Shown: positions 1 to 44,952 of the stretch, in pieces | Position numbering within the stretch: the stretch's first letter is position 1 | Layout of the letters: each line of letters begins with the position of its first letter | Made by a program: the position numbers and the translations under genes | Notes under the pieces: model-generated | The model's database searches: none | What the model saw: the letters and a program-made list of their open reading frames with translations, nothing else | What the model was told of the DNA's origin: nothing | Source of the DNA: Verrucomicrobiota bacterium | GTDB lineage: Bacteria; Verrucomicrobiota; Verrucomicrobiia; Limisphaerales; JACQFS01 | DNA length: 44,952 bases | Direction: 5' to 3' | Assembly (NCBI GenBank): GCA_016199935.1 | Contig: JACQFS010000005.1 | Location: 1 to 44,952 of the forward strand

Positions 1-454
1 CGAAGTGGACACCTTCAAGCTCTTCAACGACCACGAAATCTACGGCCACATGAACATCAACTACGTCCAGCTCGACCGCCTCCCGCACTTCGACAATGGC
101 TGGCAGCCGGTGCTCGACGCTTTGCGCCACGGAAAGTTCTTCACCACCACCGGCGAGGTGCTCATCAAGAAGTTCACCGTCGGCGGCAAAGGCAGCGGCG
201 AGACATTGAAATCCGCCACCCGCCCCGAACTGCGCGTGGAACTCGACTGGACCTTTCCGCTCAAGTTTGCCGAAGTAATTTCCGGCGACGGCACGAAAGT
301 CTATCGCGAGCGCATCGAACTGGCGGACACCAGCGCCTTCAGCCAACGCACCCTGACGCTCACGCCGGAGCTGCGCGGACGAAAATGGGTGCGCTTCGAA
401 GTGTGGGACGTGGCCGCCAACGGCGCGTTCACGCAGCCGGTTTGGCTGGAGTGA
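1..454 (+). CDS. Hypothetical protein, 3' portion; the reading frame is open to the window edge, so the gene probably starts upstream.
   Basis: ORF 5..454 begins with GTG, and the frame continues to position 2. Amino-acid composition is protein-like. No family was recognised. Confidence 0.4.
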   Translation, partial: EVDTFKLFNDHEIYGHMNINYVQLDRLPHFDNGWQPVLDALRHGKFFTTTGEVLIKKFTVGGKGSGETLKSATRPELRVELDWTFPLKFAEVISGDGTKVYRERIELADTSAFSQRTLTLTPELRGRKWVRFEVWDVAANGAFTQPVWLE

Positions 455-466
455 AGGAGGAAGTGA

Positions 467-572
467 AAGGTTATCAAGTGATCAGGTTATCAAGTTGTCA
501 GGTGCCGCCAGATTTCTCGCACCTCTCGAACTGATCGGAGCCGCACCTGACAACTTGATAACCTGATAACCT
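467..572. terminator. Long imperfect inverted repeat with about 22 bp perfect arms and a roughly 40 nt loop, lying between convergent gene ends; probable bidirectional terminator.
   Basis: CAGGTTATCAAGTTGTCAGGTG at about 480-501 pairs with CACCTGACAACTTGATAACCTG at about 543-564. Flanking GTTATCA/TGATAAC repeats extend the stem. The element sits between the stop at 454 (+) and the stop at 579 (-). Confidence 0.5.
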
Positions 573-578
573 GCAACC

Positions 579-1052
579 TCACTCCCCGCCCTGCCCCTCC
601 TTCAACTTGCTGAAATTCCCCTCTTCGCAGCAGTGCACGAAGGTTTCCGTGGCCGACTTCAATTCCTCCCAGCGCCGCCGGATGGTTTTGGCCTCGGTCT
701 TGTTGATGTGGTTGTCCGCCGCCGCGCTCGCCACCACCGCGAGCAGGTCCGCGAACTCTTGCACGATTTCGTTCGTGGCCGGGATGAGGAAATCGGGATG
801 CGCGTGGCGATGCTTCGGGTTGCGGATGAAAAAGCCGCCCGCGCGCTCGCAGAGCCATTGCACGATGCGCTCGTCCTTCGTGCTGCGCAGGAGTTGTTCG
901 AGGCGGTCGAGCGGGTTCGCCGCGCCGCTGCCGTCGGCGTCATCGGTCTCGGCCCATTTGTAGATGAGCGAGAGGGACAGGCCGAGGTCGGCGGAAATCT
1001 GTTTGGCACTGGTCGTCTTGAACACCTCGCGGAGCAGCTCGTGGGATTGCAT
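579..1052 (-). CDS. Putative HTH-type transcriptional regulator, phage CII-like (157 aa).
   Basis: The minus-strand ORF has coding-like composition and an HTH-like segment (ISADLGLSLSLIYKWAE). The start was trimmed to ATG 1052 (MQSHELL...). The overlapping plus-strand ORFs are Arg/Ala-rich antisense artefacts. Confidence 0.5.
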   Translation of the reverse strand: MQSHELLREVFKTTSAKQISADLGLSLSLIYKWAETDDADGSGAANPLDRLEQLLRSTKDERIVQWLCERAGGFFIRNPKHRHAHPDFLIPATNEIVQEFADLLAVVASAAADNHINKTEAKTIRRRWEELKSATETFVHCCEEGNFSKLKEGQGGE

Positions 1053-1104
1053 GGCGGCGAGCGTGCGAAAGCGGGCCGGGGCTGACAAGCGGGAAGTCGG
1101 CAAG

Positions 1105-1190
1105 GAGGGGCGACACTCTTGTCGCCCTCGTTCATCCATCATACTTTCATGTGAAACAGAATGACGACGGCGACAAGAGTGTCGCCGCTC
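1105..1190. repeat. Palindromic element pair: GGCGACACTCTTGTCGCC (1109-1126) and its reverse complement GGCGACAAGAGTGTCGCC (1169-1186) separated by 42 bp; copy 1 of a family that recurs at 30658-30718.
   Basis: Exact 18-mer and its reverse complement are read directly. Each unit is also self-complementary (GGCGACA/TGTCGCC). Both copies end with the flank GTCGCCGCTCCT. Confidence 0.7.
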
Positions 1191-1412
1191 CTCTCACCTT
1201 ACAAACCCTCCGCGGAATTATAGACGACTGCCCGCACGCGCTGCGCTTGAGTGGGCAACGTCAGGATTCAGATGCACGCGAACAATCAACAACCAGACCC
1301 GTGGTGGACCGAACTGCTGGCCTTCGTCTTCGAGGCGGGCTTTCAAGTCCTTTGCTGCTTGCTTGAATTCGTCGTCACGCTCTTACTCTGACCCAAGAAG
1401 CCCAAGAATCCT

Positions 1413-1982
1413 ATGGACCTATTTCTTGTTTACCTCATCTGCTTCGGCGTCGGACTGCTTTTCACCCTCGTCAGCGCACTCATGTCGCACGGTTTCGGGC
1501 ACGACGCCACGGGCCACGACACCGGCGGCGGCACGGACGGCCATGCCGAGGCGGGCTTCGGCTCGCACGACATGCCGGGCTTCGCGGCGCTGAGTCCCAC
1601 GACCATCGCGTCGTTCGTAACGGCGTTCGGCGGGTTGGGGATGATTTTTTCCAAGATCGGGGCGACGCAATCGGCGTGGGTAAGCGTGCCGCTGGCGGCG
1701 CTCGGCGGCTTTGCCATCGCGGCGTGCGTGCTGTGGCTGTTTCGCGCGGTGTTCCGTTCGACGCAAGGCTCCAGCGAATCGCGCGTGGCGACGCTCGTGG
1801 GCATGACCGCAACGGTGATCACGGCGATCCCGGCGAATGGCGTGGGCGAAATCGCCTACGTGCAAAGCGGCTCGCGCTACACGGCCCCGGCGCGTGCGGA
1901 GAACGGCGTGCCACTCGGCAACGGCGCGACGGTGAAGATCACGCGCATTGTGGGGACGCAGTTTTATGTGGCGAGCGCATGA
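1413..1982 (+). CDS. NfeD-family membrane protein, short form, of the kind that partners flotillin/SPFH proteins.
   Basis: N-terminal transmembrane helices, a Gly/His-rich linker and a C-terminal OB-like beta domain (ATVKITRIVGTQFYV). It lies immediately upstream of the flotillin gene. Confidence 0.7.
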   Translation: MDLFLVYLICFGVGLLFTLVSALMSHGFGHDATGHDTGGGTDGHAEAGFGSHDMPGFAALSPTTIASFVTAFGGLGMIFSKIGATQSAWVSVPLAALGGFAIAACVLWLFRAVFRSTQGSSESRVATLVGMTATVITAIPANGVGEIAYVQSGSRYTAPARAENGVPLGNGATVKITRIVGTQFYVASA

Positions 1983-2019
1983 CATGACGGCGGGCGCTAC
2001 GAAGTGCAACGCAGTAAGG

Positions 2020-2637
2020 ATGCGGAACGTTGCTCTATCCAGACCGCAATCCCATAGCAGCGTGTGGACTTTATTCGCTGCACTGGTGCTCGGCTGGAAC
2101 TTAGTCGTCAACGCTCAGGGAACCGTTGAATTCCGAGTTCAGTTGTTCGGAACAAATTCAGTCTCCAATCCGCTGGGCGAAGTCAGCCTATTCCTCGATG
2201 GCGACCTCTTGCATGGACCCCTTTTCATCCCATCGCAACTTTTCGTGACCATTCCCAGCGATGTCAGAATCAACGGACTGCCGCTTGGTAATGGAACCTT
2301 CTCGTTCACCCAAGGCGCGGGACAAGCAATGTTCATCGCTCCGTGGTGCAGCATCGACGGATGTTCTGAATCTGGTGTGAGTTTTCCGATTGGTGCGGTT
2401 CTATCCACAGGCCAGTTAGCTGAACTTCAAAGCGGTTTGTGGTCTTTAAGCATGTTTCTCGGTGTGAACCAGCTGGCTCCGGGTGTGTATTCGGGTCCGG
2501 TTACTGGAGCGTTGGTCGCAGTGCCAGAACCGAGCAGCATCGCACTGGCAAGCGTTGGCGCTCTCTTTTTGTTCGCTCTTGGCCATTTCTCCTTTCGAAA
2601 CTTAGGCTCGCGAAATTTCCAATTCTCCATGCACTGA
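2020..2637 (+). CDS. PEP-CTERM sorting-domain protein, a putative exosortase substrate.
   Basis: Signal peptide at the N-terminus. C-terminal VPEPSS, then a hydrophobic helix, then a basic tail (VPEPSSIALASVGALFLFALGHFSFR). ATG at 2020 is preceded by AAGGA. Confidence 0.7.
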   Translation: MRNVALSRPQSHSSVWTLFAALVLGWNLVVNAQGTVEFRVQLFGTNSVSNPLGEVSLFLDGDLLHGPLFIPSQLFVTIPSDVRINGLPLGNGTFSFTQGAGQAMFIAPWCSIDGCSESGVSFPIGAVLSTGQLAELQSGLWSLSMFLGVNQLAPGVYSGPVTGALVAVPEPSSIALASVGALFLFALGHFSFRNLGSRNFQFSMH

Positions 2638-2659
2638 TTGCCCCTCACACCAAAATCCC

Positions 2660-4213
2660 ATGAACCCACCCCTCCTCCTCGCCGCCATCGATCTCCCCGC
2701 CAACTTCGGCACCATCGCGCTCGCCGTCGTCGGCATCGTCGTCGGCCTCGTCGTTGTCATGCTCGTGTGGGCCAGTCGCTACACCAAGGTCGGCCCCAAC
2801 GAGGTGCTCGTCGTCTCAGGCATGAAGAAGAAGGTCACCGACCCGGACGGCACGGTGCACGCGCGCGGCTTCCGCATCGTCAAGGGCGGCGGCACGTTCG
2901 TCATCCCCGTCGTCGAGAAGGTGGACATCCTCTCGCTCGAACTCCTCACCATTGATGTGCAGACGCCGGAGGTTTACACCAGCAAGGGTGTGCCGGTGAA
3001 GGTGGACGGCGTCGCGCAGATCAAAGTCAAGGGCGACGACATTTCCATCGCCACCGCCGCCGAGCAGTTCCTCAGCAAGGACACCGCCGCCATCATGAAC
3101 ATCGCCATGCAGACGATGGAGGGTCATCTGCGCGCCATCCTCGGCACGATGACGGTGGAGGAGATTTACCAAAACCGCGACGCCTTCGCGCAGAAGGTGC
3201 AGGAGGTCGCGGCGGGCGACATGGCGAACATGGGCCTCGGCATTGTCAGCTTCACCATCCGCGACATCCGCGACGCGCAGGGTTACCTCGACGCGCTCGG
3301 CAAACCGCGCATCGCCCAGGTGAAACGCGACGCCGTCATTGCCCAGGCCGAGGCCGACCGCGACGCGATGATCAAATCCTCGCAGGCCACGCAGGCCGGA
3401 CAGGAGGCGAAGTTCGCCGCCGACACCAAGATCGCCGAGGCCCAGCGCGACTACCAATCCAACGTCGCGCAATACCAAGCCGCGGTGAACCAGAAGAAAG
3501 CCGAGGCCGACCTCGCGTATGATTTGCAGAAGTTCAAGACCGGCCAGCTCGTGAAGGCCGAGGAAGTGCAGGTGCAGATCATCGAGAAGCAGAAGCAGAT
3601 CGAGTTGCAGCAGCAGGAAATTCTCCGCAAGCAGCGCGAACTCGAGGCGATGGTGCAGAAGCCCGCCGACGCCGAGCGTTACCGCGTCGAGACACTGGCC
3701 AACGCGAAGAAGTTCCAACTCGAAACCGAGGCTGCCGGTGCCGCGTCCGCGACGAAGGCGACCGGCTTCGCGCAGGCCGATGTCAACAAGGCCACCGGCA
3801 TCGCCGACGCCGAGGCGAACAAGGCAAAGGGTCTCGCGCAGGCCGACATCATCATGGCGCAGGGCAAGGCGACCGCCGAGGCCACGCGTCTCAAGGCCGA
3901 GGCCTTCCAGGAATACAACCAGGCGGCCGTCATCGAGCTGCTCGTCAAGGTGCTGCCGGAAATCGCGGGCCGCATCAGCGAGCCGCTGGCGAAGATGGAG
4001 AAGATGGTCATCATCAACTCCGGCAACGGCCCCGGCGGCGGCGCGAGCAAGCTGACCGGCGACATCACGCAGATCATTGCGCAGCTCCCGCCCGTGCTGG
4101 AGAGTTTGACGGGGGTGAAGTTCGAGAAGCTGCTGGAGCAGGTGCCCGCGCTGAAGAAGGCGATGGGGAAAGAGGACGAGCCGGAGCCAAAATCAAAAAC
4201 GAAAGAGTCATAA
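2660..4213 (+). CDS. floT: Flotillin (SPFH/band-7 family, FloT-like).
   Basis: 517 aa with an N-terminal membrane anchor, an SPFH domain, and a long Ala/Glu/Gln-rich coiled coil with EA repeats. Confidence 0.9.
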   Translation: MNPPLLLAAIDLPANFGTIALAVVGIVVGLVVVMLVWASRYTKVGPNEVLVVSGMKKKVTDPDGTVHARGFRIVKGGGTFVIPVVEKVDILSLELLTIDVQTPEVYTSKGVPVKVDGVAQIKVKGDDISIATAAEQFLSKDTAAIMNIAMQTMEGHLRAILGTMTVEEIYQNRDAFAQKVQEVAAGDMANMGLGIVSFTIRDIRDAQGYLDALGKPRIAQVKRDAVIAQAEADRDAMIKSSQATQAGQEAKFAADTKIAEAQRDYQSNVAQYQAAVNQKKAEADLAYDLQKFKTGQLVKAEEVQVQIIEKQKQIELQQQEILRKQRELEAMVQKPADAERYRVETLANAKKFQLETEAAGAASATKATGFAQADVNKATGIADAEANKAKGLAQADIIMAQGKATAEATRLKAEAFQEYNQAAVIELLVKVLPEIAGRISEPLAKMEKMVIINSGNGPGGGASKLTGDITQIIAQLPPVLESLTGVKFEKLLEQVPALKKAMGKEDEPEPKSKTKES

Positions 4214-5040
4214 TGCGACTCATTTCATGGAACACTAACAGGTCTGCTCGCGACAGAATTGAGAAGCAGGTAAAAGTTCTTTGCGCGCGGAAACCGGACG
4301 TCCTCGCGCTTCAAGAAGTAACTCCAAAAGCAGCAGAGATTTTTCGCGAGCAACTGGAGAGAATGGGCTGGAAGCATATTGTGGACAGTTTTCCGCGACG
4401 TGGAAGTGGCCGATTAAAGAATGGTCGGCAATACGGAGAGCTGATTGCGAGTCAGTGGAAATTGAAACAGATCGCTTCGACCGAATTTGGTGTTCCTTGG
4501 CCCGAAAAAGTTCTTTCAGTCGTGATCAAAACTGAATTGGGAGATGTCGAAATCCATTCCGTCCATGTGCCAAACGGTTCGGAGCATGGCCGAGTGAAAA
4601 CCGACACATTCGAAGCGATTTACAAACGACTTGCCCGCAACCCAAGACGCCATCGAATCTTGTGTGGCGACTTCAACAGTCCACAAGAAGAGACACCAGA
4701 CGGCCAACTCATCACATGGGGACAGAACAAGAACGCGGACGGAAGATTCGTAATCGGAAAAAGGAAATGGGATGGCATTACCGACGAACGCTGGGATCTC
4801 GCTGAACGCTGTGTTTTGGAAGGGTTGAGAAGATACGATTTGAACGATGTGTTTCGTTCCAAACATGGCTACCGCAAGAAGGCGTTCAGCTTTTTCACAA
4901 ACAACCGAGGTCGCCGCGTTGGTCGTCGCTTTGATCACATTTTTGCCTCATCCGCCTTGAAGATTGTTGCGTGCGAATATCTGCAACAACTCCGTCGCTT
5001 GAGCGACCACGCCCCGATGGAAGCAGTGTTTAACCTTTGA
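4213..5040 (+). CDS. Endonuclease/exonuclease/phosphatase (EEP) family protein; visibly AT-richer than its neighbours.
   Basis: EEP motifs are present (LALQEV..., CGDFN, SDHAPM). Its ATG overlaps the flotillin TAA (TAATG). Confidence 0.8.
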   Translation: MRLISWNTNRSARDRIEKQVKVLCARKPDVLALQEVTPKAAEIFREQLERMGWKHIVDSFPRRGSGRLKNGRQYGELIASQWKLKQIASTEFGVPWPEKVLSVVIKTELGDVEIHSVHVPNGSEHGRVKTDTFEAIYKRLARNPRRHRILCGDFNSPQEETPDGQLITWGQNKNADGRFVIGKRKWDGITDERWDLAERCVLEGLRRYDLNDVFRSKHGYRKKAFSFFTNNRGRRVGRRFDHIFASSALKIVACEYLQQLRRLSDHAPMEAVFNL

Positions 5041-5073
5041 ACTCTGGCTCAACCAGATGAAAGAACTGAACCC

Positions 5074-5379
5074 ATGTTTTCCGGAATTCTTATCGGCGGC
5101 TGGGAAATCATCCTGTTGCTCGTCGTGCTGCCCGTGATGCTGGCGCTCCTCGCCTTCTGGGTCTGGATGCTCGTGGATTGCATCCGCAACCCGCGCCTCA
5201 CCGACCAGCAGCGGCTCATCTGGGTGCCGGTCATCGTGTTCACCCACTGGCTCGGCGCGCTCATCTACCTGCTCGCCGGCCGCAATCCGCGCACCGGATG
5301 GAGGCCCCCGCGTCGCACTGGCATTTTCCATTCACCCGCGTTAATCTCCGCCCATGAAAGCCTACGAAGAAGTCCTTGA
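5074..5379 (+). CDS. PLDc_N-domain small membrane protein.
   Basis: Two transmembrane helices with the PLDc_N-like pattern W..MLVDC..NPRL....W..VIVF...GALIYLLAGR. Confidence 0.55.
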   Translation: MFSGILIGGWEIILLLVVLPVMLALLAFWVWMLVDCIRNPRLTDQQRLIWVPVIVFTHWLGALIYLLAGRNPRTGWRPPRRTGIFHSPALISAHESLRRSP

Positions 5380-5587
5380 GTTCATCGCCGCCGGTCCCAG
5401 TTCGAACGCGCTGGCCGACTTCCAAGCGTCCCCGCAGAGCAAAGAGCGTGTCTTCGCGCTCATCCGCAAGGAGAAGAACGAAGGGCTGACGCCGGAGGAG
5501 AAGGCCGAACTGGATGATTGCATGCAAATCGAGCATCTCATGAATCTGGTGAAGGCCCGGGCGCGCCGGCGTGCGGCCAATGAGTAG
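5354..5587 (+). CDS. Hypothetical small helical protein (77 aa); overlaps both neighbouring genes.
   Basis: ORF with coding-like composition. It overlaps the PLDc_N 3' end by 26 nt and the HNH start by 8 nt. Confidence 0.45.
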   Translation: MKAYEEVLEFIAAGPSSNALADFQASPQSKERVFALIRKEKNEGLTPEEKAELDDCMQIEHLMNLVKARARRRAANE

Positions 5588-6023
5588 CCCGATCACTCCC
5601 GCCCTGCGCGAACTGGTCGCCCGCCGCGCCGAATTTATCTGCGAGTATTGCCTCGTCCACGAGCGCGACCTCTACTCGGGCGGCCAGGTGGACCACATCA
5701 TCAGCGAGCGGCAGGACGGGCCGACGACGCCGGAAAACCTCGCGTTCGCCTGCGCGTGGTGCAACCGGCAGAAGGGTTCGGACATCGCGGCCATTGACCC
5801 GGCCACCGGCCAGTTGGTGCGCCTGCTCAATCCGCGCCTGGACAAATGGAGCGAGCATCTGCAACTGGTCGGCGGACGCATCGAATGGCGCACCGCCATT
5901 GGCGAAGCAACCGTGCGTCTGCTGAAGATGAATGACCTGCACCGCATCGAGGAACGCGAATTGTTGCGCGCCCACGGCAAGTGTCCGAGCGCCGCCGCGC
6001 TGCGCCGGATTCGTGGAGGATAA
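5580..6023 (+). CDS. HNH endonuclease.
   Basis: CEYC...DHIISE...N...CAWCN motifs (CxxC...H-N-H...CxxC). ATG 5580 was chosen; GTG 5571 is an alternative start. Confidence 0.75.
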   Translation: MSSPITPALRELVARRAEFICEYCLVHERDLYSGGQVDHIISERQDGPTTPENLAFACAWCNRQKGSDIAAIDPATGQLVRLLNPRLDKWSEHLQLVGGRIEWRTAIGEATVRLLKMNDLHRIEERELLRAHGKCPSAAALRRIRGG

Positions 6024-6040
6024 ATTGAAAGGAAAACATC

Positions 6041-6247
6041 ATGAATGACGAATCGAAAAATTCCCCGAAAGACACCGGCACGCACCTGACCGGCATCGCC
6101 ACCGCCGTCGGCGGCTCCGCGTGCGGCTTGGCCTTTCTCTTCCTCATGTTCGGCTCGCCCGCCGCCGCCTGGCCCGCCGCATTCTCCATCGGCGCGCTGG
6201 CCGTGATGGGCGTCTGCTTCGCCCATTTCCTCACGCGGAAGAACTGA
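6041..6247 (+). CDS. Small membrane protein, hypothetical.
   Basis: Two predicted transmembrane helices, preceded by AAAGGAAAA. Confidence 0.45.
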   Translation: MNDESKNSPKDTGTHLTGIATAVGGSACGLAFLFLMFGSPAAAWPAAFSIGALAVMGVCFAHFLTRKN

Positions 6248-6271
6248 ACCGCCGCGCCAGAGCCGGACGTT

Positions 6272-7177
6272 ATGCGCCTCTTCGAAGCCATCGTTGCCGC
6301 CAATCACCGCGCCGCCGCGGGCGACACCGGCGCGGGCCTGCGCCCGGATGAATTCGCCGACGCACTGCCGGTGGTGGCGTTGACGTGCATTGACCCGCGC
6401 CTGAACCCGCTGCTGCCCGCCGTGCTGGGCATCGGGCCGGAGCATTTCATCTGGCTGCGCAACGCGGGCAACATCCTCACCGGCCCGATGAGCAGCACGA
6501 TGCGCTCGCTCGCGCTGGCCTGCGCGGTGAAGGGCGGGCGGGAGATCGTCGTCATCGGCCACACGGACTGCCTCGTGTGCAAGACCTCGATGATGCAGGT
6601 GCTCTCGCGTTTCCAGGCGCTCGGCGTGGACCGCGCGAAGCTGCCGGAAAATCTGCAGGAGTATTTCGGACTCTTCGCGAGCGAGCGGCAGAACGTGATG
6701 AAGGCCGTGGAGTTCATCCGGCACAGTCCGCTCATCGGCCCGCGCGTGCCGGTGCACGGGCTGCTGGTGGACATCGAATCGGGCAAGCTGGAGTGGATCG
6801 TGAATGGCTATCAGGTGTTCGATGCGGCTGTGAGCACTACGCCAACGTCCGTCCCATCGCCGGCGGCAATGCCGGTGATGGAAAAGATTTCAACGCCGCC
6901 GCCCGTGCTACCGCATCTGCCGGATTTCAAGCCGGGCGAAATGAAATTTCCGTCGGAAAAAATCGGCAGCGCAAATCCCGTCCCGGTGGATTGGATGGCA
7001 GAAGTGGAGGCACGCATCCGCGAACAACAGCAACCCACCGCCGCGCCGCCGCCGAAACTTCCGACGGAAGCGCCGTCCACGAAGCGCAAGTATGAGCCGC
7101 GCCCGCCGACGATTCCGCTGCCCGAGCGCGACGACGAGGGAAAGCTGATCCAGCCGTGGAAGAAGCCGCGGCGGTGA
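6272..7177 (+). CDS. Beta-class carbonic anhydrase with a Pro-rich C-terminal extension.
   Basis: CIDPR and HTDCLVC zinc-ligand motifs. Confidence 0.75.
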   Translation: MRLFEAIVAANHRAAAGDTGAGLRPDEFADALPVVALTCIDPRLNPLLPAVLGIGPEHFIWLRNAGNILTGPMSSTMRSLALACAVKGGREIVVIGHTDCLVCKTSMMQVLSRFQALGVDRAKLPENLQEYFGLFASERQNVMKAVEFIRHSPLIGPRVPVHGLLVDIESGKLEWIVNGYQVFDAAVSTTPTSVPSPAAMPVMEKISTPPPVLPHLPDFKPGEMKFPSEKIGSANPVPVDWMAEVEARIREQQQPTAAPPPKLPTEAPSTKRKYEPRPPTIPLPERDDEGKLIQPWKKPRR

Positions 7178-7257
7178 ACGGAGCGCAAAACTCCAGCTTT
7201 GCGCATTCGTGTGGCGGCAGATTGTTCAACACGCAGAGCTGGAGCTCTGCGCTCCGT
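7178..7257. terminator. Inverted repeat (20 bp arms with 3 mismatches, 40 nt loop) between convergent genes.
   Basis: ACGGAGCGCAAAACTCCAGC (7178-7197) is approximately the reverse complement of GCTGGAGCTCTGCGCTCCGT (7238-7257). Confidence 0.45.
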
Positions 7258-8189
7258 TACTTGTCCGGCACGCGGAAGGTCGCCTTGATGGGGCGGTGGT
7301 CGGAGGCTTCGCCCCACCTCGGCAGTGCGAGCACGTAAGTTTCCTTCTCGTCCCAGCTCTCGGCCATCGCCTTGCTCAACAGGATGTAGTCAATGCGCGA
7401 GTAGGTGTCCTCCTTCCCGTAGAAATAGGTCCACGCGATGTTCATCGGCGAGTAGCCCTTCTTCGTCGCGGTGCGCGGGTCGCCGTTGCGCTCGGCGGGG
7501 CGCGTGTCCACGAGTTGTTTGCTCCCGTAATGGCCAATGACGGTGCGGATCGCCTTGCTCTCCTTCGTGTCGTTGAAATCACCGACGACGGCGAAGCGCG
7601 CGTTGCGGTTCTCGGTGAGGAGGCGGTCAATTTTTTCGCGCAACAGAATCGCCTCCTGCTCGCGCAACTCCGCCTGGTCCGCCTCGGGCACGGGCCGCTT
7701 GGACTTGAGGTGCGCGAAGAGGAGCGTGAAGGAAAACTTTGCGCTCACTTGGAGGTCCACCTCGCCGAAGCCGCGGCTGACGAAGCAGCGCCGGCCACTG
7801 AGCAGAAAGCTCTCGTTCGTGTGCGGGCGGCGCGCGGTGATGGGAAACTTGCTGAGCACGGCGACGTGGATGTTGGTGTCCCAGCCGGAGACGTGCTCCC
7901 AGTGCGGGTAGTCCACGCCGTCGGCCTTGAGCGAGGCGCGAAGTTCGAGGAAGGCGTTGGTGCCGCCCATCTCCTCGAACGCAATCACGTCCACGCCGAG
8001 GAGCTTGATGGATTCGCGCACTTTCGCCTTCGCCGCGACGGACTTCATCGGCCGCGTGCCGGCCGGGGCGTCGAGGTAGTTCTCCACATTGTAGGCGCCA
8101 ACGGAAAAGGTGTCCGCAGCGATCAGGCGGAGCGAAAGGGCAAAACTGAAAACGCCGACGGCGAAGCCACGGGCCCGGTGGGAGTGCAT
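7257..8189 (-). CDS. Secreted endonuclease/exonuclease/phosphatase family protein.
   Basis: Signal peptide, followed by EEP-family motifs (VIAFEE, GDFND, SDHRP). Confidence 0.8.
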   Translation of the reverse strand: MHSHRARGFAVGVFSFALSLRLIAADTFSVGAYNVENYLDAPAGTRPMKSVAAKAKVRESIKLLGVDVIAFEEMGGTNAFLELRASLKADGVDYPHWEHVSGWDTNIHVAVLSKFPITARRPHTNESFLLSGRRCFVSRGFGEVDLQVSAKFSFTLLFAHLKSKRPVPEADQAELREQEAILLREKIDRLLTENRNARFAVVGDFNDTKESKAIRTVIGHYGSKQLVDTRPAERNGDPRTATKKGYSPMNIAWTYFYGKEDTYSRIDYILLSKAMAESWDEKETYVLALPRWGEASDHRPIKATFRVPDK

Positions 8190-8306
8190 GGCCTTGTTTA
8201 TTTGCCACGCGGGCGTGTGTCAAAGATTCTGCGTCGGGGCGTCGAAAATGTTTTTTGCAATCGCCCGCGCGGCTGCTAGTTTCCGGCCACCTTGAACGCT
8301 GCTGAC

Positions 8307-9119
8307 ATGGCCTCCCTCCCCGCAACTGCCGCCGCGCCCGCGAAGCATCCGCTGCACGACAAGCAGAGCGAGCGCGACCACCGCGGCCTGCGCATTGACA
8401 AGGTGGGCGTGCGCGGCGTGCAGTTCCCGATTCAGATCCGCGACAAGGCGCACTCGCTCCAGAACACGGTTGCCACAGTCGCGATGTCGGTGGACCTGCC
8501 GCACGAGTTCAAGGGCACGCACATGAGCCGCTTCATCGAGGTGCTCAACGCGCACGGCAACGTCGTTCACGTGAACAACATTCCCGACATCCTCGCGGCG
8601 ATGCGCGCGCGGCTCAACGCGGAGACGGCGCATTTGGAAATGGAGTTTCCGTTTTTCCTGACCAAGCGCGCGCCCGTGTCCGGGCTGGAGAGTGTGATGA
8701 ATTACACCGCGCGCTTCGATGCGACGATGCGCGGGAAGGAAATTGATTTCGTGATGACCGTCATCGCGGCGGTGACCACGCTTTGCCCGTGCTCCAAGTC
8801 CATCAGCAAATACGGCGCGCACAATCAGCGCGGCAACGTCACGGTGCAAATCCGCTCGACCGAAGCGATCTGGATCGAGGACGCCATCACGCTCATCGAG
8901 CAGTCCGCCAGCAGTGAACTTTACTCGCTGCTCAAGCGCCAGGACGAGAAAGCCGTGACCGAGCGCGCCTACGAGAATCCGGTTTTTGTCGAGGACCTCG
9001 TGCGCAATGTCGCCGTGCGCCTCAACGCGCATCCCGACGTGACGTGGTATAAAGTGGAGGCCGAAAACTTCGAGAGCATCCACAACCACAACGCCTACGC
9101 GTGCATCGAAAAGGGCTGA
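8307..9119 (+). CDS. folE2: GTP cyclohydrolase FolE2 (GTP cyclohydrolase I type 2 / MptA family).
   Basis: Strong family resemblance (THMSRF, CPCSK). ATG 8307 was chosen; the ORF-track start at 8292 is a TTG. Confidence 0.85.
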   Translation: MASLPATAAAPAKHPLHDKQSERDHRGLRIDKVGVRGVQFPIQIRDKAHSLQNTVATVAMSVDLPHEFKGTHMSRFIEVLNAHGNVVHVNNIPDILAAMRARLNAETAHLEMEFPFFLTKRAPVSGLESVMNYTARFDATMRGKEIDFVMTVIAAVTTLCPCSKSISKYGAHNQRGNVTVQIRSTEAIWIEDAITLIEQSASSELYSLLKRQDEKAVTERAYENPVFVEDLVRNVAVRLNAHPDVTWYKVEAENFESIHNHNAYACIEKG

Positions 9120-9306
9120 GGACGGGCGCGGCGGTGGGTTTCATCCGACTCGCGGGGCCCGGTTTTTACGCACGCAAGATTCCCCAAAATTTTTGTGGCG
9201 CGTCGAGTCGCCTTTGATACAGTCGCGCACCCTTGAAACCGGGCAGGCGTTTTCCGCAGGTGTGAAACACGTTTTGCCGTGGTGGGGAAACAAAATTTTA
9301 CCGACC

Positions 9307-9921
9307 GTGAGCGCAAAGAAAACGAAAGCAAAAAAATCGCCGGCCGCCAAATCGCCGGCCGCCAAACCGAAGAACGTGGGCGCCGCCTCCGCCGCCGCCA
9401 TTCTCGGCATCAAGCCATCCAAGGCGAGTGCCAACGGCAAGAAGACCAACGACGTGCCCAAGCACATCAAGGGCGACGCCGCGAAGTATTACCGCAACCT
9501 GATGGACCTGCGCGACCGGCTCATGCACCAGATGCACGGGCTGGCCAAGGAATCCGCCACGGAGATGGAAAGCTACAGCCTCCACATGGGCGACTCCGGC
9601 ACGGACAACTTCGACCGCGATTTCGCTCTGAGCCTGCTTTCGGCGGACCAGGATGCGGTGTATGAAATTGAAGAGGCGCTCAAGCGGCTCGACAAGGGCA
9701 CCTACGGCACGTGCGAATTGACCGGCAAGCAGATCCCGCGCGCGCGCCTCGAGGCGATCCCCTGGACCCGGTTCACCGTCGAGGCGCAGGCGCAGCTTGA
9801 ACGCGATGGTGCCGTCCGGCAGAAAAAGCTCGGCACGCTCGGCACGCTCGACACGCCCGCCGTCGCCGAGGCGGACGACGACGACGAGCCCGAGGAGAAG
9901 CCCGCCAAGGAGAAGGAATAA
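9307..9921 (+). CDS. DksA/TraR-family C4-type zinc-finger protein with a Lys/Ala-rich N-terminal tail; start uncertain.
   Basis: DksA C-terminal signature CELTGKQIPRARLEAIPWTRF. GTG 9307 was chosen because upstream 9193-9306 looks non-coding. Confidence 0.6.
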   Translation: MSAKKTKAKKSPAAKSPAAKPKNVGAASAAAILGIKPSKASANGKKTNDVPKHIKGDAAKYYRNLMDLRDRLMHQMHGLAKESATEMESYSLHMGDSGTDNFDRDFALSLLSADQDAVYEIEEALKRLDKGTYGTCELTGKQIPRARLEAIPWTRFTVEAQAQLERDGAVRQKKLGTLGTLDTPAVAEADDDDEPEEKPAKEKE

Positions 9922-9924
9922 TTT

Positions 9925-10092
9925 ATGCCACGCGAAATCGTCACCATCGAATGCACCGAGGCGCGCAAGGAAGGCAAGCCGCCCTCCCGCTACCAGACCT
10001 CCCGCAACAAAAAGCTTCAGACCGAGAAGGTCGAGAAGAAGAAATACAACCGATTCCTCCGCCGGCACACGCTGCACCGCGAAATCAAATAA
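9925..10092 (+). CDS. rpmG: 50S ribosomal protein L33.
   Basis: 55-aa ORF ([12 protein letters not shown]...SRNKK...[15 protein letters not shown]) matching the L33 pattern. Absent from the ORF track because it is shorter than 60 aa. Confidence 0.85.
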
Positions 10093-10096
10093 TCCC

Positions 10097-10348
10097 ATGC
10101 CCCGCAAAACCAATCTCGAAAAAGACAAGAAGCGCGACGGCAAGCGCGAAGCCCGCCCGCAACGCCCGAAGCCGAAGATCGACTTCACGGTGGACGCGCT
10201 CGACTACAAGAACACGAACCTGCTCAAGCAGTTCGTCACCGATCAGGGACGCATCCTGCCGCGCAAATACACCAACCTGCCCGCGCACTATCAGCGCCGG
10301 CTCACCACCGCCATCAAGCGCGCGCGCCAGATGCTGCTGATGAAGTAA
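10097..10348 (+). CDS. rpsR: 30S ribosomal protein S18.
   Basis: S18 signature ...DYKNTNLLKQFVTDQGRILPRKYTNLPAHYQRRLTTAIKRARQMLLM. The larger ORF 9797..10348 is an in-frame artefact. Confidence 0.9.
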   Translation: MPRKTNLEKDKKRDGKREARPQRPKPKIDFTVDALDYKNTNLLKQFVTDQGRILPRKYTNLPAHYQRRLTTAIKRARQMLLMK

Positions 10349-10362
10349 CCGTTTTTCGCACC

Positions 10363-10393
10363 GGCCCGTTCCCCGTGGGGACGGGCCTTTTTT
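10363..10393 (+). terminator. Rho-independent terminator after rpsR.
   Basis: GGCCCGTTCCCC/GGGGACGGGCC hairpin followed by TTTTTT. Confidence 0.75.
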
Positions 10394-10455
10394 GTCGCGG
10401 CGGGCACCCGTCAGGGTGATCCGCCGGATGGCTCGAAAAACCGACTGGCCCGGCG

Positions 10456-11169
10456 ATGGACTATCTCCTTCTGCTTTCAACCATCCTGGCAGGCGCGCTG
10501 ACCGTGCTCTTCCTGCGCCTGGAGCGGCACGGCTACATCAAGCTCTTCAACGCGTTCACCGGCGCGTATCTGCTCTGCGTCACGTTCCTGCATTTGTTGC
10601 CGGAACTTTACTCGCACGACGCCGCGCTCGGCCATCACGGGCTGATCGGCGCGCTCATCCTCGGCGGTTTTTTCCTCCAGATCATTCTCGACAGCATCTC
10701 GATGGGCGTCGAGCACGGTCACACTCATCATCTTCATGGTGGTGTGCCGTGGGGCGTCATCATCGGCCTCTGCCTCCACGCGTTCGTCGAGGCGACGGCG
10801 CTCGGGAGTGCCGGCCAGCACCACGACCCCGCCTCGCGCCGGATGCTGCTGACCAGCATCGTCGTTCACAATTATCCCGTCTCGATCGCGCTGCTGGTGA
10901 TGCTGCTCCACGCCGGCCTGCCTCGCGGCCGCGCGCTCGGCTTCCTCGCGTTGTTCGCGGCGATGGGGCCGCTCGGAATGTTCCTCAGCGCGCACACCGA
11001 CCTCGCCTCACACACCCGCGAACTCACCGCCGTCGTCATCGGCATCTTCATGCACATCTCCACGACGATTCTCTTCGAGAGCAGTGACACCCACCGTTTC
11101 AACCTCGCCAAGATTGCCGCCATTCTGATCGGCATGGGCGTGGGCGTGCTGACAGTGATGCTGCATTAA
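10456..11169 (+). CDS. ZIP-family zinc/metal transporter (ZupT-like).
   Basis: Multi-transmembrane protein with HGHTHH and HxxxE motifs. Confidence 0.85.
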   Translation: MDYLLLLSTILAGALTVLFLRLERHGYIKLFNAFTGAYLLCVTFLHLLPELYSHDAALGHHGLIGALILGGFFLQIILDSISMGVEHGHTHHLHGGVPWGVIIGLCLHAFVEATALGSAGQHHDPASRRMLLTSIVVHNYPVSIALLVMLLHAGLPRGRALGFLALFAAMGPLGMFLSAHTDLASHTRELTAVVIGIFMHISTTILFESSDTHRFNLAKIAAILIGMGVGVLTVMLH

Positions 11170-11170
11170 A

Positions 11171-11228
11171 AACGGAATGCCTTTCCGTTTCCGGCGAAGC
11201 ACCCGTTTCCGGTAGAACCGGAATTTTT
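11171..11228 (+). terminator. Two weak hairpins after the ZIP gene, the second followed by AATTTTT.
   Basis: AACGGAA/TTCCGTT stem, then CCGG-tagaa-CCGG followed by AATTTTT. Confidence 0.35.
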
Positions 11229-11284
11229 CCTTCCGCAGGTTTGGCGAAACCCTTGCGCGCCGGCAGCCGCGCAACCGGCGTTGC

Positions 11285-11464
11285 TCAACCCGGGGACAAC
11301 TCGTCCTGGGCCAGCGCCACCCAGTCGCTCACGCGCATGACCTCCTTGATCTTGCGGCGCTCGTAACGGTGCTTGTGGGCCTTGTCGGGTTGGGCATCCA
11401 CCTGACGGAACGGATGCTTCGGGTCACGGATGACTTCACTGATGGCGTCTATGGTTTTCGACAT
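11285..11464 (-). CDS. Hypothetical small basic protein (59 aa).
   Basis: The ORF was trimmed to the ATG preceded by AAAGGAAAACG. No family was recognised. Confidence 0.3.
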   Translation of the reverse strand: MSKTIDAISEVIRDPKHPFRQVDAQPDKAHKHRYERRKIKEVMRVSDWVALAQDELSPG

Positions 11465-11671
11465 ACCAGCGTTTTCCTTTCGGTTGCGGGGGAAGCGGAA
11501 AGAGTGCCAGCGAAGGTGACACGTCAAAACCGATGCTGCAAAGCTGCTTCAGCGGGGCCATGACGGAAAAAACCAATAGCTGAAGACGTCGGGATGATCA
11601 AGTTTCGATTTTGCCCGTGAAGAATTCCCGCCAGGCTGGTCCGGAAACGCCACGGCAGCGCTCGCAGTGCT

Positions 11672-12562
11672 TCAAATCCTTGAACCAAGGACCGCGGAAG
11701 CTCGATGGGAGAATGATCCCGACCGCCACTCCTTCTCGCGCCGCGTCCGCAGCAGGCGTAATTCGGCGCGCTCGTAATGCCGCCGCACTCCATCGAATTC
11801 TTCCGCCAAAATTCCCGCCAGCACCAGCACTCCGCCCGGCGCGACCCGCGCGATGATCCGCCGCGATTCCTTCACCAACAGGTCCGCGATGAGGTTGGCG
11901 CACACGACCTGAAACCGCCGCGAAGAAGTCACCGGGAGCCGGGTCACGTCGCGGCGGGCCAGCGTCAGCTTCCGGGCGACGTGATTCACCCGCGCGTTTT
12001 CCGCCGCCACGCGCACCGCATCGGGATCGAAATCAAACGCCTCGACGGGCGCGTAGCCGAGCTTCGCCGCCGCGATGGCGAGAATTCCGGAGCCGGTGCC
12101 GATGTCCAGAAACGACTGCCACTCCGCCGCGCGACGGCAGCGCACCAACTCGCGCAGGCAGAACGAAGTCGTCGCGTGCTGCCCCGTGCCGAAGCTCAGG
12201 CCAGGATCAAGCGTCACCACCTGCTGACCGCCCTTCGGCTTGCGCTTGCTCCAACTCGGCTTGATGAGCAATGCCGGACCGACCTCCATCGGCGGAAAAT
12301 GTTTTTTCCACGACTCCGCCCAATCCTCCTTCCGCACGCGGCTCGACGTGATTCTCCCCCGCCCCATCTCGACGCCCCAAGTGCGAATCTCCGCGAGGCA
12401 CGCACGCAGTTCGGCCAACTGTCCGCGCGTCGCCCGCGCGCCTTCGGTGAGATAGACCTGCGCGCGCGATTTCTTCCGCACCGTGTCGAAATAAACCGAT
12501 GCAGGCTGATCGAACACGCGCGTCAGCGCCACGCGCACGCACTGGAGCCAGCCACGCTTCAT
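11672..12562 (-). CDS. prmA: Ribosomal protein L11 methyltransferase.
   Basis: PrmA-like N-terminal domain plus SAM-MTase motifs (LDIGTGSGILAIAAAKLG, DFDPDAV). Start at ATG 12562, which overlaps the upstream gene's stop as ATGA. Confidence 0.85.
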   Translation of the reverse strand: MKRGWLQCVRVALTRVFDQPASVYFDTVRKKSRAQVYLTEGARATRGQLAELRACLAEIRTWGVEMGRGRITSSRVRKEDWAESWKKHFPPMEVGPALLIKPSWSKRKPKGGQQVVTLDPGLSFGTGQHATTSFCLRELVRCRRAAEWQSFLDIGTGSGILAIAAAKLGYAPVEAFDFDPDAVRVAAENARVNHVARKLTLARRDVTRLPVTSSRRFQVVCANLIADLLVKESRRIIARVAPGGVLVLAGILAEEFDGVRRHYERAELRLLRTRREKEWRSGSFSHRASAVLGSRI

Positions 12563-13194
12563 GCGAGATCGCGCCAAGGCGTGAGGTTCAGAAACCGGAC
12601 TTCCGTCTTCGACTCGCGATAGTCCACGCGCGTCACGCTGGCGTAATCAACTTCGAAGCTCCCCAGTTTCGCCAGCGGCAGGTCGAGCAGCAGCGCCACG
12701 AGCATCCGCACGATTCCGCCGTGACACACGAGCGCGACTGATTTGCCCGGTTGCTCGCGCAGAATCTGTTGCAGGCACGGCTCGATGCGCGCGCGCAGGT
12801 GCGCCGTGGATTCGCCGCCGGGGAAGCCATTCCGCTCCATCTCCTTCAGCCAGTCGAACGCGCTGATGCCGAACTTAGCGTGGACGCCCTCCCAACTCAG
12901 TCCGGTCCAATCGCCGAAATCCACTTCGTGCAAACCATCGAGCGTCGTCAAGCCGAGGCCGGTCGTCTCGCCAAGCGGCGCGAAGGTCTGCTGCGCGCGG
13001 ATCATCGGGCTGACATAGGCGGCGTCGAGTTGCGCGTGCTGCTTGACCCACGCGGCGAGCTTGGTCGCCTGCGCGTGGCCGTGCGCGGAGAGATTCATGT
13101 CAATGCGGCTGCCGCCAAAGATGCGGTGGTAGCGTTCCTCCACCTCGCCGTGGCGCAGGAGAAACAACCGCGTGGGAAGATGCGAAGTGGACAT
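12559..13194 (-). CDS. Histidine phosphatase family protein (phosphoglycerate-mutase-like).
   Basis: LLRHGE...RIFGG catalytic motif. Trimmed to ATG 13194. Confidence 0.7.
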   Translation of the reverse strand: MSTSHLPTRLFLLRHGEVEERYHRIFGGSRIDMNLSAHGHAQATKLAAWVKQHAQLDAAYVSPMIRAQQTFAPLGETTGLGLTTLDGLHEVDFGDWTGLSWEGVHAKFGISAFDWLKEMERNGFPGGESTAHLRARIEPCLQQILREQPGKSVALVCHGGIVRMLVALLLDLPLAKLGSFEVDYASVTRVDYRESKTEVRFLNLTPWRDLA

Positions 13195-13231
13195 GGCCCG
13201 TTTGCTGAATGCGCTCCCCGTGATTTTCCGA

Positions 13232-13969
13232 TCAGGCTCCGAGCGCCGCGCGTTGCAGTTCGAGCAGCCGCGCAATGCCGCTGCGGCCGAGCGCGAGCAT
13301 CGCGGTGAGCTGCGCGTCGGAGAAGTTCGCTTTCTCGCCCGTGCCCTGCACTTCCACGAACTGCCCGCCGCCGGTCATCACGAGGTTCATGTCCACCTCG
13401 GCCGCGACGTCCTCGACGTAGCAGAGGTCGAGCATCGGCTCGCCGCTCACGATGCCCACGCTTACCGCCGCAACGGATTCGACCACCGGGTTTTCGGAAA
13501 TTTTCCCCGCCGACATGAGTTTCTTCACGGCCAGGCCGAGCGCAACGACCGCGCCAGTGATGGCCGCGGTGCGCGTGCCGCCGTCGGCTTGCAACACGTC
13601 GCAATCCACCATCAGCGTGCGCGGGCCGAGCTTTTTCAAATCCACCGCGGCGCGCATCGCGCGGCCGATGAGGCGCTGGATTTCCGACGAGCGTCCGTCG
13701 AGCTTGCCCTTGCTGATGTCGCGCGGCTTCCGTGTGAGCGTCGAGTAAGGGAGCATCGAGTATTCGCTCGTGAGCCAACCGCCCTCGACGCCCTGCTCCT
13801 TCATCCAGCGCGGCACGGTTTCCTCGATCGTCACGCCGCAGATCACGCGCGTGTTTCCGCACTCAATAAGCGTGGAGCCGGCCGCGTGCGGCGCGATGTC
13901 GTTTTGAAAGCGGATGGGACGCAGGTCGTCCGCGCGGCGCCCGTCGGCACGCATGTAGGTATCAGCCAT
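13232..13969 (-). CDS. rph: Ribonuclease PH.
   Basis: Full-length similarity to the RNase PH pattern (GSTLIECGNTRV..., TGGGQFVEVQGTGE). Confidence 0.9.
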   Translation of the reverse strand: MADTYMRADGRRADDLRPIRFQNDIAPHAAGSTLIECGNTRVICGVTIEETVPRWMKEQGVEGGWLTSEYSMLPYSTLTRKPRDISKGKLDGRSSEIQRLIGRAMRAAVDLKKLGPRTLMVDCDVLQADGGTRTAAITGAVVALGLAVKKLMSAGKISENPVVESVAAVSVGIVSGEPMLDLCYVEDVAAEVDMNLVMTGGGQFVEVQGTGEKANFSDAQLTAMLALGRSGIARLLELQRAALGA

Positions 13970-14066
13970 AAATCGGCGCGCAGGCTAAGGCGCGGGCGGA
14001 GGTGGAGCAATGGGAAACGCGGCAAAGAGGATTTCCATCGGACAATCCCGGCGTTAGTCTCCGCTC

Positions 14067-14645
14067 ATGTCCGCACCGCAACCGCCGTCTGCCGCCGACG
14101 CCATCGCGGCTACGCGCAACTGGGTAGAGAAGGCCGTCATCGGCCTGAACCTCTGTCCCTTCGCGAAGGCCGTGCATCTCAAGGGCCAGGTCCGCTACGT
14201 CGTCAGCGCGGCGCGCACCGAAGACGCGCTGCTCGCTGATTTGAAAACTGAGCTGGCGTTTCTCCACGCAACGCCGGCCGAGGAGGTGGACGACACGCTG
14301 CTCATCCATCCGCACGCGCTCGGGGAGTTCGACGACTTCAAAAATTTTCTGCCGCGAGCCAATACGACGTTGCGAAAGGCGGGACTCGTCGGCGAAATCC
14401 AAATCGCCAGCTTTCATCCGCATTACCAGTTTGCCGACGCCGAGCCGGACGACATCACCAACTTCACCAACCGCGCGCCTTACCCCACGCTTCATCTCTT
14501 GCGCGAGGCGAGCATCGAGCGCGCGGTGCAGGCGTTTCCGGCGGCGGACGCGATTTACGAAACCAACCGGGAGACGATGAAGAAGCTCGGGCATGCGGGT
14601 TGGAAAAAATTGGTGGGCGATGAGGGACTCGAACCCCCGACCTAA
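14067..14645 (+). CDS. DUF1415-family protein; its 3' end overlaps the antisense tRNA-Val by about 35 nt.
   Basis: NLCPFAKAV...IHPHAL...FHPHYQF motifs. The first in-frame stop is the TAA at 14643. Confidence 0.7.
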   Translation: MSAPQPPSAADAIAATRNWVEKAVIGLNLCPFAKAVHLKGQVRYVVSAARTEDALLADLKTELAFLHATPAEEVDDTLLIHPHALGEFDDFKNFLPRANTTLRKAGLVGEIQIASFHPHYQFADAEPDDITNFTNRAPYPTLHLLREASIERAVQAFPAADAIYETNRETMKKLGHAGWKKLVGDEGLEPPT

Positions 14646-14686
14646 TGCGTGTAAAGCATCTGCGCTAGCCACTGCGCCAATCGCCC
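14611..14686 (-). tRNA. tRNA-Val (anticodon UAC).
   Basis: Hand-folded cloverleaf on the minus strand. Sequence: GGGCGAUUGGCGCAGUGGCUAGCGCAGAUGCUUUACACGCAUUAGGUCGGGGGUUCGAGUCCCUCAUCGCCCACCA. It has a 7-bp acceptor stem, a GCGC D-stem, a 5-bp anticodon stem with loop UUUACAC, a GGUUCGAGUCC T-arm, and an encoded CCA. Confidence 0.85.
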
Positions 14687-14739
14687 GACCAATGCGCGGC
14701 GAATGTGTGCGCAACGAGGTCGCGTCGCAAGCGCATTTG

Positions 14740-14854
14740 CCGGACCGCGAGCCGTCCCGGCTCGCAGCGGCCGCGCCATGCGTAGCGCGTCCAGTCAATC
14801 TGATCGCCCAAATGCCGTCGTAGCCGCTGCGGGCCGGGACGGCCCGCGGTCCGG
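14740..14854. repeat. MITE-like structured repeat, copy 1 (115 bp), with about 32 bp terminal inverted repeats; copy 2 is at 32767-32878.
   Basis: CCGGACCGCGAGCCGTCCCGGCTCGCAGCGGC (14740-14771), a 51 bp core, then GCCGCTGCGGGCCGGGACGGCCCGCGGTCCGG (14823-14854). CGCATTT appears on both flanks. The core shares GCGTCC..TCA..TC...CC.AA.GCC.TCG with copy 2. Confidence 0.65.
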
Positions 14855-14917
14855 AACGCATTTCACCCTCGCCTGAATTTTCCCGGTGCCCGACAGTCTG
14901 CCTCAGCAATCGTCAAA

Positions 14918-16288
14918 ATGGCTTTCCTGAAAAATGTCGTTGCCCTCTGCCTCGCGCTCGCGCCACTCACCGCGACCGCGGCGGGCGTGAGCTTCACCAA
15001 GGAGATCGCGCCCATTCTCCAGGCCAAGTGCGCGGCGTGCCACAACGCGGAGAAGGCCAAGGGGCACTATCAACTCCACACTTTCGAGTTGATGCTCAAG
15101 CCCGGCTCCAGCGGCTCCCCTGCCCTCACGCCGGGCAAGCCGGAGGCGAGCGAACTCTTTCGCCTGTTGAACGAAAAAAATCCCGACGACCGGATGCCGC
15201 AGAAGGACGATGCACTCTCCGCCAAGCAGATCGTGCTCATCGAAAAATGGATCCGCGAGGGCGCAAAGTTCGACGGGCCTGATGCCAGGGCGAACCTGGC
15301 CACGCTCATCCCGCAGTCGCGCGCGCCGGAAGCGCCGAAGGTTTATCCGGCGCCCGTGCCCATCAGCGCGCTCGCCTTTTCGCCGGACGGGAAACAGATC
15401 ATCGCCGGCGGCTACTACGAGCTGACTGTCTGGAATGTTGGCGAAAAGAAATTGCTCAACCGCATCAAGGGCGCGCCGCAACGAACTCTCGCCATCGCGT
15501 TCAGCCCCGATGGTAAGCTGCTCGCCGTCGCCGGTGGCACGCCGGGCGCGAGTGGCGAGGTGAAACTCTTCAACGCCACGAGCGGCAAATCCGTGAAGAC
15601 GCTCTCCCGCCTGCGCGACGCGGCGCTTTGCCTCGTATTCAGTCCCGATGGCAAGACGCTCGCCGCCGGCGCGGCGGACAACACCATCCGCCTTTACGAC
15701 ATGGTCGCGCAGAAGCAGCGCAAACTCATCGAGCAGCACGCGGACTGGGTGCTCGCGCTCGCTTTCAACGCCGATGGCTCGCGCCTCGCCTCCGCCAGCC
15801 GCGACAAGTCCGCGCGCACGTTCGACGCGAAGTCCGGCGCGCTGCTCGACAACTACGTAGCGCACGAGGAACCGGTCATCGGCGTCACGTTCACGGCCGA
15901 GGGCAAAATCATTTCGGCGGGCCGCGATCGGCGCGTTCACGCGTGGGAACCGGGCAAGCTGAGCGAGAAGGACAAGAAGTCGAAACCCGCCGAGTTCGGC
16001 GTGGGCGAGGGCGAACTCACGCGGCTCCTCGTTACCAGCAACCGCCTCTACGCCGCAACCAGCGACCGCGCCGTGCGCGAATACGATCCGACGAAGCGCG
16101 AGATTGTCCGCAGCTTCAAGGACCTCGGTGATGAAATTTCCGCGCTCGCGTTCGACACCAAGGGCCAGCGCATCGCCGCCGGGACGCAGAGCGGGCGGGT
16201 GTTCATCTGGAAGGCGGAGGATGGGCAGAAGATCACGAGCTTCACCGCCGCGCCGGGATACAAGGCGCCGGTGGCGTCGGCGAAATAG
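14918..16288 (+). CDS. Planctomycete cytochrome C (PSCyt1) domain protein with a WD40 beta-propeller.
   Basis: Signal peptide, a CAACH haem-binding-like motif, and multiple WD-like repeats (FSPDGK...). Confidence 0.8.
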   Translation: MAFLKNVVALCLALAPLTATAAGVSFTKEIAPILQAKCAACHNAEKAKGHYQLHTFELMLKPGSSGSPALTPGKPEASELFRLLNEKNPDDRMPQKDDALSAKQIVLIEKWIREGAKFDGPDARANLATLIPQSRAPEAPKVYPAPVPISALAFSPDGKQIIAGGYYELTVWNVGEKKLLNRIKGAPQRTLAIAFSPDGKLLAVAGGTPGASGEVKLFNATSGKSVKTLSRLRDAALCLVFSPDGKTLAAGAADNTIRLYDMVAQKQRKLIEQHADWVLALAFNADGSRLASASRDKSARTFDAKSGALLDNYVAHEEPVIGVTFTAEGKIISAGRDRRVHAWEPGKLSEKDKKSKPAEFGVGEGELTRLLVTSNRLYAATSDRAVREYDPTKREIVRSFKDLGDEISALAFDTKGQRIAAGTQSGRVFIWKAEDGQKITSFTAAPGYKAPVASAK

Positions 16289-16331
16289 CCTGGGCGCGCC
16301 GGCATCCTGCTGGGGGGTGGTGGGCCGCGAA

Positions 16332-16541
16332 TCAGGAGGCGGCGAGAGAATCCTTGGCGGGGTCAGACCAGAGATACTCTCGTATCTCCAGATTCATCCG
16401 GTCTATTTCGGAGAGAAAGCCCGAAGCGGACAGGCGGTAGCTCTTGGTGTCCGCCGCCGTCTTTCGAATCAGGGCCACCTGCTGTTCAAACTGGCGGATG
16501 CGCGCCTGCGTGACCTCCAATTCCTGGTCGTTCGTAATCAT
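16332..16541 (-). CDS. Small helical protein (69 aa), translationally coupled to the upstream nucleotidyltransferase.
   Basis: Its ATG at 16541 overlaps the upstream TGA as ATGA. No HEPN Rx4-6H motif was seen. Confidence 0.5.
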   Translation of the reverse strand: MITNDQELEVTQARIRQFEQQVALIRKTAADTKSYRLSASGFLSEIDRMNLEIREYLWSDPAKDSLAAS

Positions 16542-16978
16542 GTATGAGTGACCTCCACAATGCCGCGCATGCTCCCGTCCCGCTTGATTTGCCAATGTGC
16601 CACGGTCTCATCCTCACCGCCGAGAGCGGCGGCACGACGGATCCAAAACACGCTTGCGCCAAGAAAATTTTGCGCCGCCGCGTGATCGAACACCAGACTC
16701 GCTTCCGTTGAAACTTTGCTCACATCAAATGAATCCTCCATCAGCAGAAATATGTCAACGTCGTTGGGTTCAGCCTTGTCCGTGACGAATGAGCCGAAGA
16801 TTATGAAGCGGGCGAGACGGTCCGTGGATCGGGCGAGCGCATGAATTCGCTGCAGTCGCCACGCAATGACCGCCCGGTGAGGCGTCGCCCCAAAGTGTTC
16901 GAGCACGTCGTCAAGGGTCGAGCGATGAATGCCCCTGGGCAAATCGCCTCCGGCGTTGAATTCGGGCCAGGCTTTCAT
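16538..16978 (-). CDS. Minimal nucleotidyltransferase-fold (Pol-beta superfamily, MNT-like) protein.
   Basis: FGSFVTDKAEPNDVDIFLL matches hG[GS]x9-13DhD. Confidence 0.6.
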   Translation of the reverse strand: MKAWPEFNAGGDLPRGIHRSTLDDVLEHFGATPHRAVIAWRLQRIHALARSTDRLARFIIFGSFVTDKAEPNDVDIFLLMEDSFDVSKVSTEASLVFDHAAAQNFLGASVFWIRRAAALGGEDETVAHWQIKRDGSMRGIVEVTHT

Positions 16979-16988
16979 TGATTGTCCT

Positions 16989-18233
16989 TCAACGCGATTT
17001 CATCCACGTCATCGCCTTCTCCGCCAGTTTGTCGAAGGCGGTCACGCAGAGTTCGAGGTGTTCCTCCTTCGTGTCCTCGATCTTGTTGTGGCTGAGGCCG
17101 TGCAGGCTCTGGACGAACATCATCACGGTCGGCACGCCGGCGCGCGCGACTTCGGCGGCGTCGTGCAACGGGCCGCTCGGCAGGCGATGCGATTTGCCGC
17201 AGGTCTCGCGGATGGATTCGTCGCACAGCGCGATGAGGTCGTCGTTGAACGGGCGCGGGGCGATTTGCCAGAGGCGCTCCCAAGAAACCTCAGCATTTGC
17301 ATCCTCAGCGAATTGTTCGCTCGCATCGCGTGCATCCCAATAAAGCCGTTCGAGCTTTGCCTTGTCGAGGTGTCGCTGATCAAGCGTGATGCGACATTCC
17401 TCAACAACGCTTGTAACAATGCCGGGTTTGGTCGTGCATGAGCCGATGGTGCAAACGCCTCCGTGTTGCTCTGCGAGGCTGTAAATGAAAGGACTCATCT
17501 TCGCGGCGGCGAGGAAGGCGTCTTTGCGGCGGTTCATCGGCGTGCTGCCGGAGTGCGCGGCCTGGCCGTGAAACGTGATGGCGTGTCGCTCCACCCCGAA
17601 CGTGCCGAGCACCGCACCGAGGGGCAGATCGAGGTCGAGCAACACCGGGCCTTGCTCAATGTGCAATTCCAGATACGCGGCGGCGTTCTTGAGTTCCTTG
17701 CCGCTGTCCTTCACGCGGTCGAAATTAATGCCGACCTCGTTCAGCGCGTCGGGCAGACGGATGCCGTCCTTGTCCTTGAGGCCGCGCGCTTCGTCCATGT
17801 CGAGATTACCGGAGCAGGCAGATGAGCCGAACAGGCTTTTGCCAAACCGAGCGCCTTCCTCGTCGGCCCAATCCACGAGGCGCACGGTCACTGGTGGCTT
17901 GCCGCTGTATTGCGCGCTGATGCGCCGGAGAATCTCCACACCCGCCATCACGTTGAGGCAGCCATCGAGCCAGCCGCCGTTCGGCACGGAATCCATGTGG
18001 CCGCCGATGAGCAGCGACTTCTCCGACTCGCCACGCAGCGTGCTCCAAAGATTTCCGGCGGCGTCGGTGTGAATTTCAACCGGGAGCGCTTCGAGTTTTT
18101 TCCGCAGCCAGGCGCGAGTCTTCACCCACATCGGTGTGAAGGCGACCCGCTGCGCGCCGTTGTCGTCGCCGGTGAGCGCGCGCAGTTCCTTGAGTTCGGC
18201 GACGGTGCGTTTGGGATTGAGAAGTTTGCTCAT
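16989..18233 (-). CDS. M20-family N-carbamoyl-amino-acid amidohydrolase; beta-ureidopropionase / allantoate amidohydrolase-like.
   Basis: Hydantoinase/carbamoylase-family amidase pattern (GGHMDSVPNGG, the metal-ligand layout). Its context is pyrimidine catabolism. Confidence 0.8.
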   Translation of the reverse strand: MSKLLNPKRTVAELKELRALTGDDNGAQRVAFTPMWVKTRAWLRKKLEALPVEIHTDAAGNLWSTLRGESEKSLLIGGHMDSVPNGGWLDGCLNVMAGVEILRRISAQYSGKPPVTVRLVDWADEEGARFGKSLFGSSACSGNLDMDEARGLKDKDGIRLPDALNEVGINFDRVKDSGKELKNAAAYLELHIEQGPVLLDLDLPLGAVLGTFGVERHAITFHGQAAHSGSTPMNRRKDAFLAAAKMSPFIYSLAEQHGGVCTIGSCTTKPGIVTSVVEECRITLDQRHLDKAKLERLYWDARDASEQFAEDANAEVSWERLWQIAPRPFNDDLIALCDESIRETCGKSHRLPSGPLHDAAEVARAGVPTVMMFVQSLHGLSHNKIEDTKEEHLELCVTAFDKLAEKAMTWMKSR

Positions 18234-18347
18234 AAGGCTCGTGTTGACCGCTTCGCTGCCGGGGTGCGGCGCGGATTTGTTGTGGCAAAGGCTTGCGAAC
18301 CGGGCCTATATTCGCCCGTGAAATCCCAAAGTTGAAGGAGAAAACCT

Positions 18348-19475
18348 ATGCCTACTCTCGCCACAACCGTTGACGGCCTGAAGCTCCCGAACCCTTTCGT
18401 CATCGGCTCCGGTCCGCCGGGCACCAACCTCAACGTCATCACGCGCGCATTTCAGGAAGGCTGGGGCGCGGTCATCGCCAAGACCATCAGCCTCGATTCC
18501 TCGAAGGTCGTCAATGTCACGCCGCGTTACGCCAAGCTCATGGCCGCCGACGGCAAGGAGGTCATCGGCTGGGAGAACATCGAACTCATCAGCGACCGCC
18601 CGTTCAAAATCTGGCTCGAGGAATTCAAGAAGTGCAAGGACCAGTTCCCCGACCGCATCCTCATCGCGTCCATCATGGAGGAATTCCGCAAGGACGCGTG
18701 GGTGGAAATTGTCGAGCGCTGCCAGGACGTCGGCGTGGATGCCTTCGAGTGCAACTTCTCCTGCCCGCACGGTTTGCCTGAACGCAAGATGGGCGCGGCG
18801 ATGGGCGAGAACCCGGACATTCTCAAAGAAGTCGTCGGCTGGGTGATGGGCGCGGCGAAGAAACCCGTGTGGGCGAAGATGACGCCGAACGTCACGCACA
18901 TCGAGGATCCCAGCCGCGCGGCATTGCGGGCTGGCGCGAGCGGACTGGCCGCCATCAACACCATTCGCAGCGTGTGCAGCGTGAACCTCGACACGTTCCG
19001 TCCCGAACCGAACGTCGAAGGCTACACGACGCCCGGCGGCTATTCGTCGAAAGCCGTGCGGCCCATCGCGCTTCGCATGGTGATGGAAATCGCGCAATTG
19101 ATTCGCAAGGAATTTCCCGGCCGCTCGCTCTCGGCCATCGGCGGCGTGGAGAGCGGCAACGACGCGGCGCAATTCATCCTGCTCGGCGGCGACACCGTGC
19201 AAGTCTGCACCGGCGTGATGAAGTTCGGCTACGAAATGGTGAAGCCGATGTGCGACGAACTGCTCGCCTTCATGGCCAAGCACAAGTTCGAGACACTCGC
19301 CGACTTCAAGGGCAAGAGCCTCGATTACTTCACCACCCACGCCGACCTCGTGCGCCGCCAGACGGAGCGCAAGGCCGCACAGAAGGCTGCTGCCACGGCG
19401 AAAGTCGTCAAGAGCGACGGTGAATGGAGTGGCGATGATTTTGTGAAACAATCGCAGGCATTGGCGAGCCGCTAA
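18348..19475 (+). CDS. Dihydropyrimidine dehydrogenase-like catalytic (DHOD-family FMN) subunit with no ferredoxin or FAD domains.
   Basis: Closely follows the DPD domain-IV pattern (LPNPF..., NFSCPHG, KMTPNVT, GGV.SG). Strong Shine-Dalgarno AAGGAGAAAA. No Cys cluster at the C-terminus. Confidence 0.8.
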   Translation: MPTLATTVDGLKLPNPFVIGSGPPGTNLNVITRAFQEGWGAVIAKTISLDSSKVVNVTPRYAKLMAADGKEVIGWENIELISDRPFKIWLEEFKKCKDQFPDRILIASIMEEFRKDAWVEIVERCQDVGVDAFECNFSCPHGLPERKMGAAMGENPDILKEVVGWVMGAAKKPVWAKMTPNVTHIEDPSRAALRAGASGLAAINTIRSVCSVNLDTFRPEPNVEGYTTPGGYSSKAVRPIALRMVMEIAQLIRKEFPGRSLSAIGGVESGNDAAQFILLGGDTVQVCTGVMKFGYEMVKPMCDELLAFMAKHKFETLADFKGKSLDYFTTHADLVRRQTERKAAQKAAATAKVVKSDGEWSGDDFVKQSQALASR

Positions 19476-19497
19476 ACAAAGAGAGTTTCTCCTCGCA

Positions 19498-20370
19498 ATG
19501 AAAACATATTTGTTCGCGTTTCTGCTGATTCTGCTCACTGGCTGTTCAGATACCTTAAACAAAGAAAACACTGAACTCAGGGAGCAGAAGAATAAACTGT
19601 CTGCGGACAAAGCAAAGGCCGAAGCGGAACTGATCAAAAAGGAAGGCGAAATTTCTGCCTCGAAAGAACGACTGGCTGATGCAAAGACACGGATCGACGA
19701 ACTGAAACAGGAGGTAGTTACATTACGCGACACATCTTCGAAACAGAGCGCCCAGATTTTGGAGCTAACCGAACGGTTAAAGGAAAATGAACGTCAACTG
19801 AAGGAGCAGAAAGACAGCCTTGCGGTGAAAAGCGCGGATTACGAAGCACAACTTCAAAAACTCAAGACCACTCAGAAGGGAGAATTAAATGGTGTCGTAA
19901 CATATTTCTTCAACAGTAACTTTGGTTATAAACCAGACGTTGGCGCTGAGATTTATGTTTTTCCCGTTGATGCTTACTCTGACTTCGATCCCTCGGTGAT
20001 AACTGAATATCAGACGATGAAACATGCGATGAGTTGGAGTAAATCGACTGATCAAAGACTTCGGCAGGACTCCCAAAAAATTCTGAGTAAATATAGTTCT
20101 CCTGTCGAGAGTGCTTGGAAGGATTTGGATGCACGCGTAGTAAAGATGGCTCTTCCAGCAGAAGTCGGGGACAAGACAATTCGATTGACCGCCGATGGCA
20201 ACGGGGCATTCAAGCGGAGTCTTCAGCCGGGCACTTACTATACGATAATTCGATCCAAGCACCGACAGGATATGTCGGTTTCAGAAATCTCTGGCAAAAT
20301 TTTTGTCCGTAAGGTCGAGATTAAAAGTGGTGAGGAAGCAAGCCTAGACGCAAAATTTGAAGTTTACTAA
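19498..20370 (+). CDS. Lipoprotein with an N-terminal coiled coil; markedly AT-rich insertion.
   Basis: LLTGC lipobox, heptad-rich N-terminal half, and a lower GC content than its neighbours. Confidence 0.65.
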   Translation: MKTYLFAFLLILLTGCSDTLNKENTELREQKNKLSADKAKAEAELIKKEGEISASKERLADAKTRIDELKQEVVTLRDTSSKQSAQILELTERLKENERQLKEQKDSLAVKSADYEAQLQKLKTTQKGELNGVVTYFFNSNFGYKPDVGAEIYVFPVDAYSDFDPSVITEYQTMKHAMSWSKSTDQRLRQDSQKILSKYSSPVESAWKDLDARVVKMALPAEVGDKTIRLTADGNGAFKRSLQPGTYYTIIRSKHRQDMSVSEISGKIFVRKVEIKSGEEASLDAKFEVY

Positions 20371-20379
20371 ATTCTTATA

Positions 20380-21864
20380 ATGCAAATCTCATGTCCCAAT
20401 TTCATCGGCGGCGAATGGCGCACGCTTCGCGGCGCCTCCACGCCGGTCTTCAACCCCTCCACTGGCGAAGTCATCGCCGAATGTCCCGTCGGCACCGCCG
20501 CGCTCGTGGACGAAGCGGTGCAGGCCGCGCAAGCTGCGTTCCCCGCGTGGCGCGACACGCCGCCGGTCGAGCGCGCGCGGGTGTTCTTCCGCTACCGCCA
20601 ATTGCTCGAAGCGAACTTCGACCGCATCTGCCAGAGTGTTTCGCGCGAGCATGGCAAGACGCTCGTCGAGGCGCGCGGCAGCATTTTCCGCGGACTGGAA
20701 AACGTGGAATACGCCTGCGGCATCCCGTCGCTGCTCATGGGCGACACGCTGGAGAACATCGCGCGCGGCGTGGATTGCGAGACGGTGATGCAACCGCTCG
20801 GCGTTTGCGCCGGTATCACGCCGTTCAACTTTCCCGCGATGGTGCCGATGTGGATGTTCCCCGTCGCGCTCGCGTGCGGGAATACCTTCATCCTCAAGCC
20901 GAGCGAAAAAGTTCCGCTCTCCGCCGTGCTCATCATCGAACTGCTCGAACAGGCGGGACTGCCGAAGGGCGTGCTGAACATCGTCCACGGCGGGCGCGAG
21001 GTGGTGGACGCGCTGCTCACGCATCCCAAGGTGAAGGCCATCTCCTTCGTCGGCTCGACGCCGATTGCGCGCTACATCTACGAGACTGGCACGAAGAACG
21101 GGAAGCGCGTGCAATCGAACGGTGGCGCGAAGAACTACATCGTCGTGATGCCGGATGCTGACGTGCCGAAGACTGTCGAGGCGCTTTCGACCGCCGCGTT
21201 TGGTTGCGCGGGCGAGCGTTGCATGGCCGGCTCCACCGCGCTCACCGTCGGTGCCGCCGCCGACCGTCTGCTGCCGACGCTCGTGGACGCCGCGCGCGCC
21301 ATCAAGGTCGGCCGCACCGACCGCCCCACGCCGCAGCCCGACATGGGGCCGGTCATTACCGCGCAACATCGCGACCGCGTGATGAGCCTCGTCGCCGCGG
21401 GCGAAAAGGAGGGCGCGAAGGTCATTTGCGATGGCCGCAGCGCGAAAGTCCCCGATGCGCCCAACGGCTTTTTCCTCGGCGCGACCATCATGGACCAGGT
21501 GCAGCACGGCACGACGCTCGCGCGCGAGGAAGTCTTCGGTCCCGTGCTCAACGTGATGCGCATAGACGACCTTGACCACGCCATCGAGCAGGCGAACAAG
21601 TCGGCGTTCGGCAACGGCGCGGCCATCTTCACCAATTCCGGCAAGGCCGCGCGCGAGTTCAAGCATCGCGTGAAGGCCGGCATGGTTGGCATCAACGTCG
21701 GGGTGCCCGCGACGATGGCGATGTTCCCCTTCACCGGCTGGGACGAATCCTTCTTCGGCGACCTGCACATTCAGGGCCGCGAGGGTGTTCAGTTTTACAC
21801 GCAGCAAAAGGTCATCAGCACGCGGTGGTTTGGTGAAGGCGTGGGAGATGTCTGGAAAAAATGA
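20380..21864 (+). CDS. mmsA: CoA-acylating methylmalonate/malonate-semialdehyde dehydrogenase.
   Basis: Aldehyde dehydrogenase family with the MmsA-like pattern and a catalytic Cys region (FGCAGERC). Confidence 0.85.
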   Translation: MQISCPNFIGGEWRTLRGASTPVFNPSTGEVIAECPVGTAALVDEAVQAAQAAFPAWRDTPPVERARVFFRYRQLLEANFDRICQSVSREHGKTLVEARGSIFRGLENVEYACGIPSLLMGDTLENIARGVDCETVMQPLGVCAGITPFNFPAMVPMWMFPVALACGNTFILKPSEKVPLSAVLIIELLEQAGLPKGVLNIVHGGREVVDALLTHPKVKAISFVGSTPIARYIYETGTKNGKRVQSNGGAKNYIVVMPDADVPKTVEALSTAAFGCAGERCMAGSTALTVGAAADRLLPTLVDAARAIKVGRTDRPTPQPDMGPVITAQHRDRVMSLVAAGEKEGAKVICDGRSAKVPDAPNGFFLGATIMDQVQHGTTLAREEVFGPVLNVMRIDDLDHAIEQANKSAFGNGAAIFTNSGKAAREFKHRVKAGMVGINVGVPATMAMFPFTGWDESFFGDLHIQGREGVQFYTQQKVISTRWFGEGVGDVWKK

Positions 21865-22402
21865 CGAATGCCGAATGACGAATGGAATGACAGAGACGCT
21901 GGCGGAATGTTCGGCGGAAGAGTTGGAGTTCTGGGGATTCGCTCCGACTGAAGAACCTCTCGTATTGCGCGACGAGGGGCCGCCGTTGGTCTATGACTTG
22001 GAGGTGCGGACGACGCGATTCGGTGAGCAAATCATTCTGTTTGCAAAGAAGATTCCGTGGGGACCGGTCAACAATCGGCTTATCGACCAACTTGTCGGCG
22101 CAGGCACGAGCGTCGGGGCGAATTACTGCGAGGCCGATGACGGTGTTTCCAAGGCTGACTTCAAACATCGAATCAGCATTTGCCGCAAGGAATCGCGCGA
22201 AACGAAATTCTTCCTCCGCATGGTGGTGACTTCGGAGCCGAATTTGAAACCTGACGCGCGCGAACTGTGGAAGGAAGCGCACGCCTTGCACCGCATTTTT
22301 AGCCGCATCTGGCGCAGCACCAAGACGTGACCGAGATGAATCACTCGACCAAAATGTCGAATGTCGAATGGCATCCGGCCCGCCATTCGTCATTCGTCAT
22401 TT
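21861..22402 (+). mobile_element. IVS-like cassette 1: heptamer array / four-helix-bundle gene / inverted array and hairpin.
   Basis: Left AATGCCGAATGACGAATGG (21867-21885) is the reverse complement (18/19) of right CCATTCGTCATTCGTCATT (22384-22402). (ATGACGA)n tandem units occupy 21861-21895. A local 20-bp hairpin lies at 22353-22402. GC is lower than the surroundings. Confidence 0.5.
21875..22330 (+). CDS. Four-helix-bundle protein (TIGR02436 / 23S rRNA intervening-sequence protein family), divergent.
   Basis: Family pattern DLEV..., LIDQLVGAGTSVGANYCEA, SKADFKHRISICRKESRETKFFL; homologous to the second copy at 36325. An alternative start is ATG 21887. Confidence 0.65.
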   Translation: MTNGMTETLAECSAEELEFWGFAPTEEPLVLRDEGPPLVYDLEVRTTRFGEQIILFAKKIPWGPVNNRLIDQLVGAGTSVGANYCEADDGVSKADFKHRISICRKESRETKFFLRMVVTSEPNLKPDARELWKEAHALHRIFSRIWRSTKT

Positions 22403-22406
22403 CCCC

Positions 22407-23789
22407 ATGAGCCTCCTGATCAAGAACGGTGAAATCGTCACGGCGAGCGAGCGCTACATCGCCGACATCTTCTGCGAAGGCGAAACCGTCACGCGCATTG
22501 ACCGCAACATCGCACCGCCGGCGGGCACGGAGGTCATTGACGCGAAGGGCAAGTTCGTCTTCCCCGGTTTTATTGACCCGCACGTTCACATCTACCTGCC
22601 GTTCATGGGCACGTTCTCCAAGGACACCTACGAGACCGGCAGCAAGGCCGCGCTCGTGGGCGGCACCACCACGCTGATCGAAATGTGCTGCCCGTCGCGC
22701 GCGGATGAGGCGCTGGCGGGTTTCGAGTTGTGGATGAAGCAGGCCGTCGGCAAGTCCGCGTGCGACTTCACGTTTCACATGGGCGTGACGAAGTTTGATG
22801 GCAACACCGAGAAGCAGCTCCGCGAAATCGTCGCGCGCGGCATCAGCTCGTTCAAAATCTTCCTCGCCTACAAGGGCGCGTTCGGCGTGGACGACACGGA
22901 GCTTTATCGCACGCTCAAGCTGGCGAAGGAACTCGGCGTCATCGTCACCGCGCATTGCGAAAACGAAACGCTCGTCGCCGAGCGCTGCAAGGAACTCCTC
23001 GCCGCCGGCAAGACCGACCCCGGCCAGCATCACGAGAGCCGCCCGCCGCGCGTCGAGGCCGAAGGCGTGCATCACCTGATGACCTTCGCCGAACTCACCG
23101 GCGCGGCGACCTACATCGTTCACCTCAGTTGTCAGGAGGCGCTCAATGAGGCCATCGCCGCCCGCCAGCGCGGCGTGCGCGTCGCGGTCGAGACGCTCAT
23201 CCAGTATCTCGTGCTCGACAAGAGTTACGCCGAGCGCCCGAACTTCGAGGGCGCGAAGTTTGTGATGTCCCCGCCGCTGCGCGACAAACGCAACCAGGAG
23301 ATTCTCTGGAACGGCCTCCGCGACGGCCTCGTGCAAACCGTCGCCACCGACCACTGCCCGTTCGACTTCGCGAAGCAGAAGCCGATGGGCAAGGACGACT
23401 TCACCAAAATTCCCAACGGCATCCCGTCACTGGAGGAGCGCATCAACCTCCTCTACACCCACGGCGTGAAGATGGGCCGGCTCGACCTGCGCACGTTCGT
23501 GAACGTCGCCAGCACACAGGTCGCGAAGCTGTTCGACCTGTTCCCGCGCAAAGGCGCCATCCAGCCGGGTGCCGATGCCGACCTCGTTGTCTTCGACCCG
23601 AATTACCGCGGCACCATCTCCGCGAAGACGCAGATGATGAACGTGGACTACAGCGCGTTCGAGGGCTGGCCCATCGAAGGCCGGCCAAGCGTGGTCACGG
23701 TGCGTGGCGAAGTCGCGGTGCGCGATGGGAAGTTCGTCGGCAAGATCGGGCGCGGCCAGTTCCTCAAGCGCGCACCAAGTCATTTCTAA
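22407..23789 (+). CDS. Dihydropyrimidinase / D-hydantoinase.
   Basis: Cyclic-amidohydrolase pattern (MSLLIKNGEIV..., DPHVH, carbamylated-Lys region FKIFLAYK, HCEN). Start at 22407 because 22353-22402 is hairpin DNA. Confidence 0.9.
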   Translation: MSLLIKNGEIVTASERYIADIFCEGETVTRIDRNIAPPAGTEVIDAKGKFVFPGFIDPHVHIYLPFMGTFSKDTYETGSKAALVGGTTTLIEMCCPSRADEALAGFELWMKQAVGKSACDFTFHMGVTKFDGNTEKQLREIVARGISSFKIFLAYKGAFGVDDTELYRTLKLAKELGVIVTAHCENETLVAERCKELLAAGKTDPGQHHESRPPRVEAEGVHHLMTFAELTGAATYIVHLSCQEALNEAIAARQRGVRVAVETLIQYLVLDKSYAERPNFEGAKFVMSPPLRDKRNQEILWNGLRDGLVQTVATDHCPFDFAKQKPMGKDDFTKIPNGIPSLEERINLLYTHGVKMGRLDLRTFVNVASTQVAKLFDLFPRKGAIQPGADADLVVFDPNYRGTISAKTQMMNVDYSAFEGWPIEGRPSVVTVRGEVAVRDGKFVGKIGRGQFLKRAPSHF

Positions 23790-23802
23790 AACGGTAGAGT
23801 GG

Positions 23803-24285
23803 ATGACATCCGAAACTCAAAGCAGCTCAAGTCTGTGTCGGGAATTTATTCAGACTGCCAAAGCGGCGCTCTCGAAGACACCCGAAGTAAAACATTCGTG
23901 GTCCATTGACCCGAATGAAGTTCAATGCTCGTTGAGCATTCCCAAAATTGATGAAGATGGTTTTGATGTCACCATCGAGGTTTCACCAGATGGGGTCGTG
24001 GTTTTCGGAGAAGGCGCGCATCAACATTTTGACACGCCTGAAAGCACTCATCCGGAAAAAATTATTGCTGCACTCGGTCTTGTTCGAGACTTGTTGAGCC
24101 CGCATATGCGAGTCGGAGAACTCCGCGCGGGCAAGTCAGCTTTCCGTTGGTTCATGGAATCGCTTCACGAAAATGAATGGCAGGCAGAAAGTTCGACTGG
24201 ACTACTCTTCTGGAATTATTTTGCCAGGAGAAGTGAGCGCGTTTTACAGAACAAAACCCTGCCGGGCCGCCTTTCACCAAAATGA
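23803..24285 (+). CDS. Hypothetical protein (160 aa); AT-rich orphan.
   Basis: ORF with coding-like composition, lower GC, no recognised family. Confidence 0.45.
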
Positions 24286-25790
24286 CCGTCCACCACGCCA
24301 AAGTCTTTCCCTCGAAAGTCCCGCTGCCCAAGACGGAACAACTCGCGTGGAAACTCGCCGCCGTCGCCACTGACCTCGCGCCCATCCTGCCTGAAGTCGC
24401 AGAGATGGTCGTGAACCGCGTCATTGACAACGCTGCCGTCGCCATCGCCGCTATCAGCCGCACGCCCGTGGCCAATGCGCGCTCGCAGGCACTGGCGCAT
24501 CCGCGCGAGGGCGGAGCGACGCTCTTTGGCGTGCCGTCCGAGCAACGCTTCGAGTGCGAGTGGGCCGCGTGGGCCAACGGCGCGGCCGTGCGCGAGCTCG
24601 ACATGCACGACACGTTCCTCGCCGCTGATTATTCGCATCCCGCCGACAATATCCCGCCGCTGCTCGCCGTCGCGCAGCAATGCGGTCGCACGGGCGCGCA
24701 ACTGCTCCGCAGCATCGTGGTTGCCTACGAAGTGCAAATGAATCTCGTGCGCGGCATCTGCCTGCACGAACACAAGAAGGATCACATCGCGCACCTTTGC
24801 CCCTCGGTCGCCGCGGGTCTTGGCGCGATGCTGGAACTCGACACCGACACGATTTACCAGGCCATCCAGCAGGCGGTGCATGTCGGCTTCAGCACGCGGC
24901 AGTCGCGTAAGGGCGAGATTTCCAGTTGGAAAGCCTACGCGCCCGCGCATGCCGGTAAACTCGCCATCGAGGCCGTGGACCGCGCGATGCGCGGCGAGAA
25001 AAGTCCGTCGCCGATTTACGAGGGCGAGGACAGCGTCATCGCGTGGATGCTCGGCGGAAAGGACGCAAGCTATGAAGTTCCCTTGCCCGCGCCCGGTGAG
25101 TCATGCCGCGCGATTCTCGATTCCTACACGAAAGAACATTCCGCCGAGTATCAGGCACAGGCGTGGATTGACCTCGCGTTCCGGCTGCGAAAGAAAATTC
25201 CCGACCTGCGCACCATCCGCGACGTGACGATTCACACGAGCCATCACACGCACTACGTCATCGGCACCGGCGCGCGCGACCCGCAGAAGATGGACCCGCA
25301 CGCCAGCCGCGAAACGCTCGACCACAGCCTCATGTTCATCTTCGCCTCGGCACTGCACACGGGCTTCTGGCATCACGTCAAAAGCTACGCGCCCGATGTC
25401 GCGCGCCATCCCGACGTGGTGGCGACGTGGCAGAAAATCAAAACCGTCGAGGATCCGGAGTGGACGCGCCGCTACCACGCGATCGACCCGCGCGAGAAGG
25501 CCTTCGGTGGCCGGGTGGAAATAACCTTTGCCGACGGCCACAAGCTCACCGACGAAATCGCCGTGGCCGACGCGCACTCGCTCGGCGCGCGGCCCTTCGC
25601 GCGGGCGGATTACTCCCGCAAGTTCCAAACGCTCACGCAGGACGTCATCACCGACAAGGAAAGCACGCGCTTCCTGACTGCGGTCCAGCGTCTGCCCGCG
25701 ATGTCCGCCGCGGAACTCCACGCGCTGAACGTCGTGCTGCCGCCCGGACAACTGGTTTGCTCCACGCGCGACCAACGTGGTATTTTCTGA
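24282..25790 (+). CDS. prpD: 2-methylcitrate dehydratase (MmgE/PrpD family).
   Basis: PrpD/MmgE-family length and motifs. ATGA overlap with the upstream ORF. Confidence 0.85.
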
Positions 25791-25795
25791 ACGCA

Positions 25796-26689
25796 ATGCT
25801 CTTCGCCAAAAAATCTCCCGCCCAGAAGCGTGCTGAATTCCGCGCCGCGTTGAAGTCCGGCAAGCTGTTGCGTTTCCCCGGCGCGTTCTCGCCGCTTGTG
25901 GCGATGCTCATTGAGCGGCAGGGTTTCGAGGGCGTTTATGTCTCCGGCGCGGCGCTCTCGGCGGACCTTGGTTTGCCCGATGTCGGCCTGACCACGCTCA
26001 CGGATGTGTCACAGCGCGGCCGGGCCATCGCGCGCGTGACCGAACTGCCGGCCATCATTGACGCCGATACCGGTTTCGGCGAGCCGATGAACGCCGCGCG
26101 CACGGTGCAGGAACTGGAGGAGTCCGGCCTGTGCGGCTGCCACTTCGAGGACCAGCAGAATCCAAAACGTTGCGGCCATCTCGACGGCAAGGCGCTCGTG
26201 CCCCCCGCCGACATGGTGAAGAAAATCCGCGCCGCCGTGTCCGCGCGTCGCGACGCGAACTTTGTCATCATCGCCCGCACCGATGCCCGCGCTTCCGAGG
26301 GTTTGGATGGCGCAGTCAGCCGCGCGAAGAGCTACGTCGATGCGGGTGCGGACATGATTTTCCCCGAGGCGCTGGCGGATGAAAGTGAGTTCGAGAGATT
26401 CCGCAAAGCCGTCAGCGTGCCGCTGCTGGCGAACATGACAGAGTTCGGCAAGAGCAAGCTACTTACGGCGAAGCAACTCACCAGCCTCGGCATCAATGTC
26501 GTGATTTATCCCGTAACCACGCTGCGACTGGCGATGAAAGCGGTGGAGGACGGGCTGGCCGTGCTGAAGAAAGACGGCACGCAGGAGCCGCTGCTCGACC
26601 AGATGCAGACGCGCGCCGCGCTTTACGAGTTGCTCCGCTACGAAGATTACCAGCAGTTCGACAAAGACGTGTTCAATTTCAAATTATGA
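25796..26689 (+). CDS. prpB: Methylisocitrate lyase (PEP mutase / isocitrate lyase superfamily).
   Basis: IIDADTGFG and FEDQ...KRCGH motifs. Start trimmed to ATG 25796. Confidence 0.9.
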   Translation: MLFAKKSPAQKRAEFRAALKSGKLLRFPGAFSPLVAMLIERQGFEGVYVSGAALSADLGLPDVGLTTLTDVSQRGRAIARVTELPAIIDADTGFGEPMNAARTVQELEESGLCGCHFEDQQNPKRCGHLDGKALVPPADMVKKIRAAVSARRDANFVIIARTDARASEGLDGAVSRAKSYVDAGADMIFPEALADESEFERFRKAVSVPLLANMTEFGKSKLLTAKQLTSLGINVVIYPVTTLRLAMKAVEDGLAVLKKDGTQEPLLDQMQTRAALYELLRYEDYQQFDKDVFNFKL

Positions 26690-27822
26690 GCGCCGAAGAT
26701 TCGACCATCCATCGCGGCCTCGAAGGCGTGGTCGTGGACACCACGCGCATATCGAAGGTGATGCCAGAAATCAACGCGCTGGTTTATCACGGCTACCCGG
26801 TCCAGGAACTTGCCGAGCAATGCAGCTTCGAGGAGGTTGCGTGGCTCATCTGGCACGGGGAGTTGCCGAATGCGAAGCAACTCGCGGAGTTCACCGCCGC
26901 CGAACGCAGCCAGCGCGGCATGAGCGCCAGCTTGCTCGACGTGATGCGCAAGTTTCCCCGCGCCGCGCATCCGATGGACGCGCTGCGCACGGCAGTGAGT
27001 TTTCTGGGCATGGAGGACCGCGAGCCGGAAAAGGAAGACGCAACCACCAACCTGCGCCGCTCGGTGGCGTTGCTGGCGAAGATTCCCACGATGATGGGCG
27101 CGTTCTACCGATTTCGCCAGGGGCAGGAGTTCATCGCACCGCGCGCGGACCTCAGCATTGCGGGGAATTTTTTCCACGTCTGCTTTGGCAAGGTGCCGGC
27201 GCCGGAGGTGGTGAAGGCGTTCGACGTGTCGCTGGTGCTGTATGCGGAGCATGGGTTCAACGCCTCCACGTTCACGACGCGCGTCGTGGTGTCGAGCCTG
27301 TCGGACATTTACAGCGGCGTGACGGCGGGCATCGCGTCGCTCAAGGGGCCGTTGCACGGCGGCGCGAACGAGGCGGTGATGAAGATGCTGCTCGAAATCG
27401 GCGAGCCGGCGCGCGCGCGCGAGTGGATGCTCACGGCCCTGCGCGAGAAACGCAAGGTGATGGGCTTCGGCCACCGTGTTTACAAGCACGGCGATTCCCG
27501 CGTGCCGACGATGAAGAAATACGCACGCAAAATGGCCGAGTTCACCGGCCAGACGAAGTGGCTCGACATCGCGGACATCCTCGAAGCGACGATGCAGGAG
27601 CAGAAGGGCATCTGCCCGAACCTCGATTTCCCCAGCGGCCCGGCCTACTACATGATGGGCGTGGCGATTGATTTCTACACGCCGATCTTCGTCATGGCGC
27701 GCATCACCGGCTGGACGGCGCACATCATGGAGCAACTGGCGGACAACCGGCTCATCCGGCCGCTGTCGCAATACATCGGGCACGGAGAAAGGCGCGTGGT
27801 GCCGGTGAGCGGGCGCAGTTGA
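26686..27822 (+). CDS. prpC: 2-methylcitrate synthase / citrate synthase family.
   Basis: Citrate-synthase pattern (GPLHGGANE, GFGHRVYK). Confidence 0.9.
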   Translation: MSAEDSTIHRGLEGVVVDTTRISKVMPEINALVYHGYPVQELAEQCSFEEVAWLIWHGELPNAKQLAEFTAAERSQRGMSASLLDVMRKFPRAAHPMDALRTAVSFLGMEDREPEKEDATTNLRRSVALLAKIPTMMGAFYRFRQGQEFIAPRADLSIAGNFFHVCFGKVPAPEVVKAFDVSLVLYAEHGFNASTFTTRVVVSSLSDIYSGVTAGIASLKGPLHGGANEAVMKMLLEIGEPARAREWMLTALREKRKVMGFGHRVYKHGDSRVPTMKKYARKMAEFTGQTKWLDIADILEATMQEQKGICPNLDFPSGPAYYMMGVAIDFYTPIFVMARITGWTAHIMEQLADNRLIRPLSQYIGHGERRVVPVSGRS

Positions 27823-27886
27823 ATCAGCATTATGAAACGAGACCTCATCGCTGACCAACTCGGAGACGACGAAGATTGCGGTGCCG

Positions 27887-29290
27887 ATGGAGAAACGCAA
27901 GTGGCGGATGGGCAGCATCGCGGCGTTGTGGATTTCGATGTCGGCGTGCATACCGACTTATATGCTCGCGTCGTCGCTCATCGGCGGCGGGATGAACTGG
28001 TGGCAGGCCATCCTCACCATCTTCCTCGGCAACGCCATCGTGGTCATCCCGATGATACTCAATGCGCACGCGGGCACGGCTTACGGCATTCCGTTTCCCG
28101 TGTTCTGCCGCGCATCGTTCGGCACGCGGGTCGCGAACATTCCGGCGTTGCTGCGCGCGTTCGTGGCGTGCGGCTGGTTCGGCATCCAGACGTGGATCGG
28201 CGGCAACGCCATCTACAAAATCCTCGCGGTATTTTTTCCGTCGCTGGCCGCGCCCGGTGCCGCGACGTTTCTCGGCATCACGTTTCCGCAGTTCATCTGC
28301 TTCCTGTTCTTCTGGGGCATCAACATGGCGGTGGTTTACAAGGGCATTGATTGCATCCGCTGGCTGCTGAACCTCAAGGCGCCGCTGCTCATCGCGCTCG
28401 GACTGCTGCTGCTGTGGTGGGCGTATCGCAATGCGGGCGGCTTCGGGCCGATTCTCTCGCAACCGTCGGCGTTCGATCCGGGGCAGCCGAAGGCGGGGCA
28501 GTTCTGGAGCTTCTTCCTGCCCGGGCTGACCGGGATGATCGGCTTCTGGGCCACGCTCTCGCTGAACATCCCCGACTTCTCGCGCTACGCGGTCTCGCAG
28601 CGTGATCAGATTGTCGGCCAAGCATTAGGTTTGCCGCTGACGATGGCGCTCTACGCGTTCATCGGCGTCGCCGTCACGTCCGCGACGACGATCATCTACG
28701 GGCAGACCATCTGGGATCCGGTGGATGTGCTCACGCGCTTCACCAACCCCGTGCTGCTCGTGGTGGCAATGCTCGCGCTGTGCATCGCCACGCTCGCGAC
28801 GAACATCGCGGCGAACGTCGTCAGTCCGGCGAATGATTTCTCGAATCTCGCTCCGCAAAAAATCTCCTTCCGTCTCGGCGGACTCATCACCGGCATCGTC
28901 GGCATCGTGATGATGCCGTGGAAACTCGTCGCCGATCCGAGCGGCTACATTTTCACCTGGCTCATCGGCTACAGCGCGCTGCTCGGGCCGATTGGCGGCA
29001 TCATGATCGCGGACTACTTCGTGTGGCGCCGGCGCAAGCTGAACGTCGCCGCGCTCTACTCGCCCGATGGCGAATACACCTACAGCGGCGGCTTCAGTTG
29101 GGCCGCCATCATCGCGCTGCTCGCGGGCGCGCTGCCGAGCCTGCCGGGTTTCCTCGCGAACGTGAAACTCCTCGACCCGGCGTCGGTTCCGCCCATGCTG
29201 CTGGGCGTTTACAGCTACGCGTGGTTCGCCGGCTTCGCGATTGCGTTCGTTGTTTATCTTGCCCTGAGAAAAATTGCGCCGGACCGATGA
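27887..29290 (+). CDS. NCS1-family nucleobase:cation symporter (uracil/hydantoin/allantoin permease-like).
   Basis: 12-transmembrane NCS1 pattern. GTG 27881 is an alternative start. Confidence 0.85.
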   Translation: MEKRKWRMGSIAALWISMSACIPTYMLASSLIGGGMNWWQAILTIFLGNAIVVIPMILNAHAGTAYGIPFPVFCRASFGTRVANIPALLRAFVACGWFGIQTWIGGNAIYKILAVFFPSLAAPGAATFLGITFPQFICFLFFWGINMAVVYKGIDCIRWLLNLKAPLLIALGLLLLWWAYRNAGGFGPILSQPSAFDPGQPKAGQFWSFFLPGLTGMIGFWATLSLNIPDFSRYAVSQRDQIVGQALGLPLTMALYAFIGVAVTSATTIIYGQTIWDPVDVLTRFTNPVLLVVAMLALCIATLATNIAANVVSPANDFSNLAPQKISFRLGGLITGIVGIVMMPWKLVADPSGYIFTWLIGYSALLGPIGGIMIADYFVWRRRKLNVAALYSPDGEYTYSGGFSWAAIIALLAGALPSLPGFLANVKLLDPASVPPMLLGVYSYAWFAGFAIAFVVYLALRKIAPDR

Positions 29291-29309
29291 ACTGCGGTAA
29301 AAACTTTCC

Positions 29310-30650
29310 ATGAAAACGCCCACGCTTCCGCCCTGCACCCACACGCCCAAGCCCTACACCGGCCCGTCCGCCGACGAAGTGCTCGCGGTGCGCAAGCAGT
29401 TCCTCAACCCCGCCATCTTCCACTACTACAAGAAGCCGATCATGATCGTGGAGGGCAAGGGCCAGTGGCTGTTCGACGAGAAGGGCCGACGCTACCTCGA
29501 CGGCTTCGGCGGCATCGTGACGGTGAGCGTGGGGCACTGCCATCCGCACGTCGTCGCGGCGGCGAATGCGCAGAATGAAATCATCCAGCACACGACGACG
29601 ATTTATCTGCACCCGAACATCGCGCTCTACGCCCGCGACCTCGCGGCGAAAATGCCGGGCGAATTGAAGGTCGTCTATTTCACCAACTCCGGCTCGGAGG
29701 CGAACGACCTCGCGCTGCTCATGGCGCGCGCTTGCACGGGCAACTACGACCTCATCGCGTTGCGCAACGGCTACCACGGCGGCAGTCAGTCCACGATGGG
29801 CCTCACGTCGCACAGCACGTGGAAGTTCAATGTGCCGCACAGCTTCGGCGTGCAGCACGCGATGATGCCCGACACGTATCGCGGCATTTACGGCAAGGAT
29901 GATCCCGAGGCGGGCCGCAAATACGCCGATGACGTGAAGAGCCTCATCCAGTTCGGATCGTCCGGTCAGATCGCCGGCTTCATCGCGGAGAGCATCCAGG
30001 GCGTCGGCGGCTCAGTCGTCTTCCCCGATGGCTACCTCAAGCGCGCATACGAACATGTCCGCGCCGCCGGCGGCGTGTGCATCGCGGATGAAGTGCAAGC
30101 CGGCTTCGGGCGCACCGGCACGCACTTCTGGGGCTTCGAGACGCAGGGCGTGATTCCCGACATCGTCACGATGGCCAAGGGCATCGGCAACGGCTGCCCG
30201 CTCGGCGCCGTCGTCACCACGCCGCAGATTGCGAAGGCGCTCGCCTCGCGCATTCACTTCAACACCTTCGGCGGCAACCCGGTCGTCTGCGCGCAGGGCC
30301 GCGCGGTGCTGGAGGTCATCGAGCGCGAGAAGTTGCAGGCGAACTCGCTCAAGATTGGCAACTACCTCAAAGCCGGTTTCAACAAGCTCGCGGAGAAACA
30401 TTCGCTCATCGGCGAAGTGCGCGGCCTCGGCCTCATGCTGGGCGTGGAGTTGGTGAAGGACCGCAAGACGAAGGAACCCGCGAAGGACGAGTGCGCGTTC
30501 GTCTTTGAAAGCGCGCGCGACTTGGGCCTGCTCATCGGCAAGGGCGGACTCTTTGGCAACACCCTCCGTATCAAGCCACCGATGTGCATCACGCAGGCCG
30601 ATGCCGATTTCATGCTCGAAGTGTTGGACGCGGCGCTGACGGCCGTCTGA
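29310..30650 (+). CDS. Class-III aminotransferase, AGXT2-like (beta-alanine / 3-aminoisobutyrate:pyruvate transaminase).
   Basis: PLP-lysine region [12 protein letters not shown] and an AGXT2-like N-terminus. Confidence 0.9.
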
Positions 30651-30654
30651 GCGG

Positions 30655-30722
30655 AGCGGCGACACTCTTGTCGCCGTCGCCATCTAATTTGGATTCAGAA
30701 GGCGACAAGAATGTCGCCGCTC
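30655..30722. repeat. Palindromic element pair, copy 2: GGCGACACTCTTGTCGCC (30658-30675) and GGCGACAAGAATGTCGCC (30701-30718).
   Basis: Same 18-mer as at 1109, and the same ...GTCGCCGCTCCT 3' flank. It lies between convergent stop codons at 30650 and 30725. Confidence 0.7.
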
Positions 30723-30724
30723 CT

Positions 30725-32128
30725 TTACGAAATCACGCCCATCACCGGATTCCCCTCCGCGAGGAGGATGGGTCGGTTCTGCGTGTTCACCACTTCCGTG
30801 TGCGGGTCAATGCCGAGCAGGTGATACATCGTCGCCGCCAGATCGTCGGGGCGCACGGGGTCCTTCGCGGGATACATCGCGTGCTTGTCCGACTCGCCGT
30901 GGACATGGCCGCGCTTCACGCCGCCGCCCGCGAGCAACGTCGTGTAGCATTGCGGCCAGTGATCGCGGCTGATGTTCGCGTTGATCTTCGGCGTGCGGCC
31001 GAACTCGCCCATCCACACCACCAGCGTGTCCTTCAGCAGCCCGCGCTCGTCCATGTCGTTGAGCAGCGTCGGCAGCGTCTGCTCCGTGATGGGCAGGTGA
31101 TACTTCTCGATGATCGGGAACATGCGCGTGTTGTCGAAGCCGTGCGTGTCCCAGCCGCCGCTCGTCGAACTGCGCCCGCCGATGTTGTTGGAGAAATACA
31201 CGCTCACGAACTTCACCCCCGACTCGATCAACCGCCGCGCCAACAGACAGCTCTGCCCATAAGTCGAGCGCCCGTAGGCCTCGCGCACCTTCGCCGGCTC
31301 TTCCGAAAGGTTGAACGCCTTGCGCAGCTTCTCCGAGTGCAGCATTGCCAGCGCCTTGTCGTAGTAACTGTCCATCCCGCGCGCCTCCGACGAGAAGTCC
31401 AGCAGCCGCGACTGCTGATCAATCAGCTTCTGCAACTCCCGCCGCGCGCTGATGCGCTCATAGCTCAGGTTCCCCGGCAGGCTCAGCTCCGGCAGCGCGA
31501 AGTCCGCCGCGTTCGGGTCCTGCGTGAAGAGAAACGGATCGTGCGCCTTGCCGAGAAAGCTCGCGTGCTGACCCGGCGTGATCGAGCCGTCCGACACCAC
31601 GTGCGGGAACGCCACGAAGCCCGGCAGCTCCGCCGGCCCCGGCGCGAAGCGGTCCACCACCGAGCCGTAGGCGGGGAACAGATCCACCGAATCGCGCAGC
31701 CGCTGGTCATCCGTCAACGGCGCGTGCCCGCTCAGCGCGTAATAGCCCGCCGAGTTGTGATTCTTCATCGTGTGCGTCATCGAGCGGATGAGCGTCACCT
31801 TGTCCATGATCTTCGCCGTGAGCGGGAGCTTCTCCGACACCTGGATGCCGTCCGCGCTGCTGCTGATCGGCGCGTGCAGGCTGCGGATGCCCTCGGGCGC
31901 ATCCGGCTTCAGGTCGAACATGTCAATGTGCGACGGCCCGCCCCACTGGAAGAGGAACAGCACCGACTTGGCCTTCGCCTTGATGCCCTTCGCCTTGCTG
32001 GCGGCCTCGGCGGCGAGGAGCTTGGGCAACGTGAGGCCGAGCAGGCCCAGCCCGCCCACCTTGAGCGCGCACCGCCGCGAGAACTTCGCGTGATTGAAGC
32101 CGGCGCAGGCAAAGGACTTGGTGCTCAT
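30725..32128 (-). CDS. DUF1501-domain protein with a Tat-like signal (sulfatase-like fold).
   Basis: RRxALKxG twin-arginine motif plus the DUF1501 pattern (WGGPSHIDMFDLKPDAP...). Confidence 0.85.
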   Translation of the reverse strand: MSTKSFACAGFNHAKFSRRCALKVGGLGLLGLTLPKLLAAEAASKAKGIKAKAKSVLFLFQWGGPSHIDMFDLKPDAPEGIRSLHAPISSSADGIQVSEKLPLTAKIMDKVTLIRSMTHTMKNHNSAGYYALSGHAPLTDDQRLRDSVDLFPAYGSVVDRFAPGPAELPGFVAFPHVVSDGSITPGQHASFLGKAHDPFLFTQDPNAADFALPELSLPGNLSYERISARRELQKLIDQQSRLLDFSSEARGMDSYYDKALAMLHSEKLRKAFNLSEEPAKVREAYGRSTYGQSCLLARRLIESGVKFVSVYFSNNIGGRSSTSGGWDTHGFDNTRMFPIIEKYHLPITEQTLPTLLNDMDERGLLKDTLVVWMGEFGRTPKINANISRDHWPQCYTTLLAGGGVKRGHVHGESDKHAMYPAKDPVRPDDLAATMYHLLGIDPHTEVVNTQNRPILLAEGNPVMGVIS

Positions 32129-32231
32129 GTCGGGAAGAGTGGACGCAAACGCGAACGAAGTCCATCAATGGGCGAGGCGGGAGGAACTCCGCGTGTCGCC
32201 AGCCCGCGGTCAACGTGTCGAGGATCAACAG

Positions 32232-32603
32232 TTAGGCCGCTTGTCTGTCTTTGCCTTCATGCCTACTGAATCGTAGGAGCAATGCAACAGCCACGGGCGT
32301 AGCCACCCAAAAGACAAGAACACCGACCGCAACGGGCGCTGAAAATGGGAACGATAAACGCAGAGGCCCGCAAAAGAACTCCGTCTCGTAAGCGACACGC
32401 TGAATGCTGTGGTCAACTTGCTTGGTGGCCTCTGACTCGAATGCTCCATACCTACCACCTACGCCCTTCACATACCAAGAGTGAGTCGCCTGATAAATCC
32501 CTCCTCGCTCTGACACGACAACGTCGCACAAAGAAATAGCCAACCATGGGATGACGAACGCCAAGATGACTAGGAAAACGTTCCGTTTGGTCGAATGCGT
32601 CAT
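32232..32603 (-). CDS. Hypothetical membrane protein (123 aa); AT-richer island beside the MITE-like copy 2.
   Basis: ORF with two or three hydrophobic helices and lower GC. Confidence 0.4.
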   Translation of the reverse strand: MTHSTKRNVFLVILAFVIPWLAISLCDVVVSERGGIYQATHSWYVKGVGGRYGAFESEATKQVDHSIQRVAYETEFFCGPLRLSFPFSAPVAVGVLVFWVATPVAVALLLRFSRHEGKDRQAA

Positions 32604-32766
32604 GGCGTGTGGTGTGGCCTAACATCCGGTTAAGCCGAAGCCGCCAGCAACGGCTTCCGCCTAGTTCGGGGTTGGCTCACGCCGTCAGTCTCCGCTTTCG
32701 GCCCGGGTTGTCAACCGGTTCGCCCCACCGGCCAAGCCAGGGGGCGCATCTTGACATCGTGGGTTC

Positions 32767-32878
32767 GGACCGCGAGCCGTCCCGGCGCGCAGCGGCTCCG
32801 CAGCAAGGAAGCGTCCGTTCAGTCCAAACGCCAGTCGACACTCGTGGCCGCTGCGAGCCGGGACGGCTCGCGGTCCGG
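32767..32878. repeat. MITE-like structured repeat, copy 2 (112 bp).
   Basis: GGACCGCGAGCCGTCCCGGCGCGCAGCGGC (32767-32796), then a core, then GCCGCTGCGAGCCGGGACGGCTCGCGGTCCGG (32847-32878). Nearly identical terminal inverted repeats to copy 1 at 14740. Confidence 0.65.
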
Positions 32879-33167
32879 TCTTCGGGCGTCCCGCCGCTTT
32901 ACCCACGATTAAAAGATGCGCCCCAAGCCAGGCGCCCGCCTCGCGCAAGACGACCGAAGCGACCCCTCTCCCCTTGCTTCGCAAAGGGAGACGGAGTCCG
33001 CATTCGCCATCGCTTCGTGCTGCCGGAGCAGCGATGCGCCCGGGAGACCCGACGGCGGGCCGATGATTTTACATGGCGCGGGCGACATTCTTGCATGGCG
33101 GTTCCGCGCGACGACGACTAGCTTGGCCCTCGAACAATGCCACGCCGTGAACGTCAGTCTCTTTGTC

Positions 33168-36100
33168 ATGCTTGAACGTGTCCGCATCCTCATCGGTGGA
33201 GTCGTCGGAACCGCGCTGTTGCTCGCCGCCGGCCCGGCGCGCGCGGCCGTGCCGAGTGACCGCGTGGATTTCAACCGGCACATTCGCCCGATCCTTTCGG
33301 ACAACTGCTTCGCCTGCCACGGCCCCGACGTGAAGCAGCGCAAGGCCGACCTGCGGCTCGACACGAAGGACGGCATCTTCGCGGACCTCGGCGGTTACGC
33401 GGCGGTGCGGCCGAAGGATTTCAAGAAGAGCGAGCTGTGGCGCCGCATCACCACGAAGGACAAGGACGATGTGATGCCGCCGCCGGACAGCCACAAGACG
33501 CTCAAGCCGGAGCAGGTCGCGGTCATCAAAAGGTGGATCGAACAGGGCGCGCCGTATCAGGAGCACTGGGCCTTCATCGCGCCCAAGAAGCCGGTGGTGC
33601 CGGCCACTCGAAACTCGAAACTCGAAACTCGAAACGCAATTGACGCCTTCATCGGCGCAAAGCTCACGGAGAAAAAACTCACGGGCTCGCGCGAGGCGTC
33701 GAAGGAAGTGCTGATCCGTCGCGTGACTTTCGATCTCACCGGCCTGCCGCCCACGCCTGCGGAGGTGGATGAATTTCTCCGCGACACCAAGACGGACGCC
33801 TACGAGCGGCTCGTGGAGCGGCTGATGAAGCGGCCGAGCTACGGCGAGCACATGGCGCGCTACTGGCTCGACGTGGCGCGTTACGGCGACACGCACGGGC
33901 TGCACCTCGACAACGAGCGCTCGATGTGGCCCTACCGCGACTGGGTCGTGGGCGCGTTCAATCGCAACCTGCCTTACGATCAGTTCACGGTCGAACAACT
34001 CGCGGGCGACCTGTTGCCGAAAGCGACGCGCGACCAGCAGATCGCCTCGGGCTTCAACCGTTGCAACGTCACGACCAGCGAGGGCGGCAGCATCGCGGAG
34101 GAGTTCGTGGTGCGCTACGCCGTGGACCGCACGCAGACGGCGATCGAGGTGTGGATGGGGCTCACGGCGGGTTGTGCGGTGTGTCACGATCACAAGTTCG
34201 ACCCGCTCACGCAGAAGGAATTTTATTCGCTCTACGCGTTCTTCAACTCCGCCGCCGATCCCGCGATGGACGGCAATGCGCTGCTGACCGCGCCCATTTT
34301 GGAACTCACCACGCCGGCGGAGCAGACGAAGCTGGACGACTTCGACAAAAAACTCACCAACGTGCGCCGGCGCATGACGAACGCGCTAGCGAAAGTGAAA
34401 TACGTGGAGCCTGCGACCAACGCGCCGTCGAAGCTCGCCGAGACCGTGTGGGTGGACGACGCGTTCCCGTCCGGCGCGAAGGTGCAGCACAAGGGCAAGG
34501 ACACGACGTGGATCAAGAAGGCCGACGGGCCGGTGTTCAGCGGCGGCCGCGCGCTCAAGCGCACGGCGGACAAGGTGGAGCAGGATTTTTATCAGGACGG
34601 CGCGACGGCGTTCGAGGTGCGGTCGAACGGCGTGCTGTTCGCCTACGTTTATCTCGACCCGACGAATCCGCCGAGCGCCGTGATGCTCCAGTTTCACACG
34701 ACCAACTGGATGAACCGCGCCGTGTGGGGCGACGAGGATGCGATTGCGTTTGGAAAAAAGGGAACGACCAAACGGCTGCGCGTCGGCGACCTGCCTGAGT
34801 CCGGCAAATGGGTCCGACTCGAAGTGGACGCGAAGAAGCTCGGCCTGCGCAAGAGCGCCAAGATCTCCGGCCTCGCCTTCACGCAATTCGGCGGGACGGT
34901 GTATTGGGACAAGGCGGGGCAGGCTTACGAGACGCTGCCGGCCACCGACCCGCTCGAATCGCAGCTCGCGTGGGAGAAGCTGCACCAGGGCAAGCCGGAC
35001 AAGGAATTATCGAAGGAGGTCGCGGATATTTTCCGCTCGGTGCCGCCGAAGGAGCGCAAGCCGGAGCACACACGCGCGCTGCGGCAGTTTTATCTGGAAA
35101 ACGTTTTCAACGGCACGCGCACGGCGATGGACCCGTTGCTCGCGGAGTTGAAACCGATCAAGGAACAGCGCGACGAATTCGACAAAACGATCACCGCCAC
35201 CTTTGTGATGAAGGACATGGAGAAACCGCGCGAGGCGTTCGTGCTCTTCCGCGGCCAATACACCCAGCCGCGCGACAAGGTCACGCGGAACGTCCCCGCC
35301 GTCTTCCCACCGCTCCCGCGCAAGAACGACTACACGCGGCTCGACCTGGCGCAGTGGCTCGTCAGCCCCGAGCATCCGCTCACCGCGCGCGTGGCGGCGA
35401 ATCGTTTCTGGCAGCAGTTCTTCGGCACCGGCCTCGTGAAGACCGCGGCGGACTTCGGCTCCCAGGGCGAACCGCCGTCGCATCCCGAGCTGCTCGACTG
35501 GCTCGCCGTGACGTTCCGCGAATCCGGTTGGGACGTGAAGCAACTCGTGAAGCTCATCGTGACCTCCGCAACTTATCGTCAGGACTCGAAGGCCACGCCG
35601 AAACTGCTCGACGTGGACCCGAACAACCGCCTGCTCGCGCGCGGGCCGCGCTTCCGCTTGGACGCGGAGGAGATTCGCGACAACGCGCTCTTCGTCAGCG
35701 GCCTGCTCGACCCGACGATGGGCGGCAAGGGCGTGCGGCCGTATCAGCCGGAAAATATTTGGGAGCCCGTCGCCTATAGCGGGAGCAACACGAAGGTTTA
35801 CAAGCAGGACTCCGGCAGCGCGCTCTACCGCCGCAGCCTCTACACGTTTCTCAAACGCACCGCGCCGCCGCCGGCCATGACGACCCTCGACGGCCCGAGC
35901 CGCGAACAAAGCTGCACGCGCCGCGAGCGCAGCAACACGCCGCTCCAGGCGCTGATGCTGATGAATGACGTGCAGCACTTCGAGGCCGCGCGCGCTTTCG
36001 CTCAGCGCATGATGACCGAAGGCGGCGGCTCACCGGACGACCGCCTCGCGTGGGCATTCCGCATCGCGACCGCACGCCAGCCGGCGAAGAACGAGGTCGG

Positions 36101-36284
36101 CATTTTGAAACAGGCGCTCGACCGCCAACTCGCGCGCTACCGCCAGAACCCGGACGCCGCGAAGCAGGCGATCGCCTTCGGCGAATCGAAACCCAAGGCC
36201 GGCCTGAATGAGTCCGAGCTCGCGGCCTACACGCTGGTCGCGAATCTCATTTTGAACTTGGATGAGACGCTGACGAAGAACTGA
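33168..36284 (+). CDS. PSCyt2 (DUF1549) + PSD1 (DUF1553) domain protein.
   Basis: Signal peptide, CFACHGPD motif, and HWAF...NAIDAFI DUF1549 signature. Start trimmed from 32916 to ATG 33168 (MLERVRILIGG...). Confidence 0.85.
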   Translation: MLERVRILIGGVVGTALLLAAGPARAAVPSDRVDFNRHIRPILSDNCFACHGPDVKQRKADLRLDTKDGIFADLGGYAAVRPKDFKKSELWRRITTKDKDDVMPPPDSHKTLKPEQVAVIKRWIEQGAPYQEHWAFIAPKKPVVPATRNSKLETRNAIDAFIGAKLTEKKLTGSREASKEVLIRRVTFDLTGLPPTPAEVDEFLRDTKTDAYERLVERLMKRPSYGEHMARYWLDVARYGDTHGLHLDNERSMWPYRDWVVGAFNRNLPYDQFTVEQLAGDLLPKATRDQQIASGFNRCNVTTSEGGSIAEEFVVRYAVDRTQTAIEVWMGLTAGCAVCHDHKFDPLTQKEFYSLYAFFNSAADPAMDGNALLTAPILELTTPAEQTKLDDFDKKLTNVRRRMTNALAKVKYVEPATNAPSKLAETVWVDDAFPSGAKVQHKGKDTTWIKKADGPVFSGGRALKRTADKVEQDFYQDGATAFEVRSNGVLFAYVYLDPTNPPSAVMLQFHTTNWMNRAVWGDEDAIAFGKKGTTKRLRVGDLPESGKWVRLEVDAKKLGLRKSAKISGLAFTQFGGTVYWDKAGQAYETLPATDPLESQLAWEKLHQGKPDKELSKEVADIFRSVPPKERKPEHTRALRQFYLENVFNGTRTAMDPLLAELKPIKEQRDEFDKTITATFVMKDMEKPREAFVLFRGQYTQPRDKVTRNVPAVFPPLPRKNDYTRLDLAQWLVSPEHPLTARVAANRFWQQFFGTGLVKTAADFGSQGEPPSHPELLDWLAVTFRESGWDVKQLVKLIVTSATYRQDSKATPKLLDVDPNNRLLARGPRFRLDAEEIRDNALFVSGLLDPTMGGKGVRPYQPENIWEPVAYSGSNTKVYKQDSGSALYRRSLYTFLKRTAPPPAMTTLDGPSREQSCTRRERSNTPLQALMLMNDVQHFEAARAFAQRMMTEGGGSPDDRLAWAFRIATARQPAKNEVGILKQALDRQLARYRQNPDAAKQAIAFGESKPKAGLNESELAAYTLVANLILNLDETLTKN
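33606..33635 (+). repeat. Perfect tandem heptamer (ACTCGAA x4, plus AC) inside the PSD1 CDS.
   Basis: Read directly as ACTCGAAACTCGAAACTCGAAACTCGAAAC; it encodes TRNSKLETRN. Confidence 0.8.
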
Positions 36285-36288
36285 AAAA

Positions 36289-36840
36289 GTATTCAGTGTT
36301 CAGTTTTCAGTATTCAGAACCGCTATGAAAACACAGCCGAACATCGAATCGCCGCCGCTGCGGCCACCGCTGCCTTTTGCAAGGAGCTTCAAGGAACTGG
36401 CGGTTTATCAGAAGGCGCGGGTGCTGACGCGGGAGGTGTTCAAGATTACCAAGCGATTCCCGCGCGAAGAGGCGTATTCGCTGACCGACCAGTGGCGGCG
36501 CGCGGCGCGTAGCATCGGCGCGCAAATTTCGGAAGCGTGGGCGAAACGACGATACCCAAAAAGCTTTGTCAGCAAACTGGCCGATGCAGACGGCGAGCAG
36601 ATGGAAACGCAGCACTGGACCATCGTCGCTTACGACGATGGCTACATCTCGCGCGAGGAAGCGCAGCGCATCGGTTCGCTCGCATTGGAAGTCGGCCGGA
36701 TGCTCGGCGACATGATCCAAAATCCCGAGTCCTTCTGCGGTGACGAATTCAACTCAGCCCTCCGCGAAACTCCCTCCCACTATTTCGTGGATACGGTGGA
36801 GCACGACCCACTGAACACTGAATACTGAACACTGAATACT
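36289..36840 (+). mobile_element. IVS-like cassette 2: heptamer array / four-helix-bundle gene / inverted heptamer array.
   Basis: Left array TATTCAG TGTTCAG TTTTCAG TATTCAG (36290-36317). Right array CTGAACA CTGAATA CTGAACA CTGAATA (36811-36838). The arrays are reverse complements (26/28 pairing). The cassette is inserted between the PSD1 stop at 36284 and the DUF1501 start at 36847. Confidence 0.55.
36325..36828 (+). CDS. Four-helix-bundle protein (TIGR02436 / 23S rRNA IVS-protein family).
   Basis: ELAVYQKARVL...KRFPREEAYSLTDQWRRAARSIGAQISEAWAKRRY...FVSKLADADGEQMETQHW. The stop codon lies within the right heptamer array. Confidence 0.8.
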   Translation: MKTQPNIESPPLRPPLPFARSFKELAVYQKARVLTREVFKITKRFPREEAYSLTDQWRRAARSIGAQISEAWAKRRYPKSFVSKLADADGEQMETQHWTIVAYDDGYISREEAQRIGSLALEVGRMLGDMIQNPESFCGDEFNSALRETPSHYFVDTVEHDPLNTEY

Positions 36841-36846
36841 TTCTCC

Positions 36847-38325
36847 ATGAACCCCCTCGCCGCCCGCCTCGCCCACCTCACGCGCCGCCAGTTCTTCAAG
36901 ACGAGCGGCATCGCCGGCGGCAGCATCGCTCTGGCGTCGTTGCTCGGTGAGGCGGCGCGCGCGTCCGTGCCGAAGTCCGGGGCGGTCCACCCTGCCCTGC
37001 CCGGCTTCCCGCATTTTGCGCCGAGGGCGAAGCGGTTGATTTATCTCCACATGAACGGCGCGCCGTCGCAGCTCGACATGTGGGATTACAAACCGAAACT
37101 CCAGGCGGAGTTCGACAAGGATCTGCCCGACAGCATCCGCAAGGGCCAGCGCATCACCACGATGACGAGCGGGCAGGCGCGGCTGCCGGTCGCGCCCTCG
37201 CTCTTCGAGTTCAAGCAGCACGGCAAATGCGGCACGTGGGCGAGCGAACTTCTCCCGTGGACTTCGAAGCTCGTGGATGACCTCGCCGTCATCCGCACCG
37301 TCCACACCGAGGCGATCAATCACGACCCCGCGTGCACGTTCGTGATGACCGGCAGCGAGGTGCCGGGCAAGGCGAGCCTCGGCTCGTGGATTTCCTACGG
37401 CCTCGGCAGCGAGAACAATGACCTGCCGGCGTTCGTCGTGCTCACGCCCGTGTGGTCGTCGGGCGCGGCGGCGCAGGCGCTCTTCACGCGCATGTGGAGC
37501 AGCGGCTTTCTGCCGACGACTCACGCCGGCGTTGCGCTGCGCGCGAAGGGCGATCCGGTGTTGTTTGTGAAAAATCCACCCGGCGTGGATCGCAGCGCGC
37601 GCCGCGACATGCTCGATTCGCTCGGCGAACTGAACCAGTTGAACTACGCGCGCTTCGCCGATCCCGAAACGCAAACGCGCATCGCGCAATACGAGATGGC
37701 GTTCCGCATGCAGATGTCCGTGCCAGACTTGGTGGATGTCTCGAAGGAGTCGAAAGCCACGCTCGATCTCTACGGCCCCGAGGTGACGACGCCGGGGACG
37801 TTCGCGCACAGTTGCCTGCTCGCGCGCCGGCTCTCCGAAAGAAATGTGCGCGTCGTGCAGTTGCTCCATCGCGGCTGGGATCAGCACGCCAATCTGCCGA
37901 AGGACATCCGCGCGCAGTGCCACGACACCGATCAGGCGTGCTTCGGCCTGCTCACCGACCTCAAGGCGCGCGGCCTGCTCGACGACACGCTCGTGGTGTG
38001 GGGCGGCGAGTTCGGGCGCACGGTTTATTCGCAAGGCAAGCTCACGCAGGACAATTACGGCCGCGACCATCACCCGCGCTGCTTCACGATGTGGATGGCC
38101 GGCGGCGGCGTGAAAGGCGGCATGGTCTATGGCGAGACGGACGACTACAGCTACAACATCGTCGAGAACCCCGTCCACGTGAACGAGCTGAACGCGACGA
38201 TTCTCCACTGCCTCGGCATCAACCACGAGAAATTCACCTTCAAGTTCCAGGGCAATCCGCCTCCGGCACCGACACGTTCGCCTCACGGCTCAGGTCGCCA
38301 TCGTCCGGCAGCGAGGGATCGGTGA
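36847..38325 (+). CDS. DUF1501-domain protein (Tat signal).
   Basis: RRQFFKTSG Tat-like motif plus the DUF1501 pattern. It is the partner gene downstream of PSD1. Confidence 0.85.
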
Positions 38326-38424
38326 ACTCCTGCGTCGCGGCGATGCCGTGCTTTTCCAGCATCGCGACGAGCATCTCGGTGTTGACCAGCGGGCCGGTGT
38401 AGAAAAGTTTCACGCGCGACTTGC

Positions 38425-39072
38425 TCAGGGGAGGATGATTCGGTTGGTCGGCTCGCCGGTGCGTGACAGGACGGCGTCCACCTCGTTCTGCAAAACATTC
38501 CGCACGCTTCCGTCGCGGAAGAGAAAATTGCCGACGCCCCGGTGCATGGTCTTGGCATCCCACGTGGAGCCATTGGTTCCCAGTGACTGGATGCGGCCCG
38601 GTTGAGGTTTGGCGGCGCGAATGTTCCGGTCGCCCGCCAGCAAGGCGGAATCGTTGGTTGCCATCGGCGGGAACGCGAGAAAGTAACTGAGCTGCCCGTT
38701 GTTCTTCAGGTCGGAAAACTGCGCCGTAAAACCGTTCGTATCAGTCGCACACTTCAAGACTTTCGGCGAAAGCAGTTCGTTGCTCAACACCAGAAAATGC
38801 CGGAAGAGTTCGCCCGCCTCGACCAACTCCCTGGTGCCGCCGCGGTTCGTGGAAACATTCATGGGCAGCAGGTCATCGTGATTCATGGCCCACTGCTGAT
38901 GAACCAAACCGATTTGTTTGAGATCACTGAGACATTTGATCTGCCGGACACGCCGGTAGGACTGATTCATCCCGCACGGCAGGCCGACGAACACAAGCAG
39001 GAAAAACACCGCCGCCAGAATCACCAGCACGTTCCACGGATTGGCGAGGAAAGGTCGGCTGTGGTCACTCAT
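38425..39072 (-). CDS. DUF1559-like (H-X9-DG) protein that lacks the canonical prepilin N-terminal motif.
   Basis: Transmembrane helix at the N-terminus but no FTLIEL motif. C-terminal HRGVGNFLFRDGS matches H-X9-DG. ATG 39072 was chosen; TTG 39078 is an alternative. Confidence 0.55.
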   Translation of the reverse strand: MSDHSRPFLANPWNVLVILAAVFFLLVFVGLPCGMNQSYRRVRQIKCLSDLKQIGLVHQQWAMNHDDLLPMNVSTNRGGTRELVEAGELFRHFLVLSNELLSPKVLKCATDTNGFTAQFSDLKNNGQLSYFLAFPPMATNDSALLAGDRNIRAAKPQPGRIQSLGTNGSTWDAKTMHRGVGNFLFRDGSVRNVLQNEVDAVLSRTGEPTNRIILP

Positions 39073-39090
39073 GGTCAACGTAAATGCAAA

Positions 39091-39624
39091 TCACCTGCGC
39101 CGCGACTGCGGCACCGCCACCGGCGGCGCATTCGTCGGATCCTCGTCAATTGGCACGAGCACGATCGTGACGGCGTTCGAGTCGAAATAGTCAGCGCTCG
39201 GATACACGATTGTGAAGGTTCGGGTGGAGCCGAGGTGCATGACCGGCGGCGCGCCCGCCGAACCGCCCGCGTCGCCAGCCACTTCCAGGGCGTTGGTCCT
39301 GGCCATGAACACGCCCAGTGAACTCGCCGGCGGCGGCGGAGCGGTCGCCATCGTCACCGGCATCGGCATCGACGCCGGTGCCGAAATGGTCGGGAGTGGC
39401 GAAGTCACGCGGACGGGATTGGTCGCCGAAGTTGCCGCGCCCGGGCCCGACGGTTCCTCGACCACCGCCGCGGTCGTCGGCCCCGGCGCGGGCCTCGTGG
39501 CGAGCGAGCGGGTGAGCTTCACCACGTGAAACACGAGATACACCGCGAACGCAGTCAGGAAAATGGCGAACACGGTTTCCTTGCGCGTGCCGGCGCGGCG
39601 GGTCGTGGAGTTGGGCAGCTTCAT
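39091..39624 (-). CDS. Hypothetical signal-anchored Pro/Ala/Thr-rich protein.
   Basis: Only the 3' 177 codons of ORF 39091..39936 are plausible. The ATG lies 9 nt after the upstream stop. One transmembrane helix, then a low-complexity P/A/T-rich region. Confidence 0.4.
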   Translation of the reverse strand: MKLPNSTTRRAGTRKETVFAIFLTAFAVYLVFHVVKLTRSLATRPAPGPTTAAVVEEPSGPGAATSATNPVRVTSPLPTISAPASMPMPVTMATAPPPPASSLGVFMARTNALEVAGDAGGSAGAPPVMHLGSTRTFTIVYPSADYFDSNAVTIVLVPIDEDPTNAPPVAVPQSRRR

Positions 39625-39632
39625 GGCGCGCG

Positions 39633-40256
39633 TCAGTTGCCGACCTTGAGGTTGCCGGTGAGCGCGTCGCGCAGTTGCGCGTCGTTGAACTCCTGCGCGC
39701 TGCCGTCCGAGAGGAGGACGTTGCCCCGGCGGTTGTGGATTTCCTCCGTCCACGCAGCCTGCGAGTTGATGATGATTTGCACGCCGCCCGTCGCGCGCAC
39801 CTTGGTGATGTTGCGGTCGGCGGCGAGGAGCGACATCGGCTTGTCCGGCCGCGCGTCGAGGCCGATGAGGTAGCTCAGGTTGCGATTGCGCAACGCGGGC
39901 CACGTCTCCGCCGGCTGGCGCGTGTCGGACGGGCACGCGAGCACCTTCGGCGTCTGCAACAGGTTGGAGAGGACGAGCACGTGGCGGTAAGCCTGCGGCG
40001 TGGCGACAAATTCCCGCGAGCCGCCCTGGGCGACCGGCACGCGCATCGGAAATTTTCCGTCATGATCCTGCGCCCACATGATGAATCCGATGCCGTCCTG
40101 CCGGAGGTTGCTCACGCACTTGACCTGGCGCGCGCGCCCCGGCGCCTTCGCGATGACCGGCAGCAACAGCGAGGCGAGAATGCCGATGATGACGATGACC
40201 ATCAGCAACTCGACGAGCGTGAAGGCGCGGCGATTTTGACGATTGGAGTGGCGCAT
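39633..40256 (-). CDS. Prepilin-type N-terminal cleavage/methylation domain + DUF1559 (H-X9-DG) protein.
   Basis: AFTLVELLMVIVIIGILASLLLP pilin-like N-terminus and HNRRGNVLLSDGS (H-X9-DG). Start trimmed to ATG 40256. Confidence 0.8.
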   Translation of the reverse strand: MRHSNRQNRRAFTLVELLMVIVIIGILASLLLPVIAKAPGRARQVKCVSNLRQDGIGFIMWAQDHDGKFPMRVPVAQGGSREFVATPQAYRHVLVLSNLLQTPKVLACPSDTRQPAETWPALRNRNLSYLIGLDARPDKPMSLLAADRNITKVRATGGVQIIINSQAAWTEEIHNRRGNVLLSDGSAQEFNDAQLRDALTGNLKVGN

Positions 40257-40376
40257 CGCCGGGACTTTAGCAGCAGTGGTGCCACGAAGGAAACAGGCGA
40301 TATTTCGCCGGAGCACGTCGCAAGCACGGGTGATTCTCACGCGAAAGGGTTGAATCTCGCGCAGCGACAGCGCGAC

Positions 40377-40411
40377 TTTGAATCTTGAACTTTGAACTTC
40401 GAACCTCGAAC
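40377..40411 (+). repeat. Degenerate heptamer tandem array (TTTGAAT CTTGAAC TTTGAAC TTCGAAC CTCGAAC) ending 10 nt before a start codon.
   Basis: Five consecutive YTYGAAY units, read directly. The unit resembles the in-CDS ACTCGAA/TCGAAAC repeat at 33606. Confidence 0.7.
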
Positions 40412-40420
40412 GTCGCCGCC

Positions 40421-41236
40421 ATGCAATTCGGCATCTGCAACGAGATTTACCAGGACTGGTCGCTAGCCGACGCGTGCGCGCACGCGAAGCGCACCGGCTA
40501 CGACTGCATCGAGATCGCGCCCTTCACGCTCTGCAAACACGTTACCGACCTCGGCCCCGCCGAGCGCCAGCGCATCAAGGACACGGCGGCGCAGGCGGGC
40601 ATCGCCATCAGCGGCATCCATTGGGTGCTCGTGCAGACGGAGGGGATGTATCTCACCCATCCCGACGCGGCGGTGCGCGAGCGAACGGCGAAATATTTTG
40701 TCGAGCTGGTGAATTTTTGCGCGGACATCGGCGGCAAGATCATCGTCGTCGGCTCGCCCAAGCAGCGCAACCTGATGGAGGGCGTCACGTATGAACAGGC
40801 GTGGGCCTTCGCGACGGAAGTGTTCCGCCCGGCGGTGAAACAGGGCGAACGGCGCGGCGTGACGATCTGCTTCGAGCCGCTCGCGCCGTCGGAGACGAAC
40901 TTCGTGAACACCGCCGCCGAGGGAATTCGTTTTGCAAAGCAGTTCAACTCGCCCGCGATGAGCATCATCCTCGACGTGAAGGCGATGTCGTCCGAGCCGC
41001 AGCCGGTGCCGCAGACGATCCGCGCGAGCAAAGGCGGCTTCCGCTATTTCCACGCGAACGACGTGAACCTCAAAGGCCCCGGCTTTGGCGACGTGGATTT
41101 CAAACCGATCTTCGCCGCGCTGCGCGACGTGGGCTACGACGGCGTGGTGTCGGTGGAGGTGTTCAAGTTCGAGGAAGGCGCGGACGTGATCGCGTCGAAG
41201 AGCCTCGAAAACATGAAGCGCGCGAGCGCGGCGTGA
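40421..41236 (+). CDS. Sugar phosphate isomerase/epimerase (xylose-isomerase-like TIM barrel).
   Basis: AP-endonuclease-2 / TIM-barrel pattern. Start trimmed to ATG 40421; the ORF-track TTG at 40385 lies within the heptamer array. Confidence 0.75.
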   Translation: MQFGICNEIYQDWSLADACAHAKRTGYDCIEIAPFTLCKHVTDLGPAERQRIKDTAAQAGIAISGIHWVLVQTEGMYLTHPDAAVRERTAKYFVELVNFCADIGGKIIVVGSPKQRNLMEGVTYEQAWAFATEVFRPAVKQGERRGVTICFEPLAPSETNFVNTAAEGIRFAKQFNSPAMSIILDVKAMSSEPQPVPQTIRASKGGFRYFHANDVNLKGPGFGDVDFKPIFAALRDVGYDGVVSVEVFKFEEGADVIASKSLENMKRASAA

Positions 41237-41242
41237 GTCCGG

Positions 41243-41348
41243 CGGAGTGCGGCGTTCACGCCGCTTCAATGTCCGGTGCCACGAGCGCCGGGAATTCTCA
41301 ACGCGCTTGGAATGGCGGAAGTTGAAGCGGCGTGAACGCCGCGCTCCG
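41243..41348. terminator. 27-bp-arm inverted repeat with a 52-nt loop between convergent genes.
   Basis: CGGAGTGCGGCGTTCACGCCGCTTCAA (41243-41269) pairs with TTGAAGCGGCGTGAACGCCGCGCTCCG (41322-41348), 26/27 with one T-G wobble. Confidence 0.55.
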
Positions 41349-41400
41349 CTCACGGCAATGGCGCGATTTCACAGACGGATAATTTCCTCAATGACACTCC

Positions 41401-44400
41401 TCATTTCCCCACCGGAGCAGGAATGGCCTCCGGCGCGTCCGCTTCCGCCCCGATTTTTCCAGCACGTTTGCGCTTCGCGAAAAATTTTCCCGCGCCCCAG
41501 TCGTCGAAAATCGCGTAGCTCACGGGCGTGACGAGCAGCGTGAGCAGGAGGCAGAGCATCTGCCCGCCGATGATGACCTTGGCCATCGAGGCGCGGCCGG
41601 CGGCGCCGGGGCCTTTGCCGAGCGCGATGGGGATCATGGACATCACGAGCATCATCGTCGTCATCAGGATCGGGCGGAGCCGGACGCGGTTGGCCTCGAT
41701 GATCGCCGCCTCGCGCGGCACGCCGCGGGCGCGCAGCGTGTTGGTGTAGTCCACCTGGAGGATGCCGTTTTTCTTCACGATGCCGAAGAGCATGAAGAGC
41801 CCGAAGATCGAGTAGATGTTGAACGGCTCGCCGATGAAAATCATCGTCGCCAGCGCGAACGGCAGCGAGAGCGGCACGGCGAGCATGATGGCGACGGGAT
41901 GGACGAAGTGCTCGAACTGCGCGGCGAGAATCATATACATGAAGAGCATCGCGAGGCCGAAGGCGATGGCGAAGTTGACGCCGGTTTCCTGGAGCGTCTT
42001 CGCGCGGCCGGTGAAATGGATGTCGTAGCCGGCCGGCATGTTGAGCGGCTCGATGATCGCGCGCGTGGCGGCTATCGCGTCGTTGAGCGGAAGGTCCAGG
42101 AGATTCGCGCCGACGGTCACCTTGCGCTGGCGCTGGTAGCGATCAATCTGGTTCGGCCCGCGGGCTTCTTCGAGGCGGACGAAGTTGGCGAGTTGCACGA
42201 GCGACGGCTCGTTGTTCGTGGCCGGGGCCGCGGTGCTGCCGCCGACGCGGAGCATAATCTGGTCGAGCGCCTCCTGCGTGTTGCGGTTGCGTGCGTCGGC
42301 GCGGAGCCACACGTCGTATTGCTCGTCGTCCTCCTTGTAGGTGCCGACGATCTCGCCGCCGACGAGCGTGCGCAGCGTGTTCGCCACGTCGGCGGCGCGC
42401 AGGCCGAACTGGCTCGCCTTCGCGCGGTCAATGTGCGCGTGCAATTCCGGCGTGCGGTCGGAGAGCGTCGTGTCCACGTCCACCATGCCCTCGGTCGCGC
42501 GCAGGCCGTCGAGGATTCGCGCGGAGTAGCCGGAGAGTTTTTTCAGGTCGGGGCCGGTGAGGTTGAAGGACAGCTCGGACTTGCCCGATTCGCCGACGTT
42601 GGAGATGCGCTGCACGCTGCTGCGCACGTCGGGATATTGCGCCAGAATTTTTCGCGCGAGCCGCATCGCGTCGAACTGCGACCAGCCGCGTGACCGGCCG
42701 AGGAGCGTGGACCAGAAGCCGCCCAGCTCCGGCACGCGACAGTAGAGGCTCGCCTGCGACACGTCGCCCTCGCCCTTGCCGACGCGGCTCGAGGTTTCGC
42801 CGATGGTGGCGAGCGTGTCCTCGACAATGGGCTGGCCGTCAATGCGCTGGGCCTTGATCTGCCGCTCGATCTCGGCAGTGATCTCCGCCGAGCGGGCCAG
42901 CGTCGAGCCTTCGGGCATCTTCATCACCACCTCGAATTCGCTCGAATCATCCTGTGGCAGGTAGTTGAACTTCGTGTGCGGCACGAGCCAGGCGAGCGTG
43001 GCCATGCACGCGCCCGCCGCCGTCATCACCACCCAACGGTGGCGCAGGCTCCACGTGAGCAGCGTCGTGTAATGCCGCCCGAGCCACTTCATCAGCGCGC
43101 CGCCGTGGGCCTTTTTCTCGCGGGCCTTCTCGTCCTTTGTGTGGCGCAGGAAACGCGACGCGAGCATCGGCGTGAGCGTGAAGGAAATAAACAGCGACAC
43201 CATGATCGCGAACGCGACCGTCACGCCGTAGCTGGAGAAAAACATCCCGACGCGCCCCTTCATGAACGCGAGCGGGAGGAAGATCACCACGAGCGAGAGC
43301 GTCGTCGCGAGCACGGCCAGCGCGATCTCTTTCGTGCCGAGGCTGGCGGCGCTTCGGCCGTCCATTTGCTTCTCCTCCATCGTGCGGTGGATGTTTTCGA
43401 GGACGACGATGGCGTCATCAATCACAATGCCGACGGCGAAGACGAGCCCGAGCATGGTGAAGTTGTTCAGCGAATAATCCATCGCGCGCATCAGCGCGAA
43501 CGTCGAGATGAGCGACGCCGGGATGGCCACGGACGCGATGAGCGTGCCGCGCCAGTCGTGGAGGAAAAAGAAAACCGTGAGCGCCACGAGCACCGCGCCA
43601 AAGAGCAGGTGGAAGCTGATCTCGTCGAGCGAGCGGCGGATGAAGCGCGACTGGTCGCGGATGATGTTGAGCTTGAAGTCAGCGGGGATGGTGCCGCGGA
43701 GTTCCTCCAGCCGCGTCTTCACGGCATCAATCACGGCGACGGTGTTCGCGCCGGACTGCTTGCGCACGGAGAGCATGACGGCATTCTCGCCGTTGAGCTT
43801 CGCGAGCGAGCGCGGCTCCTCCACGGAGTCGGCCACCTTCGCCACGTCCTTGAGGTAGATCGGCTGGCCGCCCGAATTGCCGATGATGATGTTGGAAAAG
43901 TCCGGCACCTGCTCCATGCGACCAAGCGTGCGGACCGTCAGCTCGCGCGAGCCCTGGTCCACGCGGCCGCCGGGCACCTCGATGTTCTGCTGCAACAGCG
44001 CCGCGCGCACGTCCTCGATGGTGAGGCTGCGCGCGCGGAGCGAATCAATGTCCACCGTCACCTGCACGGCGCGGCGGCGCGCGCCGACGAGATTCACCGA
44101 GCCGACGTCGAGCACGGTCTCGAGGTTTTGTTTGATCTGCTTGTCCGAAATGAACGTCACCTCGCGCAGATCGCGGGGCGCGCTGACGGCGAGGCCGAGG
44201 ACCGGCACGGAGCCGACGTCGAACTTGTCGATGATCGGCAGCTCGGTTCCCGGCGGCAGGCGCGAGAGGATGGTGTTGACCTTGTCGCGCACGTCCTGCG
44301 CGGCGATGTCGCGGTTGCGCTCGTAGAGAAACTGGACGGTGATGCTGGAGACGCCTTCGCGCGTGACGCTGCTCAACTCGTCAATGCCCTGCACCGTGTT

Positions 44401-44685
44401 GATGATCTCCTCCAGCGGCTTGGTGACGCTGGTCTCCATCTCCTCCGGCGACGCGCCGCGCAGTGTGGTCGTGACCGTGACGATGGGCAGCTCGACGTTC
44501 GGGAACTGGTCAATGCCGATGCTGAAGAACGAAACCAGCCCGAGCACGACGAGCAGCAGGTTCATCATCGTCGCGAACACCGGCCGGCGGATGCACAGGT
44601 CCGCGAGGCCGATACCTTTCTCGGTGACGCGCGCGGCCAGTCCGGACGGCTTGTCCGGCGATTCGGGGGAAGCGGGCGTGGCCAT
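41401..44685 (-). CDS. RND-family efflux transporter permease (AcrB/CzcA-like).
   Basis: 1094 aa with 12 transmembrane helices and two large periplasmic loops; typical RND length and motifs. Confidence 0.9.
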   Translation of the reverse strand: MATPASPESPDKPSGLAARVTEKGIGLADLCIRRPVFATMMNLLLVVLGLVSFFSIGIDQFPNVELPIVTVTTTLRGASPEEMETSVTKPLEEIINTVQGIDELSSVTREGVSSITVQFLYERNRDIAAQDVRDKVNTILSRLPPGTELPIIDKFDVGSVPVLGLAVSAPRDLREVTFISDKQIKQNLETVLDVGSVNLVGARRRAVQVTVDIDSLRARSLTIEDVRAALLQQNIEVPGGRVDQGSRELTVRTLGRMEQVPDFSNIIIGNSGGQPIYLKDVAKVADSVEEPRSLAKLNGENAVMLSVRKQSGANTVAVIDAVKTRLEELRGTIPADFKLNIIRDQSRFIRRSLDEISFHLLFGAVLVALTVFFFLHDWRGTLIASVAIPASLISTFALMRAMDYSLNNFTMLGLVFAVGIVIDDAIVVLENIHRTMEEKQMDGRSAASLGTKEIALAVLATTLSLVVIFLPLAFMKGRVGMFFSSYGVTVAFAIMVSLFISFTLTPMLASRFLRHTKDEKAREKKAHGGALMKWLGRHYTTLLTWSLRHRWVVMTAAGACMATLAWLVPHTKFNYLPQDDSSEFEVVMKMPEGSTLARSAEITAEIERQIKAQRIDGQPIVEDTLATIGETSSRVGKGEGDVSQASLYCRVPELGGFWSTLLGRSRGWSQFDAMRLARKILAQYPDVRSSVQRISNVGESGKSELSFNLTGPDLKKLSGYSARILDGLRATEGMVDVDTTLSDRTPELHAHIDRAKASQFGLRAADVANTLRTLVGGEIVGTYKEDDEQYDVWLRADARNRNTQEALDQIMLRVGGSTAAPATNNEPSLVQLANFVRLEEARGPNQIDRYQRQRKVTVGANLLDLPLNDAIAATRAIIEPLNMPAGYDIHFTGRAKTLQETGVNFAIAFGLAMLFMYMILAAQFEHFVHPVAIMLAVPLSLPFALATMIFIGEPFNIYSIFGLFMLFGIVKKNGILQVDYTNTLRARGVPREAAIIEANRVRLRPILMTTMMLVMSMIPIALGKGPGAAGRASMAKVIIGGQMLCLLLTLLVTPVSYAIFDDWGAGKFFAKRKRAGKIGAEADAPEAIPAPVGK

Positions 44686-44689
44686 GGGC

Positions 44690-44952
44690 TTACTGGCTGG
44701 CCGGCGGGGCGCTGTCCGCCGCGTGCTTCACCGTCACCTTGAGTCCATCACGCAACTTGCCGTGGCCGGTGACCACGACGGAATCCCCGGCCTTCAACCC
44801 GGTGAAAATCTGCTGCTTGCCGTCCTTGATGCGGCCGACCTGCACCTCGCGCACGCGGGCAACGCCGCCCTCAATCACAAAGACCTTCGTCACGCCGGCG
44901 AAGTTGATGACCGCCTCGACCGGCACGATGAGCACCGGCACATCTTTTTCGA
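44690..44952 (-). CDS. RND efflux membrane-fusion (periplasmic adaptor) protein, C-terminal fragment; the gene continues beyond the window edge.
   Basis: C-terminal beta-rich membrane-fusion-protein pattern (VTKVFVIEGG...KAGDSVVVTG). Its stop lies 4 nt upstream of the RND start. Confidence 0.65.
   Translation of the reverse strand, partial: EKDVPVLIVPVEAVINFAGVTKVFVIEGGVARVREVQVGRIKDGKQQIFTGLKAGDSVVVTGHGKLRDGLKVTVKHAADSAPPASQ

Follow-up and report, generated by a model that had tools for sequence, protein, structure and literature searches.

An intervening-sequence-like cassette with a four-helix-bundle gene between inverted heptamer arrays in a PSD1-DUF1501 operon of Verrucomicrobiota

A cassette between PSD1 and DUF1501

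The window analysed here is a 44,952-nt stretch of a Verrucomicrobiota contig (JACQFS010000005.1). Two adjacent host genes in it, one encoding PSCyt1, PSCyt2 and PSD1 domains and the other a DUF1501 protein, are separated by a cassette resembling a ribosomal intervening sequence (IVS), in which the gene for a four-helix-bundle (4HB) protein is bracketed by mirror-image runs of heptamers (36283-36845; Table 1). The upstream gene probably begins downstream of the first base of its open reading frame, at the signal-peptide-like MLERVRIL read from the ORF translation. Its stop codon TGA (36282-36284) overlaps the opening bases of the left arm of the cassette, and the DUF1501 ATG lies 1 nt past the right arm.

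The two arms, each 35 nt long and 493 nt apart, form an inverted repeat of 91% complementarity. The outermost stretch of each arm, GAAAAAG on the left and CTTTCTC on the right, is non-heptameric. Direct reading of the remainder gives four TRTTCAG-type units on the left (TATTCAG, TGTTCAG, TTTTCAG and TATTCAG, 36290-36317) facing four CTGAAYA units on the right (CTGAACA, CTGAATA, CTGAACA and CTGAATA, 36811-36838). The preliminary description had put the potential pairing of these units at 26 of 28 positions, and the same figure was obtained when the two intervals were read against each other. TRF finds period 7 on either side of the cassette, with 4.3 copies in the left array. The two-unit pattern TRTTCAGTRTTCAG, allowing at most one mismatch, occurs six times in the window, every time within the arms of this cassette, against an expected count of 0.00 from 100 shuffles.

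The start codon of the 4HB gene is 7 nt past the left arm, and its stop codon (TGA, 36826-36828) falls within the right array; TGA is present in all three forward frames of the right arm (36812, 36819, 36826 and 36833). A scan for promoters and terminators revealed no promoter-like sites for the cassette and nothing else of relevance, and Rfam and PADLOC scans of the window were equally uneventful: Rfam detected no rRNA, its sole match being one tRNA. In structure prediction on a 591-nt RNA, the terminal stem appeared in both the MFE and the centroid folds, with z = -4.9.

Table 1. Features of the window and the evidence on which each was called.
Feature	Position	Strand	Evidence
Gene-less hairpin of inverted 8-mer arrays (AGGTTATC-type vs GATAACCT-type)	461-573	.	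TRF, sequence, RNA fold
Sister cassette, A-type	21859-22402	+	Arms, ORF, TIGR02436 2.7e-15
Upstream host gene, PSCyt1/PSCyt2/PSD1 domains	32916-36284	+	Pfam PSD1 1.9e-104, PSCyt2 6.6e-84, PSCyt1 2.6e-18
Solo heptamer array ACTCGAA (A-type core CGAA), 4.3 units	33606-33635	+	TRF, 100% matches
Left arm, terminal inverted repeat (GAAAAAG, then four heptamers)	36283-36317	+	Repeat search, TRF, pattern count
B-type 4HB gene, 167 aa	36325-36828	+	PF05635, TIGR02436
Right arm (four heptamers, then CTTTCTC)	36811-36845	+	Repeat search, TRF, pattern count
Downstream host gene, DUF1501	36847-38325	+	Pfam DUF1501 1e-144
Solo array of NNNYGAA units (ACTTTGA/CTTCGAA/CCTCGAA)	40375-40415	+	TRF

The four-helix-bundle protein

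The product of the cassette gene, which we call B-type, matches the "23S rRNA IVS protein"/Avd-like family above the curated cut-offs of both PF05635 (6.6e-30; 103.9 bits, cut-off 33.8) and TIGR02436 (1.4e-27; 96.1 bits, cut-off 24). In an AlphaFold model of the monomer (pLDDT 84), four helices (26-42, 51-73, 78-104 and 110-132) span residues 26-132 and the tails are disordered. The top PDB matches returned by Foldseek were 2gsc, 2rld and 4dwl, with TM(target) values of 0.90 for 2gsc and 0.87 for 2rld, and the modelled protein is thus predicted to have a 2GSC/2RLD-like four-helix-bundle fold. Pentamer assembly is known for 2GSC and for Avd, and by analogy the 4HB protein is probably a pentamer.

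Comparison with homologues yields dN/dS values of 0.06-0.2 for the window gene and 0.05-0.2 across the family, with synonymous sites saturated (dS > 1), indicating that the protein is under strong purifying selection. The GC3 of the gene is atypical for its surroundings, at 0.72 vs 0.86 for the neighbouring genes in the window, and at 0.69-0.72 vs 0.84-0.87 for cassettes and host genes at the orthologous site.

Avd, to which the family is distantly similar in sequence and whose fold (4dwl) it shares, assembles into a basic pentamer, all five protomers of which bind to an RNA stem-loop adjoining the Avd gene (bioRxiv 10.1101/2023.10.23.563531). The cassette might accordingly be seen as a remnant or accessory of a diversity-generating retroelement (DGR), its protein being an Avd; besides the structural match, several profiles point weakly in this direction (bAvd Pfam, 3.7e-09; NCBIfam DivGenRetAVD, 1.7e-10; PHROG "Avd protein of DGR", 1.1e-11). 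The Avd-specific scores fall below curated cut-offs (37.5 bits vs 40 for PF22296; 41.1 bits vs 80 for NF033474), and unlike Avd the 4HB protein is accompanied by neither a reverse transcriptase, among ORFs scanned across the 45-kb window, nor a template/variable repeat (TR/VR) pair nearby. It sits next to PSD1 and DUF1501, this arrangement is repeated at more than 140 loci within metabolic operons, and its putative RNA or DNA partner would be a tandem-repeat stem. A DGR origin is therefore very improbable.

A sister cassette and arrays lacking a 4HB gene

The preliminary description had pointed to a second cassette of the same organisation in the window, and this A-type sister was recovered with its arms, its ORF (21887-22330) and a protein above both curated cut-offs (PF05635, 36.5 bits; TIGR02436, 56.5 bits). 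Its arms form a 22-nt inverted repeat, 91% complementary (21859-21880/22381-22402). The left arm (21859-21885) consists of AATGACG-type units with the core CGAA, and a further, inner array (22352-22372) and the right arm together make up a local hairpin. The terminal stem was again seen in the MFE and centroid folds. The genes on either side of this cassette encode an aldehyde dehydrogenase and a dihydropyrimidinase-like amidohydrolase, and orthologous cassettes occupy the same site in survey loci L085, L086, L087, L093 and L102. The two window proteins had been described as about 25% identical; that figure was dropped because BLASTP yields no significant pairwise alignment (E 0.42), and they are related through the family profile only.

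Three further arrays in the window stand apart from any 4HB gene. The inverted 8-mer arrays at 461-573 are a miniature of the cassette design: they lie between convergent ORFs, enclose a loop of ~40 nt and fold with -67.5 kcal/mol (z = -9.8). The array at 33606-33635 lies in frame within the PSD1 coding sequence, where it stands in place of a "KN.KW-P.N" stretch conserved in four orthologues and adds, on balance, one codon. The array at 40375-40415 stops 5 nt upstream of the ATG (40421) of a xylose-isomerase-like TIM-barrel gene.

A family of cassettes across phyla

Seventy-five B-type loci were collected from Verrucomicrobiota, Chloroflexota, Lentisphaerota, Planctomycetota, Acidobacteriota and Desulfobacterota. 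Inverted-repeat scores for these loci have a median of 18, vs 8 for shuffles and 8 for control genes; the median for 66 A-type loci is 22.5 vs 8. Period 7 is the best period in 60 of the 75 B-type left flanks and 62 of the 75 right flanks, vs 1 of 150 shuffled flanks; in about 20% of the homologous loci one of the flanks has no clear array. Likewise, 4HB genes on plasmids of Nostoc and Calothrix stand between inverted 7- or 8-mer arrays. The survey shows that, judged over these loci, the 4HB gene as a rule travels together with inverted heptamer arrays in one cassette, which bears out the proposal in the preliminary description of an element family rather than chance.

The cassettes have a regular placement. 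About 96% are co-oriented with their operon: 49 B-type cassettes are co-directional with both neighbours and 2 reversed, and the corresponding A-type numbers are 21 and 1. The left arm follows the upstream stop codon at a median distance of 6 nt, and the downstream start codon follows the right arm at a median of 10 nt. Termination of the gene inside the right array, first noted at the window locus, is a general feature (44 of 62 elements). The number of units differs among close relatives (L011, L017 and L020), and some loci contain arrays of at least 20 units.

Such variation in unit number, together with the fact that slippage does produce short tandem repeats, could suggest a chance meeting of simple repeats with a small ORF. 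This coincidence is already refuted by the zero expectation for the paired units and by their recurrence, in a fixed polarity and with a core particular to each subfamily, at more than 140 independent loci, and we give it practically no weight.

In 789 kb of surveyed loci we counted 217 period-7 arrays, compared with 4-33 for each of periods 5, 6 and 8-11. Of the period-7 arrays, 62% are at most 300 nt from a 4HB gene, a zone that accounts for 11% of the sequence; 82 arrays are farther than 300 nt from any such gene, many of them as hairpins. Gene-less hairpins occupy equivalent spacers at 461-573 of the window, at 1470-1550 of L091, and in L015, L054, L073 and L076. The preliminary description had named arrays common upstream of unrelated genes, with no inverted partner, as an argument against its reading. 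This applies in part, as the two solo arrays and the gene-less hairpin of the window and the distant arrays of the survey demonstrate; they broaden the picture of the element without refuting the family.

The gene-less hairpins also raise the prospect that the heptamer hairpins are host regulatory spacer structures, acting in mRNA stability, processing or translational coupling, and that the 4HB gene is a passenger in their loops. The best functional analogue for them is found among Correia/ERIC-type hairpins. De Gregorio et al. reportedly described these as insertions between operon genes that are co-transcribed with the operon, undergo processing by RNase III or RNase E, and change how adjacent genes are expressed. 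They differ from the cassettes in having target-site duplications and in having no ORF, tandem-repeat arms or subfamily-specific heptamer core. A host-structure origin would also accommodate the enrichment of intergenic regions of Xanthomonas and Nostoc in tandem heptamers (GGGAATC, GGGGAYT) of no assigned function, often in convergent, that is inverted, pairs (PMC4692102). The concentration of arrays around 4HB genes, the strong purifying selection on the protein, and a repeat core that follows the protein subfamily and not the host make the passenger reading rather unlikely: A and B cores coexist in one window, and each is kept across phyla.

Each subfamily has its own repeat core

The consensus unit of the B-type arrays is RATCAGT, and the A-type units, in the sister cassette and its 66 relatives, conform to NNNCGAA. 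CAGT phased by 7 was found 276 times in B-type left flanks and 0 times in A-type flanks, and CGAA phased by 7 was found 130 times in A and twice in B. These counts show, at the level of sequence comparison, that each 4HB subfamily keeps its own 4-nt core (CAGT vs CGAA) across phyla. Where the core varies, the two arms co-vary (TAGT/TAGT and CGGT/CGGT), and unit identity between arms is 5.85/7 within an element vs 5.11/7 between elements (p = 8e-8). The repeat units persist despite the saturation of synonymous sites (dS > 1) in the 4HB gene. In L045 and L074, the variant core CGGT is common to the cassette and to distant arrays of the same locus.

That the core differs by subfamily suggests a protein that reads its own repeats. 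The notion in the preliminary description that the heptamers serve as a recognition feature thus remains plausible, and gains from the pairing of each subfamily with its own core. A different reason for the units, a barrier of stop codons in three frames, was considered and rejected, since only 35 of 62 right arrays close all three frames; ACTGA and TRA units yield TGA or TAA in all frames, and other unit families contain no stop codon.

One spacer, several states

The preliminary description had placed the cassette in a usually tight spacer. The nearest DUF1501 orthologues, in L081 and L082 (79% and 78% identity), bear this out: their PSD1-DUF1501 spacers are 6 and 7 nt long and have no cassette. 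The orthologous spacer is B-filled in the window and in L001-L003, holds a B-type cassette in reverse orientation in L004, and holds an A-type cassette in L083 and L109; in L091 an A-type cassette is displaced by one gene further along the operon. The comparison thus shows a single orthologous spacer in several states: empty, B-filled, B-inverted and A-filled. 4HB identity tracks flanking-gene identity across loci, and a neighbour-joining tree of DUF1501, a quick distance tree with which repeated insertion is also compatible, favours ancient occupancy followed by losses and replacement. A likeness between the 4HB start region (GAACCGCTATGAA) and the empty spacer plus DUF1501 start of L081 (GAACCGCCATGAA) was considered as a trace of insertion, but its absence from L001 and L003 makes coincidence the probable cause, and the idea was rejected.

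These states could reflect a mobile or recombining element acting at the DNA level, in which the inverted arrays would be sites of insertion, excision, inversion or copying and the 4HB protein an array-specific factor, working alone or with a host nuclease or polymerase and also responsible for the spread or upkeep of solo arrays and gene-less hairpins. Such an element would resemble a REPtron. REPtrons, reportedly described by Nunvar in 2010 and by Bertels & Rainey in 2011, consist of a RAYT transposase gene between REP sequences, with REPIN doublets dispersed in the genome. As in a REPtron, the 4HB gene lies between inverted copies of a repeat found elsewhere with no such gene, including as hairpin doublets, and different gene subfamilies are paired with different repeat classes. 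The cassettes differ in encoding a four-helix bundle with no HUH/Y1 transposase, and in having tandem heptamer arrays instead of single palindromes.

Consistent with mobility are the empty, B-filled, A-filled and inverted states of one spacer, the clean 6-7 nt left after loss, the one-gene shift in L091, the spread of a single protein subfamily across phyla together with its own repeats, and the atypical GC3 of the gene. Hairpins and solo arrays share the core types of the cassettes, down to a perfect array in the PSD1 coding sequence and the CGGT variant common to cassette and distant arrays in L045 and L074, and mismatches between arms have no G.U bias (see below). Against it, the 4HB fold has no known catalytic activity, and the scanned ORFs of the window revealed neither a transposase nor an integrase nor a reverse transcriptase. 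No target-site duplication was seen when filled and empty sites were compared, and the element thus matches neither a transposon nor a MITE; with repeats on both sides, made of tandem heptamers, and no integrase in the window, it is also unlike an integron cassette, which has a single attC site at its 3' end. The 96% co-orientation with the operon is unexpected from DNA transposition alone, and both the tracking of 4HB identity with flanking genes and the DUF1501 tree indicate long vertical residence. On this balance we regard a DNA-level element as a possible but minority interpretation.

A model for the cassette in the operon transcript

The preliminary description had linked the cassette to 23S rRNA IVSs, and the comparison is apt. 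The IVS of Coxiella 23S rRNA combines an S23p ORF with a 28-bp terminal stem cut by RNase III, and tandem GACAGAT heptamers of variable number precede the ORF, the 5' cut being at the first repeat (PMC4990558). Like the IVSs of Coxiella burnetii and Leptospira, the cassette encodes a PF05635 protein, spans ~430-560 nt and has terminal inverted repeats for a stem of ~28-35 bp round the ORF, and as in Coxiella, variable-number tandem heptamers lie between the base of the stem and the start codon. Unlike them, it is situated between two coding genes of an operon, outside rRNA and hence not in helix 9, 25 or 45, both of its arms are entire heptamer arrays, and its stop codon is in the right array.

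We favour, with a probability of about one half, an IVS-type exchangeable cassette of a protein-coding operon whose arms pair in the transcript. Having no promoter of its own, the cassette would be transcribed together with the host operon, and the arms may pair in vivo into a stem of ~35 bp. This stem would loop out the ~500-nt cassette and bring the PSD1 stop and the DUF1501 start back to a few nucleotides from each other, a geometry that could preserve the coupling of the two genes and would make the insertion tolerable in a spacer of normally 6-7 nt. The stem would be a substrate for RNase III, like those of rRNA IVSs, the only IVSs for which excision by this enzyme has been shown, and the start region and the stop codon of the 4HB gene would be sequestered at it. 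The protein, probably as a pentamer, would most likely bind the arrays of its own cassette or the stem. In evolution the cassette is for the most part inherited vertically under purifying selection, and it can also be lost, inverted, swapped for that of another subfamily, moved to a neighbouring spacer or passed between phyla.

Several observations bear on whether pairing occurs in RNA. Mismatches between arms, read on the sense strand, comprise 55 G.U, 85 A.C and 180 others, with no excess of wobble pairs. There is accordingly no RNA-specific signature, and complementarity at the DNA level is equally possible; the comparison is not decisive, because tandem arms can pair in several registers. 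RNase III needs no conserved 4-nt core, so stem formation alone leaves the conservation of the repeats unexplained. Solo arrays, one of them within the PSD1 coding sequence, cannot act as stems, and the longest arrays exceed the needs of a stem or a pentamer.

We tentatively consider that the 4HB proteins may be sequence-specific readers of short-period arrays, one 4-nt core per 7 nt being bound by each protomer of the pentamer in the manner of TRAP or Avd (flipped-out bases). Each subfamily and its arrays would then constitute a genome-wide, REPtron-like system. The gene would lie within one pair of arrays; further copies of these arrays, as solo runs or as hairpins lacking the gene, would be placed in the spacers of operons and now and then in coding regions, be maintained at these places, and control RNA processing or translation from there. 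We hold this proposal to be less probable than the pairing of the arms in the operon transcript.

Significance

"Four helix bundle protein" (TIGR02436/PF05635) is among the commonest uncharacterised annotations in Verrucomicrobiota, Planctomycetota, Chloroflexota, Cyanobacteria and Bacteroidota. To our knowledge, the only contexts of the gene known hitherto were rRNA intervening sequences and DGRs. A literature search, with most subscription journals outside its coverage, found no description of non-rRNA 4HB genes flanked by heptamer arrays. Studies of heptamer SSRs and cyanobacterial STRRs, whose units differ in sequence from those of the cassettes, discuss G-quadruplexes and make no link to 4HB genes; a table in one of them lists a GGGAATC array that overlaps the start of XCC0516 at its initiation codon, this gene encoding the 4HB protein solved as PDB 2GSC (PMC4692102).

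Across the surveyed loci, the cassettes appear as a widespread and exchangeable family, built like rRNA IVSs and located in the mRNA spacers of ordinary operons. They tie together the 30-year-old IVS ORF, Avd, the excess of heptameric repeats (cyanobacterial STRRs and the GGGAATC pairs of Xanthomonas) and operon-spacer hairpins. The same architecture is present in the culturable Nostoc punctiforme PCC 73102 (pNPUN02) and at XCC0516 of Xanthomonas campestris, whose crystal structure has been solved. Should the repeat-reader model be true, it would solve two long-standing puzzles, namely what the IVS ORF does and why bacterial genomes have an excess of heptameric repeats (STRR, GGGAATC); a 4HB protein that reads its own repeats would represent a new module for RNA or DNA recognition, based on a simple repeat code.

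Anatomy of the cassettes in the window

The element between the PSD1 and DUF1501 genes is an intervening-sequence (IVS)-type cassette outside rRNA, carrying a gene of the four-helix-bundle (4HB) family; the preliminary description rested on a real observation, and its interpretation is supported. The gene lies between PSCyt1/PSCyt2/PSD1 and DUF1501 genes and is enclosed by inverted heptamer arrays (arms); direct reading, repeat search, TRF, pattern counting and the profile matches of the gene confirm the element. A single inverted repeat unites both sides (35 nt, 91% complementary, 36283-36317 / 36811-36845; repeat search), TRF finds period 7 on left and right, and the 45-kb window has six occurrences of the two-unit pattern, all in these arms, versus 0.00 expected. 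The stop codon of the 4HB gene does lie within the right array, as first proposed: the ORF ends ...CCA CTG AAC ACT GAA TAC TGA, its final codons and stop being supplied by the array. The right array (36809-36840) closes all three forward frames and the left array (36290-36317) all three reverse frames, a consequence of the TGA within the unit and of a repeat length, 7, that is not divisible by 3; such closure is found in 35 of 62 right arrays of the family and is not universal. The arms are much AT-richer than the 62% GC genome. A promoter scan detected no promoter-like site with this cassette, referred to as B-type.

Features of the B-type cassette and of other repeat arrays in the window
Feature	Position	Strand or frame	Details
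PSD1 gene 3' end	stop 36282-36284	+	...AAGAAC TGA; read directly
Link, PSD1 stop to left array			AAAAG; read directly
Left array	36290-36317		TATTCAG TGTTCAG TTTTCAG TATTCAG, then AACCGCT before 4HB ATG
4HB ORF	ATG 36325, stop 36826-36828	+	167 codons; genuine PF05635 and TIGR02436 member
Right array	36811-36838		CTGAACA CTGAATA CTGAACA CTGAATA; read directly
Right array to DUF1501	DUF1501 ATG 36847	+	CTTTCTCC, then ATG; read directly
Solo array in PSD1 coding sequence	33606-33635	in frame	perfect, 4.3 units ACTCGAA; linker between PSCyt1 and PSCyt2
Solo array	40375-40415		A-type core, units ACTTTGA/CTTCGAA/CCTCGAA; its end lies 5 nt upstream of the ATG (40421) of a xylose-isomerase-like TIM-barrel gene
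Gene-less hairpin	461-573	between convergent ORFs	inverted 8-mer arrays, AGGTTATC-type

The sister (A-type) element at 21859-22402 follows the same plan, as had been described, and its 4HB gene lies between AATGACG-type arrays; the percentage identity proposed for the two proteins did not hold, since BLASTP gives no significant alignment. It is placed in a pyrimidine-catabolism operon, a site shared by five relatives. Within 22352-22402 lies an additional array (AATGTCG x2.6) that pairs locally with the right arm across a 9-nt hairpin loop, which leaves that arm a choice of two pairing partners. GC3 of both 4HB genes (36325-36828 and 21887-22330) is 0.69-0.72, versus 0.84-0.87 in neighbouring and other genes of the contig, a sign of mobility. 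No transposase, integrase or reverse transcriptase was found among the window ORFs scanned.

Arrays also occur without a cassette. The ACTCGAA array in PSD1 takes the place of a 'KN.KW-P.N' motif conserved in four orthologues and makes the gene one codon longer on balance. No inverted partner was seen near the array at 40375-40415. The gene-less hairpin has a fold energy of -67.5 kcal/mol (z = -9.8), and its units resemble the B-type core plus one extra base. The window also holds a second DUF1501 gene (30725-32128, minus strand), divergent from the PSD1 gene and without an adjoining PSD1 partner, as well as a PSCyt1 plus WD40 beta-propeller protein gene (14918-16288) and a small HNH endonuclease gene (5571-6023), neither of which adjoins a cassette.

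Recurrence across phyla

That the two copies belong to an element family rather than reflecting chance was borne out by sampling both types. Eighty B-type loci with homologues of 50-82% identity were fetched, from Verrucomicrobiota, Chloroflexota, Lentisphaerota, Planctomycetota, Acidobacteriota and Desulfobacterota, yielding 75 elements with both flanks (73 from these loci and the two cassettes of the window). The median best left/right inverted-repeat score was 18 (n=75), versus 8 in shuffled flanks and likewise 8 in 304 control genes taken from those loci, with 88% of the elements above the 99th percentile of shuffles. A tandem period of seven fitted best in 60/75 left and 62/75 right flanks versus 1/150 shuffled flanks; in 789 kb there were 217 period-7 arrays and 4-33 for each of periods 5, 6 and 8-11, and 135 of the 217 lay within 300 nt of a 4HB gene, a zone making up 11% of the sequence. 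Arms have a median of 4.6-4.9 units (range 2-26), the stop codon falls within the right array in 44 of 62 elements, and 4HB homologues often finish in ...PLNTE[YHN], the translated right array. For the A-type, 80 metagenomic loci were fetched and the 66 with both flanks gave a median score of 22.5 versus 8, period 7 and the unit form NNNCGAA. Of six cyanobacterial plasmid copies checked, four share this design, built from different units (GCAGAGGA 8-mers in Nostoc sp. C052, GCAGGGGA 8-mers in N. punctiforme PCC 73102, TTAGCTG 7-mers in Calothrix PCC 7716), and gene-less hairpins of cassette-like design are common among the loci.

In L006 a CAGTGCY / GCACTGA inverted-array hairpin (11654-11779) has as its loop eight perfect units of TCATTCG, the A-type unit, 5 kb from the B-type cassette of that locus. 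In L037, a Lentisphaerae MAG, 10 kb (1282-11121) are crowded with hairpins and long arrays of heptamers from two or more unit families (NNNCAGT and TCATCCC/TCAGCTT), at a density far above that of other loci. The unit TTCACGT is shared by one Chloroflexota and one Verrucomicrobiia MAG (L025 4357-4379, L075 1516-1546), and TCATCCC by one Lentisphaerae and one Anaerolineae MAG (L037, L040); identical non-CAGT units in different phyla hint at further subfamilies with their own cores.

Constraint on repeats and protein

The B-type consensus unit is R-A-T-C-A-G-T, in which the final five positions hardly vary from phylum to phylum; elements with a variant core (TAGT, CGGT) show the change in both arms together. 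Unit identity between arms is 5.85/7 within an element versus 5.11/7 between elements (p = 8e-8). The closest homologues (the window and loci L001-L004) have reached saturation at synonymous sites (dS 1.2 to >2), and their dN/dS is 0.05-0.2; the 4HB protein is therefore under purifying selection. Despite this saturation, the same TATTCAG/TGTTCAG units are kept in their non-coding arms. Cores phased by 7 nt separate the types cleanly: B-type left flanks contain 276 CAGT and 2 CGAA, A-type left flanks 130 CGAA and no CAGT, and right flanks of both types carry the complements. Since both types coexist in the window, the core goes with the cassette, not the host.

Occupancy of the PSD1-DUF1501 spacer

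In spacers of co-directional gene pairs, cassettes are oriented with the operon (B-type, 49 versus 2 reversed; A-type, 21 versus 1). The order PSD1, 4HB, DUF1501 is found in 14 B-type loci, where 4HB identity tracks that of the neighbours, with median gaps of 6 nt from PSD1 stop to left arm and 10 nt from right arm to DUF1501 start. The two closest DUF1501 homologues (79% and 78%; protein search) have no cassette, and their spacers, AAGAACTGA-ACCGCC-ATG (L081) and AAGAATTGA-CGCGATT-ATG (L082), measure 6-7 nt, in agreement with the proposed insertion into a normally tight spacer; that of a paralogous pair in locus L019 is ~20 nt. An A-type cassette occupies the same spacer in L083 (77%) and L109, and in L004 the B-type gene is reversed between the same arms. 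In the isolate Horticoccus sp. 23ND18S-11 (CM134186.1; locus L084, 4892-5000) the orthologous spacer is 109 nt long, and a short inverted repeat within it, ACAGAATGAA / TTCATTCTGT, may be a cassette remnant; its unit resembles the Coxiella heptamer GACAGAT. The Aldedh-Amidohydro spacer, home of the A-type cassette in the window, contains in locus L091 only a gene-less CACGGAT/ATCCGTG inverted-array hairpin, and an A-type cassette lies one gene downstream, after the amidohydrolase gene (1468-1560; 2960-3460). Filled and empty PSD1-DUF1501 sites show no target-site duplication. In a quick DUF1501 tree the window groups beside L081, whose site is empty, and many deeper branches carry B-filled sites; this topology suggests ancient occupancy followed by loss and replacement.

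Relation to known systems and proposed mechanism

The B-type protein is a predicted four-helix bundle with disordered tails, matching structures 2GSC (Xanthomonas XCC0516) and 2RLD ('S23 ribosomal protein family'). A more remote match is to Avd, the accessory protein of diversity-generating retroelements; the B-type protein falls below Avd-specific cut-offs. Avd binds, through all five protomers, an RNA stem-loop beside its own gene (bioRxiv 10.1101/2023.10.23.563531). The closest described element is the Coxiella 23S rRNA IVS, which has an S23p ORF and a 28-bp terminal stem that RNase III cuts. Its ORF is preceded by 2-3 tandem GACAGAT heptamers, strain-variable in number, and the first of these is the site of the 5' cut (PMC4990558). 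All listed IVS parts are present in the window element, whose position in an mRNA spacer nevertheless puts it outside the defining 23S rRNA location. Heptameric repeats, often in convergent pairs, are reported to be over-represented and unexplained in Xanthomonas and Nostoc (PMC4692102). One four-unit GGGAATC array of X. campestris ATCC 33913 (622956-622983), 6 nt from bccP (XCC0517; supplementary file 2), overlaps the start codon of XCC0516, which the authors pass over; XCC0516 is the 4HB protein crystallised as 2GSC. No description of the general cassette, a non-rRNA 4HB gene with heptamer arrays, was found in the literature searched.

RNA folding of both window cassettes predicts a terminal stem of the complementary arms as the dominant structure. 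We infer a mechanism of RNA stem, RNase III and protein-repeat recognition. In the operon transcript the stem would loop out the cassette and bring PSD1 stop and DUF1501 start close again, and insertion into an otherwise 6-7 nt spacer may be tolerated because this proximity is restored. On reaching the PSD1 stop codon, a ribosome would open exactly those outer base pairs that cover the DUF1501 initiation region, and the stem could serve as an RNase III substrate, by analogy with rRNA IVSs. RNase III is not known to need a conserved 4-nt core, while Avd binds an RNA stem-loop; the subfamily-specific cores would thus be best explained by the 4HB protein recognizing its own repeats. A DNA-level model, in which the cassette resembles a REPtron (a gene flanked by the same repeats that are dispersed in the genome), is kept alive because mismatches between the arms are not enriched in G.U on the sense strand, against an RNA-only view, because solo arrays exist, one of them perfect and replacing a conserved motif within PSD1, and because gene-less hairpins share the design. 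What the cassettes of this family offer is a regular repeat grammar together with presence/absence, inversion and replacement documented at one orthologous site.
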